The notes beneath the pieces were generated by a model, which saw only the letters and a program-made list of their open reading frames with translations, was not told the origin of the DNA and did no database searches. Both the position numbers and the translations under genes were made by a program. This document shows positions 1-64,000 of a stretch of DNA of 64,000 bases, piece by piece (the stretch's first letter is position 1; each line of letters starts with the position of its first letter). The stretch comes from Dehalococcoidia bacterium (lineage in GTDB: Bacteria; Chloroflexota; Dehalococcoidia; Lucifugimonadales; UBA1123). The DNA is taken from contig OY761144.1 of the NCBI GenBank assembly GCA_963664365.1, forward strand, positions 425,596 to 489,595. The letters are read 5' to 3'.

Positions 1-42
1 TATTCTAGCAACCGCATGGCGCGTGTAAAACCCCTCACCCGA

Positions 43-1824
43 CTAGAGCGCCCTCACGCGCTTCATCACGAATACCCTCAGAAACACGAGGAACAGAAAC
101 AGGAACGCCACGGTGAGCACGCTCAGCGCGGCCGCTTGGTCGGAGTCTATCCTGCGAAGATTATAGACCAGGGTGCTGATTACGAACGGCTCAGAGCCGG
201 CGGTCAGAACCTGCGCCAACGTGAACTCTCGGAACGCTATCAGGAACAGGATCAGCCACGCCCCGAATATGCTGGGCGCGACGAGTGGCAGCAGGACGCG
301 CCGGAACGTGGTGACTCTCCCCGCTCCGCTCGTCGCTGAGACTTCTTCCAACTCCCGCGCGATCTGCGTCACTCCCGCGTGCTGGAGACGGTACGCCAAC
401 GCCATGCGGAAGGCATAAGCCAGGATCAGCGTCACGATCGTGCCGTGCAGCGGGAGCCAGCTTGGGACTACGCGGTTGATCCAGAGATAGAAGATGAAGA
501 ACGCGAACGCGGCCACGACGGCTGGAATAGCCAGCGACGACGAGGTGAACAGGTCCACCGCGACCCTGAGCGCATTGGCCGACCGCGCGCGCGCCACCAT
601 CCACGCGGCAATCAGAGCGACCAGAACGGATATAGTCGGCGCGACGACCGCCACTATCGCCGTGTTCGTCACCGCGCCCAGGAAACGCTCGTTGCCGAAC
701 AACTCCGCGTATCCGTTCAGCGTGAACTTCTCGATAACGTCGAATCCGGGCGGAATGTACACGGGCAGCAGAGACGTGTACAACAGAATCGCGAACGGGG
801 TGAGAGAGATGAGCGCTACGAAGGCCATGACCGCGCCGAGGACCGGCCAGCGCCAACGTCCCAAGTCCAATCGGTGGGCGCGGAACCCCTTGCCGGTGAT
901 GGTGGCGAACTGTTCGGCGCGCGCGGTCAGGCGCGTGTACGCGAAGAACATAGCATACGTGAGCAGCATGAAGTGAAGGCCCATGGCCGCCACCGCGCCG
1001 TATAGCGGGTCTTCACCCGATCCTGTGGTAAGCAGTTCCCACACCCGCGTACTCAGAATGTCCGCCTTGGCGCCGGTGGACAGAATCAGCGGCACCTCGA
1101 ACGACTCGATGGTCAGGATGGTCGTGAGGATGACCGCGCCGAGCGCGGCCGGCCGGATCGCGGGGATCGTCACTCTGCGGACGGTCTGAAGGAAAGTGGC
1201 TCCCGAAGTCCTGCTGGCCTCTTCGAGAGCGGGGTCCATGCCGCGCAGCGCGGCGCTTATGAAGATGAACATCAGCGTCACGCTTCCGAATCCTTGAAGC
1301 GCGATCATGCCGTACATCGTCGTCAGGTTGAACGGCCCGGAAGTGATTTCGACACCCGGAATCCAGTTCAACGCAGTCCGAGCCACTATGTTGATGAGAC
1401 CCACTCTCTGTCCGAGCAGAAGCACCCAGCCGAGAGTCGTGACTATCGCGGGCATCATGAGGGGGAATAGGAGGAAGACGAACACAAGGTTCCTGCCGGG
1501 GAGGTTTGTCCTCTCGACCAGCCACGCCAACGCAAACCCGAGAACGAAAGCCAAGCCGACAGAGCCGAGCGTGTATATGCCCGTGTCTATCAGAGTGGAC
1601 CGGAGCGCGCGGCTGCCGGTGTAAACGTCGGCGAAGTTTGAGAGCCCCCAGAAGCTCGAACCTTCGAAGAACAGGTTCCCGGCGGGAGGCCGGAAAGCCT
1701 GGACTACCGTCATCACCACCGCGGGCGCGACCAGCCACACCGCAAGGGCCAGCGCTCCGAGGATCAGCAGCGCATCGCCCCGACGAAGCCATGAGAGCCG
1801 GCTTGCGAGATTCCGTGGCCCCAA
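43..1824 (-). CDS. ABC transporter permease, fused two-domain (iron(III)/thiamine-type, FbpB/ThiP-like)
   Basis: 593-aa strongly hydrophobic ORF with two tandem permease halves. TTG start lies 3 nt after the stop of the upstream binding-protein gene. Same-strand operon with the SBP and ATPase genes. Confidence 0.8.
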   Translation of the reverse strand: MGPRNLASRLSWLRRGDALLILGALALAVWLVAPAVVMTVVQAFRPPAGNLFFEGSSFWGLSNFADVYTGSRALRSTLIDTGIYTLGSVGLAFVLGFALAWLVERTNLPGRNLVFVFLLFPLMMPAIVTTLGWVLLLGQRVGLINIVARTALNWIPGVEITSGPFNLTTMYGMIALQGFGSVTLMFIFISAALRGMDPALEEASRTSGATFLQTVRRVTIPAIRPAALGAVILTTILTIESFEVPLILSTGAKADILSTRVWELLTTGSGEDPLYGAVAAMGLHFMLLTYAMFFAYTRLTARAEQFATITGKGFRAHRLDLGRWRWPVLGAVMAFVALISLTPFAILLYTSLLPVYIPPGFDVIEKFTLNGYAELFGNERFLGAVTNTAIVAVVAPTISVLVALIAAWMVARARSANALRVAVDLFTSSSLAIPAVVAAFAFFIFYLWINRVVPSWLPLHGTIVTLILAYAFRMALAYRLQHAGVTQIARELEEVSATSGAGRVTTFRRVLLPLVAPSIFGAWLILFLIAFREFTLAQVLTAGSEPFVISTLVYNLRRIDSDQAAALSVLTVAFLFLFLVFLRVFVMKRVRAL

Positions 1825-1827
1825 TGC

Positions 1828-3015
1828 CTATTCCGTTCCAAACACCCTGTCGGCGAAGTACCTGGCGTTGTCGCCCCTCTGCCTGAAGACGGGCACGCTC
1901 TCGAATACGAGGTCGATATCCTTGAAACTGCCTGTGGTCAGCCCCTCGGCGGCGTGGCCGTAAGCGGCCCAGCCCCTGCCGACCACTTCCCACATTATCT
2001 TCGACGCCTCTCGGCTCGTGTGCCAAGCCGCGAAGAGTCGGGCGGCATTGGGGTTCGGAGCGTTGCCGGCCACGGCGACGTTGAACATGTTTACGCCGAA
2101 TCCGGGATTCCAGAACTGGCCGATCACGCCGCTCTCCAAGAGCGCGGGCGGGTTTCCATAGCCCAAATACATCAGCGGCTTCTCGCCGGACAATATGAAG
2201 TCGTTGCAGTCGTCGGTCACCAGTAGATCGTTCTCTTCGATCATCCGCTTGTGGACGTCCACCATTTCGTCCTTGTCATAGTAGAAGGCGATGAAACCGT
2301 TTCCCGCGCGGAAGAGAAACGATGGCGCGCATACGAGGCCCTTGTACTTCGGATCCAGCCAGTCGTCGATCGTCTTGGGCAGGTCGGCCTCGTCGAACTC
2401 GTCTGTGCGATAGAAGTTGGTGTACTGGTCGTTGCCGACTCCGGCCGCGTTTCCTCCGACGCCCTCCTTGGCCTCCCAAGACCGGCGAGGATCGACTCCG
2501 AGCGACTCCCAGTCGAGCTCCGCGCCGAAGCCCTTGTCAACGTACTGGCCCATCTGGGTCATGGACATGAAGACGACGTCCGTCGGCGCCTCGCCCGCCT
2601 CCCGCTCGGCGGTCAGAGCGCCGACGATCTGGCCCGCGTCTATACCGCGCCCTTTACACTCGATGCCATACCGCGCAGTGAACGCCTCGCAGAGCGCGTC
2701 GGTATGGTCCACGCCGTAGGCGGTGAGGTGGACTTTCCCCTCCGCCTGCGCCATCGGAATGAGATCCTGGACTCCTTGGGCCGACTCGTCCCAGTCGGCG
2801 TCCAGACCCGCGTACATCGCGCCTTGCTGGAGGATGGAGTCTGTGGCGGGATCCGCGATGGGCGTCAGTCCTGCCGCTGACGCAGGAGGTGTAGTCGTGG
2901 ATGTCCCGGCCCCGGGATCGGAACCGTTCGAGCAGGCCGCAAGCAACATGAGCGCGACCGCCGACAGAACCGGCGCGAAAACCCCGGCGCAAAGTCCGAG
3001 TCTTGCCTTCGACAT
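1828..3015 (-). CDS. ABC transporter periplasmic/extracellular solute-binding lipoprotein (family 1)
   Basis: The internal ATG at 3015 is preceded by GGAGG. The N-terminus MSKARLGLCAGVFAPVLSAVALMLLAACS is a signal peptide with a lipobox, followed by a T/P/A-rich linker. The longer track ORF (to 3129) adds a non-signal extension. Confidence 0.75.
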   Translation of the reverse strand: MSKARLGLCAGVFAPVLSAVALMLLAACSNGSDPGAGTSTTTPPASAAGLTPIADPATDSILQQGAMYAGLDADWDESAQGVQDLIPMAQAEGKVHLTAYGVDHTDALCEAFTARYGIECKGRGIDAGQIVGALTAEREAGEAPTDVVFMSMTQMGQYVDKGFGAELDWESLGVDPRRSWEAKEGVGGNAAGVGNDQYTNFYRTDEFDEADLPKTIDDWLDPKYKGLVCAPSFLFRAGNGFIAFYYDKDEMVDVHKRMIEENDLLVTDDCNDFILSGEKPLMYLGYGNPPALLESGVIGQFWNPGFGVNMFNVAVAGNAPNPNAARLFAAWHTSREASKIMWEVVGRGWAAYGHAAEGLTTGSFKDIDLVFESVPVFRQRGDNARYFADRVFGTE

Positions 3016-3128
3016 TTGGGCCTCCGTGAGTATCGCCAGTCCCGGTAAACGCCTCAACTGTGCCAGTGGACGGGACACTCCCATGCCGTCGCCGCCGGCG
3101 CGCCCTTGCAACTGCCGAATACTAGCCA

Positions 3129-4244
3129 TCAGCCCGTCGGGGTGTCAACAGATTCCTGAGCGATGACAACGCAGCTATCCGTTGGGACGTGGACGTACGC
3201 GCCGTCGCCGCGCTCGAATGTCTCAGCCGTCGGAGGCATCCTTACCATGAGGTCCTGATCGGACACGCGAACTCTGTACTCCATGTAACTGCCCAGAAAC
3301 GCGGCGGTCTCGACGACGCACGGCATCGCGTCCGGACCTTTCGGGCTCTCGCGGCTCAGGACGATCCCCTCTGGCCGGATTGCCACAAGCGCGTCCGACC
3401 CTATCGCGCAGTCCTTGACCGCCGCGCTGACCAGCAGGCCGAATCCCAACCGAACGCTCGCCGCGCCGCGCTCGCCCGCCTCCACGACGCCCCGGACCAC
3501 GTTCCCCGCTCCGGTGAAGTCGGCCACGAACCGTCCCTCCGGCCGAGAGTACACCTCGCGCGGAGCGCCGGTCTGAGCGATCCGTCCGCCGTTCATCACA
3601 ATCACCCTGTCGGACAGCGCCAGCGCCTCGGGCAGGTCGTGGGTCACGTATAACGCGGAGATGCCCGCGGCTGAGAATAGGTCTCTGAACTCCAGGCGCA
3701 TCTCCTCCCTGAGCCTCGCGTCGAGGTTGCTCAGCGGCTCGTCCAGAAGCAGCAGTTTCGGCTCCCTGACCAGCGCGCGCGCCACCGCGACCCGCTGCTG
3801 CTGACCGCCGCTGAGCGTCGTCGCGCCGCGGTCTCTAAGCTCAGGTATCTTGCACATCTCCAGGGCGCCGCCAACCCTCTCCTCGATGTCAGACTTGGAG
3901 TACCTGGCCCTCGACACTCTCAACGGGTAGGCCACGTTCTCGAACACGGTCATGTGGGGCCAGACGGCGTATGACTGGAAGACCATCGAGATCGGCCTGT
4001 TGTGCGTCGCCACGTTCGAATTGTCGGACAGTGAAAATACCGGGGAGCCGTCTATCGCTATCCGGCCGGCGTCGGGACGTTCGAGTCCGGCGACGCAGCG
4101 AAGCAGGGTCGTCTTGCCGCATCCGCTGGGACCCAACAGCGTGACCACCTCTCCCTCGTCAACCGACAGGCTGACGTCGTCGATGGCCTTGACATCGCCT
4201 TGCTCAGAGCTGAACGTCTTGACGAGGTTTTCGACTTTCAGCAT
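3129..4244 (-). CDS. ABC transporter ATP-binding protein (FbpC/PotA-like with C-terminal TOBE-like domain)
   Basis: Walker A GPSGCGKTT, signature LSGGQQQRVAVARAL and Walker B LLLLDEP are present. The start is most likely MLKVENLVKTF at 4244, with 4265 as an alternative. The track ORF start at 4433 is a long non-homologous extension. Confidence 0.85.
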   Translation of the reverse strand: MLKVENLVKTFSSEQGDVKAIDDVSLSVDEGEVVTLLGPSGCGKTTLLRCVAGLERPDAGRIAIDGSPVFSLSDNSNVATHNRPISMVFQSYAVWPHMTVFENVAYPLRVSRARYSKSDIEERVGGALEMCKIPELRDRGATTLSGGQQQRVAVARALVREPKLLLLDEPLSNLDARLREEMRLEFRDLFSAAGISALYVTHDLPEALALSDRVIVMNGGRIAQTGAPREVYSRPEGRFVADFTGAGNVVRGVVEAGERGAASVRLGFGLLVSAAVKDCAIGSDALVAIRPEGIVLSRESPKGPDAMPCVVETAAFLGSYMEYRVRVSDQDLMVRMPPTAETFERGDGAYVHVPTDSCVVIAQESVDTPTG

Positions 4245-4576
4245 ATTTCGGCCTGTGAATCGCATGGTGATTCCAATGTTACGCAGAGCGGCGGCGGACG
4301 GGCAACATTGGGCGGCAATTCGGCTAGGCGGTGGACATGGGCCTGAACGCGCCATTGTTGAACCTACTTTCCTCTGATATACTAAACCCCGTTTCGGAGC
4401 CTGGGGCAGCAAACGGACTACTAGGCAGTCCATTCTGCCGGTTTCCCAACCTCGGCTGTGGCACGGCCTATGTGCATGTGGCTGCCTAGGCGCCGAACCG
4501 CCGGATACGGGAATCAGGGTTCATCCATGCGCTGACCCAAAAGTTTGAACGAGGCAAAAAGAAAGGAGGTGGGCTA

Positions 4577-5446
4577 TTGAAGTGGATTGATTACGAGGCC
4601 CCCAACTCTGTACGGGAAGCTATCGACCTGCTGAACAAGGCCGGAGACAAGGCGAGGCCCCTGGCGGGCGGAACCGACCTGCTGGTCCAGTTGAGGGCGA
4701 GAGCATACGACCTGGATACCGTGGTGGACGTCAAGAACATACCCGAGCTCAACGAGCTCACGTATGACCCCGACAACGGCCTGACCATCGGCGCCGCGAC
4801 ACCGTGTTACCTCATATACAACAACGCTGACATCCGCTCCGTCTATCCGGGGATCGTGGACGCCGCCAGCATCATCGGCGGGACGCAGATACAGGGCCGC
4901 GCATCGCTGGGCGGCAACCTGTGCAACGCCGCTCCAAGCGCGGACTCGGTCCCGGCGATGATCGCCTACAACGGCGTCGCCCGGATCGCCGGGCCAAACG
5001 GAGAGAGGGATGTCCCAATCGAAGACTTCTGCACCTTCGTCCGGCAGACCGTCCTGGAGCGTGGAGAGTTGCTCGTTTCGCTGCGCTTCCCCGCGCCCGA
5101 GGCCAACTCCGGAGCCAACTACATCCGGTTCATCCCCAGAAACGAGATGGACATAGCCGTGGCCGGGGCCGGCGTATCGGTCGTGCTGGACAACGGAGAC
5201 ATCAAGTCGTCAAGGATCACGCTTGCCTCTGTCGCTCCGACGCCGCTGTTCGTCCAAGAGGCCGCCGACGCCATAGCCGGCAAGCCCGCCAACGAGGAAA
5301 CCGCCCGAATCGCGTCCGGGATAGCCCGCGACGCCGCGAAGCCAATTACCGACATGCGCGGCACCATCGAGTACCGCAAGCATCTCTGCGAGGTGCTCAC
5401 CCGCCGCGCGCTGCTGACCGCAATCGAACGAGCCAAGGAGAGCTAG
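4577..5446 (+). CDS. Molybdenum hydroxylase FAD-binding medium subunit (CoxM/CutM/XdhB-like)
   Basis: TTG start preceded by AAAGGAGG. Carries the FAD-binding motif RPLAGGTDLLVQLR. 289 aa. It is the first gene of an M-S-L operon. Confidence 0.85.
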   Translation: MKWIDYEAPNSVREAIDLLNKAGDKARPLAGGTDLLVQLRARAYDLDTVVDVKNIPELNELTYDPDNGLTIGAATPCYLIYNNADIRSVYPGIVDAASIIGGTQIQGRASLGGNLCNAAPSADSVPAMIAYNGVARIAGPNGERDVPIEDFCTFVRQTVLERGELLVSLRFPAPEANSGANYIRFIPRNEMDIAVAGAGVSVVLDNGDIKSSRITLASVAPTPLFVQEAADAIAGKPANEETARIASGIARDAAKPITDMRGTIEYRKHLCEVLTRRALLTAIERAKES

Positions 5447-5448
5447 AA

Positions 5449-5928
5449 GTGCCCGCTAAGACCTACGTACAGACCACAATCAACGGCGAGCATGTGGATT
5501 TCCTCTGCGAGCCTCGCCAGAGCCTGCTCGAAGCGCTGCGGGACGTCATCGGACTCACAGGCACCAAGGAGGGCTGCAACGACGGCAACTGCGGCGCCTG
5601 CACGGTCGAGTTCGACGGCCGCATCGTTACCGCCTGCCTCGTTCTCGGCGTCGAAGCCGAGGGCAAGGAGATCTCGACGATCGAGGGCGTAGCCGAGGGA
5701 AGTTCGCTGCATCCTGTCCAGGAGGCTTTCCTAGAGAACGCCGCGCTCCAGTGCGGAATCTGCACGCCCGGCTTCATCGTCGCTTCCAAGGCGCTGCTCG
5801 AGCAGAACCCGGATCCGTCAGAGCACGAAATCCGATTCTGGCTCGCCAACAACCTCTGCCGGTGTACCGGATACGACAAGATAGTCCGCGCCGTCCAGGA
5901 CGCGGCGGTGAAGATGCAGGAGGCTTAA
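5449..5928 (+). CDS. Molybdenum hydroxylase [2Fe-2S] small subunit (CoxS-like)
   Basis: GTG start 2 nt after the previous stop. Plant-type cluster CNDGNCGACTV and a second cluster CGICTPG...CRCTGY. The upstream part of track ORF 4921-5928 is an out-of-frame read of the previous gene. Confidence 0.85.
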   Translation: MPAKTYVQTTINGEHVDFLCEPRQSLLEALRDVIGLTGTKEGCNDGNCGACTVEFDGRIVTACLVLGVEAEGKEISTIEGVAEGSSLHPVQEAFLENAALQCGICTPGFIVASKALLEQNPDPSEHEIRFWLANNLCRCTGYDKIVRAVQDAAVKMQEA

Positions 5929-5930
5929 CC

Positions 5931-8225
5931 ATGACCACCACCGTTGACTACGAACGAAACATGGTGCTGGCCACCAAGACCTACGACGTGGTTGGCACTC
6001 GCCCCATCCGCCACGATGGGACCGACAAGGTCACAGGCCGCGCGCTCTACGGAGCCGACTACGACACCGCCGGACTCCTTCACGGCCACGTCGTCCGAAG
6101 CCCGCACGCCCACGCCAACATCAGGAACATAGATACCTCGAAGGCCGAGGCGCTCGATGGAGTCCTAGCCGTCGTGACCCATGCCGACTTCACCGGCGAT
6201 TCCGAAGGCATGGTTGACATGGGCGAAGGCGCGCCGACCAGCCTCAAATGGCTGCGCGACAACGTTCTGGCTTCCGACAAGGCCCTGTACAGGGGCCACG
6301 CCATAGCCGGCGTCGCCGCCGTCAACCCACACGTCGCCGAAGAAGCCGCCAGGCTGATCGAGGTGGACTACGAAGTCCTGCCTCCGGTCGTGACCGTGGA
6401 GGAGGCGATGGCCGACGGCGCGCCGCTGCTCCATGACGACCTCAAGACGATGGAGCTTGGAGAGGCGACCGACAACGCAAGCAACGTCGCCGACCACTTC
6501 CAGCACAAGAAGGGCGACGCCGACGCCGGATTCGCCGAGGCGGACGTCATCGTCGAGCGCGAGTACCGCGCCAAGACCGTCCACCAGGGCTACATCGAGC
6601 CGCACAACGCCACCGCCTTCTGGAACGCCGACGGCAGAGTCCACGTTTGGTGCAGCACGCAGGGCGCCTTCGCCGTCCGCGACGCCATGGCCCAGCTTCT
6701 GGATCTGCCCGTATCCAACATCAAGGTCACGCCCATGGAGATCGGCGGCGGCTTCGGCGGGAAGATCCCCATCTATCTGGAGCCCGTCGCCGCGCTTCTG
6801 TCCAGGAAGTCCGGCCGCGCCGTCAAGCTCCTCATGAGCAGGGCGGACGTCTTCGAGGCGTCCGGTCCCACATGCGGGTCTTGGAGCCGAGTGAAGATCG
6901 GCGCGAAGAACGACGGCACGATCACCGCCGCCGAGGTCGAGCTTGCCTTCGAGGCGGGCGCATACCCCGGCTCGCCCGTTGCCGCCGGCGCGCAGTGCGC
7001 CTTGGCGGCATACGACATCGAGAACGGAACGGTGGACGGATATGACGTGGTCGTCAACAAGCCCAAGACTGCCGCCTACCGCGCTCCGGGCGCTCCCAAC
7101 GCCGCCTTCGCCGTCGAGCAGGCGGTTGACGAGCTCGCCCAGAAACTGGGCATGGACCCCATCGAACTCCGCCTCAAGAACGCCGCCAAAGAGGGAACCC
7201 GCCGCGTTGACGGCCCAGTCTTCAACAGGGTCGGACTCGTCGAAACCCTCGAAGCCATGCGTGACCATCCCCATTACAGCGCTCCCCTGGGCGAGAACCA
7301 GGGACGCGGCGTCGCCGTCGGCTTCTGGTTCAACATCGGCTTCGACTCCGCCGTCGATCTCGCCCTAAACGACGACGGCACCGTCAACCTCACCGAAGGC
7401 TCAACCGACATCGGCGGCTCCCGCGCATCCATCGCCATGCAGGCCGCTGAAGTCCTCGGCATTCCGGCCGAGGATGTTCACCCTTCCGTCGTGGACACCG
7501 ACTCCGTTGGCTACACCTTCCTGACCGGCGGCAGCCGCACCACCTTCTCCACCGGCTGGGCAGCCTACGAAGCCGCCCAGTCGCTCAAGAGCAAGATGAT
7601 AGAGCGCGCCGCGACGATCTGGGAAGTCGATGCCGACTCCGTCCAGATGGAAAAGGGCGTCATCAGTTCCACGTCCGACCCCGAGCTCAGCATGACCTTC
7701 AATGAGCTTGCGGGGCAGCTTGGCGGCACGGGCGGCCGTCTTTCCGCCACCGCATCCGGCAACTACCAGGGCTGGGGAGGCTCCTTCGCCGGCAACATCG
7801 TCGACGTCGAGGTCGATCCCGAAACCGGCAAGACGGACGTCGTCCGCTTCACCGCCGTCCAGGACGTCGGCAAGGCCATCCACCCCTCATACGTCGAGGG
7901 TCAGATGCAGGGCGGCTCGGTGCAGGGCATCGGCTGGGCGCTGAACGAGGAGTACTACATGAACGTTGACGGCGGCATGGACAACTCCACGCTGCTCGAC
8001 TACCGAATGCCCACCAGCCTCGACCTTCCGATGATCGACACGGTCATCGTCGAGGTCGCAAACCCGGGACACCCCTTCGGCGTCCGAGGCGTGGGCGAGG
8101 CCAACATCGTTCCTCCGACTCCGGCCATAGCCAACGCCATCCAGAGCGCCACCGGCACGAGGCTCTTCGACACGCCGATGAACTCCGTCGCCATAACGGC
8201 GGCCAGGTCGTCGAACGGGGCTTAG
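5931..8225 (+). CDS. Molybdopterin-binding large subunit of a xanthine dehydrogenase-family hydroxylase (CoxL-like, not canonical CODH)
   Basis: ATG at 5931 lies 2 nt after the coxS-like stop. 764 aa. The active-site loop reads AAYRAPGAP rather than the form-I CODH signature AYXCSFR. Confidence 0.85.
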   Translation: MTTTVDYERNMVLATKTYDVVGTRPIRHDGTDKVTGRALYGADYDTAGLLHGHVVRSPHAHANIRNIDTSKAEALDGVLAVVTHADFTGDSEGMVDMGEGAPTSLKWLRDNVLASDKALYRGHAIAGVAAVNPHVAEEAARLIEVDYEVLPPVVTVEEAMADGAPLLHDDLKTMELGEATDNASNVADHFQHKKGDADAGFAEADVIVEREYRAKTVHQGYIEPHNATAFWNADGRVHVWCSTQGAFAVRDAMAQLLDLPVSNIKVTPMEIGGGFGGKIPIYLEPVAALLSRKSGRAVKLLMSRADVFEASGPTCGSWSRVKIGAKNDGTITAAEVELAFEAGAYPGSPVAAGAQCALAAYDIENGTVDGYDVVVNKPKTAAYRAPGAPNAAFAVEQAVDELAQKLGMDPIELRLKNAAKEGTRRVDGPVFNRVGLVETLEAMRDHPHYSAPLGENQGRGVAVGFWFNIGFDSAVDLALNDDGTVNLTEGSTDIGGSRASIAMQAAEVLGIPAEDVHPSVVDTDSVGYTFLTGGSRTTFSTGWAAYEAAQSLKSKMIERAATIWEVDADSVQMEKGVISSTSDPELSMTFNELAGQLGGTGGRLSATASGNYQGWGGSFAGNIVDVEVDPETGKTDVVRFTAVQDVGKAIHPSYVEGQMQGGSVQGIGWALNEEYYMNVDGGMDNSTLLDYRMPTSLDLPMIDTVIVEVANPGHPFGVRGVGEANIVPPTPAIANAIQSATGTRLFDTPMNSVAITAARSSNGA

Positions 8226-8264
8226 TATCTCGCCTCCAGCGAGGGCGACACAAGCATGAAAGCG

Positions 8265-8290
8265 CGGGGCGGGTCTTGAGGCCCGCCCCG
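8265..8290 (+). terminator. GC-rich hairpin downstream of the coxL-like gene (no U-tract)
   Basis: CGGGGCGGG-tcttgagg-CCCGCCCCG, 40 nt after the stop. No T-run follows, so intrinsic-terminator function is uncertain. Confidence 0.3.
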
Positions 8291-8343
8291 TGTGCGACAG
8301 TCGAAGCGCAAATCAGGGCATCCACTCTTCCAGGAGTTGACAG

Positions 8344-8610
8344 GTGATAGCGAAAGTACCCTTAATCCTCGACCCCCAGCCGGAAGGCGGATACACAGTA
8401 ACATCCCCCCTACTGCGCGGATTGGTAACTGAGGGCGACACAATCGCCGAAGCGCTTTTCAATGCTCAGGACGCCTTCCAGGCGATCGTCGAGATGCACG
8501 AGCATTTCAACGAGCCTCTGCCTCCCGATCTCTTCATCGAGCACAACGATGGGGAGCCTCTCCAAGCGGAAATACTGGCTCCGCTTGCGCTTCCTGTTGC
8601 TGTATCGTGA
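8344..8610 (+). CDS. HicB-like (UPF0150) antitoxin-family protein with no adjacent HicA
   Basis: 88 aa with a GTG start. The pattern PLILDPQPEGGYTVTSPLLRGLVTEGDTIAEALFNAQDAFQ is typical of the HicB N-terminal domain. Local sequence is AT-richer than the flanks. Confidence 0.55.
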   Translation: MIAKVPLILDPQPEGGYTVTSPLLRGLVTEGDTIAEALFNAQDAFQAIVEMHEHFNEPLPPDLFIEHNDGEPLQAEILAPLALPVAVS

Positions 8611-8649
8611 GATACAGAGAAGGGGGCAAATTCGAGGATAGGAGTACAA

Positions 8650-9411
8650 ATGGCTGTTTTTCCTCCTACGCGGATGGATGATGATTTGGTCAGAGAGCTA
8701 GAGGCTTTCCTCTCTGACAACGACTTTCCATCTCTCTACAAATCGTATAGCTGGAGAAACGATACTCACAGCGCTGGCTTTCCTGACATACATCGCTTGG
8801 AAGAGCAGATTGGTAGCCATGCAAAGGTCAGTCGTGTCACACTTGATGACATTGTAGGTATAGTATGCTGGGGAGGATCCAACAGTCCGATAACAATTAG
8901 GTGCCCTGACTCACTCGTGAAATTCAACACCATGTTCAGGACAATTGTACCGCCTGACAATAGACGCGTCTCGGATGACCCCCACCTCATGGCAATGCTC
9001 TTGGATAAAGCCGTTTCCGGTATAGGGCCTACCAACGTCAGCAAAGTTCTCCGCTTCGCAATACCTGAGAAGTACGGGGCCGTAGATTCAAGGTGTGTCC
9101 GAGTGTTCGGACTAGGGGATCCGGCCGCCAACGCACATGACTGGATTAAACTGCAGGCTAGAGAGGACACTCCGAACCGTTGGAACATCCAACAGCACAA
9201 GTGGGCCGAAAAATACATACTTTGGATAGACATTTTGGGTCGCCTTGCGCAAAGCCTCAACGAAGACAGGGTAAGGTGCCCTCACCCTGAGAGGTTCGTA
9301 AAGGCTGGCCTGAGAAAGCGAGGCTCTTGGACATGCGCCGATGTCGAGATGGCACTGTTTGCCTATGCGAGTGAAGTGATCGAGTCTAATGGGTGTCTGT
9401 CAATCAGATGA
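8650..9411 (+). CDS. Hypothetical protein, possibly an OGG-fold (8-oxoguanine glycosylase-like fold) accessory protein
   Basis: 253 aa in an AT-richer region. The segment GIGPTNVSKVLRFAIPEKYGAVDSRCVRVFG and the C-terminal TCADVEMALFAY resemble, from memory, the GVG..AS.iL.f..P..y.i.D.R and R.LD.ALW motifs of standalone OGG-fold proteins. Its stop overlaps the next start (ATGA). Confidence 0.35.
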   Translation: MAVFPPTRMDDDLVRELEAFLSDNDFPSLYKSYSWRNDTHSAGFPDIHRLEEQIGSHAKVSRVTLDDIVGIVCWGGSNSPITIRCPDSLVKFNTMFRTIVPPDNRRVSDDPHLMAMLLDKAVSGIGPTNVSKVLRFAIPEKYGAVDSRCVRVFGLGDPAANAHDWIKLQAREDTPNRWNIQQHKWAEKYILWIDILGRLAQSLNEDRVRCPHPERFVKAGLRKRGSWTCADVEMALFAYASEVIESNGCLSIR

Positions 9412-9719
9412 ATGGGCTTGAGGTTCGACGAACCGATGTCTATACACGCTGGTTCAGAGGTCTTCGGGATACGAAAGCGCGCAGGCGCATCAATGCTCGC
9501 ATCCGACGGCTGACAATTGGAAATCCGGGGGACGTGAGGCCAGTAGGTGAAGGTGTTTCAGAGCTCCGTATCGACTACGGTCCCGGCTACCGTGTGTACT
9601 TCATCAGACGGGGCCGATTTCTAATTATTCTGTTGGCAGGAGGCGACAAGGACAGCCAGAATCGTGACATCCGAAGGGCTCTGGAATTGGCGCGTGACAT
9701 GAGGAAGGAGCAACCATGA
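9408..9719 (+). CDS. RelE/ParE-superfamily toxin (addiction module killer protein type)
   Basis: The sequence RWFRGLRDTKARRRINARIRRLTIGNPGDVRPVGEGVSELRIDYGPGYRVYF...LLAGGDKDSQNRDI matches the killer-protein family pattern. ATGA overlaps occur at both ends. Confidence 0.75.
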   Translation: MNGLEVRRTDVYTRWFRGLRDTKARRRINARIRRLTIGNPGDVRPVGEGVSELRIDYGPGYRVYFIRRGRFLIILLAGGDKDSQNRDIRRALELARDMRKEQP

Positions 9720-10111
9720 TAGAGACACACCCTTGGGACCCAACCGAGGGCTTGGATACCGAAGAAGATATGATAGATTACTTGGAGGCAGCTCTTGAGC
9801 TTGACGACCCGTGGCTGGTCGCGGCTGCTCTGACAGACATCGCCAGGGCGAAGGGTATGCCGGAAGTCGCCCAAGAGGTCGGACTTAGCGATGAGAGCAT
9901 GTACGAGTCGAATCGCCGCGGCGACGGGTTGGACTTTGCCATCGTGCTCAAGCTGACGCGCGCGCTTGGACTAAGGCTCCACGCGGGCGGATATGCGCGA
10001 ATCGCCGGCGATCAGGGAGCGCGCGAACCGAGAGCGGCCGACTGCTCCGGCTCTTCCGATGAGGTTGCACTCGACTCGAATTCTGTCGCCGAGTATGCAC
10101 AGGCCAGATGA
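9716..10111 (+). CDS. HigA-type HTH antitoxin (addiction module antidote protein type)
   Basis: Pattern WDPTEGLDTEEDMIDYLEAALELDDPWLVAAALTDIARAKGMPEVAQEVGLSDESMY...LKLTRALGLRL. Toxin-first gene order is typical of HigBA-like pairs. Confidence 0.7.
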   Translation: MIETHPWDPTEGLDTEEDMIDYLEAALELDDPWLVAAALTDIARAKGMPEVAQEVGLSDESMYESNRRGDGLDFAIVLKLTRALGLRLHAGGYARIAGDQGAREPRAADCSGSSDEVALDSNSVAEYAQAR

Positions 10112-10159
10112 ACACGCTTCCCCGTAACCTCGTTCCTATCACATTCGGAGATTGAACAC

Positions 10160-10426
10160 ATGGCAACTGTATTCATCCCGTCACTTATGCAGAAGTTGAG
10201 CGACGGACAGACTAACGTCGAAGTCGAAGGTTCCAATGTCCGACAGATTGTTGACAATCTTGACGCTCGGTATCCCGGCTTCAAGGAGCGCCTCGTCGAG
10301 GACGGCAGGATCAAGGGCAACATCTCAGTCGCCATAGACGGCGAGATAACGCCACTCGGCATTCTTGGCAAGGTGGGCGAGAACAGCGAAGTCCACTTTC
10401 TGCCCGCCCTGGGCGGCGGAGCATGA
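10160..10426 (+). CDS. MoaD/ThiS/CysO-family beta-grasp (ubiquitin-fold) sulfur-carrier-like protein with C-terminus GGGA
   Basis: 88 aa and a paralog of the CysO-like gene at 23075 (shared IP..L....GQ..V...G...R.I.D.....PG.KERL...G). It ends ..LPALGGGA, so one residue follows the Gly-Gly. Confidence 0.65.
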   Translation: MATVFIPSLMQKLSDGQTNVEVEGSNVRQIVDNLDARYPGFKERLVEDGRIKGNISVAIDGEITPLGILGKVGENSEVHFLPALGGGA

Positions 10427-10568
10427 GCCAAACAAAGCCCCAACCGCTCGGCGGCGGAGCATGAGCGAACAAAAGCCGCGACCGTCGCCCTGTCAGCAAT
10501 GCCCAACTCGAACCCCTACCTCGCTTTGTCTGGTACAATGACGCCAGCGATACTCGGAGGACGCCGCA

Positions 10569-10934
10569 ATGGGACGAACGACGGTAGAAGCCTTCGCCAT
10601 CGGACCGAATGGAACTCGGAAGTTGGAGTTCCTGGTCGATACGGGCGCGACGTTGGTTGGTCTTCCCCCGGAGGATATCGAGGCGCTGGGGCTGCCGATG
10701 GTTCACAACGGAAGGCGCAAGGTTCTGACGGCTACCGGCGTGATCGAGCAGGAGACCTACAGCGGATCGATACGGTTAAATGGCGAGGTCACGCCGGCGC
10801 TCGTATCAGAGGCTCCGGTTCCTCTCATCGGTGTGGAAGTACTACAACTTCTGGGATTGAAGGTAAACCTCGTTACGCATGAACTGGAAAAGCCCGGGGA
10901 GGACGAGATTCCTTACATGGCCTTGCTCCTTTGA
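10569..10934 (+). CDS. Retropepsin-like (clan AA) aspartic protease
   Basis: 121 aa with the catalytic-type motif FLVDTGATLVGLP and the later LIGVEVLQLLGL flap/dimer-like segment. A possible extended -10 (TGGTACAAT) lies upstream at about 10533-10541. Confidence 0.6.
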   Translation: MGRTTVEAFAIGPNGTRKLEFLVDTGATLVGLPPEDIEALGLPMVHNGRRKVLTATGVIEQETYSGSIRLNGEVTPALVSEAPVPLIGVEVLQLLGLKVNLVTHELEKPGEDEIPYMALLL

Positions 10935-10970
10935 CGAGATAGTTGGAAAATCAATACACAGGAGAACTCT

Positions 10971-11891
10971 ATGACAGACACTGACATCAAAGGCGTGGTC
11001 GTTCCGATGCTCACGCCGCTTAAGCCGGATGAGACTGTTGACGTTGACTCGCTGCGTCGGCTGGTCAACTATCTGATCGACAACGGCGTTCACGGGATCT
11101 GGGCGTCGGGGACCACCGGCGAGTTCGCCAATCTGCCGGACTCTGAGCGGATCAGGGGCATCGAGGCCACGGTGGACGCTGTCGCGGGCCGAGTTCCCGT
11201 GATCGGCAACATCTCCAGCACATCTACGAAGATGTCCGTCGAGTTGGCCCAGCAGGTCAGCGAATTGGGCATGGACGGCATCGCGCTGACTCCGCCCTAT
11301 TACTATCCCGACTCTCAGGACGAGCTTCTGGACCACTACCGCCACGTCCGGGACAGTGTCGGTCTGCCCCTGTGGGTGTACAACATCCCAGTGACGGTCA
11401 AGACGGCCGTCGCGCCGGGAACGATCGCGTCGCTGGCCGCCGAGGGCACGGTCGTCGGAGTCAAGGACAGTTCGGGCGCGGGCGAACTGCTGGCCCAGCT
11501 CAATATCCTCTGCGACCAGGGAGAGATATCCCTTCTCCGATTCCTGGGGACAGTGTTCAGAATTACGAGCGCGAGCGCGGTCGGCGTTCACGGGGTCATA
11601 CCGGGAATCGCCAATCTGGTCCCGGGCGTGTGCGCGCGGGGCTGGGAGGCAGGCGAGGCGGGAGACGCCGAGGCTGTCCGCGAGTCGAACGCACAGCTTC
11701 TGAAGGCGCAGAAGATCGGCGCGGTGGCGCAGGGCGGAGGCGCAAATGCCGCCAGCTTCGGCGGGATGAAGTCCGCGTTGAAGCAGATGGGCGTGATCGA
11801 CCACGATACGATGTCCCGGCCCTTCCGTCCGTTGACGGAGGAGGAGAAGGAGCAGATTCCGCCGATCTTGGAAGAACTGGGCCTGGTCTAA
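10971..11891 (+). CDS. Dihydrodipicolinate synthase/N-acetylneuraminate lyase family aldolase (DapA-like)
   Basis: 306 aa. N-terminus GVVVPMLTPLKPDETVDVDSLRRLVNYLIDNGVHGIWASGTTGEF and the PPYYY motif. Confidence 0.8.
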   Translation: MTDTDIKGVVVPMLTPLKPDETVDVDSLRRLVNYLIDNGVHGIWASGTTGEFANLPDSERIRGIEATVDAVAGRVPVIGNISSTSTKMSVELAQQVSELGMDGIALTPPYYYPDSQDELLDHYRHVRDSVGLPLWVYNIPVTVKTAVAPGTIASLAAEGTVVGVKDSSGAGELLAQLNILCDQGEISLLRFLGTVFRITSASAVGVHGVIPGIANLVPGVCARGWEAGEAGDAEAVRESNAQLLKAQKIGAVAQGGGANAASFGGMKSALKQMGVIDHDTMSRPFRPLTEEEKEQIPPILEELGLV

Positions 11892-12165
11892 CTCAGATCC
11901 AGCGTCTGACGATGGCATTGCAGTGTTGATGTGTGCGGGCGAGACGCCCGCGCTCCTACGGGTACTAGGCAGTGGATTTGGGTATGATGAAAGCGATTGA
12001 CAGCGTACTGGCGAAGTTGCTGCCGGACCGATACTCTCAGTACGCCGTTTGAGAGTATCGGAGGGCCACCTGGTCGAGGTGGATGTCGAAGCTGCTCCTC
12101 CTAATTGGGCGCAGGGGACGGAAGGCGGTCGGCGGCGAAGGTGTGCCAGATCGGTAAGGAGTGGC

Positions 12166-12217
12166 TTCACCCTCACCCCAACCCTCTCCCTCAAGGGAGA
12201 GGGGGTATGTTGGCTGG
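12166..12217. repeat. Palindromic intergenic repeat family P1 (core CCCTCTCCCTCAAGGGAGAGGG)
   Basis: Core copies at 12182-12203, 12772-12793, 13634-13655, 13702-13723, 13771-13792, 29681-29702, 35290-35311 and 60052-60072 (1-nt variant). Loop variant CCCTCTCCCAGNCTTGGGAGAGGG at 35006-35029, 39542-39565 and 60245-60268. Usually preceded by TCACCCTCACCCYAR. Confidence 0.85.
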
Positions 12218-12291
12218 TAGTTGTGCCTACTAAAGTGGCATAGGCTTGTTGATGGCCCCAAGGTCTAATTGTTGACTGGGCCTGTGTGGTT

Positions 12292-12678
12292 TCATTCGGA
12301 CACCAGGGCGTCTAGGCGTTCGAGCAGTTCTCCGTAGTCTTTGACCCATGTTGAGATCGATTCAGCGGTTTCGGCTGTTATCTTCATTCGTTCGGCGAGG
12401 TCGGCCAGATACTCTTGCTCCTCGCTGCTTACGTGTTCATCGGCGAAGGCGAGCATTATCGCATCGCGATAGACTAGCACGCGCGTCGGCCACGGCAGTT
12501 CGGTTAGGTCGTCGGGGACGTCGGGCAGGGCGTTTAGGTCGATGCCGAATTGTCCCGCGTGGTGGTCGAGGAGGTCTCGTTCGCTGGGATGAAGGCCATC
12601 TGAATGGGCCAGTTTCGACAGCGTGGCGACGTATAGTTCGGGCGAAAAGCCTTCGAGAGGGTTTTGAAGCGGGTCCAT
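12292..12678 (-). CDS. TerB-like (tellurite-resistance TerB/DjlA N-domain-like) small protein
   Basis: 128 aa, acidic and predicted helical. The segments LSKLAHSDGLHPSERDLL and AFADEHVSSEEQEYLADLAERMKI resemble the paired TerB repeat. Confidence 0.35.
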   Translation of the reverse strand: MDPLQNPLEGFSPELYVATLSKLAHSDGLHPSERDLLDHHAGQFGIDLNALPDVPDDLTELPWPTRVLVYRDAIMLAFADEHVSSEEQEYLADLAERMKITAETAESISTWVKDYGELLERLDALVSE

Positions 12679-12795
12679 GCTCTATTCCTCCAAGATTTTG
12701 TCCAGATTGTCAGTGTGGGCCATGGTCTTTCCATGGTGAGAGGGAATCTGTGTCAATCACCCTCACCCCAGCCCTCTCCCTCAAGGGAGAGGGGG

Positions 12796-13578
12796 TTAGT
12801 TGTCCGGTTGATGAGCCTGTTTCTCAGATAATCGCAAGGCCTCTTTGTTGAGCAGCGCGGTGAGGGCGCGGACGTGGTCGATCAGAGCCGACAGGCGTTG
12901 TTCCTGACCTCGGCTGAATCGTTGGTAGTTGTTTCCCGCATGGCCTTTGAGCCAGGCCAGTTCGTCGAGGCAGCCTTTGATTCGTTCTTCCGTGCGCTCA
13001 AGAAGCGTCTCGATCTCTTGCAGGGTTGTTCTCAGAGATCGGACTTCCGCTTCGACTTCGACGCGCCGCTCGGTCGCTTCTCTGGCGAATCTCTTGTTTC
13101 GGCTGTTGAGATATAGGCCGGAGCCGACGAGGGCGGCGCCTCCAACTCCCCATCCTACGGGCCCGGCGAGGGCCATCAGCGCGCTTCCACCGACGATACC
13201 ACCGCCGCCGGCTGATATGGCCATGGCCGCGGACGGTCCGAGCGCGGCGACGCCCACGCCCGCCATTGCTCCGGCGGCGCCCGCTGCGCTGCCTATCTTC
13301 GTTGAGTCGGGGGCCTCGGTCTCGAAATGGCTTACGGTTCCCGAGAACCTGTCGGCTTCTACGCGAAAGTCGGCAGCCGATCTTTGGAGATCATCGGGTG
13401 AGGCCACGATGAGGCTCGCGTAGTCCTCGACCGCCAGAATCACCTCGATAACGGCCCTCTGACGCTGCCGGAATAGTTGCATACCGGCGCGCTCTACCTG
13501 CTTGCGCGCGATTTCGCGCTCCTCGACGGAGTTGTTGAGTTCTTCTATCGCCTTTCGGCGCGCGGAGGAGTTGAACAC
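12796..13578 (-). CDS. Hypothetical coiled-coil membrane protein with a central glycine-zipper segment
   Basis: 260 aa. Charged, coiled-coil-like N- and C-terminal regions flank the G/A-rich hydrophobic core GSAAGAAGAMAGVGVAALG...GGIVGGSALMALAGPVGWGVGGAALVG. The 3' end runs into a palindromic repeat. Confidence 0.4.
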   Translation of the reverse strand: MFNSSARRKAIEELNNSVEEREIARKQVERAGMQLFRQRQRAVIEVILAVEDYASLIVASPDDLQRSAADFRVEADRFSGTVSHFETEAPDSTKIGSAAGAAGAMAGVGVAALGPSAAMAISAGGGGIVGGSALMALAGPVGWGVGGAALVGSGLYLNSRNKRFAREATERRVEVEAEVRSLRTTLQEIETLLERTEERIKGCLDELAWLKGHAGNNYQRFSRGQEQRLSALIDHVRALTALLNKEALRLSEKQAHQPDN

Positions 13579-13591
13579 TCTCCGTCTCCTT

Positions 13592-13808
13592 GTTGGCAGG
13601 GGTAGGTATTGGGCTTATTCACCCTCACCCCAGCCCTCTCCCTCAAGGGAGAGGGGGTATGTTGGCAGGGTTTGGTATTGACTTATTCACCCTCACCCCA
13701 GCCCTCTCCCTCAAGGGAGAGGGGGTATGTTGGCAGGGGTAGGTATTGGGCTTGTTCACCCTCACCCCAGCCCTCTCCCTCAAGGGAGAGGGGGTATGTT
13801 GGCTGGTC
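13592..13808. repeat. Tandem array of three 68-69-bp units, each containing a P1 palindrome
   Basis: TTCACCCTCACCCCAGCCCTCTCCCTCAAGGGAGAGGGGGTATGTTGGCAGG starts at 13618, 13686 and 13755. The inter-palindrome segments are also similar to each other. Confidence 0.85.
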
Positions 13809-13865
13809 ATCGTGTTGTTTTTGCCTATTCTTGTTAGCCCTTTCCTTGTTACATGCCCTGCCGAT

Positions 13866-15080
13866 CTAGCGGGGCACTTTGTATCCCCCCGCCTGCACTG
13901 AGGACAGGCCAGACTCGTCCCAGGGGTGGGCCAGGGCGACTTCCTCGTCGATGTCGGCTCCCCATCCGGGGGCGGTCGGAACGGTCATGTATCCGTCGGT
14001 TATCTCGGGGACGGCGGTGGTTAGCTCGTCTTTCCAGGGGACGTCGTCTATGTCGATCTCCATTATCCGCACGTTCGGGAGCGTGGCGCAAAGGCTGGCG
14101 CTGACGAAGGTGGACAGGTGGCTGTAGTAGTTGTGGGGCGCGACGTTGTGCTGATAGACCTCGGCGAGATCACCCACTTTCTTGGACTGGCTGAAGCCGT
14201 TCCAGGGGACATCGATCATGAACATGTCGGCCGAGTGGTTCTCGAAGTACGGGATGTAGTCGCGCATGTAGAAGAGGTTTTCGCCGGTGCAGATGCGCGT
14301 GGTGGTCGAGTCCTTGATCTGGCGCAGGCTCTTCGGCTCGTACATGTCGACCTCGAGCCAGAGCATGTCGAACTGCTCCAGCGCCTTGGCGATGCGGAGC
14401 GCGCCCTCGGTCTTGAAGTTGAAGTTGAGGTCTAGGTTGATGTCTATGTCGTCTCCTACGGCGTCTCTGAACGTACCGATCAGCTTTTCGACGTGGGGGA
14501 TGAGCCATTTCGGGGCGTATTGGTCGGTGGAGCCTATGCCGCCGCTGAATCCGCCCCCGAACGTGGCCTGCTGGCCGGGCATCAGTATGTTGGTCTTGAG
14601 GGCGGTAAAGCCGCGCTCCTTCACCTCGCGGCCCAAGTTGGTTACGGCGTCCCACGAGTCTATGGGAGGACAGCCTATGAGGTCGTGATGCCTGATCCGC
14701 GATGTGCCGCAGTGGGACCAATAGACGCGGACCTGCTCGCGCGTCGGTCCGCCGAAAAGCTCGGTCACGCTGATGCCGAGGGCCTTTGCCTTGATGTCTA
14801 TGAAGGCGCAGTCTAGGCCCGCGATGGCCTTGGCGGCGATGCCTCCGGGACTCTGGCGCGTGGCGCGGTACATGTCCTGGAAGCGCATCTCGAACGCCCT
14901 GGGGTCTTGGCCGATCAGGAGCGGCTTCAAGTCGCGGATCGTTCCCTCGATGCCGTGGGGAGATCTGCCGTCGGAACACTCGCCCCATCCGGTGATTCCT
15001 TCGTCGGTCTCGACCTTTACGAACATCCAGGGTCTCCAGCCGGCATCCACGATGAAGGTTTCGATGTTGGCGATTTTCAC
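13866..15080 (-). CDS. Enolase-superfamily enzyme (mandelate racemase/muconate lactonizing family, galactonate dehydratase-like)
   Basis: GTG start at 15080 preceded by GGAAAGGAA. N-terminus KIANIETFIVDAGWRPWMFVKVETDEGITGWGE. 404 aa. Confidence 0.8.
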   Translation of the reverse strand: MKIANIETFIVDAGWRPWMFVKVETDEGITGWGECSDGRSPHGIEGTIRDLKPLLIGQDPRAFEMRFQDMYRATRQSPGGIAAKAIAGLDCAFIDIKAKALGISVTELFGGPTREQVRVYWSHCGTSRIRHHDLIGCPPIDSWDAVTNLGREVKERGFTALKTNILMPGQQATFGGGFSGGIGSTDQYAPKWLIPHVEKLIGTFRDAVGDDIDINLDLNFNFKTEGALRIAKALEQFDMLWLEVDMYEPKSLRQIKDSTTTRICTGENLFYMRDYIPYFENHSADMFMIDVPWNGFSQSKKVGDLAEVYQHNVAPHNYYSHLSTFVSASLCATLPNVRIMEIDIDDVPWKDELTTAVPEITDGYMTVPTAPGWGADIDEEVALAHPWDESGLSSVQAGGYKVPR

Positions 15081-15251
15081 GTTCTGTTCCTTTCCAGAGG
15101 GGTTTGAATTCGGTTTGGATGATAACATGAGATTGGGGTTTAGGGTGTAAGGGGGTTTGTCCACGAAGGGCGCGAAGGGGCGCTAAGTGGTCTGAACTGT
15201 GATTCATTTGATTGGCATGATTAGCCAGATGCGCCTCCCTGCCCCGCACCT

Positions 15252-15280
15252 CTGGATTCCGGCCTTCGCCGGAATGACGG
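15252..15280. repeat. Hairpin repeat family P2 (CTGGATTCCGGCCTTCGCCGGAATSAC)
   Basis: Copies at 15252-15280, 26449-26476 and 56419-56447. Copies at about 39421-39475 and 60121-60175 are split by an inserted CCCCGTATCGGGTACGGGGCAGGCTC hairpin module. Copies are often extended by CATGGCCTTGTCAGGCCACATAAGGGG-TGAAAA. Confidence 0.8.
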
Positions 15281-15335
15281 GTTGGTTGGTTGGGCGTTTG
15301 ATGTTGCGGGCGGGACGCCCGCGCTCCCAAGGGGG

Positions 15336-15635
15336 TTAGACCCAGATTTTGATTGGGATTCGTTCTATCATCAGTTCGGTAATGGCGTGGACTAGGGCGT
15401 CGGCGCGGTCGGGGGAGCCGGAGGGTCCGAGTTCGGCGGACCAGGTACACATCTGGTCTTCGAGTTCGGGGAAGCGGCCTACGTGGTGGACTCGTCCCTG
15501 CTCGTAGAGGGCGGCTACGTGTTCTTCGAGGAGGTTCTCGTAGGCACGGACGATAGCCATACGCTGCGCGTAAGGAAGGCCGGTCACCTCGGCGGCGATC
15601 TCGGATATTAGGTTGTCAGATGTCAGCGACGTCAT
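15336..15635 (-). pseudogene. Terminase large subunit (TerL) remnant, copy 1 (N-terminal leader fused to the C-terminal end)
   Basis: 99 aa. The C-terminal FPELEDQMCTW....GSPDRADALVHAITELM resembles the conserved C-terminal end of GTA/HK97-type TerL. The N-terminal 45 aa align with copy 2. The ATPase and nuclease core is absent. The start overlaps the upstream stop (ATGA). Confidence 0.5.
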
Positions 15636-16576
15636 GGGTCAGGCGGTTTGTCGTCATCTTCCTGGTCGTCTGAGTGTGACGGGTAGATCTCCTTGTGCTT
15701 CCGCCGGCGGCGTTCTTCGATTTCGGGCCACTGCTTTTGGCGTTCGTATCGCAGGTTGATCTCTTCCCAGAACTTGGCGGCTTCCTCCTTAGCATAGGGA
15801 GTGAGGTCGAAGTCGTCGGGGGGCATGTATTTGGATATGTCTATCTTAGGTCGGTTGGGGTCGGGGTTCAGTTCGCCCTCGTCCTTCATGCGTTGGACTT
15901 CGGCGCGGGCCGCGGCCAGCTTTACGGGGTCAAGGTATTTGACGGGGCGTCGGTAAGGTTTCTTCTCGGCGGGCTCGGGCCGGGTGAGGGCGCGGCCGGT
16001 TCCGAGGATGCGGTCGAGCAGGCTTCGGGCGGCGCGCGTGCGGTGGTAGGCGGTTATGGCCGTGTCTTCGTCGGGTGCGCGGGCTATGTCTTCGAGGGTG
16101 TCTCGGAGGGTCTGGCCGTTGTCGGTGATTTTGAGGATGTATTTTTGGATGGTGGTTAGTGGATGGTGGATAGTGGATAGTTGGTCGTGGTTGGTGGGCG
16201 CGGCCGGGGGCGGGCCGAGGGTGTCGTTTAGGGTGTGTTTGATTTGGGTTACGAGTCTGGGGGAATCGGGTTCAGGTGTGGCGGTTTGGGGCGATTCGTG
16301 AATCGCCCCTACGTCGGTGTCGTCGGTTTGGTTGTCGGTGTCGTCGGTTTGGTTGTCGGTGTCGGAGGCGGGTGACTGTTTGGGGCACTTGCCGAGACCG
16401 TGGTCCATGAGTACGTTGGCGGCGGTGATGCGGTCGTTTGGGTTGGCGCGGTATCCGCCTTGTGAGATTTTGTGGAGGACGTCAATGAGGTCGCGGCCGT
16501 TGTTCGTCTCCGCGAGGGTGGCGTCGGCGAAGTCTTGCGCCGGGTTGGGTGGTGTCTGTTGGGCTGTGGTGGTCAT
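15632..16576 (-). CDS. TerS-like (phage small-terminase-like) multi-copy family protein, copy 1
   Basis: 314 aa with a duplicated module: TNNGRDLIDVLHKISQG...NDRITAANVLMDHGLGK and ITDNGQTLRDTLEDIA...YHRTRAARSLLDRILG. It sits at a terS-terL-type junction. Paralogs lie at 33768-34673 and 60306-61298. Confidence 0.4.
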   Translation of the reverse strand: MTTTAQQTPPNPAQDFADATLAETNNGRDLIDVLHKISQGGYRANPNDRITAANVLMDHGLGKCPKQSPASDTDNQTDDTDNQTDDTDVGAIHESPQTATPEPDSPRLVTQIKHTLNDTLGPPPAAPTNHDQLSTIHHPLTTIQKYILKITDNGQTLRDTLEDIARAPDEDTAITAYHRTRAARSLLDRILGTGRALTRPEPAEKKPYRRPVKYLDPVKLAAARAEVQRMKDEGELNPDPNRPKIDISKYMPPDDFDLTPYAKEEAAKFWEEINLRYERQKQWPEIEERRRRKHKEIYPSHSDDQEDDDKPPDP

Positions 16577-16621
16577 TGGAGTTTTTAGTCTTTAGTAGTT
16601 GGCCGTACTGTTGTGCTGGAT

Positions 16622-16651
16622 AGTATAGAGGGGTGAGAGAACGGATGTCAA
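16622..16651 (-). promoter_or_regulatory. Sigma70-type promoter of TerS-like copy 1
   Basis: The minus strand reads CCCCTTGACA-18 nt-TATACT. The same CCCCTTGACA box precedes copy 2 (34743-34748, -10 TATTCT at 34720-34725, 17-nt spacer), copy 3 (61324-61329) and the trpS T-box leader. Confidence 0.6.
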
Positions 16652-16712
16652 GGGGGTTTTTAGTGGATAGTGGATAGTGGATAGTGGGTAGTTTTTGGTT
16701 ATTGGTGGCGCT

Positions 16713-16930
16713 ATTCACGAAGGGCACGAAGGGGCACTAAGGGTTGTCTGAACTGTGATTTTTGTGATTGGGGTGATTTCGCTGATTGAGTTGGAGGATG
16801 TTCGGGGATTTTAGATTCCTCGCTGCGCTCGGAATGACAGGGTGTGTTGTCCACGAAGGGCACTAAGGGTCACGAAGGGTTGTCTGAACTGTGATTTTTG
16901 TGATTGGGGTGATTTCGCTGATTTTGGGGA
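16713..16930. repeat. Repeat family P3 (CACGAAGGGCRCTAAGGG..GTCTGAACTGTGATT..GGTGATTTCGCTGATT), two tandem copies
   Basis: Near-identical units at about 16713-16790 and 16848-16925. Related copies at 15160-15225, 34812-34945 and, inside a CDS, at 60995-61045. Confidence 0.75.
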
Positions 16931-17161
16931 TTGTCTGAAGCAGGATTTAGGGGATTCCCGCCCGGATGGGACGAGGAGCGCGTCCGCAGCGTTCTTGAAT
17001 ACTACGAATGGCAGACAGAGGATGAAGCCGTGGCGGAAGACGAGGCCGCCTATGAGGACCCGACGCACGCGATGATGACGATTCCCAAAGAACTGGTTCC
17101 TGCGGTCAGGGAGTTGCCGGCGAAACACGACAGTCCACAGTCAACGCCAACCGTAAGCTAA
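16931..17161 (+). CDS. Small conserved hypothetical protein (start uncertain)
   Basis: 76-aa ORF. The segment PPGWDEERVRSVLEYYEWQTEDEAVAEDEAAYED...IPKELVPAVREL resembles a small acidic protein family. The first ~9 codons (TTG start) are repeat-derived, so the true start is unclear. Confidence 0.3.
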   Translation: MSEAGFRGFPPGWDEERVRSVLEYYEWQTEDEAVAEDEAAYEDPTHAMMTIPKELVPAVRELPAKHDSPQSTPTVS

Positions 17162-17259
17162 TCGCCCCCGCTTCGGGCAGAATATCTAGGACGCGATCAG
17201 CCGGGTGTAGGGGGAGTGTTTCATCCTACCCGTAAGGTTAGAGCATCGACTGTTCCCCT

Positions 17260-18306
17260 CTACCCCCACGGATCCAGCACTACCTTGCCGCACGCGCCGG
17301 TAGCCTGCAGTTCCCACGCCTGCTGAACCTGACTCATCGGGAAGGTGTGTGAGATGTACCTGTCCAGCTTGTCGCCGGACTCCTGGATGACCTTCATCAG
17401 CTTGGGATAATTCCCGTAGTTCATGGTCCAGTTGCCGCGCAGCGTCAGTCCCTTGCTGCCCAAGTCTCTCAGGACGTGAAGGGTAAGGTCACTGCCCTCT
17501 CCGGGGAATCCGACGTGGCCCTTGGGCCGGACGGCGTCTATGCAGAGTCTCTGCGCCTGGGCCACCGCTGAGCAGTCCACGGCCTTGTCAACTCCGACTC
17601 CTCCGGTGAGGTCCATGATCTGTTCGAGCGCCCTGCCATCGCTCGGATCGATTACGACCTCGGCGCCCAGCTCTTTGCCGAGGTTGGCTCGGTAGGGGAT
17701 GCTCTCGACCGCGATGATGCGCGCGCCTCGATAGCTCGCGTTGATCACGCCGCCCAGTCCCACAGGCCCCAGGCCGGTGATGAGAACCGTGTCGAACGCG
17801 TCGAGCCGCATTAGGTCCATAGCCTCGAAGCTCGGAGCCATGCCGCACAGTCCCGCGCTCGCGTGCTTGTAGCTGACGCCGTCGGGAATCGGGAAGCATA
17901 GCCAGTCCTTTTGGAGAACGTACTGGGCATATCTCGGTCGCAATTTGCCTGTGTAGGTCTCTCGCCGGCAGTGAACAATCTCACCTGTGTCACACATTGG
18001 GCAGACGCCGCATCCCCACCACCACATGACCACGACGCGGTCGCCCACCCCTACCCGGCCGGGGTTGTCCACCTCTACCACCTCACCTACGGCTTCATGC
18101 CCAAAGCTGTCGCCCACGTTGGGGCCTCCTACGGGCACAGGCTCTCCCAACTCCATATCCCACCTGGCGCCGTCGCGGTATGACTTGTACTCCGTACAAG
18201 TTGCGGTGACGTGTATCTTGACGAGGACATAGTCGTCTTTCGGGGCCGGAGTCGGTCTATCGACCACGCCCGCCGTGCCATCTTCGAACACTGCCACTAC
18301 TTTCAT
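17260..18306 (-). CDS. Zinc-dependent alcohol dehydrogenase family (MDR) oxidoreductase
   Basis: Start MKVVAVFEDG at 18306. Motifs GHEAVGEVVEV, the structural-zinc Cys cluster CGVCPMCDTGEIVHC and the Rossmann motif ITGLGPVGLG. Confidence 0.8.
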   Translation of the reverse strand: MKVVAVFEDGTAGVVDRPTPAPKDDYVLVKIHVTATCTEYKSYRDGARWDMELGEPVPVGGPNVGDSFGHEAVGEVVEVDNPGRVGVGDRVVVMWWWGCGVCPMCDTGEIVHCRRETYTGKLRPRYAQYVLQKDWLCFPIPDGVSYKHASAGLCGMAPSFEAMDLMRLDAFDTVLITGLGPVGLGGVINASYRGARIIAVESIPYRANLGKELGAEVVIDPSDGRALEQIMDLTGGVGVDKAVDCSAVAQAQRLCIDAVRPKGHVGFPGEGSDLTLHVLRDLGSKGLTLRGNWTMNYGNYPKLMKVIQESGDKLDRYISHTFPMSQVQQAWELQATGACGKVVLDPWG

Positions 18307-18334
18307 GACGGACCCCCTAGTCCTATGCGTTCTA

Positions 18335-19252
18335 TCAATTGTAATGCCTCTGGAGCTCCGAAGCGTACTCGCTCCCGAGCAGGCTCGCGTTATCGTCCAG
18401 CCACTCCGACAGCCGCGTCGTGCCCGGAGGCGGCTCGCCGGACTTCGACACAAGCAGGTCGGCGGTCAGCCCGTCGATCTCGTCGCGGGTCAGAACCACG
18501 TCCCGCACCAGAAGCCCCATCAGCCTCGCTCCGAGCATGGCTGCCGACCTGCTGACGCTCACCAGCCGCGACGACGCTCCGATCTTTTCTTTGACGAGTT
18601 GCACCAACTCCCGGTAGGTGAACACCTCTGGGCCGACGGCGTCGATCTCTACGTTCTCGCTTTCGGGGGCCAGCTTGACCGCGATGTCGGCTAGGTCTTC
18701 TACGGAGATCGGCTGTACCCTGTATTCACCCGACCCGGCTATCGGGTGGATGGGGAACCTGCGCAGCATCCACGCGATGTTGTTTAGCAGGATGTCCTCG
18801 CGTCCGAATATGAGCGTCGGCCTGAGAATGGCGTAGGACAGCCCGGACTCCCTGAGCGCCTGCTCGGCGAGCGCCTTGCCCCTGAAGTAGGGCAGCGGGG
18901 AGTCTTCGGTCGCGTTGGTTATGCTGACGTGGACGACTCGGCGGACGCCCGCGGTCCTTGCGGCGTCGAACAGCGTCCGCAGGTTCTCGACCGCGCGGTC
19001 GTGAGTCAGATCGCCCTTGGCGAACCTGATCCAGTAGGTGTTGAACAGCGTGTCGGCGCCTTCGAGGCCGGAGGAGAGCGCGTCGGGGTCGTCGAAGCTG
19101 TAAGGGCGCATTTCGACGCGTTCGCCGAACGGGCTGGGGCGGTCCGGGTGGCCTGTCAGCGACCGGACCTCAGCGCCGCCGTCCAGCAGACGCCGGGCGA
19201 TGTACCGGCCGGTATAGCCCGAGGCTCCGGTGACGACGTGGGTCTGGGTCAT
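18335..19252 (-). CDS. NAD(P)H-binding NmrA/atypical-SDR family protein
   Basis: Start MTQTHVVTGASGYTGRYIARRLL at 19252, giving the glycine-rich dinucleotide fold motif TGASGYTG. 305 aa. Confidence 0.75.
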   Translation of the reverse strand: MTQTHVVTGASGYTGRYIARRLLDGGAEVRSLTGHPDRPSPFGERVEMRPYSFDDPDALSSGLEGADTLFNTYWIRFAKGDLTHDRAVENLRTLFDAARTAGVRRVVHVSITNATEDSPLPYFRGKALAEQALRESGLSYAILRPTLIFGREDILLNNIAWMLRRFPIHPIAGSGEYRVQPISVEDLADIAVKLAPESENVEIDAVGPEVFTYRELVQLVKEKIGASSRLVSVSRSAAMLGARLMGLLVRDVVLTRDEIDGLTADLLVSKSGEPPPGTTRLSEWLDDNASLLGSEYASELQRHYN

Positions 19253-19564
19253 GGGTGGGTCTGCCTGAGGTGTCTCTTGCCGGGACGAACACAGTGGTTG
19301 ACCAATCGATAATCTATGATACACTATGTATGATCCATGAACTCGGCAGGGCGGGCTAGCCCGTGACCTGAGAGTACATGGAAGGGGGTGTGCATGTGAT
19401 CAGTGCGTACCTCAGCCATATCGGTATGGCGGTGGCTGGTTGGACGCGGTTACATCGAGCCTAGACACAACGAAGTCTGCGAGCGAGCCATAGCACCACC
19501 GCATTGAGCCGTTGATGGTTCAAGAGCTCGAACGGATATCGGATTTAGACTAAGACCCGCCGAT

Positions 19565-20359
19565 TTAGGTGGGTTTTTGTTTTCCTATCGAATGTATCCG
19601 ACTCGCGTTCTTGGATCCCCGTATGTGGGCGTTCGGGTATATGTTGACATGCCCATTACGTCTTATCTTCCATGTTTCCCATGTATTGGTGATTGTATGA
19701 GAATTACGTTGGGAGGAAACGTCCCAGTGAAATCCTTGGACTAAGGTACGACCTGCGACCTGCAAAATCAGTTGGCCATGCATCTGCTGAGCAGGTGGAC
19801 GCTTCCAGAGTAGTTCATTGTCGTCATACCTTGAGCTCTGCCGTCCATGATCCCGTTCGAATCGTTGCCGACCGTCTGACGTGACTAGATCGTACTTGCC
19901 AAGGTCAGTCTCAAACACATGGAACGGCAGGCAGCGAGGATCGGCCTCGCCTTCGCATCCCACCTCCTGAATCCATGATCGAAAGGCATCAGCGGAATCC
20001 GCCCACTGCTCACTGAATCTATTGGGGCCAATTCGATGGTGGAACGCCTTGTACTGAACGAATCGTCTCAAAGGTACGTAGCGCCTCGGAGAGTTCTTTG
20101 GATTGGGCCTGATGGGCACATTGGCGTCGTTCAACTGCCAGACACCTATACTCCTGGTATGAATGCTCCGGTAGAGGTTGGTCGCATCTTCAGGAGTCAC
20201 CTTTTGGATTGGCCTGCCGGTCGGGAACCTGATCTGGGATGTAGATCGTTCGTAAAGTCTCCAGCCTTCATCCTCGCACTTCGATCTGACTGCATCTCTA
20301 ATGGAGTCTCCGCCTCCCCTGGGATAGAACAGCCAAACCTCGGGAGTCGAATCTGTCAT
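19565..20359 (-). CDS. Hypothetical protein (no recognisable family), second gene of an AT-rich two-gene cassette
   Basis: 264 aa. Its start overlaps the upstream stop (ATGA at 20356-20359). Composition is AT-richer than the flanks. The C-terminal region contains GFHWDVS and GHVNIYPNAHIRG. Confidence 0.5.
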   Translation of the reverse strand: MTDSTPEVWLFYPRGGGDSIRDAVRSKCEDEGWRLYERSTSQIRFPTGRPIQKVTPEDATNLYRSIHTRSIGVWQLNDANVPIRPNPKNSPRRYVPLRRFVQYKAFHHRIGPNRFSEQWADSADAFRSWIQEVGCEGEADPRCLPFHVFETDLGKYDLVTSDGRQRFERDHGRQSSRYDDNELLWKRPPAQQMHGQLILQVAGRTLVQGFHWDVSSQRNSHTITNTWETWKIRRNGHVNIYPNAHIRGSKNASRIHSIGKQKPT

Positions 20360-21261
20360 ACTCTGGACTGTCTCGTCACGCGGAGTACGGCCTCGCTAGG
20401 TAGGCTGAGCCCCGACAACTCTTCGTGAGTCATCTTGCGAACCACTGCTATGACCAACTCTCTGAGCCCTTCTGTTTCGGAAGGACTTCTCACCGGCCGC
20501 CTATTGGCTGACGACGCCATATCGTCAGGAGGTTCTAATCCAGAATCAGAAAACCATCTCTGAAGGTGAGCAAACACTTTGTCACGAAAGAATCGGTTCC
20601 ACTTGGGTATCAACTGAGTGGGTAGGCGAGATGTTCCAAGATGTAGTTGTATCCACTCTTTAGTCTGCTCCACCTCCATATGGGTCAGTTCGAGTGTGCG
20701 CGTCACCTCGCTAAGGAACTCCTGCCGCCATTCGCGCTGGAGATCGGCAGTAACAGTGTCGATAACTGGGTTGCGGTCAAAGTCCTGCCCGGGTCTGGCA
20801 TCCTTCCTGGCAATGTCCCATACGTAGGTCGTTCCGCTCGAGTAGTCCAGCACAGCCTGCCAGAGGTCGGACCTTATATGATATGTGGTCGATGTGTAGT
20901 CAGTACCCGCGGGCGATAGCTGGTCCGCATCTATACTGAACAACTCAACGATCGGCGGGAATACAGAGTCATCCACCCGTAGAGTATCCGGGTAGCGAGA
21001 CACGAAGTCCATGAAACTGGACGCGCCGTATTGGGACTCATTGAACTTCCGTCGAGTCACGTCGAGCAATCTATTCTTCAGAACCGCTGTCGTCATCCGA
21101 CGCCAATCCGGTTTGCCTGAGCTACGCGCCTCTTGAAATGCACGAGTTATCAGACGCTCAGCGTCCTGAGACTTCTCCGCCAAATCTTGGGGCAGAGTGC
21201 CACCGTCCGGAAGTTGCTGGTACGGCGATCCGCCTGATTCTTTTATCTCCTGGCCGCCCAT
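20356..21261 (-). CDS. OST-HTH/LOTUS-like domain protein with an unknown C-terminal domain
   Basis: 301 aa. The segment KPDWRRMTTAVLKNRLLDVTRRKFNESQYGASSFMDFVSRYPDTLRVD fits the OST-HTH pattern (W..ls.l...l......F....yG...l.dfl...pd). Confidence 0.45.
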   Translation of the reverse strand: MGGQEIKESGGSPYQQLPDGGTLPQDLAEKSQDAERLITRAFQEARSSGKPDWRRMTTAVLKNRLLDVTRRKFNESQYGASSFMDFVSRYPDTLRVDDSVFPPIVELFSIDADQLSPAGTDYTSTTYHIRSDLWQAVLDYSSGTTYVWDIARKDARPGQDFDRNPVIDTVTADLQREWRQEFLSEVTRTLELTHMEVEQTKEWIQLHLGTSRLPTQLIPKWNRFFRDKVFAHLQRWFSDSGLEPPDDMASSANRRPVRSPSETEGLRELVIAVVRKMTHEELSGLSLPSEAVLRVTRQSRV

Positions 21262-21497
21262 AGCGCCTCACCATCCTCGGACACATTATAACCTGCCAGC
21301 CTCAACTCCCATTCTAGCCCCGCCTTAGATTCTTGACAACGCGATTGGCCCGTTGATACGATTCCGATGCTCAAATCCCTTCTTGTAGTGAAGCAGGCTG
21401 ACGCCGGTTTCCCCTCGCTTCAGGCCCGTCGTCCCGTTGCGCTTTGACGGCGGCCCTAGCATGAGAGGACGCCCGCGCACGATGGAGGATCGCGTAC

Positions 21498-22721
21498 TTG
21501 TCCCACGTAAGCTGTCTGCGCTGCCGAGGGTGCGACAGGGAGTACCCAGTCGAAGCCCTCAACGCGTGCGACTTCTGCTTTGGGCCGCTGGAGGTCGAGT
21601 ACGACTACGCCAGCATCTCCAAGGCGGTCAGCCGCGAGAGCATCGCCGCCGGCCCCAACACCATGTGGCGCTACCACGACTTTCTGCCCGTGACCGCGGA
21701 CCGCGCGCTGGACATGGCGACCGGCTTCACCCCGCTGATACACGCGCATAACCTGGGCAGGCGTCTGGGCCTGAGCAACCTATACGTCAAGAACGACAGC
21801 GTCAACCCAACGTACTCATTCAAGGACAGGGTCGTATCGGTCGCCGCGGCAAAGGCGCTGGAGTTCGAGTTCGACACGTTCGCCTGCGCGTCCACCGGCA
21901 ACCTGATGGGTTCGGTCGCGGCGCACGGGGCCAAGGCCGGAGTGCCGACGGTGGTCTTCTTCCCCGCCAACCTCGAGAAGGGCAAGGTGCTCGGAGCGGG
22001 CGTCTATGGCGCGACCCTCATCGCCGTGGACGGCACTTACGACCAGGTCAACCGGCTGTGCAGCGAACTGGCCGACAATCACCGCTGGGCGTTCGTCAAC
22101 GTCAACATGCGGCCATACTACGCCGAGGGCAGCAAGACGCTCGGCTACGAGGTCGCCGAGCAGCTTGGCTGGCAGGCGCCCGACCACTGCGTCGTGCCCG
22201 GCGCGTCCGGCGAGTTGTTCACCAAGATACACAAGGGCTTCACAGAGATGCTCGACGTGGGCCTGATCGACGAGGCGGACTCGCGGATGCACATAGCGCA
22301 GGCCGAGGGCTGCGCTCCCATCGTCCAGGCATACGAGCGCGGCGATACCGAGGCGCTGCCCGTCCGTCCGGACACCATCGCCAAGTCGCTCGCCATAGGC
22401 AACCCTGCGTCAGGCCCGTTCGCGCTCAGGACTATCCGCGACTCCGACGGCTCCGGCGTCATGGCTATGGAGAACGAGATAGTGGACGGCATCAAGCTGC
22501 TGGCCGAGACTGAGGGCATCTTCACCGAGACGGCGGGCGGAGTTGTTATTTCCGGTCTGAAGCGCCTCGTCGAAGACGGCACGATCGGCCCGGACGACCT
22601 CACCGTGGCATACGTCACCGGCAACGGCCTGAAGACCATGGAGGTCGTCGAGTCCGTTGTCGATACGGTGCGGATAGCCCCGACGTATGGCTCGTTCGAA
22701 GAAGCGATGGCGGCCCGATAG
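21498..22721 (+). CDS. Threonine synthase-family PLP enzyme (ThrC or ThrC-like MetM candidate)
   Basis: TTG start 8 nt after GGAGGA. N-terminal zinc-ribbon CLRCRGCDREY...CDFC, the PLP-lysine region NPTYSFKDR and glycine-rich loops. 407 aa. Confidence 0.8.
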   Translation: MSHVSCLRCRGCDREYPVEALNACDFCFGPLEVEYDYASISKAVSRESIAAGPNTMWRYHDFLPVTADRALDMATGFTPLIHAHNLGRRLGLSNLYVKNDSVNPTYSFKDRVVSVAAAKALEFEFDTFACASTGNLMGSVAAHGAKAGVPTVVFFPANLEKGKVLGAGVYGATLIAVDGTYDQVNRLCSELADNHRWAFVNVNMRPYYAEGSKTLGYEVAEQLGWQAPDHCVVPGASGELFTKIHKGFTEMLDVGLIDEADSRMHIAQAEGCAPIVQAYERGDTEALPVRPDTIAKSLAIGNPASGPFALRTIRDSDGSGVMAMENEIVDGIKLLAETEGIFTETAGGVVISGLKRLVEDGTIGPDDLTVAYVTGNGLKTMEVVESVVDTVRIAPTYGSFEEAMAAR

Positions 22722-22748
22722 GTCAGGCAGGCGAGAGGCAGGCGCGAT

Positions 22749-22991
22749 ATGGCGAGGCGACGAGTCAAATTCACTTTTCCCACTCGGCTAATTACCGAGC
22801 CGGTCATCTACGAACTCGGCCACCGCTACAAGGTCGTGACCAACATCCGGCGCGCCGACGTGCGGGAGGAGATGGGTTGGGTCGTTCTCGAGCTCGAAGG
22901 TTCAGAGGACGAGATTACCAACGGTCTCGAATGGGTCATGAATACCGGAGTCCGCGTCGATTCCGTCAGCGGAGACGTCATCGAGGGCTGA
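22749..22991 (+). CDS. NIL-domain protein
   Basis: 80 aa. The sequence VKFTFPTRLITEPVIYELGHRYKVVTNIRRADVREEMGWVVLELEGSEDEITNGLEWV resembles the MetN C-terminal NIL domain. Confidence 0.55.
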   Translation: MARRRVKFTFPTRLITEPVIYELGHRYKVVTNIRRADVREEMGWVVLELEGSEDEITNGLEWVMNTGVRVDSVSGDVIEG

Positions 22992-23074
22992 TCGGATAGC
23001 CCCCTACCCTCGAAACAGGCAAACGACACAGAACTATTTGCAGCTTACCCTAAGATTTCGGAGGTCCGGCACAC

Positions 23075-23350
23075 ATGGCAATTACGGTGAGGATACCGAC
23101 CCCTCTCCGCCGCGTAACTGACGGTCAGGACAAGGTTGATGCCAGCGGCGCGACGCTCAGGGAGATCATCGACTCGATGGAGAGCCAGTTCCCCGGCATC
23201 AAGGAGCGTCTGTGCGACGAGAACGGGGAACTGCGGAACTTCGTCAACGTGTACGTCAACGGCGAGGACGTGCGTTTCCTGGAGGGGATCGACTCGGCCA
23301 CCGGCGACGGCGACGAGATCAGCATCGTTCCGGCGGTGGCCGGAGGCTGA
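23075..23350 (+). CDS. CysO-like MoaD/ThiS-family sulfur-carrier protein (C-terminal GG)
   Basis: 91 aa ending IVPAVAGG. Closely resembles mycobacterial CysO as recalled (..FVNIYVNDEDVRF....DGD.V.ILPAVAGG). Confidence 0.75.
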   Translation: MAITVRIPTPLRRVTDGQDKVDASGATLREIIDSMESQFPGIKERLCDENGELRNFVNVYVNGEDVRFLEGIDSATGDGDEISIVPAVAGG

Positions 23351-23443
23351 CGTTTAGCCAACACTCGCAACGCCCGACCTCTGGTTCCCCGACCTCCGCC
23401 GGGATGTCGGGAGGGTGGTACCGGCGGGCAACGTTTCGGCCGC

Positions 23444-24844
23444 CTAGCCTTCCTTGATGGCCGCCACCAGTTTCATGACCATCTCCTTCGCGTCTCCGAA
23501 GAGCATGAGGGTGTTGTCGGCAGCGAACAGGGGATTCGCAATGCCCGCGAACCCGGGTCCAAGGCTTCGCTTGATGACGACGACGGAGCGGGCCTCGTCC
23601 ACATTGAGAATCGGCATGCCGGCGATTGGTATCGAAGGGTCCGCATCCCTGGCCATTGGGTTGACGACATCGTTGGCGCCGAGGACCAGAACCAAGTCGG
23701 TCTGTCGGAACGTGACGTTGATCTCGTCCATATCCTTCAGTCGCTCGTAGGGAATGTTGGCCTCCGCCAGCAGGACGTTCATGTGCCCAGGCATCCGACC
23801 GGCTACGGGGTGGATCGCGAACTCCACCTCCACGCCGTTCGATTCTAGTATTCCCACCAGTTCCTGCACGGCGTACTGGGCTTGGGCGGTGGCCATACCG
23901 TACCCGGGAGCGATGACCACGCGTTGAGCGCCGTCGAGCAGCATCGCTACCTCCTCGGGCGAGGCTGACTTCACACGTCCAGCATAGATGTCATCGCTCT
24001 CAGCGGCGGTTGCCACGGTCGCGCCCACTCCGGCGAACATGATATTAGGCAGCGAGCGGTTCATGGCCCGCGACATCAGCACGGTCAGAATGAACCCGGC
24101 GGCGCCCACCAGCGAACCCGCGATAATCAGCACGCTGTTGTTGAGGACCCAGCCGTGTCCGGCGGCGGCGATCCCGGAGTAAGCGTTCAGGAGCGAGATG
24201 ACAACCGGCATGTCCGATCCGCCAATGGGGATTACGAGCATGATCCCGAGAAGAGCCGCGGCAGGCACCAGGAGCCAGAACGCCAGGGACGACGTGGGGT
24301 CCACCACCAGCCAGGCGCCCAACCCTAGGCATACGACCGCCAGCGCCACGTTGATGACGTGCCTGCCGGGCAACAGCACGGGTCTTTCGGGGAGCAGTCC
24401 CTGTAGTTTGCCGAAGGCGATTGCGCTCCCGGTGAGGGCAACGCCGCCGATGAGCCCGGTGGCGACCGCCGACAGGGTGAATTGCACGGATATCTCTTCG
24501 ACGAATCCACCTTTCAGCGCCTCCTCGATGGCCGCTCCTACGGCGAGCGCAGATGCGCCGCCGCCCAGGCCATTGAATACGGCCACCACCTGCGGCATCG
24601 CGTTTATCGACGCCCGATAGGCCATGACCGCCCCGATCAGGCCTCCTACGACGAGTCCAGCGACTATGACCTCGTAGCTGACGATTCTCCGGTCCAGCAG
24701 AGTGACCACAATGGCTATCAGCATTCCGGTCGACCCCATGAGGTTTCCCCGCACCGCGGCGCGGGGATGGGACAGTCCCTTCAGCCCAAGAATAAACAGG
24801 ACCGCCGCAAGGAGGTAGAAAAGGTGGATCGGTTCATTTGGCAT
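23444..24844 (-). CDS. pntB: NAD(P) transhydrogenase subunit beta
   Basis: Start MPNEPIHLFYLLAAVLFILGLKGLSHP at 24844, 2 nt after the pntAB stop. Multi-helix membrane domain plus C-terminal NADP(H) domain (..VVIAPGYGMA..GRMPGHMNVLLAEA..). 466 aa. Confidence 0.9.
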   Translation of the reverse strand: MPNEPIHLFYLLAAVLFILGLKGLSHPRAAVRGNLMGSTGMLIAIVVTLLDRRIVSYEVIVAGLVVGGLIGAVMAYRASINAMPQVVAVFNGLGGGASALAVGAAIEEALKGGFVEEISVQFTLSAVATGLIGGVALTGSAIAFGKLQGLLPERPVLLPGRHVINVALAVVCLGLGAWLVVDPTSSLAFWLLVPAAALLGIMLVIPIGGSDMPVVISLLNAYSGIAAAGHGWVLNNSVLIIAGSLVGAAGFILTVLMSRAMNRSLPNIMFAGVGATVATAAESDDIYAGRVKSASPEEVAMLLDGAQRVVIAPGYGMATAQAQYAVQELVGILESNGVEVEFAIHPVAGRMPGHMNVLLAEANIPYERLKDMDEINVTFRQTDLVLVLGANDVVNPMARDADPSIPIAGMPILNVDEARSVVVIKRSLGPGFAGIANPLFAADNTLMLFGDAKEMVMKLVAAIKEG

Positions 24845-24846
24845 GT

Positions 24847-25128
24847 TTAGTCGTTCCGCCTGAACATTCGGAGCATCCGATCGGTTACCAGGAAGCCGCC
24901 AACGACGTTGGCCGTTGCCATCGCCACGGCGATGAACCCCAGTATCGTGGTGAACGTGGTCAGCTGTTGGCCCGAGGTCACCAGCGTACCCACCAGCGTT
25001 ATGCCGGAGATTGCGTTTGCGCCCGACATGAGGGGTGTGTGGAGAAGGGGTGGCACCTTGCTGATCACTTCGAATCCGACGAACAGGGCCAGCACGAATA
25101 TGGTCAGCGCCAGTACGAACTCTTCCAT
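24847..25128 (-). CDS. pntAB: NAD(P) transhydrogenase subunit alpha part 2 (membrane)
   Basis: 93-aa hydrophobic protein with PLMSGANAISGI and MATANVVGGFLVTDRML. Confidence 0.85.
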   Translation of the reverse strand: MEEFVLALTIFVLALFVGFEVISKVPPLLHTPLMSGANAISGITLVGTLVTSGQQLTTFTTILGFIAVAMATANVVGGFLVTDRMLRMFRRND

Positions 25129-25145
25129 TATGAGATGCTCCTCTC

Positions 25146-26324
25146 TTACGTTGTCTCCGCAGCGGTTGGCACATCCAGCAGCTCGCGCACCCGAGAGTTG
25201 ACAACCTCTCCCTCGTGAGCGATTAGCGTGCTGCTGACTATCGGGTCGTTCATGTCGATCTGCATCTCGCCGTCGGTCACTATTTCCAGGAGAAATGCCG
25301 CGATGTTTCTGGCAAGCATCTGGCTCGCGTGGTAAGGCACCGTCGAGGGAAGGTTCAAGGGCCCCAGAATGCTAACCCCTCCCACCTCCACGGTCTCGCC
25401 GGGCCGAGTGAGTTCGCAGTTCCCACCGCTTTCGGCCGCCAGATCCAGGACTACGGAACCCGAGCGCATTCCTCGGACCATCTCCTCCGTGACCAGTGCC
25501 GGCGCCGGCCTGCCCGGAATCGCCGCGGTTGTGATGACCACGTCGCTGTCGCTTACGGCGCCGGCCATCATCTCGCGCTGGCGGCGGTAGAACTCGTCCC
25601 CCTGGTCCCTGGCATAGCCGCCGTCGCCCTCGGACCCGGAGGTGTCGAGCTCGATCTCCAAGAATCTTGCGCCCAAACTCTCGACCTGTTCCCTGACCTC
25701 GGCCCGGACGTCGTATGCCTGCACGACGCCACCCAGACGGCGGGACGTCGCGATGGCCTGAAGGCCAGCGACTCCGGCGCCGACTACGAATATTCGCGCG
25801 GGGGCGATTGTGCCTGCAGCAGTGATCATCATCGGGTAGATTCTGGGCAGGGCCTCGGCGGCCAGCAGTACGGCCTTGTAGCCCGCCACTGTGGCCATGG
25901 AGCTCAGGACGTCCATTGACTGGGCCCTGCTGATGCGGGGAAGCAGCTCAAGCGCGAAGGCGGTCATTCCGGCGTCCGCGAGCCGGCGGGCCGCCTCCGG
26001 GGCGCCGAGAGGGTCGAGAAGTCCCAGCGCCGTCTGGCCGGCATGCACCAGCTCCAGATCGGAGGAGGCCGCTTCGGAGTTCACTCCGAGCCCATGCACA
26101 CACAGAAGCACGTCGGCCGCAGATATTAGCTGCGTCCGATCCTTCGCGATCCGCGCACCTTGCGCCTCGTACTCTGAGTCGGAAAACCCGGCCTCCGCGC
26201 CCGCCCCGGCATCAACATGGACCTCCAGGCCAGCTTTGAGCAGAGAAGGCACGACTGCGGGCACTAGGGAGACTCGCCGCTCGCCAGGATAGCCCTCCCT
26301 AGGCACTCCAATGATCATCTGCAT
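25146..26324 (-). CDS. pntAA: NAD(P) transhydrogenase subunit alpha part 1 (alanine dehydrogenase-like)
   Basis: 392 aa. Motifs IGVPREGYPGERRVSLVP and the Rossmann motif VVGAGVAGLQAI. Confidence 0.9.
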   Translation of the reverse strand: MQMIIGVPREGYPGERRVSLVPAVVPSLLKAGLEVHVDAGAGAEAGFSDSEYEAQGARIAKDRTQLISAADVLLCVHGLGVNSEAASSDLELVHAGQTALGLLDPLGAPEAARRLADAGMTAFALELLPRISRAQSMDVLSSMATVAGYKAVLLAAEALPRIYPMMITAAGTIAPARIFVVGAGVAGLQAIATSRRLGGVVQAYDVRAEVREQVESLGARFLEIELDTSGSEGDGGYARDQGDEFYRRQREMMAGAVSDSDVVITTAAIPGRPAPALVTEEMVRGMRSGSVVLDLAAESGGNCELTRPGETVEVGGVSILGPLNLPSTVPYHASQMLARNIAAFLLEIVTDGEMQIDMNDPIVSSTLIAHEGEVVNSRVRELLDVPTAAETT

Positions 26325-26510
26325 TTCCAGCGTAAAAATTCGCGCATCATGGCAACCGCAGGATTATAGACCATCGGGACAAGATTCTCTATCCCGCGCG
26401 CGCTCCCGAGCCTGTCCCATATTAGTAGGCGACCTCTACTCCCCACCGCTGGATTCCGGCCTTCGCCGGAATCACCATGGCCTTGTCAGGCCACATAAGA
26501 GGGATGAAAA

Positions 26511-27910
26511 TGTCTTGGCGCCGGACGGTACAACTAGGGCGGTAGTCATTGGTGCCACGAGCCCGTGCCGGAATCTGCCTGGGAGGCTGGCAGGAACATA
26601 AGATTGTCGCCCCGCTACTGCGGTGAGCACGCATGGTAAAGTCGTTGAGAGAACAGCCTCCCACCGGCCGGCAGCTAGTCTCAGGAGGAGAAGTATGGAA
26701 GTCGTACATGAACGGTGCTGTGGCCTGGACGTACATAAGAAGTCGGTGGTGGCCTGTGTAATAACGGGTGAGTCTCATCAGACGAGGACGTTTGGCACAA
26801 CGACGCGCCAGCTTGTGAAGTTGTCTGAGTGGCTTCGGCAGCAAGGTGTCACTCATGTGGCAATGGAGAGCACTGGGATCTACTGGAAGCCTGTCGTCAA
26901 CCTTCTGGAGGAGGAGTTCACTGTCTGGGTGGTCAACGCGCATCACATCAAGACGGTGCCGGGCCGCAAGACCGACGTCAAGGATGCCGAATGGATAGCC
27001 GACTTGCTGCGGCACGGGTTGTTGAAGCCCAGCTTTATCCCGGAGCGTGAGCAGCGTGAGCTTCGGGAGTTGGTGCGCTACCGGCGGAGCTTGGTCCAAG
27101 AGAGGTCGCGAGAGGCCAACAGGATACAAAAGGTACTTGAGGGTGCCAACATCAAGTTGGGATCGGTAGCTACCGACGTGCTGGGGGTGTCTGGCAGGAT
27201 GATGCTGACTGCCCTCGCTGATGGAGAGGAAGACCCGAAGGTGCTGGCAGACATGGCCAAGGGACGGCTTAGGGAGAAGCTCGATGCGCTGGAAGAGGCC
27301 CTGGAGGGCGTGGTGGGGTCTCACCAGCGCTTCATGTTGGCCACCCAGTTGCGACGCCTCAGCACCTTGGACGCCGATGTTGAGAGACTGGACGCGGAGG
27401 TGTCTCGGAGGGTTCACCAGCACAGGGATGTCATACAGGTGGTCGATACCATCCCTGGGGTGGGCCGTCGCACCGCTGAGACAATCGTGGCGGAGATGGG
27501 TACCGACATGGACAGGTTTGCCACGCCCGGACACTTGGCCTCGTGGGCTGGGGTGAGTCCTGGGAACAAGCGAAGCGCAGACAGGAGCAAGCGAAGCCCG
27601 GTCAAGAAGGGCAACAACTCGCTTCAGTCGGCCTTGGTGGAAGCTGCCAGGGCTGCCTCCCGGACCAAAACCTACCTGGGAGCACAGTACCACCGCCTGG
27701 CTCGACGCATCGGAGCCAACAAAGCCGCCATGGCCGTCGCCCACTCCATCGCCGTCATTCTCCACTCCATCATCAAGAACAAGGAGCCTTTCGTGGACCT
27801 GGGACACAACTACTTTGAAGAGCGCGACAAGACCGCCATCGCCCGCAGAGCTGTTCGCCAACTCGAACGGCTGGGGCACAGAGTCACCCTGCAAGCTGCC
27901 TGAATTGTCT
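26511..27910 (+). mobile_element. IS110-family insertion sequence (about 1.4 kb) inserted into a P2-type composite repeat
   Basis: The flanking repeat matches intact copies (e.g. 60161-60290) up to GATGAAAA on the left and resumes at ATTTTCATGGTAATGACGG on the right. TGTCT is present at both junctions (26511-26515 and 27906-27910). There are no terminal inverted repeats. The 5' non-coding part is ~180 nt and the 3' part is very short. Confidence 0.7.
26695..27903 (+). CDS. IS110-family DEDD transposase/recombinase
   Basis: ATG at 26695 preceded by AGGAGGAG. Motifs [29 protein letters not shown], and the C-terminal Transposase_20-type segment [22 protein letters not shown]....[10 protein letters not shown]. 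Confidence 0.85.
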
Positions 27911-28016
27911 ATTTTCATGGTAATGACGGTTTGGTTGGTGTGGCTGCTATTTTCATGGTAATGACGGAGAATGTAGTTGTATCCATCAAATCTAAGTGGT
28001 CAGAGTACTCTGTCTC

Positions 28017-29030
28017 TCAATCCAAGGATTGGCTGAGTTCGGCGACGGCGTTTAGTTTGGCTTGGGCGGCGCCGGAGTCTATCGACCTTGCGGCCAACTG
28101 CATCCCGATGTCCAACGATGCCGCTTTGCCGGCGGCAAAGAGGGCCGCGGCGGCGTTGAGCAGCACGACATCGCGCGCGGGTCCGCTCTCTCCGGTCAGC
28201 ACGGAGCGGGCTATTTGGGCGCTGTGCTCGGCGCTCGTTGCCCGGATCGAGTCGGCGGACGACGTTGGGACGCCGAGGTCGCCGGGGTTCACCTCGAACT
28301 GCGTGACCTCTCCGTTCTCCAACAGCCAGACGGTGGACGGGCCGGTAATCGTGATCTCGTCCATGCCGTCTGAGCCGTGAACGACGAGGGCCTTGCGGCT
28401 ACCGAGTTGGCCCAGTACGCGGGCCATGCGGTCGGCCATGGACGGGTCGGCGATTCCGATCACCTGCCTGTCGGCGCCCGCGGGATTGGTCAGCGGTCCG
28501 AGGATGTTGAAGACGGTGCGAATGCTTATCTCCCTTCTGGGACCGGCGACGAAGCGCATCGAGGGATGGTAGCCCTGAGCGAACATGAAGCCGAATCCGG
28601 CCTCGTTCAGACACCGCGCTACCGACTCCGGCGATAGGGCGATCTTGACTCCGAGCGCTTCGAGAACGTCGGCGGAACCCGTGGAGCCGGACATAGCGCG
28701 GTTGCCGTGCTTGGCGACGGCGACTCCGGCCCCGGCGGCGACGAAAGCGGCTGTGGTCGATATGTTGAAGCTGCCCGAGCCGTCCCCTCCGGTTCCGCAC
28801 GTATCGACGACAGGGCCATCGACAGAAACATGAAGAGACTTCTCGCGCATCACGCGGGCCATTCCGGATATCTCCTCAACGGTCTCGCCTTTGACGCGGA
28901 GGGCGGTCAGGAACGACCCGACCTGTGCAGGGGTAGCCTCGCCCGTCATGATCTGTTCCATAACCGCCGATGCCTGGCCGGCGCTGAGCGACGCCCCGTC
29001 AACGAGTAACTGTATCGCGTCCTGTATCAT
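28017..29030 (-). CDS. trpD: Anthranilate phosphoribosyltransferase
   Basis: 337 aa with TGEATPAQVGSFLTALRVKGET and DTCGTGGDG. The start overlaps the trpG stop (ATGA). Confidence 0.9.
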   Translation of the reverse strand: MIQDAIQLLVDGASLSAGQASAVMEQIMTGEATPAQVGSFLTALRVKGETVEEISGMARVMREKSLHVSVDGPVVDTCGTGGDGSGSFNISTTAAFVAAGAGVAVAKHGNRAMSGSTGSADVLEALGVKIALSPESVARCLNEAGFGFMFAQGYHPSMRFVAGPRREISIRTVFNILGPLTNPAGADRQVIGIADPSMADRMARVLGQLGSRKALVVHGSDGMDEITITGPSTVWLLENGEVTQFEVNPGDLGVPTSSADSIRATSAEHSAQIARSVLTGESGPARDVVLLNAAAALFAAGKAASLDIGMQLAARSIDSGAAQAKLNAVAELSQSLD

Positions 29031-29623
29031 GATCGGCCTCCTGATGTGGCGTTCGTGGCGGGCATGTCTAGGAAGTTTTGCAGGATGTCCTTGCCGACTT
29101 TGGTCATTATCGACTCGGGGTGGAACTGGATTCCTTCAATCGGATACTCCTTGTGGCGGACTCCCATGATTACGCCGGAGTCTGACCAGGCGGTGATTTC
29201 CAGATCGTCGGGCAGGTCTTCAGGGTACACGGCCAGGGAGTGGTATCGGATGGCCTCGAACGGGTTGGGCAGGTTCTTGAAGACGCCTTTGCCGTCGTGG
29301 GAGATGAGCGACATCTTGCCGTGCATAATCTCCCCGGCTCCGTCCACCTTGCCGCCGAAGGCGTAGCCGACGCACTGGTGGCCGAGGCAGACGCCGAGCG
29401 TGGGCTTTTGCGGACCGAATCGGCGGAGAACGTCGTTGGATATGCCCGCCTCAGCCGGAGTGCATGGGCCGGGAGAGATGACGATGCGGTCGGGAGCCAT
29501 GCGCTCGATCTCGTCTATCGAGATCCGGTCGTTGCGGGCGACGGTGACGTCGGCGCCCAGTTCGCAAAGGTACTGGTAGAGGTTGTAGGTGAAGCTGTCG
29601 TAGTTGTCTATGAGGAGTATCAT
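29027..29623 (-). CDS. trpG: Anthranilate synthase component II (glutamine amidotransferase)
   Basis: Start MILLIDNYDSFTYNLYQYL at 29623 preceded by AAGGAGA. Catalytic GVCLGHQ, and a HPES motif near the C-terminus. Confidence 0.9.
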   Translation of the reverse strand: MILLIDNYDSFTYNLYQYLCELGADVTVARNDRISIDEIERMAPDRIVISPGPCTPAEAGISNDVLRRFGPQKPTLGVCLGHQCVGYAFGGKVDGAGEIMHGKMSLISHDGKGVFKNLPNPFEAIRYHSLAVYPEDLPDDLEITAWSDSGVIMGVRHKEYPIEGIQFHPESIMTKVGKDILQNFLDMPATNATSGGRS

Positions 29624-29714
29624 GTCGGTCTCCTTTCCGGCGGTTGGGGATGAAGGCGGTTTCAATCACCCTCACCCTAGCCCTCTCCCTCAAGGGAGAG
29701 GGGAAAAGTTGGTC

Positions 29715-31160
29715 TCAGATGTCTAATTCGCGTTCGGCTTCGTCTATGGCGGTTAGTATGGCGCCTGCTTTGTGGAGCGTTTCCATGTATTCGAATTCGG
29801 GGGTTGAGTCATACACGATTCCGCCGCCGGCCTGTACGTGGGCGACGCCGTCTTTGACGACGAGCGTCCTGATGGCGATTGCGGTGTCCATGTTGCCGGA
29901 CAGGTCGAAGTAGCCGACGGCTCCGGCATAGACGCCGCGGCGGTCGGGTTCGAGCTCGGCGATTATCTCCATGGCCCTTATCTTTGGCGCGCCGGAGACG
30001 GTTCCCGCCGGGAAGCAGGCCCTGAGAGCGTCGTATGCGCTGTATCCGTCCTGAAGTTGGCCGGTGACGTGGGACACCAGGTGTATGACGTGGGAGTATC
30101 GCTCGATGTCGAGCGTCTGCGTGACCTCGACGGTGCCGGGCTTGGAGACGCGGCCCACGTCGTTGCGGCCCAGGTCTAGGAGCATGATGTGTTCGGCGCG
30201 TTCCTTCTCGTCGTTTCTCAACTCCTCTTCGAGGGCGAGGTCTTCTGCCTCGTTCCTGCCGCGCCGCCGCGTCCCGGCGATGGGATGAACCGCAACCCGC
30301 CCGTCCACAACCTGCACCAGCAGTTCGGGCGACGCTCCGACGATCTGGAAGCCGTCGAGGTCCAGATAGTACATGTAGGGCGACGGGTTGATCGCGCGCA
30401 GGGAGCGGTAGATCTGGAACGGGTGGGCCGAGGTCGGGCGGGACATGCGCTGGGCGACGACGGTCTGGATGATATCGCCGGCGATGATGTACTCGCGGGA
30501 CTTCTCCACCATGCCGTCGTAGCTCTCGCGAGTCATGTTGAACTCAATATCGGCGCCGGTCGGCTGGTCGAGATTGGGTTCTGGGAGCCGGGGCTGGGCG
30601 CTGAGCCTGCGGATCACGTCGTCGATGCGGGCGGTGGCGGCTTCGTAGGCGGCCCTGGGGTCGCCGTCGAGATAGGCGTGGCTGACGACCTTGATCTTGT
30701 GTCTTACGTGGTCGAAAATCAGGTATGTCGTCGTCATCATGAAGATCGACTCCGGCACCTCCAGTGGATCCGCGTCCGGGGTCGGCAGGTTCTCGAAGTA
30801 GCGGACGGCGTCGTAGGCGATGTAGCCGACCGCGCCGCCGTTGAACTTGTCCAGGTAGTCGACGTCGGCCAGCTTGTACTTTGACAGCATCCGCTCGACC
30901 GGCTCAAGCGGGTCCACGGCGCCCAGGTCTTCGCCGGGGCCGGTCTTGATGACCTCTCTGGGGTCAGCGCCGATGAAGCTGTACCGCGCGACGTGCTCGC
31001 CGCCTTCCACGCTCTCCAGAAGGAACGAATACGGTCCGCGCGCGACCTTGAGGTAGGCGGACACCGGCGTTTCGAGGTCGGCGTTGATTTCGCGGTACAC
31101 GGGAACGAGGTTGGCGCTACCCGTGTGGGACTTCACCTCTTCGAGTGACGGATGGTACAT
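29715..31160 (-). CDS. trpE: Anthranilate synthase component I
   Basis: Start MYHPSLEEV at 31160 (GAGGAA upstream), 11 nt after the trpS stop. Motifs LLESVEGG and GAVGYF. The upstream part of track ORF 29715-31904 is an Arg-rich out-of-frame read of trpS. Confidence 0.9.
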   Translation of the reverse strand: MYHPSLEEVKSHTGSANLVPVYREINADLETPVSAYLKVARGPYSFLLESVEGGEHVARYSFIGADPREVIKTGPGEDLGAVDPLEPVERMLSKYKLADVDYLDKFNGGAVGYIAYDAVRYFENLPTPDADPLEVPESIFMMTTTYLIFDHVRHKIKVVSHAYLDGDPRAAYEAATARIDDVIRRLSAQPRLPEPNLDQPTGADIEFNMTRESYDGMVEKSREYIIAGDIIQTVVAQRMSRPTSAHPFQIYRSLRAINPSPYMYYLDLDGFQIVGASPELLVQVVDGRVAVHPIAGTRRRGRNEAEDLALEEELRNDEKERAEHIMLLDLGRNDVGRVSKPGTVEVTQTLDIERYSHVIHLVSHVTGQLQDGYSAYDALRACFPAGTVSGAPKIRAMEIIAELEPDRRGVYAGAVGYFDLSGNMDTAIAIRTLVVKDGVAHVQAGGGIVYDSTPEFEYMETLHKAGAILTAIDEAERELDI

Positions 31161-31171
31161 TTGACGGTTCC

Positions 31172-32227
31172 TCACGCGGGCAGGACGAATCCGACCCGTT
31201 CCTTCATCTCTTGCAGCTTTGGGCCGGAGACCTCGCGGGCGCGGTCTGCGCCGACGGCGAGCAGCCTGTCGAGTTCGGCGACGTCGTTCATGAGGTCGTA
31301 GTATCGCGCCTGGACTGGGCGAAGTTCTTCTATCACGACCTCTGCGACGCGACGCTTGAGGTCGCCGTAGCCTCGGGCGTCGGCGAAGTCGCGCTCGACC
31401 TCGGCCTCGCTTAGTCCGGTCATGACCTTGTAGATGCCGAGAAGGTTGTTCACGCCGGCCTTTTCGGGGTCGTCGCTGAAGGTTATCTCGTTGCCGGAGT
31501 CGGTGACGGCGCGCATGATTGAGCGCTCGATCTCTTTGGGTTCGTCCAGCAGGCGCACGGCGTGACCCCTTATGTGGGAGTAGCTCTTGGACATCTTGAC
31601 CTGCGGGTCGTTGAGTCCCATGACACGGCCTCCGACTTCGGGAATGACGGCGTCGGGAATGACGAACGTCTCTCCGAACAGGCGGTTGAAGCGGGCGGCG
31701 ATGTCGCGGGTAAGCTCGACGTGCTGGCGCTGATCGTCGCCTACGGGCACCTCGTGGGCGCTGTACAGCACGATGTCGCCGGCCATTAGGACGGGGTAGT
31801 CGAGCAGGCCGGTGGATACGCTGTCCATCCCGGCGGACTTGTCTTTGTATTGGGTCATGCGCTCCAGCCAGCCGACGGGGGTGACGCAGTTGAGAATCCA
31901 GCACGCCTCGGCGTGGGCGGTGACGTGGCTCTGGACGAACAGCGTGCTCTTGTCGGGACTCAAGCCGCAGGCGAATAGGACGGCGGCGAGTTCACGGGTC
32001 TGGCGGCGCAGGTCTTCGGGATCGAATGAGACGGTGATGGCGTGGAGGTCCACGATGCAGAAGAAGTTCTCTTTCTCGTCCTGCTTATCGACCCACTGCT
32101 TGAACGCGCCGATGTAGTTGCCGAGCTGCGGGTCGCCGCTGGGCTGGACGCCGCTGAGTACGCGGCGACGGGCCCGGGACTCCGCCGATTGTTCGAGCGT
32201 AGGCTGTACCTTTGTAGTGGTTGTCAT
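31172..32227 (-). CDS. trpS: Tryptophan--tRNA ligase
   Basis: Start at 32227 preceded by GGAGGA. Class I signatures SGVQPSGDPQLGNYIG (HIGH-equivalent) and KMSKS. 351 aa. Confidence 0.9.
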   Translation of the reverse strand: MTTTTKVQPTLEQSAESRARRRVLSGVQPSGDPQLGNYIGAFKQWVDKQDEKENFFCIVDLHAITVSFDPEDLRRQTRELAAVLFACGLSPDKSTLFVQSHVTAHAEACWILNCVTPVGWLERMTQYKDKSAGMDSVSTGLLDYPVLMAGDIVLYSAHEVPVGDDQRQHVELTRDIAARFNRLFGETFVIPDAVIPEVGGRVMGLNDPQVKMSKSYSHIRGHAVRLLDEPKEIERSIMRAVTDSGNEITFSDDPEKAGVNNLLGIYKVMTGLSEAEVERDFADARGYGDLKRRVAEVVIEELRPVQARYYDLMNDVAELDRLLAVGADRAREVSGPKLQEMKERVGFVLPA

Positions 32228-32274
32228 GATTCCTCCGATTGTCGTCAACTCTGCATTTATCATTGAGCCTGATA

Positions 32275-32588
32275 CGAGATTTTCCAGAAACGAAAGACCC
32301 GCCCCTCGAAAGGGACGGGTCTGGTTTTCCGTGGTACCACCCTAGTTCATCGTCCGTAGAGACGGACGACCTCTTGTCAGGCACGGAGGTCTTGAGCCTC
32401 GATGCCCTGGGCTTCGGTAACGGCGCCCTCTCCGGCCAAGCCTACAACCGTGGTGTGCGGCTTCGGTTGGCGGCTCCCAGGTCCATTCGTCCCCCTCGCG
32501 AGCGCCGGGCTCTCACCCACCCCGGCTCTCTGAGGCCCCGATTGGGGAACTACTAGTCCCGATCTCAGCCTTTCGTGTGTCTGCTGTG
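32275..32588 (-). promoter_or_regulatory. T-box riboswitch leader, Trp specifier (UGG)
   Basis: The minus strand shows AGUAG(K-turn region)...CAGAGAG...GGUGGGUGAGA...GACGAA-UGG-A (specifier)...AACUAGGGUGGUACCACGG (T-box). This is followed by the terminator AGACCCGTCCC-TTTCGA-GGGGCGGGTCT plus TTTCGTTTCT (plus-strand 32295-32322). Confidence 0.8.
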
Positions 32589-32594
32589 TAGGTT

Positions 32595-32625
32595 AGTATA
32601 GCGGAGGGTTGGTGAGGGGTGTCAA
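32595..32625 (-). promoter_or_regulatory. Promoter of the T-box/trpS-trpEGD operon
   Basis: The minus strand reads CCCCTTGACA-19 nt-TATACT. Confidence 0.5.
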
Positions 32626-32652
32626 GGGGCTGGGAGCGCGGGGACTGGCGGC

Positions 32653-32886
32653 CTAACCGGACGCAACGGGAACCGCGATAGGCGCGACCGGCTCGATTCC
32701 AAGCTCGGCGCACCCGTCCAGATAGACATCTATCGAGACTCGGAACTCACGCTTTATGCCCTCCACGTCGGTCGCCTCGGCATTGGCTATTGGGTATGGG
32801 CCGCTGTTGATCACTCTGGCGTGCAGGACCTCGGCCTCATCGTCATAGACCACTTCGCCGACGTATCCCTTATATTCGAGCATCAA
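32653..32886 (-). CDS. HicB-family antitoxin-like protein (N-terminal domain only)
   Basis: 77 aa. MMLEYKGYVGEVVYDDEAEVLHARV...ATDVEGIKREFRVSIDVYLDGCAELGIEP fits the HicB_lk pattern. AGGAGAGGG RBS upstream. No HicA-like ORF is adjacent. Confidence 0.55.
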   Translation of the reverse strand: MMLEYKGYVGEVVYDDEAEVLHARVINSGPYPIANAEATDVEGIKREFRVSIDVYLDGCAELGIEPVAPIAVPVASG

Positions 32887-33082
32887 CCCTCTCCTGTACG
32901 CTCGCCAGAGCCGGGCAGAGTCCTGCTGATCGACCCGCTATTCCGTACCCTTCTTGCCTTCCACACGCATACTCTGCCCCGGTCTGATACCGGGTGGCTT
33001 TCCGTCATCCCGGGGGACACGAGGACCTACTTTCCTCTCCACGGCTCCGTACTCTTCGACTTTCACTCTGCGCTTGAATAGT

Positions 33083-33469
33083 TTAAGCACTGGAATCTGC
33101 CTCTCTCCCCCTGCGGGTTTCAGAGTTCAGCCTGCCATTGTCTCTTAGCATATCGTGGGCTGTGGTTCTTGTCCAACCCCTAGGTCCCGATACTTCCCAA
33201 AGCCACAGTTGATTTCTCCTCTGGGCATTGGGTGGATACGTGCTGTCGTCAATCTTGCCCATGACTCTCAGGTTGTAGAAGTAAGTCGTCAGCAGAACAG
33301 ACCGAACATAATCCGGGACGATATACTCGAATGTGGCTGTTGCCGATTCGCCTGGTTCAACTATGAGTTCGTTTTTGTTCCAGACCCTTGGTATTTCCTC
33401 CAAAACCCTCCAACCCAAATCTTGGTATCTACCGCCGTGGTCGAATGTCTGAGCGTACAGGTTCTCCAC
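33083..33469 (-). CDS. Hypothetical protein (AT-richer ORF downstream of the TerL remnant; GTG start assumed)
   Basis: The C-terminal 128 aa of track ORF 33083-33631 has protein-like composition (ENLYAQTFDHGGRYQDLGWRVLEEIPRVWNKNELIVEPGE...). The upstream part of that ORF is an alternate frame of the TerL remnant. No family was recognised. Confidence 0.25.
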   Translation of the reverse strand: MENLYAQTFDHGGRYQDLGWRVLEEIPRVWNKNELIVEPGESATATFEYIVPDYVRSVLLTTYFYNLRVMGKIDDSTYPPNAQRRNQLWLWEVSGPRGWTRTTAHDMLRDNGRLNSETRRGREADSSA

Positions 33470-33771
33470 ATCTTCATCTCTGTGACGGCGTGGACTAGGG
33501 CGTCGACGCGGTCGGGGGACTGGGAGGGGCCGAGGTCTGGGGTCTTGCCGAAGCCTCTGCCCGCGAGTATCAGCCAGGTGTTCCAGTTGCCGGGCGGCGG
33601 GAGTTGGTCCGGCCGGGCGTGGAGTTCCCATGCGTGATTGAGCCTGAGGGCGTCATGTTCGTCGAGCGCCTGACGATAGACGCGAGCAAGGGCCGCACGC
33701 TGGGCGTGCGGGAGTGGCCTCAACTCGTCGATGATTTCGGATAGGATGTTTTCGGCGGTCGTCATGTTCAT
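33361..33771 (-). pseudogene. Terminase large subunit (TerL) remnant, copy 2 (N-terminus through Walker A fused to the C-terminal end)
   Basis: MNMTTAENILSEI...HAWELHARPDQLPPPGNWNTWLILAGRGFGKT is joined directly to PDLGPSQSPDRVDALVHAVTEM. It retains the TerL N-terminal W..ARP.Q..P.G.W..WL...GRG.GKT Walker A region, but the whole ATPase/nuclease body is missing. The start overlaps the upstream stop (ATGA at 33768-33771). Confidence 0.5.
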
Positions 33772-34673
33772 GGGTCCGGCGGTTTGTCGTCTTCGGAGTG
33801 TGAGGGGTATATTTTGGCGAGTTTCTTCCGCCTTCGTTCTTCGATGGCGGGCCATGCTTTCTGTCGTTCGAGCCGCATCTTGATGTCGGCCTCGAACTTT
33901 TCGGAAGCTTCGTCCAGGTAGGGGGTCGGGTCGAACCATTCGGGTATCTCAGGCACGGTTATGTTGTCTCTGCGACCGTCCGGGTAGGGTGTGAGTGTGC
34001 CCTCGTCCTCCATTCGCCGGAGCTTGGCGCGGAATTCGGCCAGGTCGTCGGGATCGATTTGTCTGACGGGGCGGACGTAGGGTTTGGTCCTCGTTTCGAG
34101 TGCGCTGTCGGTTCCGAGGAGACGGTCGAGCAGGATACGCGCGGCTCTTGCGCGGTGGTAGGGCGTGACTTTCGGGTCGTCTTTGGCCCGGGCGATTTCT
34201 TTGAGTGTGTCTCGGATGGTCTGTCCGTTGTTGGTGATTTCGATGATGTGCTGTTGGATGGTGAAGTGGATGGTGGATTGTGAATAGTGGTTAGTAGATT
34301 GTGGCGAGTGGGTGGTTGGGGCCGGGCCGAGGGCCTGGTCCAGGGAGTCTTTGATTTGGGTTACGGGCCTGGGGTTGGCGGCGGGCACCGAGGGCGATTC
34401 GCGAATCGCCCCTACGTCGTTGGCGTCGTTGGCGTCGGATTTGGGTGTTGGGGCCGGATTGGGGTCGATTTGCCTAGGGCATTTGCCGAATCCTCTGTCG
34501 GCGAGTATGTTGGCGGCAGTGATGCGGTCGTTGGGGGTGGCCTTCTGGTCGTTGCCTTGGGCGATATCGTGTAGGATCTCGATGAGTTCGAGACCGTTGT
34601 CGGTTTCCTCGCGGATGGCGTTGGCGAAGTCGAGGGCCGGGTTAGATGGTGTCTGTTGGGTTTGTTGAGTCAT
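33768..34673 (-). CDS. TerS-like multi-copy family protein, copy 2
   Basis: 301 aa, colinear with copy 1 (MTQQTQQTPSNPALDFANAIREETDNGLELIEILHDIAQG...NDRITAANILADRGFGKCP ... ITNNGQTIRDTLKEIA...YHRARAARILLDRLLG ... EERRKKLAKIYPSHSEDDKPPDP). Confidence 0.4.
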   Translation of the reverse strand: MTQQTQQTPSNPALDFANAIREETDNGLELIEILHDIAQGNDQKATPNDRITAANILADRGFGKCPRQIDPNPAPTPKSDANDANDVGAIRESPSVPAANPRPVTQIKDSLDQALGPAPTTHSPQSTNHYSQSTIHFTIQQHIIEITNNGQTIRDTLKEIARAKDDPKVTPYHRARAARILLDRLLGTDSALETRTKPYVRPVRQIDPDDLAEFRAKLRRMEDEGTLTPYPDGRRDNITVPEIPEWFDPTPYLDEASEKFEADIKMRLERQKAWPAIEERRRKKLAKIYPSHSEDDKPPDP

Positions 34674-35381
34674 TAGTTTTTAGTGGTTGGTGGATAGTGG
34701 GTGTACGACAGTTCTATTTAGAATACATGGTCTTTGGGCTGGTGTCAAGGGGTAGAAGCAGGATTTACGGGATTGGGGGATATTCAGGATGGGGTTGGTT
34801 GGTGGATATAGGTTGTCCACGGGTCACTAAGGGGCGCTAAGGGTTGTATGAAGTGGGAGTTTGGGGATGGGGTGGTTTCGCTGATTGGGTTGGAGGATGT
34901 TCGGGGATTTTAGATTTCTCGCTGCGCTTGGAATCACTATGGCCTTGTCAGGCCACATAAGGGGATGAAAACTGCTTAGCATCTAATTCTCAACCCTCAC
35001 CCTCACCCTCTCCCAGACTTGGGAGAGGGGACTTTCGCGCTCGCGCGCGGGGGAACCGATTGGACTGCCCATGGACGCTTGCTCCCTTTGGATTTTCGCG
35101 CTCGCGCGCGGGGGAGCCTAGTAAAGTGACACAGGCTCTGGCGCCGACATTGGACTGGCAATCGTGGACTATCTATGCTACACAAGAGACAGCGCAAAAC
35201 CATTGACGGTATCAGGATAAGAGACTGTCCCAAGTTGGTAGGCGGGCGTATCACCCTCACCCCCGTATCGAGTACGGGGCAGGCTCTAGCCCTCTCCCTC
35301 AAGGGAGAGGGGATTTTCGCGCTCGCGTGTGCGGCGCCTACTAATCCGGGACAGGTTCTCATGATAAACAGAGGTTCGCCA

Positions 35382-36413
35382 ATGACCACCGCCGCTATCG
35401 AAAAACAGACCGCCGTTCTTGAGTACGATCTTACCGTCGGACTCTCCGCCATGGAGGGCCGAGGTTTCTACTACCCGACCGATACCGCCGTCGCGCCGAA
35501 CGGCAGGCTCTACGTGCCCAACCGCTCGGTGGACGGGGCCGCCCGCGGCGTTCGCGTCACCGTCTGCGACATAGACAGCGAGTACTACGGCACGTTCGGA
35601 TACTTCGGCCACGACCCGGGCGAGTTCGTGTGGGCCTCGGGGATCACGGCTGACAGCAAAGGGCGCCTCTTCGTCAGCGACGAGTACGTCAACCGCATCA
35701 CAGTCTTCGACCTCGACGGGAACTACCAAGCCAGTTGGGGCGAGTCGGGGAGCGGCGAGGGGCAGTTGGACGGCCCATCCGGTCTGGCAGTCGGCGCCGA
35801 CGGCTCGGTCTATGTCGCCGACACCCACAACCACCGAGTGCAGAAGTTCACGCCCGGCGGCGTCTTCCTGGCAAGTTTCGGCTCATACGGGACGGGCGAC
35901 GGCGAGTTCGATCTTCCCTGGGGCCTGGCCGTCGCCGACAACGGCGAAGTATATGTGGCTGACTGGGGCAACGACCGGATACAGAGATTCACGGCAGGCG
36001 GCGAATTCGCAGCCTCTTACGGCTCGTCCGGCGCGGGCGACGGCGACCTCCGCAGGCCGTCCGGCGTGGCGGTTGACGAGCGCGGGTACATCTACATTGC
36101 CGACTGGGGCAACGAGAGGGTACAGGTACTCGATCCCGACGGGCGGTTCGTCCAGAATCTGAGAGGACAGGCCACCGAGTCGAAGTGGGCCAAGATATTC
36201 CTGAACGTCAACAAGGAGGAGGCCGACGCCCGACAGCGCGCCGACCTCGAACCGGAAATCGACCTGTTCGACCCCGACGACCCGCACGAAGAGTCCTCGC
36301 ACATCGAGAAGCTGTTCTGGGCGCCGGTGTCCATCAAGCTGGACGACTCCGGCAGGCTGTACGTCACAGAGGCCAACCGTCACAGAATCCAGATATACCG
36401 GCGGGTGTCGTAG
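35382..36413 (+). CDS. NHL-repeat beta-propeller protein
   Basis: Repeated units of the form G.G.G.f..P.GvAvd..G.vYVAD..N.RvQ.F (six recognisable). The start is set at ATG 35382 because the upstream part of track ORF 35175-36413 is built from intergenic repeats. Confidence 0.8.
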   Translation: MTTAAIEKQTAVLEYDLTVGLSAMEGRGFYYPTDTAVAPNGRLYVPNRSVDGAARGVRVTVCDIDSEYYGTFGYFGHDPGEFVWASGITADSKGRLFVSDEYVNRITVFDLDGNYQASWGESGSGEGQLDGPSGLAVGADGSVYVADTHNHRVQKFTPGGVFLASFGSYGTGDGEFDLPWGLAVADNGEVYVADWGNDRIQRFTAGGEFAASYGSSGAGDGDLRRPSGVAVDERGYIYIADWGNERVQVLDPDGRFVQNLRGQATESKWAKIFLNVNKEEADARQRADLEPEIDLFDPDDPHEESSHIEKLFWAPVSIKLDDSGRLYVTEANRHRIQIYRRVS

Positions 36414-36418
36414 TTTCC

Positions 36419-38050
36419 ATTCCGCGTGAACATCATGACGTCGTCGTAATCGGCGGCGGGCCCGGCGGCAGTACCGCCGCAACGCTCCTCGCCCGTCGCG
36501 GCCACCGTGTAGCCCTGCTGGAACGCGAGCGCTTTCCAAGAGACCATGTCGGAGAGTCGTTGCTGCCCGCCTCGATGCCCGTCCTGGAAGAGCTAGGCGT
36601 CCTCGCCCAAATGGAGCGCGCGCGCTTTCCCAAGAAATGGGGCGCGACCATGCTCTGGGGACGGGACCCCGAACCCTGGAGTTGGCACTTCAAAGAGACC
36701 AACCGCTCGTATCCACACGCCTACCAGGTGTGGAGGCCGACCTTCGACAAGATACTCCTGGACAACGCCCGAGCGTCGGGCGTAGAGGTCAGAGGGGGAT
36801 GCGCCGTCACTACGCCGCTTATCGAGTCCGACCGCGTGCATGGCGTGAAGTTCAGGACCGAGGACGGACAAGAGGGCGTCATGGAAGCCGATTGGCTCAT
36901 AGACGCCAGCGGACAGGCCGCAATCCTCAGCAGAACCCTCAACCTGAGACAATGGGACGACCAGTTCCGCAACATGGCGGTCTATGGCTATTTCGTCGGC
37001 TCCAAACGTCTGCCCGCTCCCGATTCGACTAACATCTTCATCGAGTCCTACGAACACGGCTGGGCTTGGAACATCCCGCTCGCCAACAACGTCGCGAGCG
37101 TCGGAGTCGTCATAGACTCTGAAGTCGGCCAGCGCGGCATCAGGGCGAGCGGGGTGGAGGAGTACTATCGGCAGCAACTAGACTCGACCCGCTACACCAG
37201 CGACATGCTCTCGACGGCTCACATCGTCTCAGGCCCTGATGTCGTAAAGGACTGGTCATATACGTCGCATAGGATGGTAGGCGACGGCTGGGTACTGGTG
37301 GGCGACGCCGCCTGCTTCGTGGACCCTCTTTTTTCGTCGGGAGTACATTTGGCGATGATGTCCGGAGTCATGGCGGCGGCATACGTCCACGCGGCACAGC
37401 GTGACCACTCCCTTCGAGGCCCGGCAGCAGAGGTGTATGAACAACTCTATCGAACGGAGTATAGCCACTTCCGCGAGTTGGCACGCCTCTTCTACGCCAG
37501 CAATCGCACGATGGAGTCCTACTTTTGGGAGTCGCGCCGCATTCTCGGCTCAGGCGGCGACGAGGAGTCGCGCGCGTCATTCATACGCGCAGTCGCGGGT
37601 CAGCCGCCGAGAGGCTACGAGCGGGCCGTACTGGATCGGGGAGACCTTCCCATCGGCCTGCGACGGTCGATCCAAGAAGTGGAGTCGGCACGGCGCACAC
37701 GAGCAGACGCTTTTGATCCGGCATCGGCGCTCGACGCGGTCCCAGTCGCAGCAGAGGGAGTCCGGCTGGAGCAAAAGCCTATCTTCGCCGGCGGCGAGTT
37801 CCAGTGGAGCATCGTCTTGGTCTCCCCACAGCGTCCCAATGGGGCGCCGGTCAGCGACCTCGTGGCCGCGCTGCTCTCCCGCATCGACGGTCATCACACC
37901 ACGCGCCAACTGATCGGTCGCCTTACCGAGGGCGTCACGTCCGCCGACCACAAACGCGCAGTCTCCGACGCGGTCCTAAACTCACTTCGGATCCTGTACA
38001 CGGATGGGGCGGTGGAGGTGCAAGCATCGTCGAATTCCTATAATGGCTAA
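36419..38050 (+). CDS. Flavin-dependent halogenase-like FAD oxidoreductase with a C-terminal PqqD/RRE-like extension (start codon unresolved)
   Basis: Motifs DVVVIGGGPGGSTAATLL (GxGxxG), FPKKWGATMLW (candidate catalytic Lys region) and HGWAWNIPL (WxWxIP). The C-terminal ~90 aa (APVSDLVAALLSRIDGHHTTRQLIGRLTEG...VLNSLRILYTDGAV) looks PqqD-like. The only in-frame ATG/GTG/TTG upstream of the Rossmann motif is at 36185; 36419 is an in-frame ATT. Confidence 0.6.
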   Translation: MPREHHDVVVIGGGPGGSTAATLLARRGHRVALLERERFPRDHVGESLLPASMPVLEELGVLAQMERARFPKKWGATMLWGRDPEPWSWHFKETNRSYPHAYQVWRPTFDKILLDNARASGVEVRGGCAVTTPLIESDRVHGVKFRTEDGQEGVMEADWLIDASGQAAILSRTLNLRQWDDQFRNMAVYGYFVGSKRLPAPDSTNIFIESYEHGWAWNIPLANNVASVGVVIDSEVGQRGIRASGVEEYYRQQLDSTRYTSDMLSTAHIVSGPDVVKDWSYTSHRMVGDGWVLVGDAACFVDPLFSSGVHLAMMSGVMAAAYVHAAQRDHSLRGPAAEVYEQLYRTEYSHFRELARLFYASNRTMESYFWESRRILGSGGDEESRASFIRAVAGQPPRGYERAVLDRGDLPIGLRRSIQEVESARRTRADAFDPASALDAVPVAAEGVRLEQKPIFAGGEFQWSIVLVSPQRPNGAPVSDLVAALLSRIDGHHTTRQLIGRLTEGVTSADHKRAVSDAVLNSLRILYTDGAVEVQASSNSYNG

Positions 38051-38267
38051 GGTATCAGGCCTGGCAACTCCTCCAACCTTTCCAGCCATTCCCGAAAGTG
38101 CGGACACTCAGCCCGAATCGCATCGATTCCGATTTCCAGCGCAGCCAAGTTTCCCAGCAGGGGCTTCTGGTATCCAGGTATCAAATCTAGGAGGCGCGCG
38201 GTCAAAAGTCGTTGCCCGACCCGTCTTGGCGACCACAGGCTAATTCAGCGGGGCTAGCCGGTATGCG

Positions 38268-39314
38268 CTACTGCGACGCCAAAGCGGCGGTGTAGACCTG
38301 TTGCATCCGGAGAAGCTCTTCGTCGTTGAAGCACTCCCACATCTTGATCCCATTGTCCGCTATCTCCACCAAGTCCTCAACGCTCGTCGACGAAAAGTCG
38401 AGCAATGTTGGGTTGACCAGCGCTATGTAACGCGGGTGCCCGCCGGCGAACTCGGTGATGCAGGCTCGGCTGTTGTCGCTTAGCCCCCCGGTCTGGGACC
38501 CGATGACCGACACGAAGATGGGCACGTAGCTTTCTTGAGAAATGCAATCAGTCACGGAGTCCGACATTCCAAAGCCCTGGGTTGCCGTGGCTCCCTGCAG
38601 CGCGGCGTAATCTTCGTCCGTCAGCGCCTCCTGGATACAGGCGGCCTCGGACTCCGGAATCGTGCCGATAATGTCCGTCGCCGCCGCCGTATTGACGTCC
38701 AGAGCGGCTTGTATGCGGGCCAGGTACCCCACCTTCTCCACCGGGGTCATGCAGTTGTAGAACTCCAGGGCATACGGCCGCGTTGCCGAAGTTTCGTGAG
38801 TTTGGCCCGGTGGCGTCATTCCGAGGCCGGTCAGAACCGCGAGGGGACTTTCTCTACCGACCCTGATCATGCATGCGCGGGTGTCGGAGGTCCATCCGGC
38901 CTGCAAGTCGAGGAAGGCGATTCCGAACACCACGAGGTTTTCCGGTTTGGCACACTGGAATATCGGCAATACAAGGTTCTCACCGCTGGCCGTCAGAATC
39001 GACAGAATCGGCTCGTTGGACATTTTATCGTAGGCAGCATCTCCGATGGTCGTGCGAAGGCAGGAGGTCTCATCTTCGGAGAAGAGCGCCAGCACGTCCT
39101 TCCCTGTCGTCGTCGGGGTGAGCCTCAGCTCCTCGAGAGCCGGGGTGGCAGTGGGCGGAAGGGGCGTAGGCGTTGCCGTAGGTTCAGGCGTTGGCGCTGG
39201 CGTGGGTGTAGGCGTTGGCGCTGGGTCGGACCCACAGGCGGCAGCTATTAGGACCAGCAGGGTTATCAGCGAAGCTACCCAAAGCCATTGATATAACCTC
39301 ATTTTCGCTCCCAT
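38268..39314 (-). CDS. Hypothetical secreted lipoprotein with a Pro/Thr-rich tether
   Basis: Signal peptide plus lipobox (LLVLIAAACGS), then PAPTPTPTPAPTPEPTATPTPLPPTATP, then a ~270-aa Cys-containing domain. The start is at 39314 or 39302. Confidence 0.5.
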   Translation of the reverse strand: MGAKMRLYQWLWVASLITLLVLIAAACGSDPAPTPTPTPAPTPEPTATPTPLPPTATPALEELRLTPTTTGKDVLALFSEDETSCLRTTIGDAAYDKMSNEPILSILTASGENLVLPIFQCAKPENLVVFGIAFLDLQAGWTSDTRACMIRVGRESPLAVLTGLGMTPPGQTHETSATRPYALEFYNCMTPVEKVGYLARIQAALDVNTAAATDIIGTIPESEAACIQEALTDEDYAALQGATATQGFGMSDSVTDCISQESYVPIFVSVIGSQTGGLSDNSRACITEFAGGHPRYIALVNPTLLDFSSTSVEDLVEIADNGIKMWECFNDEELLRMQQVYTAALASQ

Positions 39315-39377
39315 ACTTTAATTTTTGACCAATTCTGATACACCAGCGCGTGTCAAGAATACCAGCAAGTCAGCGTC

Positions 39378-39638
39378 GAGCCTGTGTCAGTTTGGTAGGG
39401 GGGATGCTACCCTCCCCACTTCTGGATTCCTGCCCCGTATCGGGTACGGGGCAGGCTCTTCGCCGGAATCACTATGGCCTTGTGAAGGCCACATAAGGGG
39501 GTGAAAATTGGGTAGCATCTCATTCACAACCCTCACCCTAGCCCTCTCCCAAACTTGGGAGAGGGGATTTTCATGGTAATGACGGCCCCCTTGTTTTCGT
39601 GTCCTCTAGCGGCATACCTACTAAAGTGAGACAGAATC
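39378..39638. mobile_element. MITE-like non-autonomous element (261 bp) with imperfect terminal inverted repeats and an 8-bp target-site duplication
   Basis: Left end GAGCCTGTGTCAGTTTGGTAGG. The right end is CCTACTAAAGTGAGACAGAATC, whose reverse complement is GATTCTGTCTCACTTTAGTAGG. It is flanked directly by TCAGCGTC at 39370-39377 and 39639-39646. The interior is built from P2, hairpin and P1 modules. Confidence 0.65.
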
Positions 39639-39655
39639 TCAGCGTCAGCGTCTTG

Positions 39656-39729
39656 TGGGCCAGCGTGGATTCGAACTACGGACATCAGTCTTATCAGGAC
39701 TGCGCTCTAACCGTCTGAGCTACCGGCCC
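39656..39729 (-). tRNA. tRNA-Ile (anticodon GAU)
   Basis: The minus strand reads GGGCCGG-TA-GCTC-AGACGGTTA-GAGC-G-CAGTC-CTGATAA-GACTG-ATGTC-CGTAG-TTCGAAT-CCACG-CTGGCCC-A. This is a cloverleaf with a 7-bp acceptor stem (one G-U) and one A-C mismatch in the T stem. CCA is not encoded. Confidence 0.85.
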
Positions 39730-39905
39730 CCAATATCGCCGCCAGACGATGGTGAGTATATAATTGGCTCAAAGACATTGTCAATAAAGCGCGCTCGCAC
39801 GCAGTTTCAGTTTGCTTGACAGTCTGGGGGGCGCAAAGTACCATGAAGTCATTCCCAGTCCGCCCGGCGGCCTGGGTTGAACAACCTTATAGGAGGGTGG
39901 GTCGC

Positions 39906-41432
39906 ATGGAAATCGCCATAGCGTTGCTCGCCGTCCTCATAGGCCTATCAGTGGGAGCTGGAGCCGGCTACTATGGCCGCAGGCTGGTTTCAGGCAGACA
40001 CGTTGACGATGCCCAGATAGAGGCTGATCGGATAGTCGAATCGGCTCAAGAGCAGCGTCGGACCATGGTCATCGAGGCTAAGGAACAGGCGCTCAAGCTG
40101 CGTTCAGATTGGGAAGGAGAGGCGAAGCAGCAGCGTTCCGAGTTCAGCAGAGTCGAACGGAGGCTGAGCAATCGAGAGGAGAACCTCGAGAAGCGTTCGT
40201 CAAACCTCGACCGACGGGAGCGCAACATATCGAAGAAGGAGCGTCGAGCGCAACATATCGAAGAGGAGGTCGAAGACGTAAAGCAGCAGGCGCAGGCCAA
40301 GCTGGAGGAGTTGTCCGACCTGAGCATGTCCGAGGCCAAGGACATCCTCATGAAGGACGCCGAAGAAGAGATCCAGCACGAGATAGCCAGGCGCTACCGC
40401 GACATCGAGGAGCAGGCGCGCGAGGATGCCCGGGAGGTATCTTCCAGGGTTCTGGCCACGGCGATACACCGCATGGCCGCCGACGTTGTCTCCGAGATGA
40501 CCGTAACCTCAGTTCCACTTCCGAGCGACGACATGAAAGGTCGTCTGATAGGCCGCGAAGGACGGAATATACGAGCGATTGAAAAGAGCACAGGCGTCGA
40601 TCTGATAATCGACGATACACCGGAAGCAGTCACGCTGTCGTGCTTCGACCCGGTGAGGCGCGAGACCGCGCGCATCGCCGTGACGAAGCTGGTCGCGGAC
40701 GGCAGAATACACCCCGCGCGCATCGAAGATATGGTGCAGCGGGCGGAAAAAGAGGTCGAAAACTCCATCTGGAAAGCGGGCGAGGAGGCGGTCTTCGATA
40801 CCGGCATCCGGGGGCTGAACCCGGAGATCGTGCGTCTGCTGGGCCGGCTCAAGTACCGGTACAGCTACGGGGAGAACGTTCTCCAGCACTCGCTGGAGGT
40901 GTCCCACATCGCCGGGATGCTCGCGTCCGAGATCGGGGCCAACGTCAAGACCGCCAAGGTCGGCGGCCTGCTGCACGACATCGGCAAGGCGCTGACGCAC
41001 GAGGTCGAAGGGCCTCACGCGGACATCGGGGCGGAGGTCGCCAGCAAGTACAGCGTTGCCAAGCGGGTCTGCGCCTGCATAGCCGAGCACCACGACGACG
41101 TGATGAGCTCGCCTGAGTCGTTCATCGTGGCGGCCGCCGACGCGATCAGCGCGGCGAGGCCCGGCGCTCGCAAGGACACAGTCGAGAATTACATGAAGCG
41201 GCTCAGAGCGCTGGAAGATGTCGCGGGCGACTTCGACGGCGTCGAAAGGTGCTTCGCCATCCAGGCCGGGCGAGAGGTCAGAGTCATGGTCAGGCCGGAC
41301 TCGATAGACGACGTCATGGCCGCCCAGATGGCGCGTCAGATCGTCAAGAAGATCGAAAGCAACCTGGCGTACCCGGGCCAGATCAAGGTCATGGTGATCC
41401 GGGAGAGCCGCAACGTAGAGTACGCGAGGTAG
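39906..41432 (+). CDS. rny: Ribonuclease Y
   Basis: ATG at 39906 after GGAGGG. N-terminal TM helix, a long charged coiled coil, a KH domain (GRLIGREGRNIRAIE) and an HD domain (HSLEVSHIAG...LLHDIGKA). Confidence 0.9.
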   Translation: MEIAIALLAVLIGLSVGAGAGYYGRRLVSGRHVDDAQIEADRIVESAQEQRRTMVIEAKEQALKLRSDWEGEAKQQRSEFSRVERRLSNREENLEKRSSNLDRRERNISKKERRAQHIEEEVEDVKQQAQAKLEELSDLSMSEAKDILMKDAEEEIQHEIARRYRDIEEQAREDAREVSSRVLATAIHRMAADVVSEMTVTSVPLPSDDMKGRLIGREGRNIRAIEKSTGVDLIIDDTPEAVTLSCFDPVRRETARIAVTKLVADGRIHPARIEDMVQRAEKEVENSIWKAGEEAVFDTGIRGLNPEIVRLLGRLKYRYSYGENVLQHSLEVSHIAGMLASEIGANVKTAKVGGLLHDIGKALTHEVEGPHADIGAEVASKYSVAKRVCACIAEHHDDVMSSPESFIVAAADAISAARPGARKDTVENYMKRLRALEDVAGDFDGVERCFAIQAGREVRVMVRPDSIDDVMAAQMARQIVKKIESNLAYPGQIKVMVIRESRNVEYAR

Positions 41433-41533
41433 GACCGCGCCGCCCGCGATGACACTCCCTCGACGCAGCGGACGATGCCTCCCGTCCGCTGCGTCTCTTG
41501 CATACGTCAGAATCGATGGATCCAAGACCCAGT

Positions 41534-42412
41534 ATGCCGATTGAGGTCGATCTACACCTGCACACCCGCGCGTCGGACGGGACTCTGTCGCCCGCGGACC
41601 TGGTCGATCTGTGCGCCGAACGCGGCCTCAAGGTCATAGCCATCAGCGACCACGACTCCACTGAGGGCCTGTCCGAGGCGTTTGCTGCCGCCGCGAAGCA
41701 CGACGGTCTCCGGATCATCCCCGCGATCGAGCTGAGTACCGATATCCCGGGATCGGAGATACACCTTCTCGGGTACTACCTCGACACCTCGGACACCGAC
41801 TTTCAGGCGACTCTCACTCGGTTCAGGGAGGGCAGATACGATCGGGGCAGGCTGATGGTGGAACGCATCAACGAGTTGGGGTACGACATCTCTTGGGACC
41901 GTGTGCGGGAGACCGCCGGAGACGCCAGCATCGGCAGGCCGCATATCGCGGCGGTCATGGTGGAGGCAGGCTACTTCGAGTATCCCAAGGACGTGTTCGA
42001 CAAGCTGATCGGGAGAGAGGGCGCCGCCTACGTGGAGAGGCCGAAGCTGACGCCCAAAGAGGCCATAGGAATCCTGCGCGACAACGGCGCGGTTCCGGTA
42101 CTGGCCCACCCGACATACTCGCAGGTCAAGTCCGACAGGGGCGAAGTTCAGAGCCTCGAAGACACTCTCAGAGAGTTGAAGGACTGCGGACTGGAGGGGA
42201 TGGAGGTCTTCTACGGCGACTATACGCCTGAGCAGGTGGACTATCTTCACGACCTGTCGAAGAAGCTGGACCTGATTCCCTGCGGGGGCAGCGACTACCA
42301 CTGCTCAGGCAACCCGGGCGAGCCGACTCCCGGCACAGTAGGGCCTCCTATGGAGACCGTAGCCAAGCTGGAGTCGGCGCACCGCGCTATTAGCCGGGAC
42401 GTCCGGCGTTAG
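41534..42412 (+). CDS. PHP-domain phosphoesterase (TrpH/YciV-like)
   Basis: IEVDLHLHTRASDGTLSP, ISDHDS and VLAHP. The start could be 41534 or upstream at 41516/41498. Confidence 0.8.
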   Translation: MPIEVDLHLHTRASDGTLSPADLVDLCAERGLKVIAISDHDSTEGLSEAFAAAAKHDGLRIIPAIELSTDIPGSEIHLLGYYLDTSDTDFQATLTRFREGRYDRGRLMVERINELGYDISWDRVRETAGDASIGRPHIAAVMVEAGYFEYPKDVFDKLIGREGAAYVERPKLTPKEAIGILRDNGAVPVLAHPTYSQVKSDRGEVQSLEDTLRELKDCGLEGMEVFYGDYTPEQVDYLHDLSKKLDLIPCGGSDYHCSGNPGEPTPGTVGPPMETVAKLESAHRAISRDVRR

Positions 42413-42434
42413 GTTCTGAGGTCCAGCGGGAGCA

Positions 42435-43121
42435 ATGGTCGAAAACGCACTCCTGATCGTCGGAGCCTTCCTGGTGGGATCGATACCCACCGCCTACCTC
42501 GTGAGCAAGTACGCGGCCGGAATCGACATCCGAGACTACGGCTCCGGAAACGTAGGAGCGTCCAACGTGATAGCCCACGTCGGAATCCGGATCGGGATAG
42601 CTCAAGGACTGTTCGACTGCTTCATCAAGGGCTCGGCGCCCGTCCTCATTGGGGCCTACGTCATAGAAGCGGACCTCTGGATACAGGGCGCGGCCGGAAT
42701 CGCAGCATTAATCGGCCATAACTGGTCTCCATTCCTGCGGTTCACCGGGGGCAGGGGAGTGGCCATCGCAATCGGAGCACTGCTGGCGCTCTCTCTGTGG
42801 TGGGAACTGCTAATAGCCGCCGCGCTGTTCGGCATGTCGGCGCTGGCCTCCGTCTTGATCAAGTCCGTGACTCGGGATACCGGCCTCTGGACGCTGGTGT
42901 CCGTCGTCCTGGTTCCGGCTCTCGCGTATGTAAGAGGCCAGCCGCATGAGGCGACGCTGACAGTCGTCGCCGTCGGCGCGCTCCTCGTGACTAAGAGGCT
43001 TACCGCAAACTGGGAACCTATCTCACCTGAATACGGAGTCCTGCGAGTGCTGGCATTTCGTATACTCTGGGACAGGGATGTTCCCAAGAGGGTGGAATGG
43101 ACGAATCGGCGTCCCCAATGA
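42435..43121 (+). CDS. plsY: Glycerol-3-phosphate acyltransferase (acyl-phosphate dependent)
   Basis: LVGSIPTAYLVSK....DIRDYGSGNVGASNV and the IGHNWSPFLRFTGGRGVA motifs. Confidence 0.85.
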   Translation: MVENALLIVGAFLVGSIPTAYLVSKYAAGIDIRDYGSGNVGASNVIAHVGIRIGIAQGLFDCFIKGSAPVLIGAYVIEADLWIQGAAGIAALIGHNWSPFLRFTGGRGVAIAIGALLALSLWWELLIAAALFGMSALASVLIKSVTRDTGLWTLVSVVLVPALAYVRGQPHEATLTVVAVGALLVTKRLTANWEPISPEYGVLRVLAFRILWDRDVPKRVEWTNRRPQ

Positions 43122-43133
43122 GGTCATTGGACA

Positions 43134-43616
43134 ATGTCTCAGGCTGTCTATTGTAAGCGTCACTCGGAAGTCGAAACGAGCGTATCGTGCGGTCGATGCG
43201 GCGACCCGATATGCCCCAGGTGCATGGTCCACGCTCCGGTTGGAGTGAGGTGTCCCGACTGCGGGAAGTCCAGGCCCGCGCCGACTTTCGACGTGTCAAC
43301 GCCTTTCCTGTTGCGCGGGATAGGGGCCGGACTCGGTGTCGCAATCGGCGGCGGCATGCTGGTCTCGTTCATATCTCTGCTTCTCCCCACGCCGTTCCTA
43401 ACCGCGCTGCTCATCGCCGCGCTCGGTTACGGCGTGGGCGAGATGATCAGCGTCGCCACAAACCGCAAGCGGGGCGCCCGTCTCAGAGTAGTGGCCGTGG
43501 TCTCCGTACTCCTGGGATTCATGCTGATTACGGGCGTCACCCAGGGCATGACCTTCAACCTCTTCGCGCTGCTCGGCGCCGGAGCGGCGTGCTACATAGC
43601 CGTCAGCCGCGTGTGA
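43134..43616 (+). CDS. Membrane protein with an N-terminal B-box/zinc-ribbon domain
   Basis: CKRH....SCGRCGDPICPRC......VRCPDCG followed by about four hydrophobic helices. Confidence 0.5.
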   Translation: MSQAVYCKRHSEVETSVSCGRCGDPICPRCMVHAPVGVRCPDCGKSRPAPTFDVSTPFLLRGIGAGLGVAIGGGMLVSFISLLLPTPFLTALLIAALGYGVGEMISVATNRKRGARLRVVAVVSVLLGFMLITGVTQGMTFNLFALLGAGAACYIAVSRV

Positions 43617-43750
43617 CCGCGCACGCTCACGTTCGGCCCCGCGCTCTTCAGGGTCTATTTACATAGTCAAACGCGCGTCGCTATCATTAAAGGCGCTGAG
43701 CGCACCCGTTCAACGCATCTCCTCAATCCGCGCTCGCCGAAGGAAGTCCC

Positions 43751-45571
43751 GTGCTCAAGTCCACAAGCTGCGGAAGTCTCAGAACCGAACACGCAAAACA
43801 GGCGGTTACACTGGCCGGATGGGTTCACCGACGCCGCAACCACGGCTCGCTGATATTCATCGACCTCAGAGACCGTGACGGCATCACCCAGATCGTGTTC
43901 AATCCCGAGATCGCCCCGGACGCGCACAGAACCGCCGAGTCGTTCCGCAGCGAATGGGTCGTCCAGGTAAAGGGCGAAGTATCGCTGCGTCCCGAAGGGA
44001 CCGAGAACAGGAACATCCAGACCGGCGGTATCGAAATAATCGCAGCCGAGGCGACCGTCTTGAACGAGTCGCTTACCCCGCCGTTCTATGTCAACGAAGA
44101 CTCCGAGGTGGACGAGCTGCTGCGGCTCCAGTACCGATACCTGGACCTCCGACGGCCCGCGATGCGTGACGCGCTGATCGTCCGGCACAGGGTGGTCAAG
44201 TTCATCAGGGACTTCCTGGACGAGCGGGGATTCCTTGAAGTCGAGACCCCGATTCTCATCAAGAGCACCCCGGAGGGCGCAAGGGACTACCTTGTGCCCA
44301 GCCGACTCTACCCAGGCACATTCTACGCCCTTCCGCAGTCTCCCCAGCAGCTCAAGCAGCTTCTCATGGCGGCTGGAGTCGAGAGGTACTTCCAGATCGC
44401 TCGCTGCTTCAGAGACGAGGACCTTCGCGCCGACCGGCAGCCCGAGCACACCCAGCTGGACCTGGAGATGAGTTTCGTCGATGAAAAGGACGTCTTGGAC
44501 CTCATCGAGGAGCTGTTTACGGCGATTGTCGAGACTGTGGCGCCGGACAAGGCCGTGCCGAGTCCATTTCCGCGCCTCACCTATGCGGAGGCGATGGAGT
44601 CGTACGGCACCGACAAGCCGGACCTGCGGTTTGGCCTGAAGATGTCCGATCTGTCGGATATCGCCGCGAATACCGATTTCCGGGTCTTTACGTCCGCCGT
44701 ACAAAGTGGAGGGATTGTCAAAGGCTTCTGCGCGCCCGGATGCGCCACCTACTCCCGTCGTCAGACGGACGAGCTTATCGAGTTCGTCAAGGCCTGGGGC
44801 GCCCGGGGACTCGTCACGATAGCCCTGAATGGCGACGGCTCGGTCGATGACCTGACCGAGGACCAGATAAGGTCTTCCGCTGCGCGCTTTCTGACCCTGG
44901 ACCAGGTCAAGGAGATGGCGCGCCGGACGGGCGCTGACGTCGGCGATATAATCTTGATCGTAGCCGGACCTGAGAAGACTACCAACCAGGCCCTCAGCAG
45001 CCTCCGGCATGAGATGGGCAAACGGCTGGAGATGGCTGACCCGAACATTGTTGCATTCGCCTTCATTACCGACTTCCCTCTGTTCGAATGGGACGATAAT
45101 CAGGGCCGGTGGGACGCAATGCATCACCCATTCTCCATGCCCAAAGAAGGTACCGAGCAGTTCATCGAGACCGATCCCGCAAAGGTGATCGGCCATCTTT
45201 ACGACCTCGTCGCCAATGGACACGAGCTGGCCAGCGGAAGCATCCGAATCCACATGCGGGAGCTCCAGGAAAGGGTGTTCAAGGTGTTGGGGTACACGCC
45301 CGACGAAGTGGCCCGGCGCTTCGGGCAGCTCCTCACGGCATTCGAGTACGGCACGCCCCCTCACGGAGGCATAGCGCCTGGGATCGACAGACTGGTTATG
45401 GTCCTAACCGGCATGGACAACATACGCGATGTTATCGCGTTCCCAAAGACCCAGAACGGCGTCGATCCGTTATTTGGCGCGCCGGGAACTGTGGATCAAT
45501 TGCAGCTGGACGAGCTGGGATTGAGCGTAACTTCCAATCGGAGTTCTGACGGTCCGTCAGACGGTGGCTAG
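43751..45571 (+). CDS. aspS: Aspartate--tRNA ligase
   Basis: GTG start. CGSLRTEHAKQAVTLAGWVHRRRNHGSLIFIDLRDRDG, class II motifs (FRDEDLRADRQPEHTQLD; GIAPGIDRLVM). 606 aa. Confidence 0.9.
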   Translation: MLKSTSCGSLRTEHAKQAVTLAGWVHRRRNHGSLIFIDLRDRDGITQIVFNPEIAPDAHRTAESFRSEWVVQVKGEVSLRPEGTENRNIQTGGIEIIAAEATVLNESLTPPFYVNEDSEVDELLRLQYRYLDLRRPAMRDALIVRHRVVKFIRDFLDERGFLEVETPILIKSTPEGARDYLVPSRLYPGTFYALPQSPQQLKQLLMAAGVERYFQIARCFRDEDLRADRQPEHTQLDLEMSFVDEKDVLDLIEELFTAIVETVAPDKAVPSPFPRLTYAEAMESYGTDKPDLRFGLKMSDLSDIAANTDFRVFTSAVQSGGIVKGFCAPGCATYSRRQTDELIEFVKAWGARGLVTIALNGDGSVDDLTEDQIRSSAARFLTLDQVKEMARRTGADVGDIILIVAGPEKTTNQALSSLRHEMGKRLEMADPNIVAFAFITDFPLFEWDDNQGRWDAMHHPFSMPKEGTEQFIETDPAKVIGHLYDLVANGHELASGSIRIHMRELQERVFKVLGYTPDEVARRFGQLLTAFEYGTPPHGGIAPGIDRLVMVLTGMDNIRDVIAFPKTQNGVDPLFGAPGTVDQLQLDELGLSVTSNRSSDGPSDGG

Positions 45572-45738
45572 CCTGGCGCTATCTGCTTTCCCCGAGTAAA
45601 CCGACCTGTGCCCTGTTGCCTGAGCCTAGATGAAACGACTCATCCGGGCCCCGCGAGCAAGTTGCAGGGTCTTTTGATTGTCGGGTACGGCACAAGTGAA
45701 GGGTTGTCAATCACCCCCGGCCTCCGCCGGGGCAGGCT

Positions 45739-46641
45739 CTACCCTTCGCCGCCCCTGAGCCTGGGGTCGAGGAGGTCCCGCAGCGCGTCGCCGAACATGT
45801 TTAGACAGTAAACGGTAATAGTCAGGGCAAGACCAGGCCAGAGAGCCAGGTGTGGCGCCATCTCCATGAACTGGCGCCCTTCCATGCTGAGCAGACCACC
45901 CCAGTCAGGCCTCCCGGGAGGCAGACCGTATCCGAGGAAGCTCAGAGAAGCCACACTCAGGATGTTGCCTCCTATGCTTATCGAGAATATGACGATTATG
46001 ATAGGCATAATATTGGGCAGGACATGCCGGATGAGTGTTCTCCATTTTGTGGAGCCAATCGCCTCCGCCGCCTGAAAATACACATTCTCTTTTACACCAA
46101 TAACGGCGCCTCTGACTACTCTTGAGCCGCCGATGCCTCCTGCTATCCCCAGGACCATTATTATCTGTGGCGTACCCCGCCCCACTAGGGACATTATGGT
46201 TAACAACAGGAGCAGTCCCGGGAAAGCCATCCAGGCATCGACAAATCTCTGCATAATCAGGTCCAATTTGCCACCAAGGAATCCTGAAGCGCCGCCTATC
46301 AGGAGAGCGACCACAACATTAACAGCGGTCGCTGACAGACCGACAAGTAACGAAAGACGAGCCCCTTGGATAATGCGGCTCAAGTAGTCTCGCCCCAACT
46401 GGTCGGTACCCAGGAGATACCGGGCTGATGGGGCCTGCAGCCTGTCTACCAGGTGTTGTTCATCATATGGATAAGGAGCCAAAACATCGGCAAAGATACT
46501 GACAAGAATCAATATCAATATGATAATCCCGCAGATAGTACCCAGTGGCTTCTCCTTCACCAGCCTGATAAAGAATTCAGCCAGCCGGGAACGTCTCTTT
46601 GGCGCAATTACTGCTGATGGTATCCCTATGGCGTCGCTCAT
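45739..46641 (-). CDS. Peptide/nickel-type ABC transporter permease (DppC/OppC-like)
   Basis: 300 aa. N-terminal helix plus a TMD with the EAA-type loop (AAEAIGSTKWRTLIRHVLPN). Confidence 0.85.
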   Translation of the reverse strand: MSDAIGIPSAVIAPKRRSRLAEFFIRLVKEKPLGTICGIIILILILVSIFADVLAPYPYDEQHLVDRLQAPSARYLLGTDQLGRDYLSRIIQGARLSLLVGLSATAVNVVVALLIGGASGFLGGKLDLIMQRFVDAWMAFPGLLLLLTIMSLVGRGTPQIIMVLGIAGGIGGSRVVRGAVIGVKENVYFQAAEAIGSTKWRTLIRHVLPNIMPIIIVIFSISIGGNILSVASLSFLGYGLPPGRPDWGGLLSMEGRQFMEMAPHLALWPGLALTITVYCLNMFGDALRDLLDPRLRGGEG

Positions 46642-46650
46642 GTTCCCCCT

Positions 46651-47619
46651 TTAGCTGTATCGGACCCTGGGGTCTAAATAAGGATAAATCAGGTCGATCA
46701 TTAGATTGGCCCCCATAACCGCGGTGCCGAAAACCAGGTTTACTGCGGATACCACCGAATAGTCTCTGTCATTGAGGGCATACACCATGAGACGACCTAA
46801 CCCCGGCAGGTTAAATATGTTCTCTATGATAACGGCGCCGCCTAGCAGGATAGGCAACTGCAGGCCTATCAGGGTAACTACCGGGATGAACGCATTCTTA
46901 ACGGCGTGTCTCAGAACAACTACCCTCTCATTGAGACCCTTGGACCAGGCGGTCCTGATATAGTCTTGCCTGAGCACCTCCAGCATCATGGTGCGCGTCA
47001 TCCGCATTGTGCTTGCAGCCGTGGCCGTTCCCAGAATCAGGCTGGGAATGATGAACACCCCGAGATTCCCCAGCGGGTCTTCCGTGAAAGGAATCATTTC
47101 CATCGGTGGCGACCAGCCCCACCAGATTGCCGGGTAGACCATCACCATAATTCCCAGCCAGAAGTTAGGCGTTGCCAGACCGATGATGGCGACCGAGCGC
47201 CCTATGTAGTCGGCGGCGGTATCCTGGCGAATTGCCGAGTAGATGCCGACGGGCAGGGCTATCATCAGCCCGATCACGATTGCCATGACACCCAGCTCAA
47301 TGGTTACTGGCAGTCTACCTATTATCCTCTCCTTTATCTCCCAACGGCTGGCAAACAGTGATCTGCCAAAGCTGCCGTGCAGCAAAATACCTCCTATCCA
47401 GCGTCCATACTGCACGTGGACAGGCACGTCTAATCCCAGCTCATGCTCAAGAGCTTCACGGTCAACCTCACCCCCCCCGACACCCATATGCTGCATCCTA
47501 GCCAACATTACGTCTATTGCATCGCCCGGGATGAAGCGGACCGTGAGAAAGACCAGGACGGTCAATATAAACAGGGTGGGGATTGCCAGCAATAACCGCC
47601 TGATGAGATAGGCTCTCAT
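46651..47619 (-). CDS. Peptide/nickel-type ABC transporter permease (DppB/OppB-like)
   Basis: MRAYLIRRLLLAIPTLFILTVLVFL and the EAA loop (DYIRTAWSKGLNERVVVLRHAVKNA). Confidence 0.85.
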   Translation of the reverse strand: MRAYLIRRLLLAIPTLFILTVLVFLTVRFIPGDAIDVMLARMQHMGVGGGEVDREALEHELGLDVPVHVQYGRWIGGILLHGSFGRSLFASRWEIKERIIGRLPVTIELGVMAIVIGLMIALPVGIYSAIRQDTAADYIGRSVAIIGLATPNFWLGIMVMVYPAIWWGWSPPMEMIPFTEDPLGNLGVFIIPSLILGTATAASTMRMTRTMMLEVLRQDYIRTAWSKGLNERVVVLRHAVKNAFIPVVTLIGLQLPILLGGAVIIENIFNLPGLGRLMVYALNDRDYSVVSAVNLVFGTAVMGANLMIDLIYPYLDPRVRYS

Positions 47620-47858
47620 GTGCTACACCTCATTGCGATTTCCGCCGTCATTGCCATTCCTCTTTTGTCATTGCGAGCCATTCCACTGAAGGGCGTGGCA
47701 ATCTCGTCCCCTCTTTCCCCCGTCATTGCAGTTTATATCCCAACGACGTCATTCCGGGCTTGACCCGAAATCTAGGGGACCTACCCAAGAACTCCTGGAT
47801 CCCGGATCAAGTCCGGGATGACAGTAAGAAAGGACTCCTCTCATAATTCAATGAGTAA

Positions 47859-47895
47859 GGGAGCCGGGAGGCTCAAGCCTCCCGGCTCCCTTTTT
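47859..47895. terminator. Strong intra-operon hairpin between the SBP and permease genes (possible attenuator or mRNA-stability element)
   Basis: GGGAGCCGGGAGGC-tcaa-GCCTCCCGGCTCCC followed by TTTTT on the plus strand. It sits 30 nt downstream of the SBP stop on the minus strand. Confidence 0.5.
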
Positions 47896-47925
47896 CCCCG
47901 AGGTCAGCCACAAGGGGTGAAACCC

Positions 47926-50079
47926 CTAATAACCCATTGCCTCCTTCAGCTCACTATCAATCCAGAAGCGGGCAAGGAGGGCCCAACGGTCCATGTCTCC
48001 CAGGTCGACTTCACCGTTGTAACCTATGACCCACGGCTGGCGCACGTTAAACTGCGGAACTCTGCTACCCCACAGACGCCAGTGTTGTTCTGTACTGTAG
48101 ATAGCTGCCTCTATAACCAGCCTCTGCTGCTCCTCAAGGGTGGTAGCGGCTTCGGCGGCTTCAACCATGGCGTCATAAACCGGGTCATTGACATTGGAGG
48201 TGTTCCATCCTGCATCCGAGGTATGAAATCGTAGCTGCCCCATAGGGTTCCACTCGTACGCCGTAGTATTAGGGATCATATGTTCATAAGTACCTTCCGT
48301 TATACCAGGGCCCCAAGCAGCAGACTCTATCGGCTTAAGCTCTACATCAATGCCAATCTCATCATAGTATTTTGCGGCCAGTTCCATATAGCTAGCATCA
48401 TGCGGCCCCGGAACGAACACCAGACCGATCTTAAATCTAATGCCGTCCGCGCCGCGCTTGTATCCAGCCGCATCAAGCAACGCTTCTGCCCTTTCCGGGT
48501 CATAGTTAAAGTATCCCTGGAGCTCTGCGGGCCACTCTTCAAATGGGACCGTATACCCGATCAAAGCATCCCCCCAACCCGTCTGAGGTCTCGGGTCTCC
48601 ATAACCCCTAAAGTAGATATTGTTAATTGTCTCATGGTCCAGTGCCATCTGCATTGCCTGGCGCACCCTGAGGTCGTTAGTGGGCGCCTTTTGCGTGTTA
48701 ACAGCAAAAGCCGCTTCCGACCGATATGAAAATGGCTCCAGTACGATTTCGGGGTTGGTCTGCGCGAGGCTCACTAGAGTGTCGATAGACTTTATTTGAG
48801 TCCCCGCCGCCACATGCAGGAAATCAATCTTACCCGAGCGCATTGCCGCCAGACGTGTTGCTTCCTCTGGCATCATCAGGAACCTTAACCCGTCAATATA
48901 GGGCAGGCGGTTTTCCGGGTATTTTTCGTCGTAGCCCCAGTAGTTAGGATTCTTGACATAGGTCATAGAGCTGCCCTCTACCCAGTCAGTCAGCTCATAG
49001 GGCCCGGTGCCGACCAGCTTCGCCCATTCCTCAAACTCAAGCGTGCCGCCCGATTCTTCGAGTACCTCGGGGGGGTAAATCAAAGCAGTGTTGACGGTGA
49101 GGATAGCCTTCAGCGCAACCAACAAGCTTGGCGCCTTCAGCTTAAAGATAACCGTATATTTGTCGGTCGCCGTTACCGATTCGATTCCCACATCGTCAAG
49201 TGGACCGTCCCTGGCAACAAATTCGCTACCTTTGGTAAAGCCGCTGCCGAGCCCCAAATAACGGTGATAGTTATATTCGATATCCTGGGCAGTTAGCTCC
49301 CGACCGTTCATCGGTGCCTTATTATGCCAGTTAACGCCCTGGCGGATGTTGAAGGTATAGGTGAGGCCGTCCGGGGAAATATCCCAGCTTTCCGCCAGCC
49401 GCCCTATTATGATACTATCAGGTATGTACGTTGTTCTAAAGTTAAATACGTCCCTAGGCGTTGCCCAGTCCGCGATGCCTAGCTTCTCATTAATCATCGC
49501 GCTGAAGTCTGCGGCACCATGCCCATACCAGGTGTCAACACCCGTATGAGGGTCCGCGCTGCGGCCTATGTGCAGTGCCCCGCCATACTGTGGCGCCGAC
49601 ACCACCTTGCCGGTGGTCGGGTCGGTCACATACCCCATCGGCACCTCTTTCACGACCTCTTTCTCCACCACCACGGTCTCGCCGGGGACCTCGACGGTCT
49701 TCACGACCTCCTTCTCCACCACCACGGTCTGGCCCGGGACCTCAACGGTCTTGACGACCTCTTTGACGACGGTCTCGCCGGGCACCTCGACGGTCTTGAC
49801 GACCTCTTCTTTCACCACGACGGTCTCGCCCGGAACCTCAACGGTCTCAGTTACCACTTTTTCTACCACCACGGTCTCGCCCGGGACCTGCACCTCTTTG
49901 ACGACCTCCTGGATCACGGTCTCGCCCGGGACCTCGACGGTCTTGATGACCTCTTTCTCGACTACCACGGTCTCGCCGGGGACCTCGATTGTTTCTGAAC
50001 TGCATGCCGCGGCGACCGCCAACAGCATTGCGACTCCTGCAACTACGACCAGCCAACGCATTGAATTAGATGTAAGCAT
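47926..50079 (-). CDS. ABC transporter substrate-binding lipoprotein, family 5 (peptide/nickel type) with a repetitive N-terminal tether
   Basis: 717 aa. Signal peptide plus lipobox (LLAVAAACSS), seven VEVPGETVVVEKEVVKT-type repeats, then an SBP_bac_5-like domain. Confidence 0.85.
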   Translation of the reverse strand: MLTSNSMRWLVVVAGVAMLLAVAAACSSETIEVPGETVVVEKEVIKTVEVPGETVIQEVVKEVQVPGETVVVEKVVTETVEVPGETVVVKEEVVKTVEVPGETVVKEVVKTVEVPGQTVVVEKEVVKTVEVPGETVVVEKEVVKEVPMGYVTDPTTGKVVSAPQYGGALHIGRSADPHTGVDTWYGHGAADFSAMINEKLGIADWATPRDVFNFRTTYIPDSIIIGRLAESWDISPDGLTYTFNIRQGVNWHNKAPMNGRELTAQDIEYNYHRYLGLGSGFTKGSEFVARDGPLDDVGIESVTATDKYTVIFKLKAPSLLVALKAILTVNTALIYPPEVLEESGGTLEFEEWAKLVGTGPYELTDWVEGSSMTYVKNPNYWGYDEKYPENRLPYIDGLRFLMMPEEATRLAAMRSGKIDFLHVAAGTQIKSIDTLVSLAQTNPEIVLEPFSYRSEAAFAVNTQKAPTNDLRVRQAMQMALDHETINNIYFRGYGDPRPQTGWGDALIGYTVPFEEWPAELQGYFNYDPERAEALLDAAGYKRGADGIRFKIGLVFVPGPHDASYMELAAKYYDEIGIDVELKPIESAAWGPGITEGTYEHMIPNTTAYEWNPMGQLRFHTSDAGWNTSNVNDPVYDAMVEAAEAATTLEEQQRLVIEAAIYSTEQHWRLWGSRVPQFNVRQPWVIGYNGEVDLGDMDRWALLARFWIDSELKEAMGY
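49645..49995 (-). repeat. Seven in-frame tandem repeats (15-19 aa, consensus VEVPGETVVVEKEVVKT) in the SBP tether
   Basis: Read directly from the translation, residues 29-145 of the ORF. Confidence 0.85.
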
Positions 50080-50562
50080 GTCGATGCCTCCTTCTGGGCG
50101 CCCACAAGGGTCGCCCCTACGTTCTAGGCGCCCACAAGAGGCACCCTAGTCGAAACGGTCCGCAACGGCGCGGAACCTGTCCCCATGACGGGATGTGAGA
50201 GTTATACCACTTTCTCCCCCCCCGTCAAGCGTTGAGATATCGAGGGGTACATGCAAGGGATAATGGGCAAGGCGTAAGGGGATGTTTGAAGCAGGATTTT
50301 GGGGAATTTTGGGATGGGGAGGATTTTGGCTCTCACCGCCCGGACCGCGATTCAACATCCTGTCTTAGCTTGGAACAGGTGAGCAGGACGAAAAGTCAGC
50401 ATGGCCTAGTCAGAGCAGAATTGGGCACGATGGACTGTGCCAGAGTATATGCGGGTTCCGGACAATCGAAAGGCCCCGCGAGCAAGTTGCGACTCCGTCA
50501 CATTGCAAACTCCGATTGTGTTATCATTGTGACGGATTTTTCAAACTTGCGAAGGTGTACTG

Positions 50563-51045
50563 TTGACTTCCATCAGTGAAGCGGAGAGAGAGCGGCTCCT
50601 CAACGCCATCCACAATCAGCGGAGGCCCACCGTAACGGTTCTGTCGTCGCTGCTGGCGGCTCAGGACGAGTTGGGTTACATACCGGACGCGGCCATCGAG
50701 GAGGTCGCCGCCCTCAACGACACGACCATCAACGAAGTCTGGGGCGTAGCATCCTTCTACACCAACTTCAGGTTCACGCCGCCCGGAAGTCACAACGTCG
50801 AAGTGTGCTGGGGTCCCACCTGCCATCTCATGGGCGCGGCCCAGATTCTGAAACGCATCATGGACCAACTCGGACTCGAAGATGAGGGGGAGACCGCCGA
50901 CAACCGCATATCGTTCAAGTTCAATACGTGCCTCGGAGCCTGCTCCAACGCCCCGGTGATGAGCATAGACCACCACCTGATCGGGCGTCTGACGCCGGAT
51001 TCGGCATCGGAGAGGGTTCGTCAGGTACAGAGCGCGCAGACCTAG
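50563..51045 (+). CDS. NuoE/HoxE-type [2Fe-2S] thioredoxin-like subunit
   Basis: TTG start. Cys motifs CWGPTCH and CLGACSNAP. 160 aa. Confidence 0.8.
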   Translation: MTSISEAERERLLNAIHNQRRPTVTVLSSLLAAQDELGYIPDAAIEEVAALNDTTINEVWGVASFYTNFRFTPPGSHNVEVCWGPTCHLMGAAQILKRIMDQLGLEDEGETADNRISFKFNTCLGACSNAPVMSIDHHLIGRLTPDSASERVRQVQSAQT

Positions 51046-51071
51046 CGACGGAACAGCAACATTTCCTAAGA

Positions 51072-52820
51072 ATGTCCAGCTACGAAGAAATAAAGAGGGC
51101 CGCCGATGACCGGTGGCAGCATCTCGAAGAGGGGCCGAGCCCTTGGATTCGGGTCGGGACCGCGATGTGCGGCCAGTCATCGGGCGCGCTCGAAGTCATC
51201 GAAACCCTCCGCGCCGAATTAGACCGACAGGGAATCACTGCCCACGTTGACGAAGTCGGATGCTTGGGAATCTGCTACGCCGAGCCGTTGCTGGACGTTC
51301 TAAATCCCGGGACCAAGTCGCGTCTGTTCTTCGGCAATGTGACGCCTGATGACGTTCCGGAGATCGTATCTTCGTATATTGCCGAATCCCGGATTGGGAC
51401 CGACAAAGCGCTCGGATACTTGGGAGAGGAGCCGATAGACGGAGCGCCGGACCTGTCGGAGACGCCGGGGATCAAACTCCAGAACCGCATCGCGCTCAGA
51501 AACGCCGGACACATCGCGCCCGGAGACATCTACCAGTACATAGCCAACGGCGGCTACGCCGGCATTCATAAGGCTCTGACCGAGATGGAGCCGGACGACG
51601 TCATAAAGGCGGTGTCCGACTCCGGCCTTCGCGGGCGCGGCGGGGCGGCGTTCCCGACGGGCGTCAAGTGGAGTTTCATGGTTCGGTCGCCCGGACCTCC
51701 TAAGTACATGCTCTGCAACTGCGAAGAGGGCGACCCCGGCGCATACAACGACAAGGGTATCTTGGAGAGCGACCCGCATACCCTGTTGGAAGGCTTGATG
51801 ATTGGCGGCTACGCGACGCGAGCCACCAACGGGATCGTGTTCATAAGACACGGCCACGACGGGCCAATTGACCGCACCGAAGAGGCGATAAGGCAGGCAT
51901 ACGAGGCGGGCATCCTCGGCAAGGATATATTCGGCACGGGGTTCGACTTCGATATTGAGGTCGCCCTGACCGGCGAGTCCTACGTGGCCGGTGAAGAGAC
52001 CGCTCTGATGGAGGCCATAGAGGGCAAGCGGTCTCAACCCAGGTACCGCCCACCCTTCCCGGCTGCTTATGGCGTTTGGGGCTACCCATCCACAATCAAC
52101 AACGTCAAGACGTACTCCTACGCTCCTCAGATCATCTCGCAAGGCGCCGAGTGGTTCAGCTCCATCGGCGTCAACCGGAGCACCGGCACGGCGATCATCT
52201 GTCTGAACGGCAACGTCACGTACCCCGGCCTCTACGAGGTCCCGATGGGCCTCACGTTGGGGGAAGTCATAGACGACATCGGCGGCGGCGTTCCCAACGG
52301 CAAGCGACTCAAGCTGCTCCAGACCGGCGGGCCGCTCGGCGGGGTTCTCAGCGCGGAGAGCATGTCCGTACATTTGGACTTCGACGAGATGCGAGACGCC
52401 GGAGCGATACTCGGCTCGGGCGGCATCATCGTTGGCGACGAGGACGTTTGCGCCGTCGATCTGACCCGCGTGCTCGTCGCGTTCTGTCAGTTCGAGTCCT
52501 GCGGCAAGTGCTTCCCGTGCCGACTCGGTATGGAGCACCTCTTGGAGATCACCGAGCGTATCGCGCGATGTGAGAGCCGTCCCGGAGACCTCGACCTGAT
52601 GCGCTCGGTCGGAACTACCATGGAGGCCAGTTCCCTGTGCGGCCACGGCCAGCTTGGATTCGGCCCAATACGGTCGGCGCTGACCCACTTCGAGGCGGAC
52701 TTCATCTCTCACATAGAGCATGGCGCGTGTCCGACCGGCAGCTGCCTCGGGCCGCATATAGCCCCCAAGAATACGAGACCTTACGCTCACGACTTCGTTC
52801 CCGGAGGTCAGAATGGCTGA
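51072..52820 (+). CDS. NuoF/HoxF/FdsB-type NAD(H)-binding FMN iron-sulfur flavoprotein with an N-terminal thioredoxin-like extension
   Basis: GLRGRGGAAFPTG, NCEEGDPGAY, and the SLBB and C-terminal 4Fe-4S motif ESCGKCFPCRLG. Start at ATG 51072. Confidence 0.85.
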   Translation: MSSYEEIKRAADDRWQHLEEGPSPWIRVGTAMCGQSSGALEVIETLRAELDRQGITAHVDEVGCLGICYAEPLLDVLNPGTKSRLFFGNVTPDDVPEIVSSYIAESRIGTDKALGYLGEEPIDGAPDLSETPGIKLQNRIALRNAGHIAPGDIYQYIANGGYAGIHKALTEMEPDDVIKAVSDSGLRGRGGAAFPTGVKWSFMVRSPGPPKYMLCNCEEGDPGAYNDKGILESDPHTLLEGLMIGGYATRATNGIVFIRHGHDGPIDRTEEAIRQAYEAGILGKDIFGTGFDFDIEVALTGESYVAGEETALMEAIEGKRSQPRYRPPFPAAYGVWGYPSTINNVKTYSYAPQIISQGAEWFSSIGVNRSTGTAIICLNGNVTYPGLYEVPMGLTLGEVIDDIGGGVPNGKRLKLLQTGGPLGGVLSAESMSVHLDFDEMRDAGAILGSGGIIVGDEDVCAVDLTRVLVAFCQFESCGKCFPCRLGMEHLLEITERIARCESRPGDLDLMRSVGTTMEASSLCGHGQLGFGPIRSALTHFEADFISHIEHGACPTGSCLGPHIAPKNTRPYAHDFVPGGQNG

Positions 52821-55602
52821 TGAGATCAAGATAAGCGTTGACGGTCAGGAGATACAGGCGCAGCCTGGGCAGATGATCATTCAGGCGGCCATGGACGCCG
52901 GACTGTACATACCCTATCTCTGCTACTACCCGGGCATGAAGCCGTTCGGCGCGTGTCGGATGTGCGTCGTGACCGCCGAAGCGCCCGGCCCGGACGGCAG
53001 TTATCGGGCTCTTCCCGGCTCTCCCGCCTCATGCACCACGCCCGTCTCGCCGGGAATGCGAGTGACCACCAACAGCTCGGAGCTCCAGGGACTGCGGCGC
53101 GGCATCATGGACATGCTCCTGTCGGAGCATCCTCATGGCTGCCTCACCTGTCACCGCATAGAGTTGTGCGGCCCGGCCGACATCTGTCTGCGCCACGTCT
53201 CCGTCAACGACCGGTGCGTCACCTGCCCGAAGAACGAACGCTGCGAACTGAAGGACACCGTGCGGTATCTGGAAATGGAGATGGATACCCCGCTGACCTA
53301 CAACAACCGACACCTTCCCCTGTCGGTCCAAGACCCGTACTGGGACATGGACATGAACCTGTGCATCGTGTGCGCTCGATGCGTCAGGGTTTGCGACGAA
53401 GTGCGCGGGGACTCTGCTCTATCTCTCCAATTGCGTTCCGGAAAGAGCATCATCGGCACGTCGCAGGGAACGAGCCTGCTAGAATCGGGATGCGAGTTTT
53501 GCGGAGCCTGTATCGACGTCTGCCCCACGGGCGCTCTGGTTGAGCGAGACTACAAGTGGGACAAGGCGGTGGAGACGGTAAACACCATCTGTCCCCACTG
53601 TCCCGTCGGCTGCGAGATGAAGCTGGAAGTCAACAAGCGCAACCGGTTGATCAGGTCGATCCCCGAACGCCACGCCGCCGCCAATCGAGGCCAGGGATGC
53701 TTCAAGGGCAAATTCGGTATGGAGTTCGTAAACCGCCGGGATCGAATTTCCACGCCTTTGGCGCGCCGGGACGGCGAACTGAGTGAGTCCACTTGGCCCG
53801 ACGCGCTCGACCTGATAGCTGAGCGGCTGGATGGCTACAAAGACGGCCAGTACGCTCTGATCGCCTCCCCAAGGGCGACAAACGAGGACGCATACATCGC
53901 CCAGAAGTTCGCGCGCGCGGTCATGCGGACCAACAACGTCGATGTCGCGTCCAACACTCGCCCGGAGATGCTAAAGCCGCTGCGCGAACAGCTTGGCTCT
54001 TCAGCCGTCACCAACCCTATATGGGATCTCGAAGAGTCCAAGAGGTTCCTGATAGTCTCCTCCAACATGACCGAGGAGCAGAACGTGTTGGCTGTGCCGA
54101 TCAAGAAGGCGATTCGCCAGGGGACGGCCAAGGCCGTCGTCATAGACCAGCGCGAGACCGAGCTCGCCAGGCACGCGGAGATATGGCTTAGACCCAGGCC
54201 CGGCAGCGAGTCGGCGCTCATAGGCGGCCTCATACGCGCAATCTGGAACCAATCGCTCGACAACCACGAATTTCTCGCCGAGCACGTCGATAATGTCCAG
54301 GAGTTCAGGAACTCCATAATCCGGCAGTTCGACCTCGCCATGGTGGAGCGGATTACGGGAATAAGCCAGTCCGACATTCAAGCGGCGGCCAGCGCTTTCG
54401 CCGAACAGCGGCCCGGCGCGATCTTGTACGGACTTGAGACGGTACATCCCGACATTCGCGAGGAGTGCTCCCGCGCGCTCGTGAACCTCGCTATCGTTAC
54501 CGGAAACATCGGTGAAAGGTCTTCGGGCCTCTACCCGCTGTTCACGGGGGCAAACGAACAGGGCGCGCGAGACGCGGGATGCGTCCCGGACATCCTCCCC
54601 GGGCACGCGGGGTTGGACGATCAGAGGAGCCGTCAACGCTTCTCCAGGGCGTGGAAAGTCGAAATACCGGAGTCGCCCGGAATAGGAATCATGCAACTGG
54701 GGGACGCCGTCAAGTCCGGCCTGATCAAAGCGGTCCACCTGGTGGGGAACAGCCCCGGATATGCCGATGGCGAGCTTGTCTCCGCCCTGAAGCAGGCTGA
54801 GTTTGTCATCGCCCACGCGAATTTCCACAGCGAGATCACCGAAATAGCCGACGTGGTTCTGCCCGCGCTCACATTCGCCGAACGCAAGGGGACATATACC
54901 AACCTCGAAAGGCGAGTGCAGATTCTCAGGCCCGCTTTGGGCCCTAAGGGAGACGGGGACGCGGACTGGCGCATACTCGCACAGATCGCCCGCCGAATGG
55001 ACGCCGACGGCTTCGACCATTCAGACGAAGAGTCCGTATTCGACGAACTGAACAACCTCGCGACGATCTATGGCGGCATTACCTACGGCAGACTCGCCGA
55101 TGCCGGTATGCAGTGGCCCTGTCTCGCGGCGGACATGCTCGACACACCAATCCTGTACGAGAACACTCTGGACACCGACAGGCCAAAGCTGGCTGCCATG
55201 ACGCTCCAAGAGGCCCCTGTCCATCAGGACGAGGACTTCCCGATGCTCTTGGCTCACGGGAGGGCGCTTCACCAGCCGGACGCGGAGATGGAAATCATCC
55301 AGATCGACGGACGAAACGCCATACGGCGAGAGGAATCATTGCAGGTCCACCCCGACGACGCCGCCGACCTCGGCATCGAGCAGGGCGACTGGGTTGTGGC
55401 GGAGTCCAATCGGGGACGGCTCGCCGGCGTCGCGGACCTGTCCGGCCCCCAGCGAGGACTCGTTTCAATTACGACGCTGTTCGGCGACCTCGTCACCGGC
55501 CTAGCCCAGAGTCCCGAGCCTGACCCGATGATGAACGTTCCAACGCTCCCATTGATTCCGGTGCGTCTGCTGAAGCCGGTCGCTGAAATTGCCGCAGACT
55601 GA
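52813..55602 (+). CDS. FdhA/NuoG-like molybdopterin-oxidoreductase-fold subunit lacking the catalytic Cys/Sec-His
   Basis: N-terminal 2Fe-2S (CYYPGMKPFGACRMC), HPHGCLTC, 2x[4Fe-4S] ferredoxin motifs (CIVCARCVRVC; CEFCGACIDVCP) and CPHCPVGC. The region aligned to NNVD-CxRxC/U-H reads NNVDVASNTRPEM. Confidence 0.75.
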   Translation: MADEIKISVDGQEIQAQPGQMIIQAAMDAGLYIPYLCYYPGMKPFGACRMCVVTAEAPGPDGSYRALPGSPASCTTPVSPGMRVTTNSSELQGLRRGIMDMLLSEHPHGCLTCHRIELCGPADICLRHVSVNDRCVTCPKNERCELKDTVRYLEMEMDTPLTYNNRHLPLSVQDPYWDMDMNLCIVCARCVRVCDEVRGDSALSLQLRSGKSIIGTSQGTSLLESGCEFCGACIDVCPTGALVERDYKWDKAVETVNTICPHCPVGCEMKLEVNKRNRLIRSIPERHAAANRGQGCFKGKFGMEFVNRRDRISTPLARRDGELSESTWPDALDLIAERLDGYKDGQYALIASPRATNEDAYIAQKFARAVMRTNNVDVASNTRPEMLKPLREQLGSSAVTNPIWDLEESKRFLIVSSNMTEEQNVLAVPIKKAIRQGTAKAVVIDQRETELARHAEIWLRPRPGSESALIGGLIRAIWNQSLDNHEFLAEHVDNVQEFRNSIIRQFDLAMVERITGISQSDIQAAASAFAEQRPGAILYGLETVHPDIREECSRALVNLAIVTGNIGERSSGLYPLFTGANEQGARDAGCVPDILPGHAGLDDQRSRQRFSRAWKVEIPESPGIGIMQLGDAVKSGLIKAVHLVGNSPGYADGELVSALKQAEFVIAHANFHSEITEIADVVLPALTFAERKGTYTNLERRVQILRPALGPKGDGDADWRILAQIARRMDADGFDHSDEESVFDELNNLATIYGGITYGRLADAGMQWPCLAADMLDTPILYENTLDTDRPKLAAMTLQEAPVHQDEDFPMLLAHGRALHQPDAEMEIIQIDGRNAIRREESLQVHPDDAADLGIEQGDWVVAESNRGRLAGVADLSGPQRGLVSITTLFGDLVTGLAQSPEPDPMMNVPTLPLIPVRLLKPVAEIAAD

Positions 55603-55621
55603 GAAAAGGAGAAACTCAGAC

Positions 55622-56374
55622 TTGACAACTGCCCGAAGACGAATCCGACGGCCCAAGCTGGCCCAATCCACCATTAGACGACGAGTGGACTTCACCCACG
55701 ACCTCTGGACCGTCTGGCTGGACAAGCCAGAAGGGTTCTCATTCAAGCCCGGACAGTACTGCACCATCGGCTCACAGGGAATCGAGCGGGCGTACTCCAT
55801 AGTGTCCGCTCCCTACGAAGATGATCTGGAGTTGTTCGTAGAGCTTGTGCCCCCTCCCGATGGAAACCTAACCCCTCTGCTCCACGATATGAAGGAGGGC
55901 GATACGGTCACCATCCGGCCTCGGGCCAAAGGCATCTTCACCTTCGATCCTAAGCTCCCCAACCAACTCTTCGTGGCTACCGTTACGGGAGTGGTGCCTT
56001 ACCTCAGCATCATCAGGCAGTATCTTCACGACCGCCAATCTGGACATCACTTCTACATCCTCATGGGCGCGAGCTACCAGGACGAATTCGGGTATGACGA
56101 CGAGCTGCAGAAGCTCGCGTCGGACCACTCCGACTTCATCACCTTCGTCCCGACGATCAGCCGTCCCGACGAAGAGCCGAACGCAGGCTGGGACGGGGAA
56201 ACGGGCAGAGTCAACGCGATTGTGCAGAAGTACGTCTCGAAATGGAGCCTGATTCCCGAAGATACGATCATCTACGCATGCGGCCACCCCGGCATGATCG
56301 AGGACGTGAAAGACCAGATGATTCCAAAGGGCTACGAGGTCAAGGAAGAACGCTTCTGGAAGGAAGACGACTAG
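55622..56374 (+). CDS. fpr: Ferredoxin/flavodoxin--NADP+ reductase (Fpr-like)
   Basis: TTG at 55622 after AAAGGAG. RAYSIVSAP (RxYS FAD motif), ATVTGVVPYLSI, ACGHPGMI. About 250 aa, colinear with E. coli Fpr as recalled. Confidence 0.75.
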   Translation: MTTARRRIRRPKLAQSTIRRRVDFTHDLWTVWLDKPEGFSFKPGQYCTIGSQGIERAYSIVSAPYEDDLELFVELVPPPDGNLTPLLHDMKEGDTVTIRPRAKGIFTFDPKLPNQLFVATVTGVVPYLSIIRQYLHDRQSGHHFYILMGASYQDEFGYDDELQKLASDHSDFITFVPTISRPDEEPNAGWDGETGRVNAIVQKYVSKWSLIPEDTIIYACGHPGMIEDVKDQMIPKGYEVKEERFWKEDD

Positions 56375-56556
56375 TACCGGTTCCAGATGTATTTGTCTTT
56401 CTCAGACTGACCTCAGTTCTGGATTCCGGCCTTCGCCGGAATGACGGAGAATGTAGTTGGTGTCCGTCAAAACTACGTTGAAGCGGTACTAGCCCCTTCC
56501 TCCTCGCTTTCCGAGCGCCGCCTCGGCGGGTACAATGGAGCCGGAGCAGACACTCG

Positions 56557-59148
56557 ATGACCACTCCGGCCCGCAGACAGTATCTCCGCATGAAAGGCGA
56601 GCGCCCCGACGCCATTCTGCTCTTTCGCATGGGCGACTTCTACGAGACCTTCGACGACGACGCTCGCATCGTGTCCAGGGAGTTGGAGATCGCGCTCACC
56701 TCCAGGGAGTTCGGGGCCGGAAAGCGAGTCCCACTGGCGGGCATCCCGTATCACGCGCTCGAACCCTACCTCGCGCGGCTCATCGCCAAGGGGTACAGGG
56801 TCGCCATAGGAGAGCAGACCTCAGACCCCGCGAAATCCAGAGGACTAGTCGATCGGGAGGTTGTCCGCGTGGTGACGCCCGGCACGGTGGTCGAGGAGTC
56901 GCTGCTCGAGGGCGACGCGAACAACTATCTCGCCGCAGCCCTCGTGGACGGCGAGTACGCCGGCCTGGCCTACGTGGACATCACCACCAGCGAGTACGCG
57001 ACCGCACAACTCCCGGCGTCCGAACTCCCTGTCGAGCTCGCGCGGCTCCGGCCCGCCGAGCTTCTGACAGCCGAGGACTCGGCCCCAATCGAGGCGGGAG
57101 ACTCCGCATCCATAACGACCCTAGAAACTGAGTCTTTCGACTTGGACTGGGCAACCGAGTCTCTCCTGCGCCATCTGAAGGTTGCGAGCCTCGAACCGTT
57201 CGGGTGCGACCGGCTGCCCCTGGCGATTAGGGCGGCCGGCGCGATCTTGGACTACCTCTCCCAGACGCAGCGGGCGGCGGCGCGACAGCTTACCACTCTG
57301 TACACCTACCACCCGGACCGCTACATGGCGCTGGACCCGCAGACGCGCCAGAATCTTGAGTTGTTCGAGGGCGGCCGATGGCGCGATGCGTCCGCCTCGC
57401 TGTTCTCAGTCTTGGACAGCACGAGGACTCCCATGGGAGGGCGGCTGCTGAGGACGTGGGTTGGACATCCCCTCCTGGACCCGGAAGACCTCAACAGACG
57501 ACTCGACGCGGTCTCATGGTTTCACCGCAGCGCCATTCGCAGGGATCGGGTGGTTGCGCTGCTGAACTCGGTCGCCGACATCCAGAGACTGCTGAACCGG
57601 ATCAGGGGATTCGGCGCGACGCCGCGCGACCTCGTATCGCTGGCGGCAAGCCTCGAAGTGTCACCCCACATCAAGGAGATACTGTCCGAGGATGAAGACG
57701 CGGACGCCGTAAGGTGGCTGGCAGACGGGATACGAGACACGTCTGAAGTCGTATCCCTTCTGCGCTCCGCGATGACAGACGATCCGCCCCTCACGGTCGG
57801 CGACGGCAGGGTAATCAGGAAGGGATTCTCAAAAGATCTCGACGATATCCGCGACGCCACACACAGCGCCCAGCAGTACATCGCCAAGTTGGAGTCGCGG
57901 GAGCGAGAGCGCACCGGCATCAAATCGCTCAAGGTCGGATACAACAAGGTCTTCGGCTACTACATCGAAATCAGCAACGCCAACCTCAAGATGGCGCCGG
58001 ACGACTACGTCCGACGGCAGACGCTCGTCGGCGGAGAGCGGTTCATCACGCCGGAGATGAAAGAGTACGAATCGCGCATCCTCACGGCCCAAGACCGCCT
58101 GGCCGAGTTGGAGGCCGAGCTATTCCGCCAGGTGTGCGGGCAGGTTGCCGCTCATGCCGACGCCATAGCAGCCAGCGCGGAAGCTCTGGCGCGGGTGGAC
58201 GTGTTCCGCTCGCTCGCCGAAGTCGCGTCCCGCAACGGATACGCGCGCCCAGACTTGAACGAGTCCGACGTCATCGACATCCGACAGGGGAGGCATCCGG
58301 TCGTCGAGCGCTCGCTCGACCCGGGCGGATTCGTCCCCAACGACACGGAGCTTTCCTGCGAAGCAGGGCAACTTGCGATCATAACCGGCCCGAACATGGC
58401 CGGAAAGTCCACGTACATCCGGCAGGTGGCGGTCATCGTCCTCATGGCGCAGATCGGCAGTTTCGTACCGGCTGAGTCGGCCTCGATCGGGGTGGTGGAC
58501 AGGATATTCAGCCGCGTCGGACTCCAAGACGACCTCGCTCTGGGCCAGTCAACGTTCATGGTCGAGATGATCGAGACGGCCTCCATCCTGAACCACGCCA
58601 CTTCGCGCTCCCTGATCATCCTCGATGAGATCGGACGCGGCACCAGCACCTTCGACGGCTTGGCGATCGCGCGCGCGGTCGCAGAGTATATCCACAATCA
58701 CCCCAGGTTGGGATGCAAGACCCTATTCGCGACCCACTACCACGAGTTGACCCGGCTGGCGGACAGCCTTCCCAATGTCAGGAACCTCAACGTCGCGGTC
58801 TCGGAAGAGAACGGGAACGTCGCTTTTCTCAGGCGCATCGTTCCGGGCGGCGCCGACAAGAGCTACGGGATACACGTGGCGCAGCTTGCGGGTATGCCCA
58901 ACGCCGTCGTAAACCGCGCTTGGGAAGTCCTCAGGACTCTTGAGGTCCCCGACTCGAACGATTCAAGGGGCGCCAAGAAAGGGGCGCGCCGCGCAGGCTC
59001 GGCGCATCCGGCCCAGTTGGCCCTGATTCCTACGTCGTCTCCGGCCCTGGACGAACTCAAGGAGCTAGACATATCGTCTATGACCCCCATCGAGGCCATC
59101 AACAAGCTCTACGAGCTCCAGGAGCGCGCCAATGAGAGCCGGCCGTAA
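56557..59148 (+). CDS. mutS: DNA mismatch repair protein MutS
   Basis: TPARRQYLRMKGERPDAILLFRMGDFYETF, Walker A ITGPNMAGKST, DEIGRGTSTFDG. 863 aa. Confidence 0.9.
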   Translation: MTTPARRQYLRMKGERPDAILLFRMGDFYETFDDDARIVSRELEIALTSREFGAGKRVPLAGIPYHALEPYLARLIAKGYRVAIGEQTSDPAKSRGLVDREVVRVVTPGTVVEESLLEGDANNYLAAALVDGEYAGLAYVDITTSEYATAQLPASELPVELARLRPAELLTAEDSAPIEAGDSASITTLETESFDLDWATESLLRHLKVASLEPFGCDRLPLAIRAAGAILDYLSQTQRAAARQLTTLYTYHPDRYMALDPQTRQNLELFEGGRWRDASASLFSVLDSTRTPMGGRLLRTWVGHPLLDPEDLNRRLDAVSWFHRSAIRRDRVVALLNSVADIQRLLNRIRGFGATPRDLVSLAASLEVSPHIKEILSEDEDADAVRWLADGIRDTSEVVSLLRSAMTDDPPLTVGDGRVIRKGFSKDLDDIRDATHSAQQYIAKLESRERERTGIKSLKVGYNKVFGYYIEISNANLKMAPDDYVRRQTLVGGERFITPEMKEYESRILTAQDRLAELEAELFRQVCGQVAAHADAIAASAEALARVDVFRSLAEVASRNGYARPDLNESDVIDIRQGRHPVVERSLDPGGFVPNDTELSCEAGQLAIITGPNMAGKSTYIRQVAVIVLMAQIGSFVPAESASIGVVDRIFSRVGLQDDLALGQSTFMVEMIETASILNHATSRSLIILDEIGRGTSTFDGLAIARAVAEYIHNHPRLGCKTLFATHYHELTRLADSLPNVRNLNVAVSEENGNVAFLRRIVPGGADKSYGIHVAQLAGMPNAVVNRAWEVLRTLEVPDSNDSRGAKKGARRAGSAHPAQLALIPTSSPALDELKELDISSMTPIEAINKLYELQERANESRP

Positions 59149-59151
59149 TCG

Positions 59152-59814
59152 CTACTCCGGCTCCAAGATAGCCGGATCTAGCTCACGCCAGAACACCTCG
59201 CCGGATTCGATGACGCCCCTGATACATTCGTCCATTTTAATGCCGGCTACCGCCGCGTGAGAGCGCTGGCCCGTGAACCTGGTGAGGTACTTGGCGTTGC
59301 GGATTGCCCTGGTTGTGTCTCTCCCATCCACTGTGAAAGATATCTCCACCGCGACGTATCGGACCTCGCCGTCTCCGTCCACGGTCTCCATAATCAGGTC
59401 AGCCCTGCGGAAGCTCTTCAGGTTACCTGCTGAGATGTCCGCCGTATCTGAGGCGTCCGTCATATCCCACAAGTCCTCCGGGGTTAGCGCTTTGGTCCGC
59501 CGAAGGCCCATCTCCCTGGCAACGAGATAGGAGTCCTCGATGACTTCGCGTCTCGCGAACAGCCCTTTGAGATTTCCCACGTCGCCTTTGAGAATCCGCA
59601 TGTCGTCTTTGAGAATCCGCAAATCATCTTCGATTCTGTCGAACCGTCTGTTCGTCGCCTCTACGAACCGGCTCACTTCGGCCGAGAGTTCCGCGAACTT
59701 AGCGGGCAGTTCAAGCAGTTCCTTGGACAGCAGGCGGACTCGGAGGGCTTCGAGCCATTCCGGATTCTCGTCCAGAATCCTGATCAGGTCTTCTATGTTG
59801 TTGATAGTGGTCAT
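59152..59814 (-). CDS. Hypothetical protein: N-terminal coiled coil plus C-terminal PD-(D/E)XK-like segment
   Basis: Start MTTINNIEDL at 59814. Repeated DDLRILKDDMRILKGDVGNLKG. The C-terminal RRADLIMETVDGDGEVRYVAVEISF resembles a D...E.K-type nuclease core with Ser in place of Lys. Confidence 0.35.
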   Translation of the reverse strand: MTTINNIEDLIRILDENPEWLEALRVRLLSKELLELPAKFAELSAEVSRFVEATNRRFDRIEDDLRILKDDMRILKGDVGNLKGLFARREVIEDSYLVAREMGLRRTKALTPEDLWDMTDASDTADISAGNLKSFRRADLIMETVDGDGEVRYVAVEISFTVDGRDTTRAIRNAKYLTRFTGQRSHAAVAGIKMDECIRGVIESGEVFWRELDPAILEPE

Positions 59815-59903
59815 CGAAACATCACACTGCGCGCGCGGCGTCGATCCTTTCCACAGACAGTATAGCGCCACAGACACCGGCGATTAAGGGTCGCTGCCGG
59901 ATG

Positions 59904-59995
59904 GAGCCTGTGTCAGTTTGGTAGGCGTCGAATCTAACGCAATGGCGCAAGGACACAAAGGGGTATGGATTGCTCGATACCCAAGTCCGGCGGGC
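59904..59995. mobile_element. Truncated copy (left ~92 bp) of the 61423-61560 MITE
   Basis: About 90 percent identical by eye to 61423-61512, including the left TIR GAGCCTGTGTCAGTTTGGTAGG. It is followed by P1/P2 repeat modules instead of the right TIR. Confidence 0.55.
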
Positions 59996-60305
59996 GTTTC
60001 ACCCTCACCCTCAAGGGAGCTTAAAGGGGTAGGTATTCACCCTCACCCTAGCCCTCTCCCCAAGGGAGAGGGGGTATGTTGGTCCAAGGGAGAGGGTGTC
60101 TTCCGCCACACTGCCCACGCCCCTCTGGATTCCGGCCCCGTATCGGGTACGGGGCAGGCTCTTCGCCGGAATCACCATGGCCTTGTCAGGCCACATAAGG
60201 GTGATGAAAACTGCTCAGTACCTGATTCTCAACCCTCACCCTAACCCTCTCCCAGGCTTGGGAGAGGGGATTTTCATGGTAATGACGGTTGGATGGTGTT
60301 CGGGG

Positions 60306-61298
60306 CTAGGAGTCGTCTATGTGGTCCGGGGGGTGGAGGCGGAAGAGGCCGTTTTCGTCGAAGTAGGAGCGGTCGCCGAATAGGTCGATGTTTCTCATGC
60401 CGCGCATGGTCTCGAGTATCTCTTCTTCCGACTTGGAGAATTCATTGACCATGGTGTGGTACTCGCAGGGGTCGTCATCACCGAAACATTCCCCGCAGGG
60501 GCCGGCGTCTTCGCGGTCTCCGTATTCTCGCTCGAACTCCTCGCGCCCTTTCCGAAAGCTTTCAAGGTACTGGCGAGCGAAGTCGTCGGCCTCGATGATC
60601 TCTTCGAGGGAGAGGGTGGGGTCGATCTCGGCGGGGTGTTTGAGGGCCCAGTCGGCGTCGAATGCGGGGTCTTGGTTGTGGTCAGGAGGGGTTTCGAGGT
60701 CCGCGACCGCGCCGAGGACGCGGTCGAGTATCATCTGGCCGGCGGTGATGCGGTGGCAGGGCTTGACGGACGTGTCTTCGGGGTCGGGTTCGTGGATGTA
60801 GGCCAGGATGGAGGCGAGTTCGGCTCCGTAGTTGGTGATTTCGAGGATGTAGTATTGCGCCTCGTGGACGAGGTCGGGGACACGGTTGGGGTCGTGTGGC
60901 AGTTTGTTGGGGTTGTGAAGTCTGATGGGAGCCTGCGGCGGGCCGAGCGCGTCGTCGAGTTTCTCTTCGAGGCGGGCGACGGGCCGGTTGGATGCGGCGG
61001 CGTCTGAACTGTGATTCGTCTGATTTTGGGATTTCGCTGATTGTGGGGATTGGCTCGGTTCGGGAGATGGAGCGCAGTGCCGAATCTTGGCGACTTTGCC
61101 GAAGCCTCTGTCGTATAGGACCTTGGTCGCCCTGAGGCGGTCGTAGGTGTTGGCGTCTGGGTCTTTGCCTTTGGCGATTTCGAGCAGGTTGTCGAGGACG
61201 CGCTGAATGCCGCCGGTGGCATCCTGAAGATGCTGGGCGGCGTGTCCGGCGAAGACGGGGTTGATGGTGGCTGTATGTATTTCGGACTGCATGAACAT
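60306..61298 (-). CDS. TerS-like multi-copy family protein, divergent copy 3 (no TerL remnant)
   Basis: 330 aa. Shared modules: GGIQRVLDNLLEIAKG......YDRLRATKVLYDRGFGK and ITNYGAELASILAYI........CHRITAGQMILDRVLG. The linker is P3-repeat-derived. A CCCCTTGACA box lies upstream. Confidence 0.35.
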   Translation of the reverse strand: MFMQSEIHTATINPVFAGHAAQHLQDATGGIQRVLDNLLEIAKGKDPDANTYDRLRATKVLYDRGFGKVAKIRHCAPSPEPSQSPQSAKSQNQTNHSSDAAASNRPVARLEEKLDDALGPPQAPIRLHNPNKLPHDPNRVPDLVHEAQYYILEITNYGAELASILAYIHEPDPEDTSVKPCHRITAGQMILDRVLGAVADLETPPDHNQDPAFDADWALKHPAEIDPTLSLEEIIEADDFARQYLESFRKGREEFEREYGDREDAGPCGECFGDDDPCEYHTMVNEFSKSEEEILETMRGMRNIDLFGDRSYFDENGLFRLHPPDHIDDS

Positions 61299-61422
61299 TA
61301 GTTTAGAGCATAGGGTCTGAGGATGTCAAGGGGTGATTTTAGTGGATGGTGGATAGTGGGTAGTTTTTAGTTTTTAGAGGTGGAGGGCGTCCGGCGATTT
61401 GGTGGTGGATTTAGGTTGGGTA

Positions 61423-61560
61423 GAAGCTGTGTCAGATTTGTAGGCGTCGAATTTAACGCAATGGCGCAAGGACACAAAGGGGTATGGACTGCTCGATACT
61501 CAACTCCGGCGGGCGAGACGCCCTCGCTTCCAAGTGGGCCGATAAAACTGACACAGGTTC
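61423..61560. mobile_element. MITE-like element (138 bp) of the same TIR family
   Basis: Left TIR GAAGCTGTGTCAGATTTGTAGG. Reverse complement of the right end is GAACCTGTGTCAGTTTTATCGG. The flanks GTTGGGTA and TTCGGGTC match only partly, so the TSD is degenerate. Confidence 0.5.
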
Positions 61561-61614
61561 TTCGGGTCGATGGGTTCCTTGACTCGATTTTTCGCGTTGT
61601 GCTAACGTCATCTC

Positions 61615-61870
61615 ACACAGTTGAAAGGCAATGGCGAAGACGGGGAGTAGTAGGGGGTGACTCAGCCATAGAGAGCCGGGGATGGTGGAAACCCGGCGCG
61701 TCGAGTCTCCCGAACTCGCCCCCGAGCCTCCGGCCTGAAGCCTTGGCGGTTAGGGCCGGACGGGAACGCACCGTTATCGCGCAACGAGTGTCCGCATATC
61801 GCGGAAACTAGGGTGGTACCGCGGGTAATGATCAGGCCCGTCCCTTGCGAGGGACGGGCCGTTACTTTTT
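61615..61870 (+). promoter_or_regulatory. T-box riboswitch leader, Leu specifier (CUC)
   Basis: GGAGUAGUA...AGAGAG...GGUGGAAAC...GAA-CUC-G...AACUAGGGUGGUACCGCGGG (T-box, 61807-61826). Then the terminator GGCCCGTCCC-TTGCGA-GGGACGGGCC (61835-61860) plus GTTACTTTTT. A possible promoter is TTGACT (61579-61584)-18 nt-TAACGT. Confidence 0.8.
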
Positions 61871-61916
61871 ACGACGGCCCGCTTAGATAGTCTAGCGCTT
61901 CAAAAGGAAGGTCCAG

Positions 61917-64000
61917 ATGGCTACTGAAACAATGCAGGCGTCGCGCACGGCGTATGGACATAGGGATATAGAGCCCAAGTGGGGAGAGCGATGGGAGCGC
62001 GACGGCGTATATACCGTCAGCGACGACGACCCGCGTCCCAAGTGGTACGAGCTTCACATGTACCCGTATCCGTCCGGCGACCTCCACATCGGCCATTGGT
62101 TCGCGATGTCCGGGGCCGACGCCCACGCCCGGTTCATGAGGATGAAGGGCTTCAACGTCCTGCATCCGATGGGCTTCGACGCGTTTGGGCTGAACGCCGA
62201 GAACGCCGCCATAAAGAGCGGCGTCCATCCCTATCGCTGGACGATGTCCAACATCGAGAACATGAGGCGACAACTCAGGTCCATGGGCGCGATGTACGAC
62301 TGGGACCGCGAGGTCGTCACCTGCACGCCGGACTACTACCGGTGGAACCAGTGGCTGTTCCTCCAGCTCTACAACAACGGGCTGGCGTACAGGGACGGCG
62401 CGCCGGTCAACTGGTGTCCGTCCTGCCAGACCGTGCTCGCCAACGAGCAGGTCATAAACGGGCAGTGCGAGCGCTGCGACTCTCCCGTGATCCAGCGGGA
62501 GATGGAGCAGTGGTTCTTCAGCATCACCAAGTATGCGGACGAGCTGCTCGACCACTCAAAGATAGACTGGCCTGAGCGAATCAACCTGATGCAGACGAAT
62601 TGGATCGGCAGGTCCGAGGGCGTCGAGGTGGGATTCGATATCTCCGAGTACGGCCTGGATCAGGACTCCATAGACACGTTCACCACTCGAATCGACACCG
62701 TGTTCGGCGTGACCTTCATCGTGCTCGCTCCCGAGCATCCGCTGGTCGCCAAGCTGACGACAGACGAGCAGCGGGAAGCGGTCGAGGAATATGTAGAACA
62801 GGCCCGACGCCAGACCGAGATCGAGCGGCTGTCCACAGAGAAAGAGAAGACGGGCGTCTTTACGGGCGCGTACGCGGTAAACAGCCTTAACGGCGAGCGT
62901 GTCCCGATACTGGTCGCCGACTACGTGCTGCTCAGCTACGGAACCGGTATGGTCATGGGTGTGCCCGCCCACGACCAGCGCGACTTCGAGTTCGCCAAGA
63001 AGTACGATCTGCCGATCCGAGTTGTCATCGCTCCCCCCGACTGGGACGGCAGCGAGCTTGAGGAGGCATTCATCGGAGAAGGTACTCAGGTCAACTCGGG
63101 CGAGTTCGACGGTCTGCCCAGTTCGGAGGGCATGGAGAGGATAGCCGATCACGTCGAGGAGCGCGGACTGGGAGGCCGCGCGGTCAACTACAAGATGCGC
63201 GACTGGCTGATCAGCAGGCAGAGGTACTGGGGGACGCCGATTCCGATAGTCTTTTGCGACGACTGCGGCGAGGTGGCGGTCCCGGAGTCCTACCTGCCCG
63301 TGCTGCTGCCGGACGATGCCGAGTTCCTGCCGACGGGCGATTCTCCTCTCGCGCTGCACCAGGAGTTCGTGAATACGACCTGCCCCGACTGCGGCGGCCC
63401 CGCCAAGCGGGAGACTGACACGATGGATACGTTCGTGGACTCGTCGTGGTACTTCCTGAGGTACGCCAGTCCTACTTACCACGACGGGCCTTTCGACCCG
63501 GTTGCCGCCATGGAGTGGAACCCCGTCGATCAGTACACGGGCGGCGTGGAGCACGCCGTCATGCATCTGCTGTACGCGCGGTTCTTCGTCAAGGCGATGC
63601 GCGACCTCGGCCTGCTGGACTTCGACGAGCCGTTCGTCCGTCTGGTGAACCAGGGCACCATCGTGTTCAACAGCCAGAAGATGAGCAAGTCTAGGGGCAA
63701 CGTGATCGCCCCGGACGACTACGTCGAAGACGTCGGCGCGGACGTGGTCCGCACGTACCTTATGTTCATGGGACCCTGGGAGCAGGGGGGAGACTGGAAC
63801 GACAACGGCATCAACGGCATGGCGCGCTGGACGAACAGGGTGTGGGAACTGTGCCAGAGAGACGCGGACGAGTTGGGCGAAAGCTCAGACGAGGCTGCGG
63901 TCGGCAATCTGCGCCGCGCGCTGCACAAGACAATCCGCAAAGTGTCGGAGGACATGGAGCGGTTCAAGTTCAACACCGGCATCGCGGCCATGATGGAGTT
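61917..64000 (+). CDS. leuS: Leucine--tRNA ligase (3' end beyond the window)
   Basis: ATG after AAAGGAAGG. PYPSGDLHIGHWF (HIGH) and QKMSKSRGN (KMSKS). The frame is open to the window end, which is why it is absent from the ORF track. Confidence 0.9.
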   Translation, partial: MATETMQASRTAYGHRDIEPKWGERWERDGVYTVSDDDPRPKWYELHMYPYPSGDLHIGHWFAMSGADAHARFMRMKGFNVLHPMGFDAFGLNAENAAIKSGVHPYRWTMSNIENMRRQLRSMGAMYDWDREVVTCTPDYYRWNQWLFLQLYNNGLAYRDGAPVNWCPSCQTVLANEQVINGQCERCDSPVIQREMEQWFFSITKYADELLDHSKIDWPERINLMQTNWIGRSEGVEVGFDISEYGLDQDSIDTFTTRIDTVFGVTFIVLAPEHPLVAKLTTDEQREAVEEYVEQARRQTEIERLSTEKEKTGVFTGAYAVNSLNGERVPILVADYVLLSYGTGMVMGVPAHDQRDFEFAKKYDLPIRVVIAPPDWDGSELEEAFIGEGTQVNSGEFDGLPSSEGMERIADHVEERGLGGRAVNYKMRDWLISRQRYWGTPIPIVFCDDCGEVAVPESYLPVLLPDDAEFLPTGDSPLALHQEFVNTTCPDCGGPAKRETDTMDTFVDSSWYFLRYASPTYHDGPFDPVAAMEWNPVDQYTGGVEHAVMHLLYARFFVKAMRDLGLLDFDEPFVRLVNQGTIVFNSQKMSKSRGNVIAPDDYVEDVGADVVRTYLMFMGPWEQGGDWNDNGINGMARWTNRVWELCQRDADELGESSDEAAVGNLRRALHKTIRKVSEDMERFKFNTGIAAMME

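Follow-up and report, generated by a model that had tools for sequence, protein, structure and literature searches.

A dispersed family of phage-derived terminase cassettes retaining a candidate small-subunit gene in a Dehalococcoidia genome

What is a bacterial chromosome doing with several copies of a phage-like terminase gene pair in which the gene for the large subunit (TerL) is a fragment and the gene before it, resembling that for a small subunit (TerS), is whole? The question arises from a window of 64,000 nucleotides of Dehalococcoidia DNA (contig OY761144.1, positions 425,596 to 489,595), whose own numbering is used below. Three minus-strand paralogs had been predicted in it, and open reading frames lie at exactly the coordinates proposed for them; two are followed by remnants of TerL.

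15632-16576, minus strand: copy 1 TerS-like gene (314 aa, subfamily A)
15336-15635, minus strand: copy 1 TerL remnant (99 aa; about 40 N-terminal residues fused in frame to the last 55-60; start overlapping in ATGA)
33768-34673, minus strand: copy 2 TerS-like gene (301 aa, subfamily A)
33361-33771, minus strand: copy 2 TerL remnant (136-aa open reading frame, with TerL homology over 33469-33777; ATGA overlap)
60306-61298, minus strand: copy 3 gene (330 aa, subfamily B, without a TerL remnant)

The proteins of copies 1 and 2 share 56% identity (tblastn E 4e-85) and those of copies 1 and 3 share 27% (E 7e-15), a similarity far above chance and a divergence too high for the copies to be assembly duplicates of one locus. 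They represent two subfamilies: A, comprising copies 1 and 2, in which the gene is followed by TerL or a remnant of it, and B, comprising copy 3, which stands alone, has a different C-terminus and never adjoins TerL. The proposed ATGA overlap of the stop codon of the TerS-like gene with the start codon of the TerL frame can be read directly in copies 1 and 2.

Both TerL genes in the window consist of fragments, neither containing complete ATPase (Walker A/B) and RNase H-like nuclease domains. The copy 1 remnant matches Terminase_6C at E 2e-4, below the gathering score, and the TerL family phrog_979 at E 5.5e-7, and shares 70% identity with the C-terminus of an intact relative; the copy 2 remnant runs from the N-terminus through Walker A (GRGFGKT) and is then fused in frame to a C-terminal block. 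The predicted reduction of TerL to 99-137 aa is correct as to decay and the lower figure, although the longer remnant has 136 residues, not 137. The intact relative, at locus L008 of a related genome, consists of a promoter region of ~170 bp, a TerS-like gene (8001-8957) and, after a gap of one base, a TerL of 451 aa, together ~2.5 kb, flanked by a sulfate transporter on one side and dehydrogenases on the other, without portal, capsid or integrase genes. Its TerL contains Terminase_6N (E 3.9e-27) and Terminase_6C (E 5.3e-17) domains, with motifs read by eye, and is 52% identical to the TerL of Microcystis phage Mae-JY09; more generally, the cassette TerL is 46-58% identical to many phage TerLs. 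The proposed origin of the cassette in a phage packaging module is supported by this relative with a bona fide TerL. Other copies are in various states of decay, with TerL split by an IS (L006), reduced to an N-terminal stub (L007) or to a 53-aa stub (L009), or shortened by in-frame internal deletion as in copies 1 and 2, and some of the extreme C-terminus survives in four of the five degenerate TerLs.

The original prediction spoke of a three-copy cassette, which holds within the window only: at least 22 full-length paralogs lie on its contig of 3,396,024 bp, where 22 of the best 120 database relatives are found, so that the copy number per genome is at least 22. Among the matches listed, each paralog on this contig is closest to another from the same genome (68-95% identity), with foreign copies at 58-75%. 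Clustered at 90% identity, the family as a whole comprises at least 955 clusters, and at 50% it has 338 representatives; searches of IMG/VR, JGI metagenome contigs and INPHARED phages did not find it, and among GTDB representative genomes it occurs in a single Dehalococcoidia MAG. Homology among the copies extends from ~170 bp upstream of the ATG to 6 nt past the TerL stop codon.

The surroundings of the cassettes are those of ordinary chromosome. Pfam identified no phage domains in the immediate neighbours of the window copies, as had been expected; portal, capsid, tail and integrase genes are absent nearby in the window and at L006-L009, where the neighbours are metabolic or housekeeping genes, and no integrase, replication or regulatory modules of the kind found in satellites lie in or beside the ~2.5-kb unit at the same loci. 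An unrelated rve gene adjoins L010 and is the sole integrase-type exception beside the cassettes. When the proteins of 82 phage loci with related TerLs (80 from IMG/VR and two from INPHARED) were compared with the window, matches fell only at the two TerL remnants and in a host-type block at 50.6-52.7 kb. The visible decay of the TerL genes might suggest prophage debris, or the copies might be artefacts of assembly, and both explanations are very improbable and contradicted by the data: 22 prophages would not all have been cut back to one 2.5-kb unit with common boundaries, protein differences of 44-73% between the copies show that they are not one locus duplicated, dN/dS is below 1, and the reading frames have stayed open far beyond neutral expectation.

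How the unit spread is a separate matter. It could be a selfish mobile element in which the TerS-like protein recognises the element and the ATPase and RNase H-fold nuclease of TerL cut it, copies without TerL being mobilised in trans. Such an element would fit the discrete boundaries common to the copies, the within-genome amplification to as much as 95% identity, the polymorphism at a site downstream of mutS (where L015 lacks the cassette and the window has it in the orientation opposite to that in L013 and L018), the internal-deletion derivatives that retain both cassette ends, the solo 3'-end fragment at L009:3064-3147, the mosaic recombination of cassettes within a single genome (L006 versus L008; 92% versus 72%), and the fact that the unit contains no transposase or other recombinase. 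Against it, no terminal inverted repeats, target duplications, transposase or integrase that might explain the dispersal were recognised, and repeats form a variable mosaic at the 5' edge; moreover, non-autonomous elements usually lose their reading frames, whereas here the frame is conserved and one locus has been inherited vertically over a dS of ~0.7. We know of no terminase-based transposition, and consider this explanation unlikely. Retro-copying from a cassette transcript, an idea suggested by 3'-end retention and strand skew, was rejected on the finding that the sequence common to the copies takes in the promoter and a further ~100 bp before it. A search for an empty site through the enolase-family neighbour of copy 1 gave orthologs at L016 and L017 without shared synteny and hence recovered no such site.

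In the TerS-like protein of copy 1, two homologous helical modules (residues 12-63 and 138-192) are accompanied by variable linkers, and the C-terminal helix and tail are conserved. The proposed internal duplication is borne out by hhalign, which aligns module 1 with module 2 at a probability of 97.9% (E 5.6e-13), compared with 0.2% for a control alignment of module 1 with the C-terminus. AF2 models are all-helical, with a pLDDT of 67 for the full length and 88 for the module; the full-length model has a pTM of 0.44 and disordered linkers. Identity is 70-79% in the structured blocks and 35-50% in linkers 1 and 2, and the C-terminal tail is kept across subfamily A whatever the state of TerL. 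Position favours a TerS, since in copies 1 and 2 and at L008, though not in subfamily B, the gene immediately precedes terL in the same operon.

Similarity searches contribute less. Pfam has no TerS family matching these proteins at E<=1, NCBIfam gave no match, and a profile search of PDB sequences returned no TerS; the matches that it did return, to tektin and designed armadillo-type repeat proteins, were rejected as short, low-complexity stretches. The PHROG family phrog_10899, annotated as terminase small subunit, is matched by 8 of 36 members (best E 4.5e-4), and families of unknown function are matched more commonly. Foldseek gave no match below E 0.1 for the module model and nothing below E 0.5 against PDB and BFVD for the whole protein, the latter search being uninformative given the low pTM and disordered linkers of that model; among the weak matches, the only functionally named proteins in the top 13 for the module are TerS. 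In hhalign, a profile of the TerS-position proteins of phages with related TerLs aligns with module 2 at a probability of 28% (E 6e-4), and a direct hhalign comparison with those of the two closest INPHARED phages gave nothing. The description as TerS-like thus stands as to operon position, ATGA coupling and weak profile and fold matches, but not as to any curated family or significant fold match. The identification as TerS is weakly supported, mainly by gene position and translational coupling to TerL with these weak matches in addition, and the modules could be a generic helical repeat.

Independently of its name, the gene appears to be retained as a protein. Values of dN/dS for the TerS-like frames are 0.3-0.6 (0.3-0.55 overall in the estimate that gives ~0.9 for linker 1) rather than near 1, the value that the original prediction had named as telling against it, and point to weak purifying selection; the C-terminal part of the L006 TerL was left out of the dN/dS analysis owing to a frame problem. 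At the mutS locus, the subfamily B gene is open in three lineages (the window, L013 and L018) at a dS of 0.57-0.76, matching that of mutS itself (0.68-0.78), with an omega of 0.4-0.6 versus 0.08 for mutS. In a neutral simulation with substitutions only, ~5% of descendants stay open per lineage. Between a selfish element and domestication, the choice left by the original prediction, the retention of this frame at one locus in three lineages favours a selected protein.

The DNA of the cassettes carries its own set of signals, on and around the following positions.

16622-16651, minus strand: copy 1 promoter-like site, TTGACA-18-TATACT (11/12, scanner)
34720-34748, minus strand: copy 2 promoter-like site, TTGACA-17-TATTCT (scanner)
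61300-61329, minus strand: copy 3 promoter-like site, TTGACA-18-TAAACT (scanner), ending 1-2 nt before ATGTTCATG
16661-16687, minus strand: copy 1 perfect heptamer array (CCACTAT)n, just upstream of the -35 box
16150-16183, minus strand: copy 1 heptamer array inside the reading frame, in the coding sequence of linker 2
34264-34304, minus strand: copy 2 degenerate heptamer array, in linker 2
34681-34700: copy 2 further heptamer array, in the leader
61340-61359, minus strand: copy 3 heptamer array, upstream of the -35 box
16288-16309, no strand assigned: copy 1 22-bp palindrome GGGGCGATTCACGAATCGCCCC, in linker 1, translated as GAIHESP
34391-34412, no strand assigned: copy 2 22-bp palindrome, in linker 1, translated as GAIRESP
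16716-16923, minus strand: two copies of repeat R2 (core CACAGTTCAGACAAC), in the 5' flank of copy 1
15165-15235, minus strand: third copy of R2, in the 3' flank of copy 1, oriented as in the 5' flank
60999-61013: R2 core in copy 3, in frame in linker 1
16313-16364, minus strand: copy 1 21-nt tandem repeat, in frame, 2.5 perfect units (DTDNQTD)

The scanner thus found near-consensus promoter-like sites for all three copies, in agreement with the prediction that the upstream gene has been kept intact with its own promoter while TerL decays. The mRNA of copy 3 is predicted to be leaderless, probably starting at the second ATG. The non-coding sequence said to be shared upstream of copies 1 and 2 was recovered as 78 nt at 90% identity; CCCCTTGACA is not private to the cassettes, and also heads a T-box leader at 32620-32629. 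In the window and in other loci totalling ~180 kb, 17 of the 18 heptamer matches lie in or beside cassettes on the sense strand (1.75 expected), as do all matches to the palindrome and the R2 core. A heptamer array at about +370 to +410 is kept in six of seven subfamily A copies, within an otherwise unconstrained linker; some subfamily B copies have no heptamers upstream, and the palindrome is drifting rather than held perfect, with 1-2 mismatches in L006-L008. The short repeats are translated in frame within the linkers (by eye), as GAIRESP for the palindrome and TNHSSD for R2 in the copies examined as DNA, and at the protein level the generic genome repeats LSLEGEGWGEGE, RHSGEGRNPE and EPAPYSIRGA occur in the linkers of other family members. 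The 21-nt repeat reaches ~10 units in paralog P0033. R2 flanks copy 1 on both sides, and was rejected as a terminal direct repeat in that it does not so flank L006, L008 or copy 2. Rfam matched nothing in the copy 1 cassette, and the window contains no inverted repeats of 40 nt or more. The cassettes show an extreme strand skew of mitochondrial type that is confined to them.

These signals permit a reading without packaging, in which the proteins are an exapted host family of DNA-binding regulators, the TerL remnants are baggage and the repeats are operators for autoregulation. The heptamer arrays lie directly against the -35 box, a position at which a repressor or activator would be expected to bind, the frame is retained without TerL in subfamily B, and distant relatives carry two or three copies of the same module with no link to terminases. 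It is hard to see, however, why a host would need at least 22 fast-diverging paralogs with near-consensus promoters, the tail of subfamily A is conserved irrespective of TerL, and intact cassettes with a complete TerL frame still exist; we regard this reading as doubtful. The same rapid evolution (omega 0.4-0.6), lineage-specific expansion to many diverged paralogs and strong predicted promoters would also suit anti-phage decoys, the TerS-like proteins and mini-TerL peptides sequestering or misdirecting the terminase or portal of infecting phages, for which the preserved TerL C-termini might be further evidence. There is precedent in the satellite PLE, whose Gpi binds and blocks phage TerL and which mimics the phage pac site (bioRxiv 10.1101/2024.04.22.590561). 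PADLOC defence models, however, match neither subfamily nor the intact TerL, the cassettes lie between housekeeping genes with no known defence genes adjoining, and the in-frame junctions of both window remnants could have arisen by chance (about 1 in 9), so that a role as decoys seems rather unlikely.

We instead favour, at a probability of about one half, the interpretation that the loci belong to a family of minimal phage packaging cassettes, specific to this lineage and dispersed by duplication, the retained part of which is a TerS-derived DNA-binding adaptor. A unit of ~2.5 kb, with a promoter driving a TerS-derived gene and then terL, would have been copied entire to many chromosomal sites in Dehalococcoidia-type genomes; TerL would have been dispensable at most sites and have decayed by internal deletion, truncation or IS insertion, with selection retaining the upstream gene. 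As a small terminase does, the protein may bind sites on its own cassette (the palindrome, R2 and the heptamer arrays next to the -35 box and within the frame), and its conserved C-terminus may engage a TerL-type motor in trans, whose source would be an infecting phage or one of the few intact cassettes. On this view a single cassette would combine promoter, terS and pac-like sequence in one independent unit and serve as a packaging-initiation or terminase-capturing locus. Several points count against this packaging interpretation: no characterised TerS is a significant match in sequence or fold, 22 diverged protein copies would be unnecessary if pac sites alone were important, and dN/dS of 0.3-0.6 indicates weak constraint only. 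The divergent C-terminus of subfamily B and its lack of a TerL neighbour, the drift of the palindrome, the subfamily B copies with no upstream heptamers and the want of any recognised dispersal machinery also tell against it. Two bolder versions are speculative and, in our view, improbable: distributed lateral transduction, in which at least 22 promoter, terS and pac units, a few intact TerLs and the capsid of a resident phage or gene transfer agent (GTA) would allow packaging from many points, or a new class of mobile element with terminase in place of transposase. Either would also have to explain the strand skew of the cassettes, for example by a single-stranded intermediate.

Terminase genes are usually taken as the hallmark of complete or decaying viruses, and here a minimal two-gene unit has been multiplied in cellular genomes, with only the small-subunit-like gene retained. 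Should the proteins still be able to recognise the cassettes that encode them and to recruit a packaging motor, they would provide a bacterial lineage that is both abundant and uncultivated with a new means of transferring chromosomal genes or of interfering with phages. They would also add a large unannotated protein family with no Pfam domain. On the practical side, prophage finders that depend on TerL will be misled by the cassettes, which can also break short-read assemblies.

The arrangement appears to be undescribed, literature and library searches having found no account of it, in keeping with the original view that it was not a described element type; its components, however, invite comparison with several known systems. 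In pac-type tailed phages such as P22, SPP1 and Sf6, the pac site lies inside or beside terS, and the cassettes resemble these modules in gene order, in the overlapping stop and start codons of the window copies, in the Terminase_6N ATPase and Terminase_6C nuclease domains of the intact TerL, and in the repeated motifs in and just upstream of the small-subunit gene. They differ in lacking portal, capsid or other phage genes, in their dispersal as at least 22 copies per genome with TerL mostly degenerate, and in a protein about twice the usual TerS length with a duplicated module and no match to a curated TerS family. GTAs of the RcGTA type carry terS and terL once each, with one head-tail cluster, and their packaging of DNA involves no dispersed terS copies; the cassettes are like them in being phage packaging genes resident in a cellular chromosome, possibly for DNA export, and unlike them in having dispersed terS-like copies. 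Rickettsia palindromic elements and other MITE-like repeats insert in frame into open reading frames, as the short repeats in the cassette linkers are translated in frame, but the palindrome, R2 and heptamers are private to cassettes in all sequence examined rather than genome-wide. Phage satellites, including SaPI/PICI with their TerS and PLE with Gpi, GpsA/B and pac mimicry (10.1101/2024.04.22.590561), are likewise chromosomal, with terminase-related functions and no capsid genes. They depend on the motor and capsid of a helper, as the cassettes may also do, and are single-copy islands of ~5-20 kb with integrase, replication and regulatory modules, whereas the cassettes are multi-copy units of 1-2.5 kb. 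An engineered minimal packaging signal, in which a phagemid in S. aureus carries terS with its native promoter and the helper phage is known (10.64898/2026.06.26.734846), likewise joins a promoter and a terS-type gene in a self-contained unit; the cassettes, by contrast, are natural and chromosomal, with a putative role in packaging.

Three minus-strand TerS-like genes lie where the original prediction placed them:

15632-16576 (-), copy 1, TerS-like gene of subfamily A (TerL or a remnant downstream)
33768-34673 (-), copy 2, TerS-like gene of subfamily A
60306-61298 (-), copy 3, TerS-like gene of subfamily B

The three are paralogous as proposed, copy 1 sharing 56% identity with copy 2 (tblastn E 4e-85) and 27% with copy 3 (E 7e-15), and the predicted internal duplication is recovered by aligning module 1 with module 2 (hhalign probability 97.9%, E 5.6e-13), whereas a control alignment of module 1 with the C-terminus gives 0.2%. 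In copies 1 and 2 the stop codon shares bases with the start codon of the following ORF (ATGA), and these downstream ORFs are indeed pieces of TerL (Terminase_6C E 2e-4, below the gathering score; phrog_979 E 5.5e-7). Promoter-like sites are present at all three copies (scanner scores 11/12, 10/12 and 10/12), but CCCCTTGACA additionally heads a T-box leader (32620-32629) and is thus a generic strong host promoter rather than a cassette signature. The window has no T-box leaders besides this one (32308-32575, minus strand), which lies ~0.8 kb from cassette 2 and has a promoter of the same type (CCCCTTGACA-17-TATACT), and another at 61628-61848 (plus strand), ~0.3 kb from cassette 3. A 77-aa ORF between cassette 2 and the T-box promoter (32653-32886, minus strand) appears HicB-antitoxin-like by eye and has no Pfam match at E 1e-3.

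Apart from a host-type gene block at 50.6-52.7 kb, the two TerL remnants are the only places in the window matched by proteins of 82 phage loci. As expected, the cassettes are unaccompanied by other phage genes; their scanned neighbors are metabolic genes. The description as a three-copy cassette, in contrast, falls well short, as 22 of the best 120 family matches lie on the window's own 3,396,024-bp contig, 18 of subfamily A and four of subfamily B.

An intact unit of ~2.5 kb is present in L008, a cassette locus from a relative, where a complete 451-aa TerL (Terminase_6N E 3.9e-27; Terminase_6C E 5.3e-17) begins one base 3' of the TerS-like gene, and the pair has a sulfate transporter on one side and dehydrogenases on the other. 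The L008 TerL shares 52% identity with its counterpart in Microcystis phage Mae-JY09 and 46-58% with 80 phage TerLs from IMG/VR. Homology between cassettes starts ~170 bp upstream of the ATG and ends 6 nt past the TerL stop; L007, L008 and L009 all retain TTGACA-17-TATACT in the shared upstream region, and copies 1 and 2 have a close match to it. Elsewhere TerL is decayed to varying degrees: an IS interrupts it in L006, an N-terminal stub remains in L007 and 53 aa in L009, and copies 1 and 2 carry in-frame internal deletions. No TerL remnant adjoins any subfamily B gene. In L009 a lone ~90-bp fragment of the extreme 3' end of terL (3064-3147, minus strand) lies between genes of an opp-type transporter operon, and at 9061-9300 the TerL 3' end is tandemly duplicated together with a small repeat. 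IS clusters (DDE_Tnp_1, DDE_3) upstream of mutS (L013 1895-6685, L014 674-6685) and inside a cassette TerL (L006 9557-10882) indicate that these relatives also have active conventional transposons.

Searches of Pfam, NCBIfam and the PDB by sequence yielded no match to the TerS-like gene. An AlphaFold model of the TerS-like protein is all-helical (pLDDT 67) with disordered linkers, the two modules (aa 12-61 and 138-192) and a long C-terminal helix (259-297); a module modelled alone reaches pLDDT 88. Foldseek returned no significant match for module or full-length protein, and 'Terminase small subunit' entries, the only functionally named ones among the top module matches (probability <=0.84, non-significant), recur non-significantly in the full-length search. 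The TerS family phrog_10899 is matched by 8/36 members and phrog_7407, of unknown function, by 27/36. A profile of ORFs directly upstream of related TerLs in IMG/VR phages aligns with module 2 (hhalign probability 28%, E 6e-4), and when every six-frame segment of those phage loci is ranked by raw HMM match to the module, the two best are both such TerS-position ORFs. The predicted TerS identity is thus supported by gene position, translational coupling to TerL and weak but consistent homology, and on these grounds we regard the gene as probably TerS-derived, without assigning it to a known TerS family. That the family comprises exapted regulators is an unlikely alternative.

Pairwise dN/dS among the eight A and B copies with DNA is 0.3-0.6, rather than near 1, which the original prediction had named as evidence against it. 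Prophage debris and assembly artefact were both excluded. Between copies 1 and 2, dN/dS is ~0.9 in linker 1 versus 0.37-0.56 in the modules and C-terminus, and subfamily A paralogs share 70-79% identity in structured blocks versus 35-50% in linkers 1 and 2. A subfamily B gene lies downstream of mutS in L013/L014, L018 and the window, where it is inverted with an extra ORF intervening, and is missing from L015. Between these genomes it has the same dS (0.57-0.76) as the neighboring mutS (0.68-0.78) and a higher omega (0.4-0.6 versus 0.08), so the B gene at this site has been vertically inherited and kept open while its protein evolves about 5 times faster than MutS; under neutral simulation with substitutions only, ~5% of descendants remain open per lineage.

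Several further features mark the mutS region. Copy 3 has the opposite orientation to its positional counterparts in L013 and L018 and is bracketed by a 122-nt direct repeat (59899-60020 and 61418-61539; 84% identical); in L018 a methionyl-tRNA synthetase gene follows the B gene. A conserved 241-249-aa protein next to mutS (window 59152-59877 and L015 9653-10402, both minus strand; absent from L013 and L018) has no match in Pfam, NCBIfam or PADLOC.

Among the best 120 matches, each paralog in the window's genome has its closest relative in that same genome (68-95% identity, versus 58-75% elsewhere), and the L006 and L008 loci of a single genome share 92% identity in the 3' part of TerL and ~72% in the rest; formation of new copies and recombination between them are thus ongoing. 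As to the way copies spread, the cassettes showed neither a recombinase nor terminal repeats or target duplications. A selfish element that uses its terminase for mobility is an unlikely explanation.

Four DNA features are restricted to cassettes: heptamer arrays, a palindrome, the repeat R2 and strand asymmetry. Tandem (CCACTAT)n arrays match the window 18 times (1.75 expected), in the sense strand in 18/18 and in or beside cassettes in 17/18; they adjoin the -35 box in copies 1 and 3, occupy the leader in copy 2, and lie within linker 2 coding sequence in 6/7 subfamily A copies. The 22-bp palindrome GGGGCGATTC(A/G)CGAATCGCCCC is confined to linker 1 in five subfamily A copies; that of copy 1 is perfect, and the others have 1-2 mismatches. 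Cassette 5' flanks carry R2 (core CACAGTTCAGACMAC), which L006 has there as four copies in tandem; R2 also occurs in the flank 3' of copy 1 and, read in frame, within linker 1 of L009 and of subfamily B. Linker 1 contains in addition a 21-nt in-frame repeat whose unit number varies among paralogs. The cassette sense strand is about 40% C, 20% G, 29% A and 10% T, a skew reaching into upstream non-coding DNA (15632-16950, 33768-34950 and 60306-61400), and only the three TerS-like genes contain 400-nt windows with |GC skew| >0.3 in the 64 kb. The pattern fits an antisense strand subject to both C>T and A>G changes, like the mitochondrial heavy strand, and has the side effect that stop codons seldom arise. 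In subfamily B only 1-2 nt separate the end of the -10 box TAAACT from ATGTTCATG / TTGTTCATG (window 61290-61329, L013 9680-9730, L018 9650-9700), so that the mRNA is predicted to be leaderless and to begin at the second ATG.

The window also contains many short palindromic MITE-like intergenic repeats, such as CCCTCTCCCTCAAGGGAGAGGG and CATTCCGGCGAAGGCCGGAATC (12139-13817, 26436-26510, 29638-29727, 39421-39585, 56406-56445 and 59899-60288), among them a tandem array with 3.1 units of 69 nt at 13591-13803, and the same types of repeat are translated in frame in linkers of family members elsewhere. A 51-nt tandem repeat (49652-49988; ~6.8 units, 74% matches) is probably within a coding region.

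The TerS-like family, which is unnamed and without a Pfam domain, comprises at least 955 clusters by profile search. Scanning 1.84 billion representatives exhaustively with HMMER (E<=1e-3) recovered 338 relatives, mostly fragments, and a few distant proteins have two or three copies of the same module. The family was not found in IMG/VR, JGI metagenome contigs or INPHARED phages, and among GTDB representatives it is present in one Dehalococcoidia MAG only; named homologs of the window's MutS are all named Dehalococcoidia. Packaging decoys for phage defence, for which PLE Gpi offers a comparison (10.1101/2024.04.22.590561), are a rather unlikely reading, and PADLOC gave no match.

The best-supported interpretation is that the cassettes are a duplicatively dispersed minimal packaging module, of which the TerS-derived gene is the selected component. 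In pac phages, pac lies in or beside terS, and the cassettes likewise have repeats in and beside the TerS-like gene. By analogy with these phages, and with the demonstration that terS under its native promoter suffices as a packaging signal (10.64898/2026.06.26.734846), the TerS-derived protein may bind the repeats of its own cassette, and its conserved C-terminus would engage TerL supplied in trans. We found nothing comparable in the literature on terminase cassettes, satellites, Chloroflexi, Dehalococcoidia or SAR202; the parts are known, and it is their organisation that appears to be new, as a multi-copy, structure-less terS-like/terL unit retaining only the small-subunit-like gene.

Follow-up and report, generated by a model that had tools for sequence, protein, structure and literature searches.

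The locus is a compact unit of about 1.9 kb with three parts: the gene for a LOTUS-domain protein (P1), the gene for a second protein (P2) and a structured RNA gene which lies directly 3′ of P2 and runs towards it. The RNA belongs to no described family, and it is missed when the locus is read as a two-gene cassette, as the earlier note on this DNA had done. Coordinates refer to the window, by which we mean the whole stretch of 64,000 nucleotides that was analysed, and the features are as follows.

19298..19325, plus strand: promoter-like site of the RNA gene (promoter scan; -35 TTGACC, 16-nt spacer, TG-extended -10 TACACT)
~19331..19587, plus strand: non-coding RNA gene of ~255 nt, convergent with P2; core 19331–19533, 3′ end in the terminator and T tail
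19552..19577, both strands: predicted bidirectional intrinsic terminator hairpin of the RNA gene and the P1-P2 operon, overlapping the P2 stop codon (19565–19567)
19565..20359, minus strand: P2 (ORF), two-domain protein of 264 aa from an unnamed family, presumed enzyme or effector
19568..19963, minus strand: P2 C-domain, residues 133–264, predicted beta-rich, with signature residues (conservation and AF2)
19964..20359, minus strand: P2 N-domain, residues 1–132, predicted Rossmann/flavodoxin-like alpha/beta domain (AF2), with conserved Y63, H67 and K104
20356..21261, minus strand: P1 (ORF), 301 aa, predicted LOTUS/OST-HTH winged helix and helical C-terminal part; family core from about residue 31
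20932..21114, minus strand: predicted LOTUS/OST-HTH-like winged helix of P1, about residues 50–110 (PF12872 and Foldseek)
21311..21339, minus strand: promoter-like site of the P1-P2 operon (TTGTCA, 17-nt spacer, TAGAAT; scan, 10 of 12 matches)

Anatomy and base composition of the cassette

Both protein genes are on the minus strand (20356–21261 and 19565–20359) and overlap by 4 nt (ATGA). The coupling of the two genes that had been noted from this overlap is supported. Gene calls in the relatives L001, L003, L045, L048, L049 and L050 likewise overlap by these 4 nt. P1 is found immediately 5′ of P2 with the pairing retained in 29 of 37 species loci, and we therefore regard the pair as one unit; a conserved third protein gene was not found beside it across the loci. 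The placement between an SDR gene and thrC also holds for relatives, where the neighbour on one side is the gene of a ThrC-type PLP enzyme, with NIL and ThiS genes behind it, and on the other side that of an SDR of the NmrA/epimerase type.

The AT-richness relative to the flanks, originally a visual impression, is borne out by computation. GC content along P1-P2 is 0.51–0.55 as against 0.62–0.67 in the flanks, from which the pair differs by about 7 GC points. The average is 0.533, compared with 0.606 in the remainder of the window, and ranks as the 7th lowest among 624 sliding windows of equal length. At loci in other genomes, the GC content of the pair is below that of its flanks in 43 of 44 cases, with a mean gap of 6.6 points. 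A foreign-like base composition of P1-P2 is supported by these data.

Copies with unrelated flanks have only 1.83–1.97 kb of DNA in common, extending from promoter to promoter (the copy pairs are L015/L016 with 90% identity, L028/L031, which are on one contig, with 84%, and L001/L045 with 73%). Neither terminal inverted repeats nor target duplications were found around the cassette in the window or at the boundaries of the compared copies.

Two inward-facing promoter-like sites, as recognised from sequence, bound the cassette. At the RNA gene, an alignment of 18 loci from five phyla shows an invariant TAnnnT in the -10 element with a TTGAC/TTGC -35 element before it, and conservation across genomic contexts stops just past this site. 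Upstream of P1, the DNA common to pairs of cassette copies starts at a -35-like hexamer. A strict promoter scan gave no site in L001 or L024, so that evidence for the promoters outside the window rests on conservation in the alignments. The terminator was called on the plus strand in the window; in L001 this hairpin is scored on both strands. Its A-run, GC hairpin and T-run are kept in all groups, and the stem shows compensatory changes. The RNA and the P1-P2 transcript overlap by only ~35 nt, at this terminator.

A structured RNA gene

About 200 nt located 3′ of P2 are conserved across phyla and at unrelated genomic sites; the region upstream of P1 shows no nucleotide conservation across contexts. 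The RNA core is 82% identical between the window and L001, compared with 70–74% for the coding sequences, and 66% identical between the window and the Spirochaetia locus L022, compared with 43–56%. In an alignment of 16 sequences, the 32 base pairs are formed in 94.3% of cells as against 33–52% in slid controls, and compensatory changes occur at 18 pairs. The corresponding values for 42 sequences are 90.3% paired, with compensatory changes at 29 of 32 pairs and 36–42% in slid controls, although these pair counts are biased because the alignment was fitted to the structure of the model itself. On the plus strand, 94.3% of the pairs are canonical and 16% are G-U, whereas the other strand gives 79% and 1%; this asymmetry fixes the RNA strand as plus. 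The minimum free energy is -105.8 kcal/mol (z = -3.76).

Covariance model R1 recognises the RNA in the window with 195 bits (E 5e-50). Across 881 kb, the RNA models detect it at one consistent position and orientation in 41 of 46 loci, with essentially no matches elsewhere. A second model, R2, was derived from a MAFFT alignment with an RNAalifold consensus of 5 pairs only and contributes little beyond a sequence profile. For the all-phyla MAFFT alignment, RNAalifold returned only two helices, which is due to misalignment. Rfam release 15 gave only noise (E > 2) for 19150–21500 of the window and, for the Acidobacteriota, Gammaproteobacteria and Actinomycetota loci, nothing except a tRNA. The RNA gene contains no conserved ORF, and there is no tandem repeat array within 19200–21500. 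The RNA has a variable peripheral hairpin, beyond which no hypervariable, guide-like segment was identified.

The RNA is probably transcribed as a discrete species, with an expected 5′ end close to a conserved (U/C)GAUC. In run X6, a contig of 248 nt covers 19354–19590 at a depth 25–70x that of the neighbouring genes; the run is labelled “RNA?” by guess, and its contigs are strandless and stem not from this organism but from relatives that are 84–91% identical. Contigs of 248, 221 and 167 nt match relatives of the RNA with a summed depth of 66–69, while the depth is 0 for P2 and at most 2.5 for P1 and the flanks.

P1 is a divergent LOTUS protein

Homologues of P1 form 115 clusters. The match of P1 to PF12872 (17.2 bits, E 0.005) is under the gathering score of 23.8 bits, but 22 of 49 family members match this domain at E <= 0.01 (best 1.3e-6), so that we consider P1 a divergent branch of OST-HTH. 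The AF2 model (pLDDT 87.3) retrieves with Foldseek the LOTUS domains of TDRD7 (2lh9, prob 0.99, TM 0.63) and Tejas (8wxs, prob 0.97, TM 0.70), the bacterial OST-HTH protein NE0665 (2kpm, prob 0.97), and also 3rco and 5yad. The E-values are weak (0.07–0.8) because a single domain of the model aligns. The winged HTH, as modelled, superposes on solved LOTUS domains, and the assignment to OST-HTH/LOTUS that had been made from the sequence is thus upheld.

Apart from the sub-threshold OST-HTH match, P1 retrieved nothing from Pfam, NCBIfam, PADLOC or PHROGs, and its profile gave only noise against PDB sequences. PF01936 (the NYN/DUF88 LK-nuclease) does not match P1 or P2 at E <= 1, nor any of 42 + 49 family members, and PIN/NYN structures are absent from the top Foldseek matches of both proteins.

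P2 is a presumed enzyme from an unnamed family

Clustering of the P2 family at 90% identity gives 76 clusters, and at 50% there are 347 representatives, proteins of about 250–300 aa that carry no annotation. P2 had been described as lacking a recognisable family, and this agrees with the absence of matches in Pfam, NCBIfam, PADLOC and PHROGs, and of Pfam matches for 42 P2 relatives. The AF2 model is confident (pLDDT 92.5, pTM 0.88). With Foldseek, the N-domain finds only generic Rossmann-like, flavodoxin, SLOG and TIR structures (E > 0.03), and the C-domain has no structural neighbour at E <= 0.001 in PDB or BFVD. Judged by sequence and predicted structure, P2 is a family and fold without a described relative.

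Both P1 and P2 are clearly under purifying selection, with many invariant columns. In a table of 133 P2 representatives with pairwise identities of at most 50%, the conserved residues of the C-domain are D140, R142, R177, D179, W185, H194, H211, W212, D213, W230, N239, D/N243 and R247. The His-containing motifs that had caught attention in the single sequence are strongly conserved throughout the family as GFHWDVS and G(H/Y)VNIYP(N/D)AHIR. The earlier suggestion that they form a nuclease or RNase active site was not substantiated, as no nuclease fold or family was detected.

Several candidate activities were considered and rejected. A weak profile match (E 0.1) to the transglutaminase-like Cys peptidase PeiW (8jx4) aligns H194 and D213 with the His and Asp of PeiW. 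The position of the Cys corresponds to Arg164 in the window and is variable across the family, and 8jx4 is not in the top 50 Foldseek matches of P2. Among the 133 sequences, the Lys of ExWK that a PD-(D/E)xK nuclease would need is not conserved (by eye). The required residues are likewise missing or unconserved for HEPN (Rx4-6H), 2H phosphoesterase (HxT/S), HKD, kinase (HxDxxxxN) and H-Y-E ADP-ribosyltransferase. A cupin or 2OG-oxygenase site (HxD...H) is rejected with H245, which is variable, and a Zn site from C135 and C143 with C143, also variable. The ToxN/AbiQ, CptN and TenpN families were unmatched in the four databases and for the 42 relatives. Similarity of P2 to DEDD, RuvC, HUH, serine- or tyrosine-recombinases was not found, and TROVE/Ro, vWA, RtcB and other RNA-repair domains were not detected in P1 or P2.

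Distribution, mobility and decay

The cassette recurs in at least 8 bacterial phyla. A pattern-based scan of 185,579 species genomes yielded 37 loci, which is a lower bound. At least one carrier is cultured, Cellulosimicrobium arenosum KCTC 49039 (locus L040). Within the Chloroflexota there are at least 5 distinct insertion sites, and one intergenic site holds the cassette in both orientations, in two lineages. Genomes have 1–2 copies, with the two copies in one genome (L028/L031) being those 84% identical to each other. The closest relatives, with 69–77% protein identity (23–31% divergence), have an intact cassette at the same ThrC|SDR site, which indicates that the insertion is old here and has been kept vertically. 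Of the horizontal acquisition that the earlier note deduced from base composition, the foreign-like composition therefore stands, while a recent arrival in its own clade does not. The P2 tree follows the phyla for the most part (6 label changes, where the minimum is 5), so that long-range transfer must be rare; a pair from Gammaproteobacteria and Gemmatimonadota is nested within Vicinamibacterales.

The cassette is degraded in 8 of the 37 species loci (22%). In L014, L022, L041 and L044, deletions have removed P1 and the N-domain of P2, leaving a C-domain ORF with all motifs and an intact RNA. At no locus was an intact P2 seen after a clear loss of the RNA. The short P2 variants of L022 and L041 are without the N-domain.

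Searches of viral contigs in IMG/VR, of plasmids in PLSDB and of GenBank phages (INPHARED) found no copy of the cassette. No family occurs more than 3 times among the 215 genes neighbouring 35 loci (3 genes on each side), and these are mostly metabolic. PADLOC matches among them amount, as a raw count, to a handful, including DISARM DrmD and DrmMI in L006; a defence-type context, as had been considered, thus appears not to be general. Some loci have restriction-modification, GmrSD, HD-dGTPase, Schlafen/AlbA or PIN genes at a distance of 2–8 kb, and one copy is in an island with integrase, Prim-Pol and DISARM genes. P1 and P2 themselves match no defence-system family of PADLOC-DB 2.0 at E <= 1.

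Possible function of the cassette

Of several possible explanations, we favour, with a confidence that stays a little short of even, that the cassette is a self-contained, mobile ribonucleoprotein conflict module resembling a toxin-antitoxin or abortive-infection system, and is not a housekeeping unit. By the signals in the sequence, one promoter drives the translationally coupled P1-P2 operon and the second the convergent structured RNA of ~255 nt, with both transcripts ending at the common bidirectional terminator. The LOTUS/OST-HTH winged helix of P1 would hold the RNA. The beta-rich domain at the C-terminus of P2 would be the enzyme, with a site that may involve H194, H211, D213, N239, D140, R142, R177 and D179, and would either target the complex of RNA and P1 or be restrained by it. 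The RNA would thus be the neutralising or licensing partner and P2 the effector.

We favour this because the cassette occupies several sites, one of them in both orientations, is low in GC at all but one of the 44 loci compared and degraded in 8 of 37, has one copy in an island and one nested pair in the P2 tree, and because decayed loci keep the P2 C-domain together with the RNA while none keeps P2 without it. There are also precedents in the reported anti-RNA-phage role of SzsA and in the predicted binding of structured RNA by OST-HTH domains. On the other hand, none of the toxin, nuclease or defence models recognises P2, the neighbourhoods are mostly metabolic with few PADLOC matches, the phage and plasmid collections searched contain no copy, long-range transfer is rare by the P2 tree, and intact retention at one site through 23–31% divergence would also suit a useful host function.

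Such a function is the essence of an alternative that we consider unlikely but worth weighing, namely an accessory, neither toxic nor selfish, ribonucleoprotein of RNA metabolism that benefits the host according to the logic of Ro60 and Y RNA, in which the two proteins would process, repair or modify RNA with the dedicated RNA serving them as adaptor or scaffold. The intact cassette at the ThrC|SDR site of relatives with 69–77% protein identity, the purifying selection on both proteins, the mostly housekeeping neighbourhoods, the absence from the phage and plasmid sets and a P2 tree that mostly follows the phyla all speak for it, and an RNA as abundant relative to mRNAs as in run X6 would suit a stable ribonucleoprotein. 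It does not readily account for the sparse and patchy spread (37 loci in 185,579 species genomes, a lower bound from the pattern scan), the varied insertion sites, the occurrence of both orientations, the two diverged copies in one genome, the degradation of 22% of the loci or the persistently low GC content, and neither TROVE/Ro nor RtcB nor other RNA-repair domains were detected.

The RNA might also be merely an antisense regulator at the 3′ end of the P1-P2 mRNA, and no ribonucleoprotein partner, in a two-protein toxin or defence module of the kind considered in the earlier note. We think this rather improbable, even though the terminator hairpin and the stop codon of P2 are common to the two convergent transcripts and the RNA, in run X6, apparently far exceeds the mRNAs in abundance, as antitoxin RNAs do. 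Pairing over ~35 nt does not need the covarying core of ~200 nt, which is outside the overlap, and the RNA is better conserved than the genes that it would control. Moreover, P2 is a soluble two-domain protein of 264 aa and not a small hydrophobic peptide, and the module contains a predicted RNA-binding LOTUS domain.

An autonomous mobile element, in which P2 would be a recombinase or nuclease with a new fold, assisted by P1 as its winged-helix DNA-binding partner and by the RNA as guide or bridge, is improbable in our view. With 1–2 copies per genome and a within-genome pair that is only 84% identical, there is no sign of recent transposition, and terminal inverted repeats and target duplications are absent from the window and the compared boundaries. 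Neither similarity to DEDD, RuvC, HUH, serine- or tyrosine-recombinases nor a hypervariable guide-like segment in the RNA was found. These results have to be set against boundaries that are sharp and reproducible around 1.9 kb, which is the only DNA common to unrelated contexts with no transposase or integrase travelling along, against the use of the same intergenic site in both orientations by two lineages, and against the fact that a structured RNA of ~200 nt beside a protein gene is typical of such elements; IS110 bridge RNAs and the omega RNAs of TnpB/IscB are parallels in logic. That the stretch 3′ of P2 is a small protein gene or a DNA-level site can be dismissed as very improbable, since a stop-free frame of 50–60 codons exists in some copies but all frames of the RNA strand are interrupted by one or more stops in 16 of 16 Chloroflexota-type copies, the core varies in length by 1–2 nt between copies, the helices show compensatory changes and strand-asymmetric G-U pairs, and the stretch is bracketed by promoter and terminator and matched by short contigs of transcript size.

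Comparison with known systems

Toxin-antitoxin systems are among the closest known analogues of the cassette. Type III systems (ToxIN, CptIN, TenpIN) are also compact, horizontally spread cassettes with an accessory distribution, an abundant dedicated RNA and a terminator before the effector gene. Their RNA consists of short tandem repeats and is encoded upstream on the same strand, whereas the RNA described here is a single multi-helix molecule of ~255 nt that is convergent and 3′ of P2. The cassette in addition has a second protein with a LOTUS domain, and P2, for which toxicity is only presumed, has no match of the ToxN/AbiQ type. In Bacillus subtilis, the type I pairs txpA/RatA and bsrG/SR4 are convergent, with an RNA that pairs with the 3′ end of the toxin mRNA. 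They resemble the cassette in having a convergent RNA of ~200 nt with a 3′ end overlapping that of the mRNA. Here, the overlap is restricted to the terminator and the conserved part is the structured, non-overlapping core; also, the proteins are soluble and have 301 and 264 aa, in contrast to the small membrane peptides of type I systems.

Ro60 (Rsr) has a protein gene with adjacent Y RNA genes, forms a ribonucleoprotein and is sporadically distributed. A dedicated structured RNA gene beside a protein gene and the sporadic phylogenetic spread are shared with the cassette, which differs in its proteins and by having no TROVE or vWA domain, no match to Y RNA or other Rfam families, and a putative enzyme.

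OST-HTH domains are predicted to bind structured RNA, their bacterial versions being stand-alone, laterally spread and RNA-directed, and nearly every OST-HTH domain of bacteria occurs in a fusion with an LK-nuclease domain (Anantharaman, Zhang and Aravind 2010, PMC2848206). P1 shares the OST-HTH/LOTUS winged helix with these LabA/NYN (LK-nuclease, DUF88)-OST-HTH proteins but not the LK-nuclease, and P2 has neither PIN/NYN similarity nor the acidic motifs; the RNA gene found here has no counterpart in their description (PMC2848206). Protection of Pseudomonas aeruginosa against RNA phages has been reported for the LOTUS protein SzsA (bioRxiv 10.64898/2026.04.06.716636). Going by its description in the accessible part of that preprint, SzsA is like P1 a bacterial LOTUS protein, with a proposed role as an anti-phage recruiter of effectors to RNA, and neither a partner enzyme of the P2 type nor an RNA gene is mentioned for it there (10.64898/2026.04.06.716636).

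Implications

Two of the three parts are without described relatives, the RNA in Rfam and P2 in Pfam, PDB and BFVD despite a confident model. The third, P1, is a stand-alone bacterial LOTUS protein, and the biology of bacterial LOTUS proteins is nearly all prediction. Annotation scans that consider genes only overlook the RNA, and the module is then misread as a two-gene operon. A conserved, covarying and apparently abundant RNA of ~250 nt with two specific proteins, found in at least 8 phyla, is a candidate ribonucleoprotein ready for dissection, and the existence of the cultured carrier C. arenosum KCTC 49039 makes the question directly testable. The cassette may yield a new enzyme activity on RNA or nucleotides, a new RNA antitoxin or RNA-licensed defence, and the ancestral role of LOTUS domains.

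A more far-reaching proposal, which we consider possible but doubtful, sees in the cassette an RNA-centred conflict system of a new class. An RNA from no described family would be held by a LOTUS protein and would serve an enzyme of new fold as guide, scaffold, substrate or switch. The smallest working core would comprise the LOTUS domain, the C-domain of P2 and the RNA, to judge by the short variants in L022 and L041. In its boldest version, the RNA would steer the enzyme to nucleic-acid targets or would even mobilise the 1.9-kb unit. If the proposal is true, bacteria would have an arrangement of LOTUS protein, RNA and effector comparable to the machinery of RNA granules in animal germ cells, which is likewise based on LOTUS domains.

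A low-GC gene pair and a convergent RNA gene

It is near certain that P1 and P2 belong to a three-part cassette of ~1.9 kb that includes a real RNA gene. Its features in the window are as follows.

Features of the cassette (window coordinates)
19298-19325, plus strand: -35/-10 promoter of the RNA gene (TAnnnT of the -10 invariant in 18 loci from five phyla)
~19331-19587, plus strand: structured RNA gene, ~255 nt
19565-20359, minus strand: ORF of P2, 264 aa
20356-21261, minus strand: ORF of P1, 301 aa
21339-21311, minus strand: sigma-70-like promoter (TTGTCA, 17 nt, TAGAAT) upstream of P1

The earlier note had described two overlapping, low-GC minus-strand genes, and this was accurate: the ORFs have the four bases ATGA in common, and the mean GC of the pair is 0.533 against 0.606 in the remainder of the window (0.51-0.55 along the pair and 0.62-0.67 in either flank of the GC profile). 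The composition is deviant when computed, the pair ranking 7th lowest among 624 equal-length windows, and cassette GC is below that of its own flanks in 43 of 44 loci. The object is real and unusual, and two-thirds of it had been read correctly, but the RNA gene had been overlooked.

The 200-260 nt right after the P2 stop codon are conserved in nucleotides across unrelated genomic sites and different phyla, whereas no such conservation across loci was found upstream of P1. In every comparison the RNA core is better conserved than either coding sequence (82% versus 70-74% between the window and the Dehalococcoidia locus L001; 66% versus 43-56% between the window and the Spirochaetia locus L022). 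Read 5' to 3' on the strand opposite P2, the gene consists of the promoter, a conserved 5' (U/C)GAUC, a variable hairpin, a multi-helix core and, overlapping the stop codon of P2, a GC hairpin with T tail; as an A-run and a T-run lie on opposite sides of this hairpin, it can terminate both convergent transcripts.

For 16 aligned Chloroflexota-type copies, RNAalifold gave a consensus of 32 pairs with 94.3% of cells paired, compared with 33-52% when the partners were slid by 1-3 columns. Both-sided changes occur in 18 of the 32 pairs, and none of 500 shuffles reached the observed values. The transcribed strand is the plus strand of the window, since 94.3% of its cells are canonical, with 16% G-U, as against 79% and 1% on the opposite strand. 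The window RNA folds with -105.8 kcal/mol (z = -3.76). Stops in every frame of the RNA strand (16 of 16 copies) and differences of 1-2 nt in core length between copies show that the region is not coding. No tandem-repeat array was found at the RNA or the cassette, and a search of Rfam 15 identified no family for the RNA, whether in the window or in loci from Acidobacteriota, Gammaproteobacteria and Actinomycetota. Fourteen nucleotides of the core, ATTGAGCCGTTGAT (19503-19516), are repeated on the same strand with 2 mismatches as ATTGGCCCGTTGAT (21344-21357), just upstream of the P1 promoter, a recurrence that may be due to chance.

Occurrence and transcription of the RNA

A covariance model built from Chloroflexota-type copies (R1) detected the RNA in remnant loci too and, weakly, in Acidobacteriota, the locus L006 and Actinomycetota, always at the same position and strand; a model from the other groups (R2) reciprocally matched the Chloroflexota copies. 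The iterated model (R3) found the RNA in 40 of 46 sources, 32 of these at E < 1e-10, with two weak stray matches in 881 kb, and the locus L023, matched by R2 only, raises the count to 41 of 46. In 42 aligned matches, 90.3% of cells are paired (slid controls 36-42%) and compensatory changes are seen at 29 of 32 pairs, figures that lean toward the model's structure because the alignment was fitted to it.

Three contigs of a public sequencing run (X6), whose assignment as RNA is a guess, are relatives of the window RNA (84-91% identity) from other organisms than this genome.

Contigs of run X6
248 nt: window 19354-19590, depth 16
167 nt: window 19387-19533, depth 52, then an A-run
221 nt: a different variant of the RNA

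In these strandless contigs, which represent molecules from relatives, the summed depth over the RNA is 66-69, compared with 0 over P2 and at most 2.5 over P1 and the flanking genes, so that the RNA has 25-70 times the depth of adjacent genes. An abundant small RNA would be expected to yield transcript-sized contigs at such depth. The deepest contig (record 17) stops at the last base of the core, 19533, and ends in an untemplated A-run (AAAAAAAAAAAAAGGAGAG), which could mark polyadenylation of a processed or decaying RNA, or be an artefact of the library.

Boundaries, insertion sites and distribution

The sole DNA common to L015 (a gammaproteobacterial chromosome) and L016 (a Gemmatimonadota contig) is a segment of 1,927 bp at 90% identity, which starts at the -35 of the P1 promoter and ends slightly beyond the RNA promoter. 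Two full three-part copies in one Acidobacteriaceae genome (contig CAWENG010000004.1; L028:9149-11109 and L031:9090-11054), 1.4 Mb apart and with unrelated flanks, have 1,967 bp in common at 84% identity, and the cassettes at two different Dehalococcoidia sites (L001 and L045) 1,832 bp at 73%. Neither terminal repeats nor duplications were found at the cassette ends in the window and at the compared boundaries.

Sites of the cassette in Chloroflexota
ThrC-like/NIL/ThiS genes on one side, SDR/ADH genes on the other: window, L045, L046, L048
his genes and HSP20: L001; L049 at the same site in opposite orientation
RsfS and NDK: L003-L005
tautomerase gene and TrpS: L050
near EPSP synthase: L051

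At the his operon/HSP20-DnaJ site, the opposed orientations of L001:7141-9034 and L049:9141-11039 relative to the flanks point either to a hotspot that received two independent insertions or to inversion of the cassette in place; beside the L049 cassette lie a fragment of ResIII and four additional unknown genes.

Scanning one genome per GTDB species gave 37 loci, carried by Chloroflexota (Dehalococcoidia, SAR202), Acidobacteriota, Gemmatimonadota, Gammaproteobacteria, a 'delta proteobacterium', Myxococcales, Spirochaetia and Actinomycetota, the last including the isolate Cellulosimicrobium arenosum KCTC 49039. The proposed pairing holds: 29 of the 37 loci have P1 immediately upstream of P2, and the remaining 8 (22%) are visibly degraded; no third recurrent protein family was found near the pair. 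Clustering of the P2 family at 90% identity gives 76 clusters, and at 50% identity 347 representatives; their lengths are all about 250-300 aa, and no fusion of P2 to another domain occurs among the matches listed. Grouping in the P2 tree follows phylum for the most part (6 label changes, against a minimum of 5), with the exception of a Gammaproteobacteria/Gemmatimonadota pair inside Vicinamibacterales. This pattern and the site data together imply that movement is frequent within phyla and rare between them, with the proviso that bins may be mis-assigned and single cross-phylum cases need care. The contig of L039, binned as Nocardioides sp., is 91-92% identical to C. arenosum (L040) over at least 6.5 kb, cassette and flanks included, which suggests that the contig was mis-binned or that a large segment was transferred very recently.

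The two proteins

The OST-HTH/LOTUS-like segment ascribed to P1 is below the Pfam cut-off in the window protein itself (E 0.005; 17.2 bits, cut-off 23.8), but is borne out by its relatives, 22 of 49 of which match the same model (best E 1.3e-6), and by structure. The AlphaFold2 model (pLDDT 87.3) superposes on the LOTUS structures of TDRD7 (2lh9, probability 0.99), the bacterial OST-HTH protein NE0665 (2kpm, 0.97) and Tejas (8wxs, TM 0.70). The other ~190 residues, modelled as a small alpha/beta unit and a helical C-terminal part, are indeed without recognisable family: neither Foldseek of the model nor a profile search of PDB sequences gave a match. The family core begins near residue 31 of the window ORF. 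In the nearest relatives P1 has 411-431 aa (L045:6769-8004, L048:6709-8004) and bears an N-terminal extension of ~110 aa (MGFWEDVYRLREEGLIPRVW...) that is missing from window P1 and from most family members. As window P1 starts past this extension and only 236 bp (21262-21497) separate it from the ThrC-like gene, the extension was either lost in the window or gained in the relatives.

P2 had also been described as lacking a recognisable family, and this was confirmed: it has no match in Pfam, NCBIfam, PADLOC or PHROGs, 42 aligned relatives likewise have none in Pfam, and its confident model (pLDDT 92.5, pTM 0.88) has no Foldseek neighbour at E <= 0.001 in PDB or BFVD. The model consists of a Rossmann/flavodoxin-like domain (residues 1-132), a generic fold to which the weak best Foldseek matches are confined, and a beta-rich domain (133-260). 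Among 133 representatives of at most 50% mutual identity, the polar residues conserved in at least 89% are Y63, H67, K104, C135, D140, R142, R177, D179, H194, H211, D213, N239 and R247; position 243 is D or N in all 133, and W185, W212 and W230 are also conserved. Residues conserved in this way suggest that the C-domain contains a site for catalysis or ligand binding. The His-containing motifs noted earlier are real, but the pattern assigns no chemistry to them, nuclease or RNase-type included. P2 also resembles, in a weak profile match (E 0.1), the transglutaminase-like peptidase PeiW, whose His and Asp line up with H194 and D213; we rejected a PeiW-like peptidase because the Cys position is not conserved.

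Possible functions

We tentatively favour a conflict or toxin-antitoxin-like function over the other readings. It is consistent with a compact cassette having its own promoters, with a patchy distribution over many sites, sometimes in multiple copies, with degradation in 22% of species loci, and with one copy that lies in an island alongside an integrase, Prim-Pol and the DISARM proteins DrmD and DrmMI. The decay pattern is also suggestive. In L014, L022, L041 and L044, P1 and/or the P2 N-domain is deleted, and in all four the C-domain ORF remains open and the RNA intact; every C-domain motif is kept in the first three, while L044 lacks only CEGE-DPRCLPFH. In the short variants L022:9003-10670 and L041:9699-10614, P2 is reduced to a C-domain of 119-146 aa that keeps all motifs and has a start codon of its own immediately before CEGE-DPRCLPFH, and P1 is truncated, in L041 to the LOTUS part; these may be functional minimal versions, not debris. 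In L043:8572-10001 (Candidatus Aldehydirespirator), a ~1.4 kb insertion bearing a minus-strand ORF (8634-10232) splits P2; P1 is intact.

The window's relatives further have a variable defence hotspot two genes past the cassette, between an ADH gene and CoA-transferase genes (L045:11310-13506, L046:11938-13968, L048:11171-12517; window ~15300-17200). Its contents differ (Bpu10I restriction enzyme and methyltransferase; GmrSD_N and a Schlafen/AlbA protein; an HD/HD_assoc dGTPase-like gene), and it looks like a variable-island hotspot.

Against a conflict function, no defence or toxin model matched, no copy was found in viral, phage or plasmid collections, and the cassette is kept intact at one site in the window's clade through 23-31% protein divergence. 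In the homologue neighbourhoods that the earlier note had proposed to map, most of the three genes flanking the cassette on each side are metabolic, and no family recurs among them. A beneficial ribonucleoprotein of RNA metabolism is a less likely but live rival. Still less probable is a simple antisense-regulated two-protein module. Some type I toxin-antitoxin systems have the convergent 3' overlap seen here, but the cassette has neither their small peptide toxin nor their reliance on antisense pairing. An RNA-guided mobile element is the least probable of the three live rivals.

Relation to known systems

The cassette would work most like type III toxin-antitoxin systems, which likewise place a terminator between a dedicated RNA gene and the gene of a protein effector; it differs in each type III feature that could be tested, namely repeat array, orientation and toxin family. 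Standard bacterial OST-HTH proteins are fused to an LK-nuclease (PMC2848206), unlike P1. As a functional precedent for P1, with no homology claimed, a 2026 preprint reports that the LOTUS-domain protein SzsA defends Pseudomonas against RNA phages (bioRxiv 10.64898/2026.04.06.716636). The cassette was not found described in the full-text literature on OST-HTH/LOTUS with toxin-antitoxin, phage defence or RNA motifs. The cassette recurs in at least 8 phyla and joins an RNA family absent from Rfam to a stand-alone LOTUS protein of bacteria and to P2, for whose fold no neighbours were detected.
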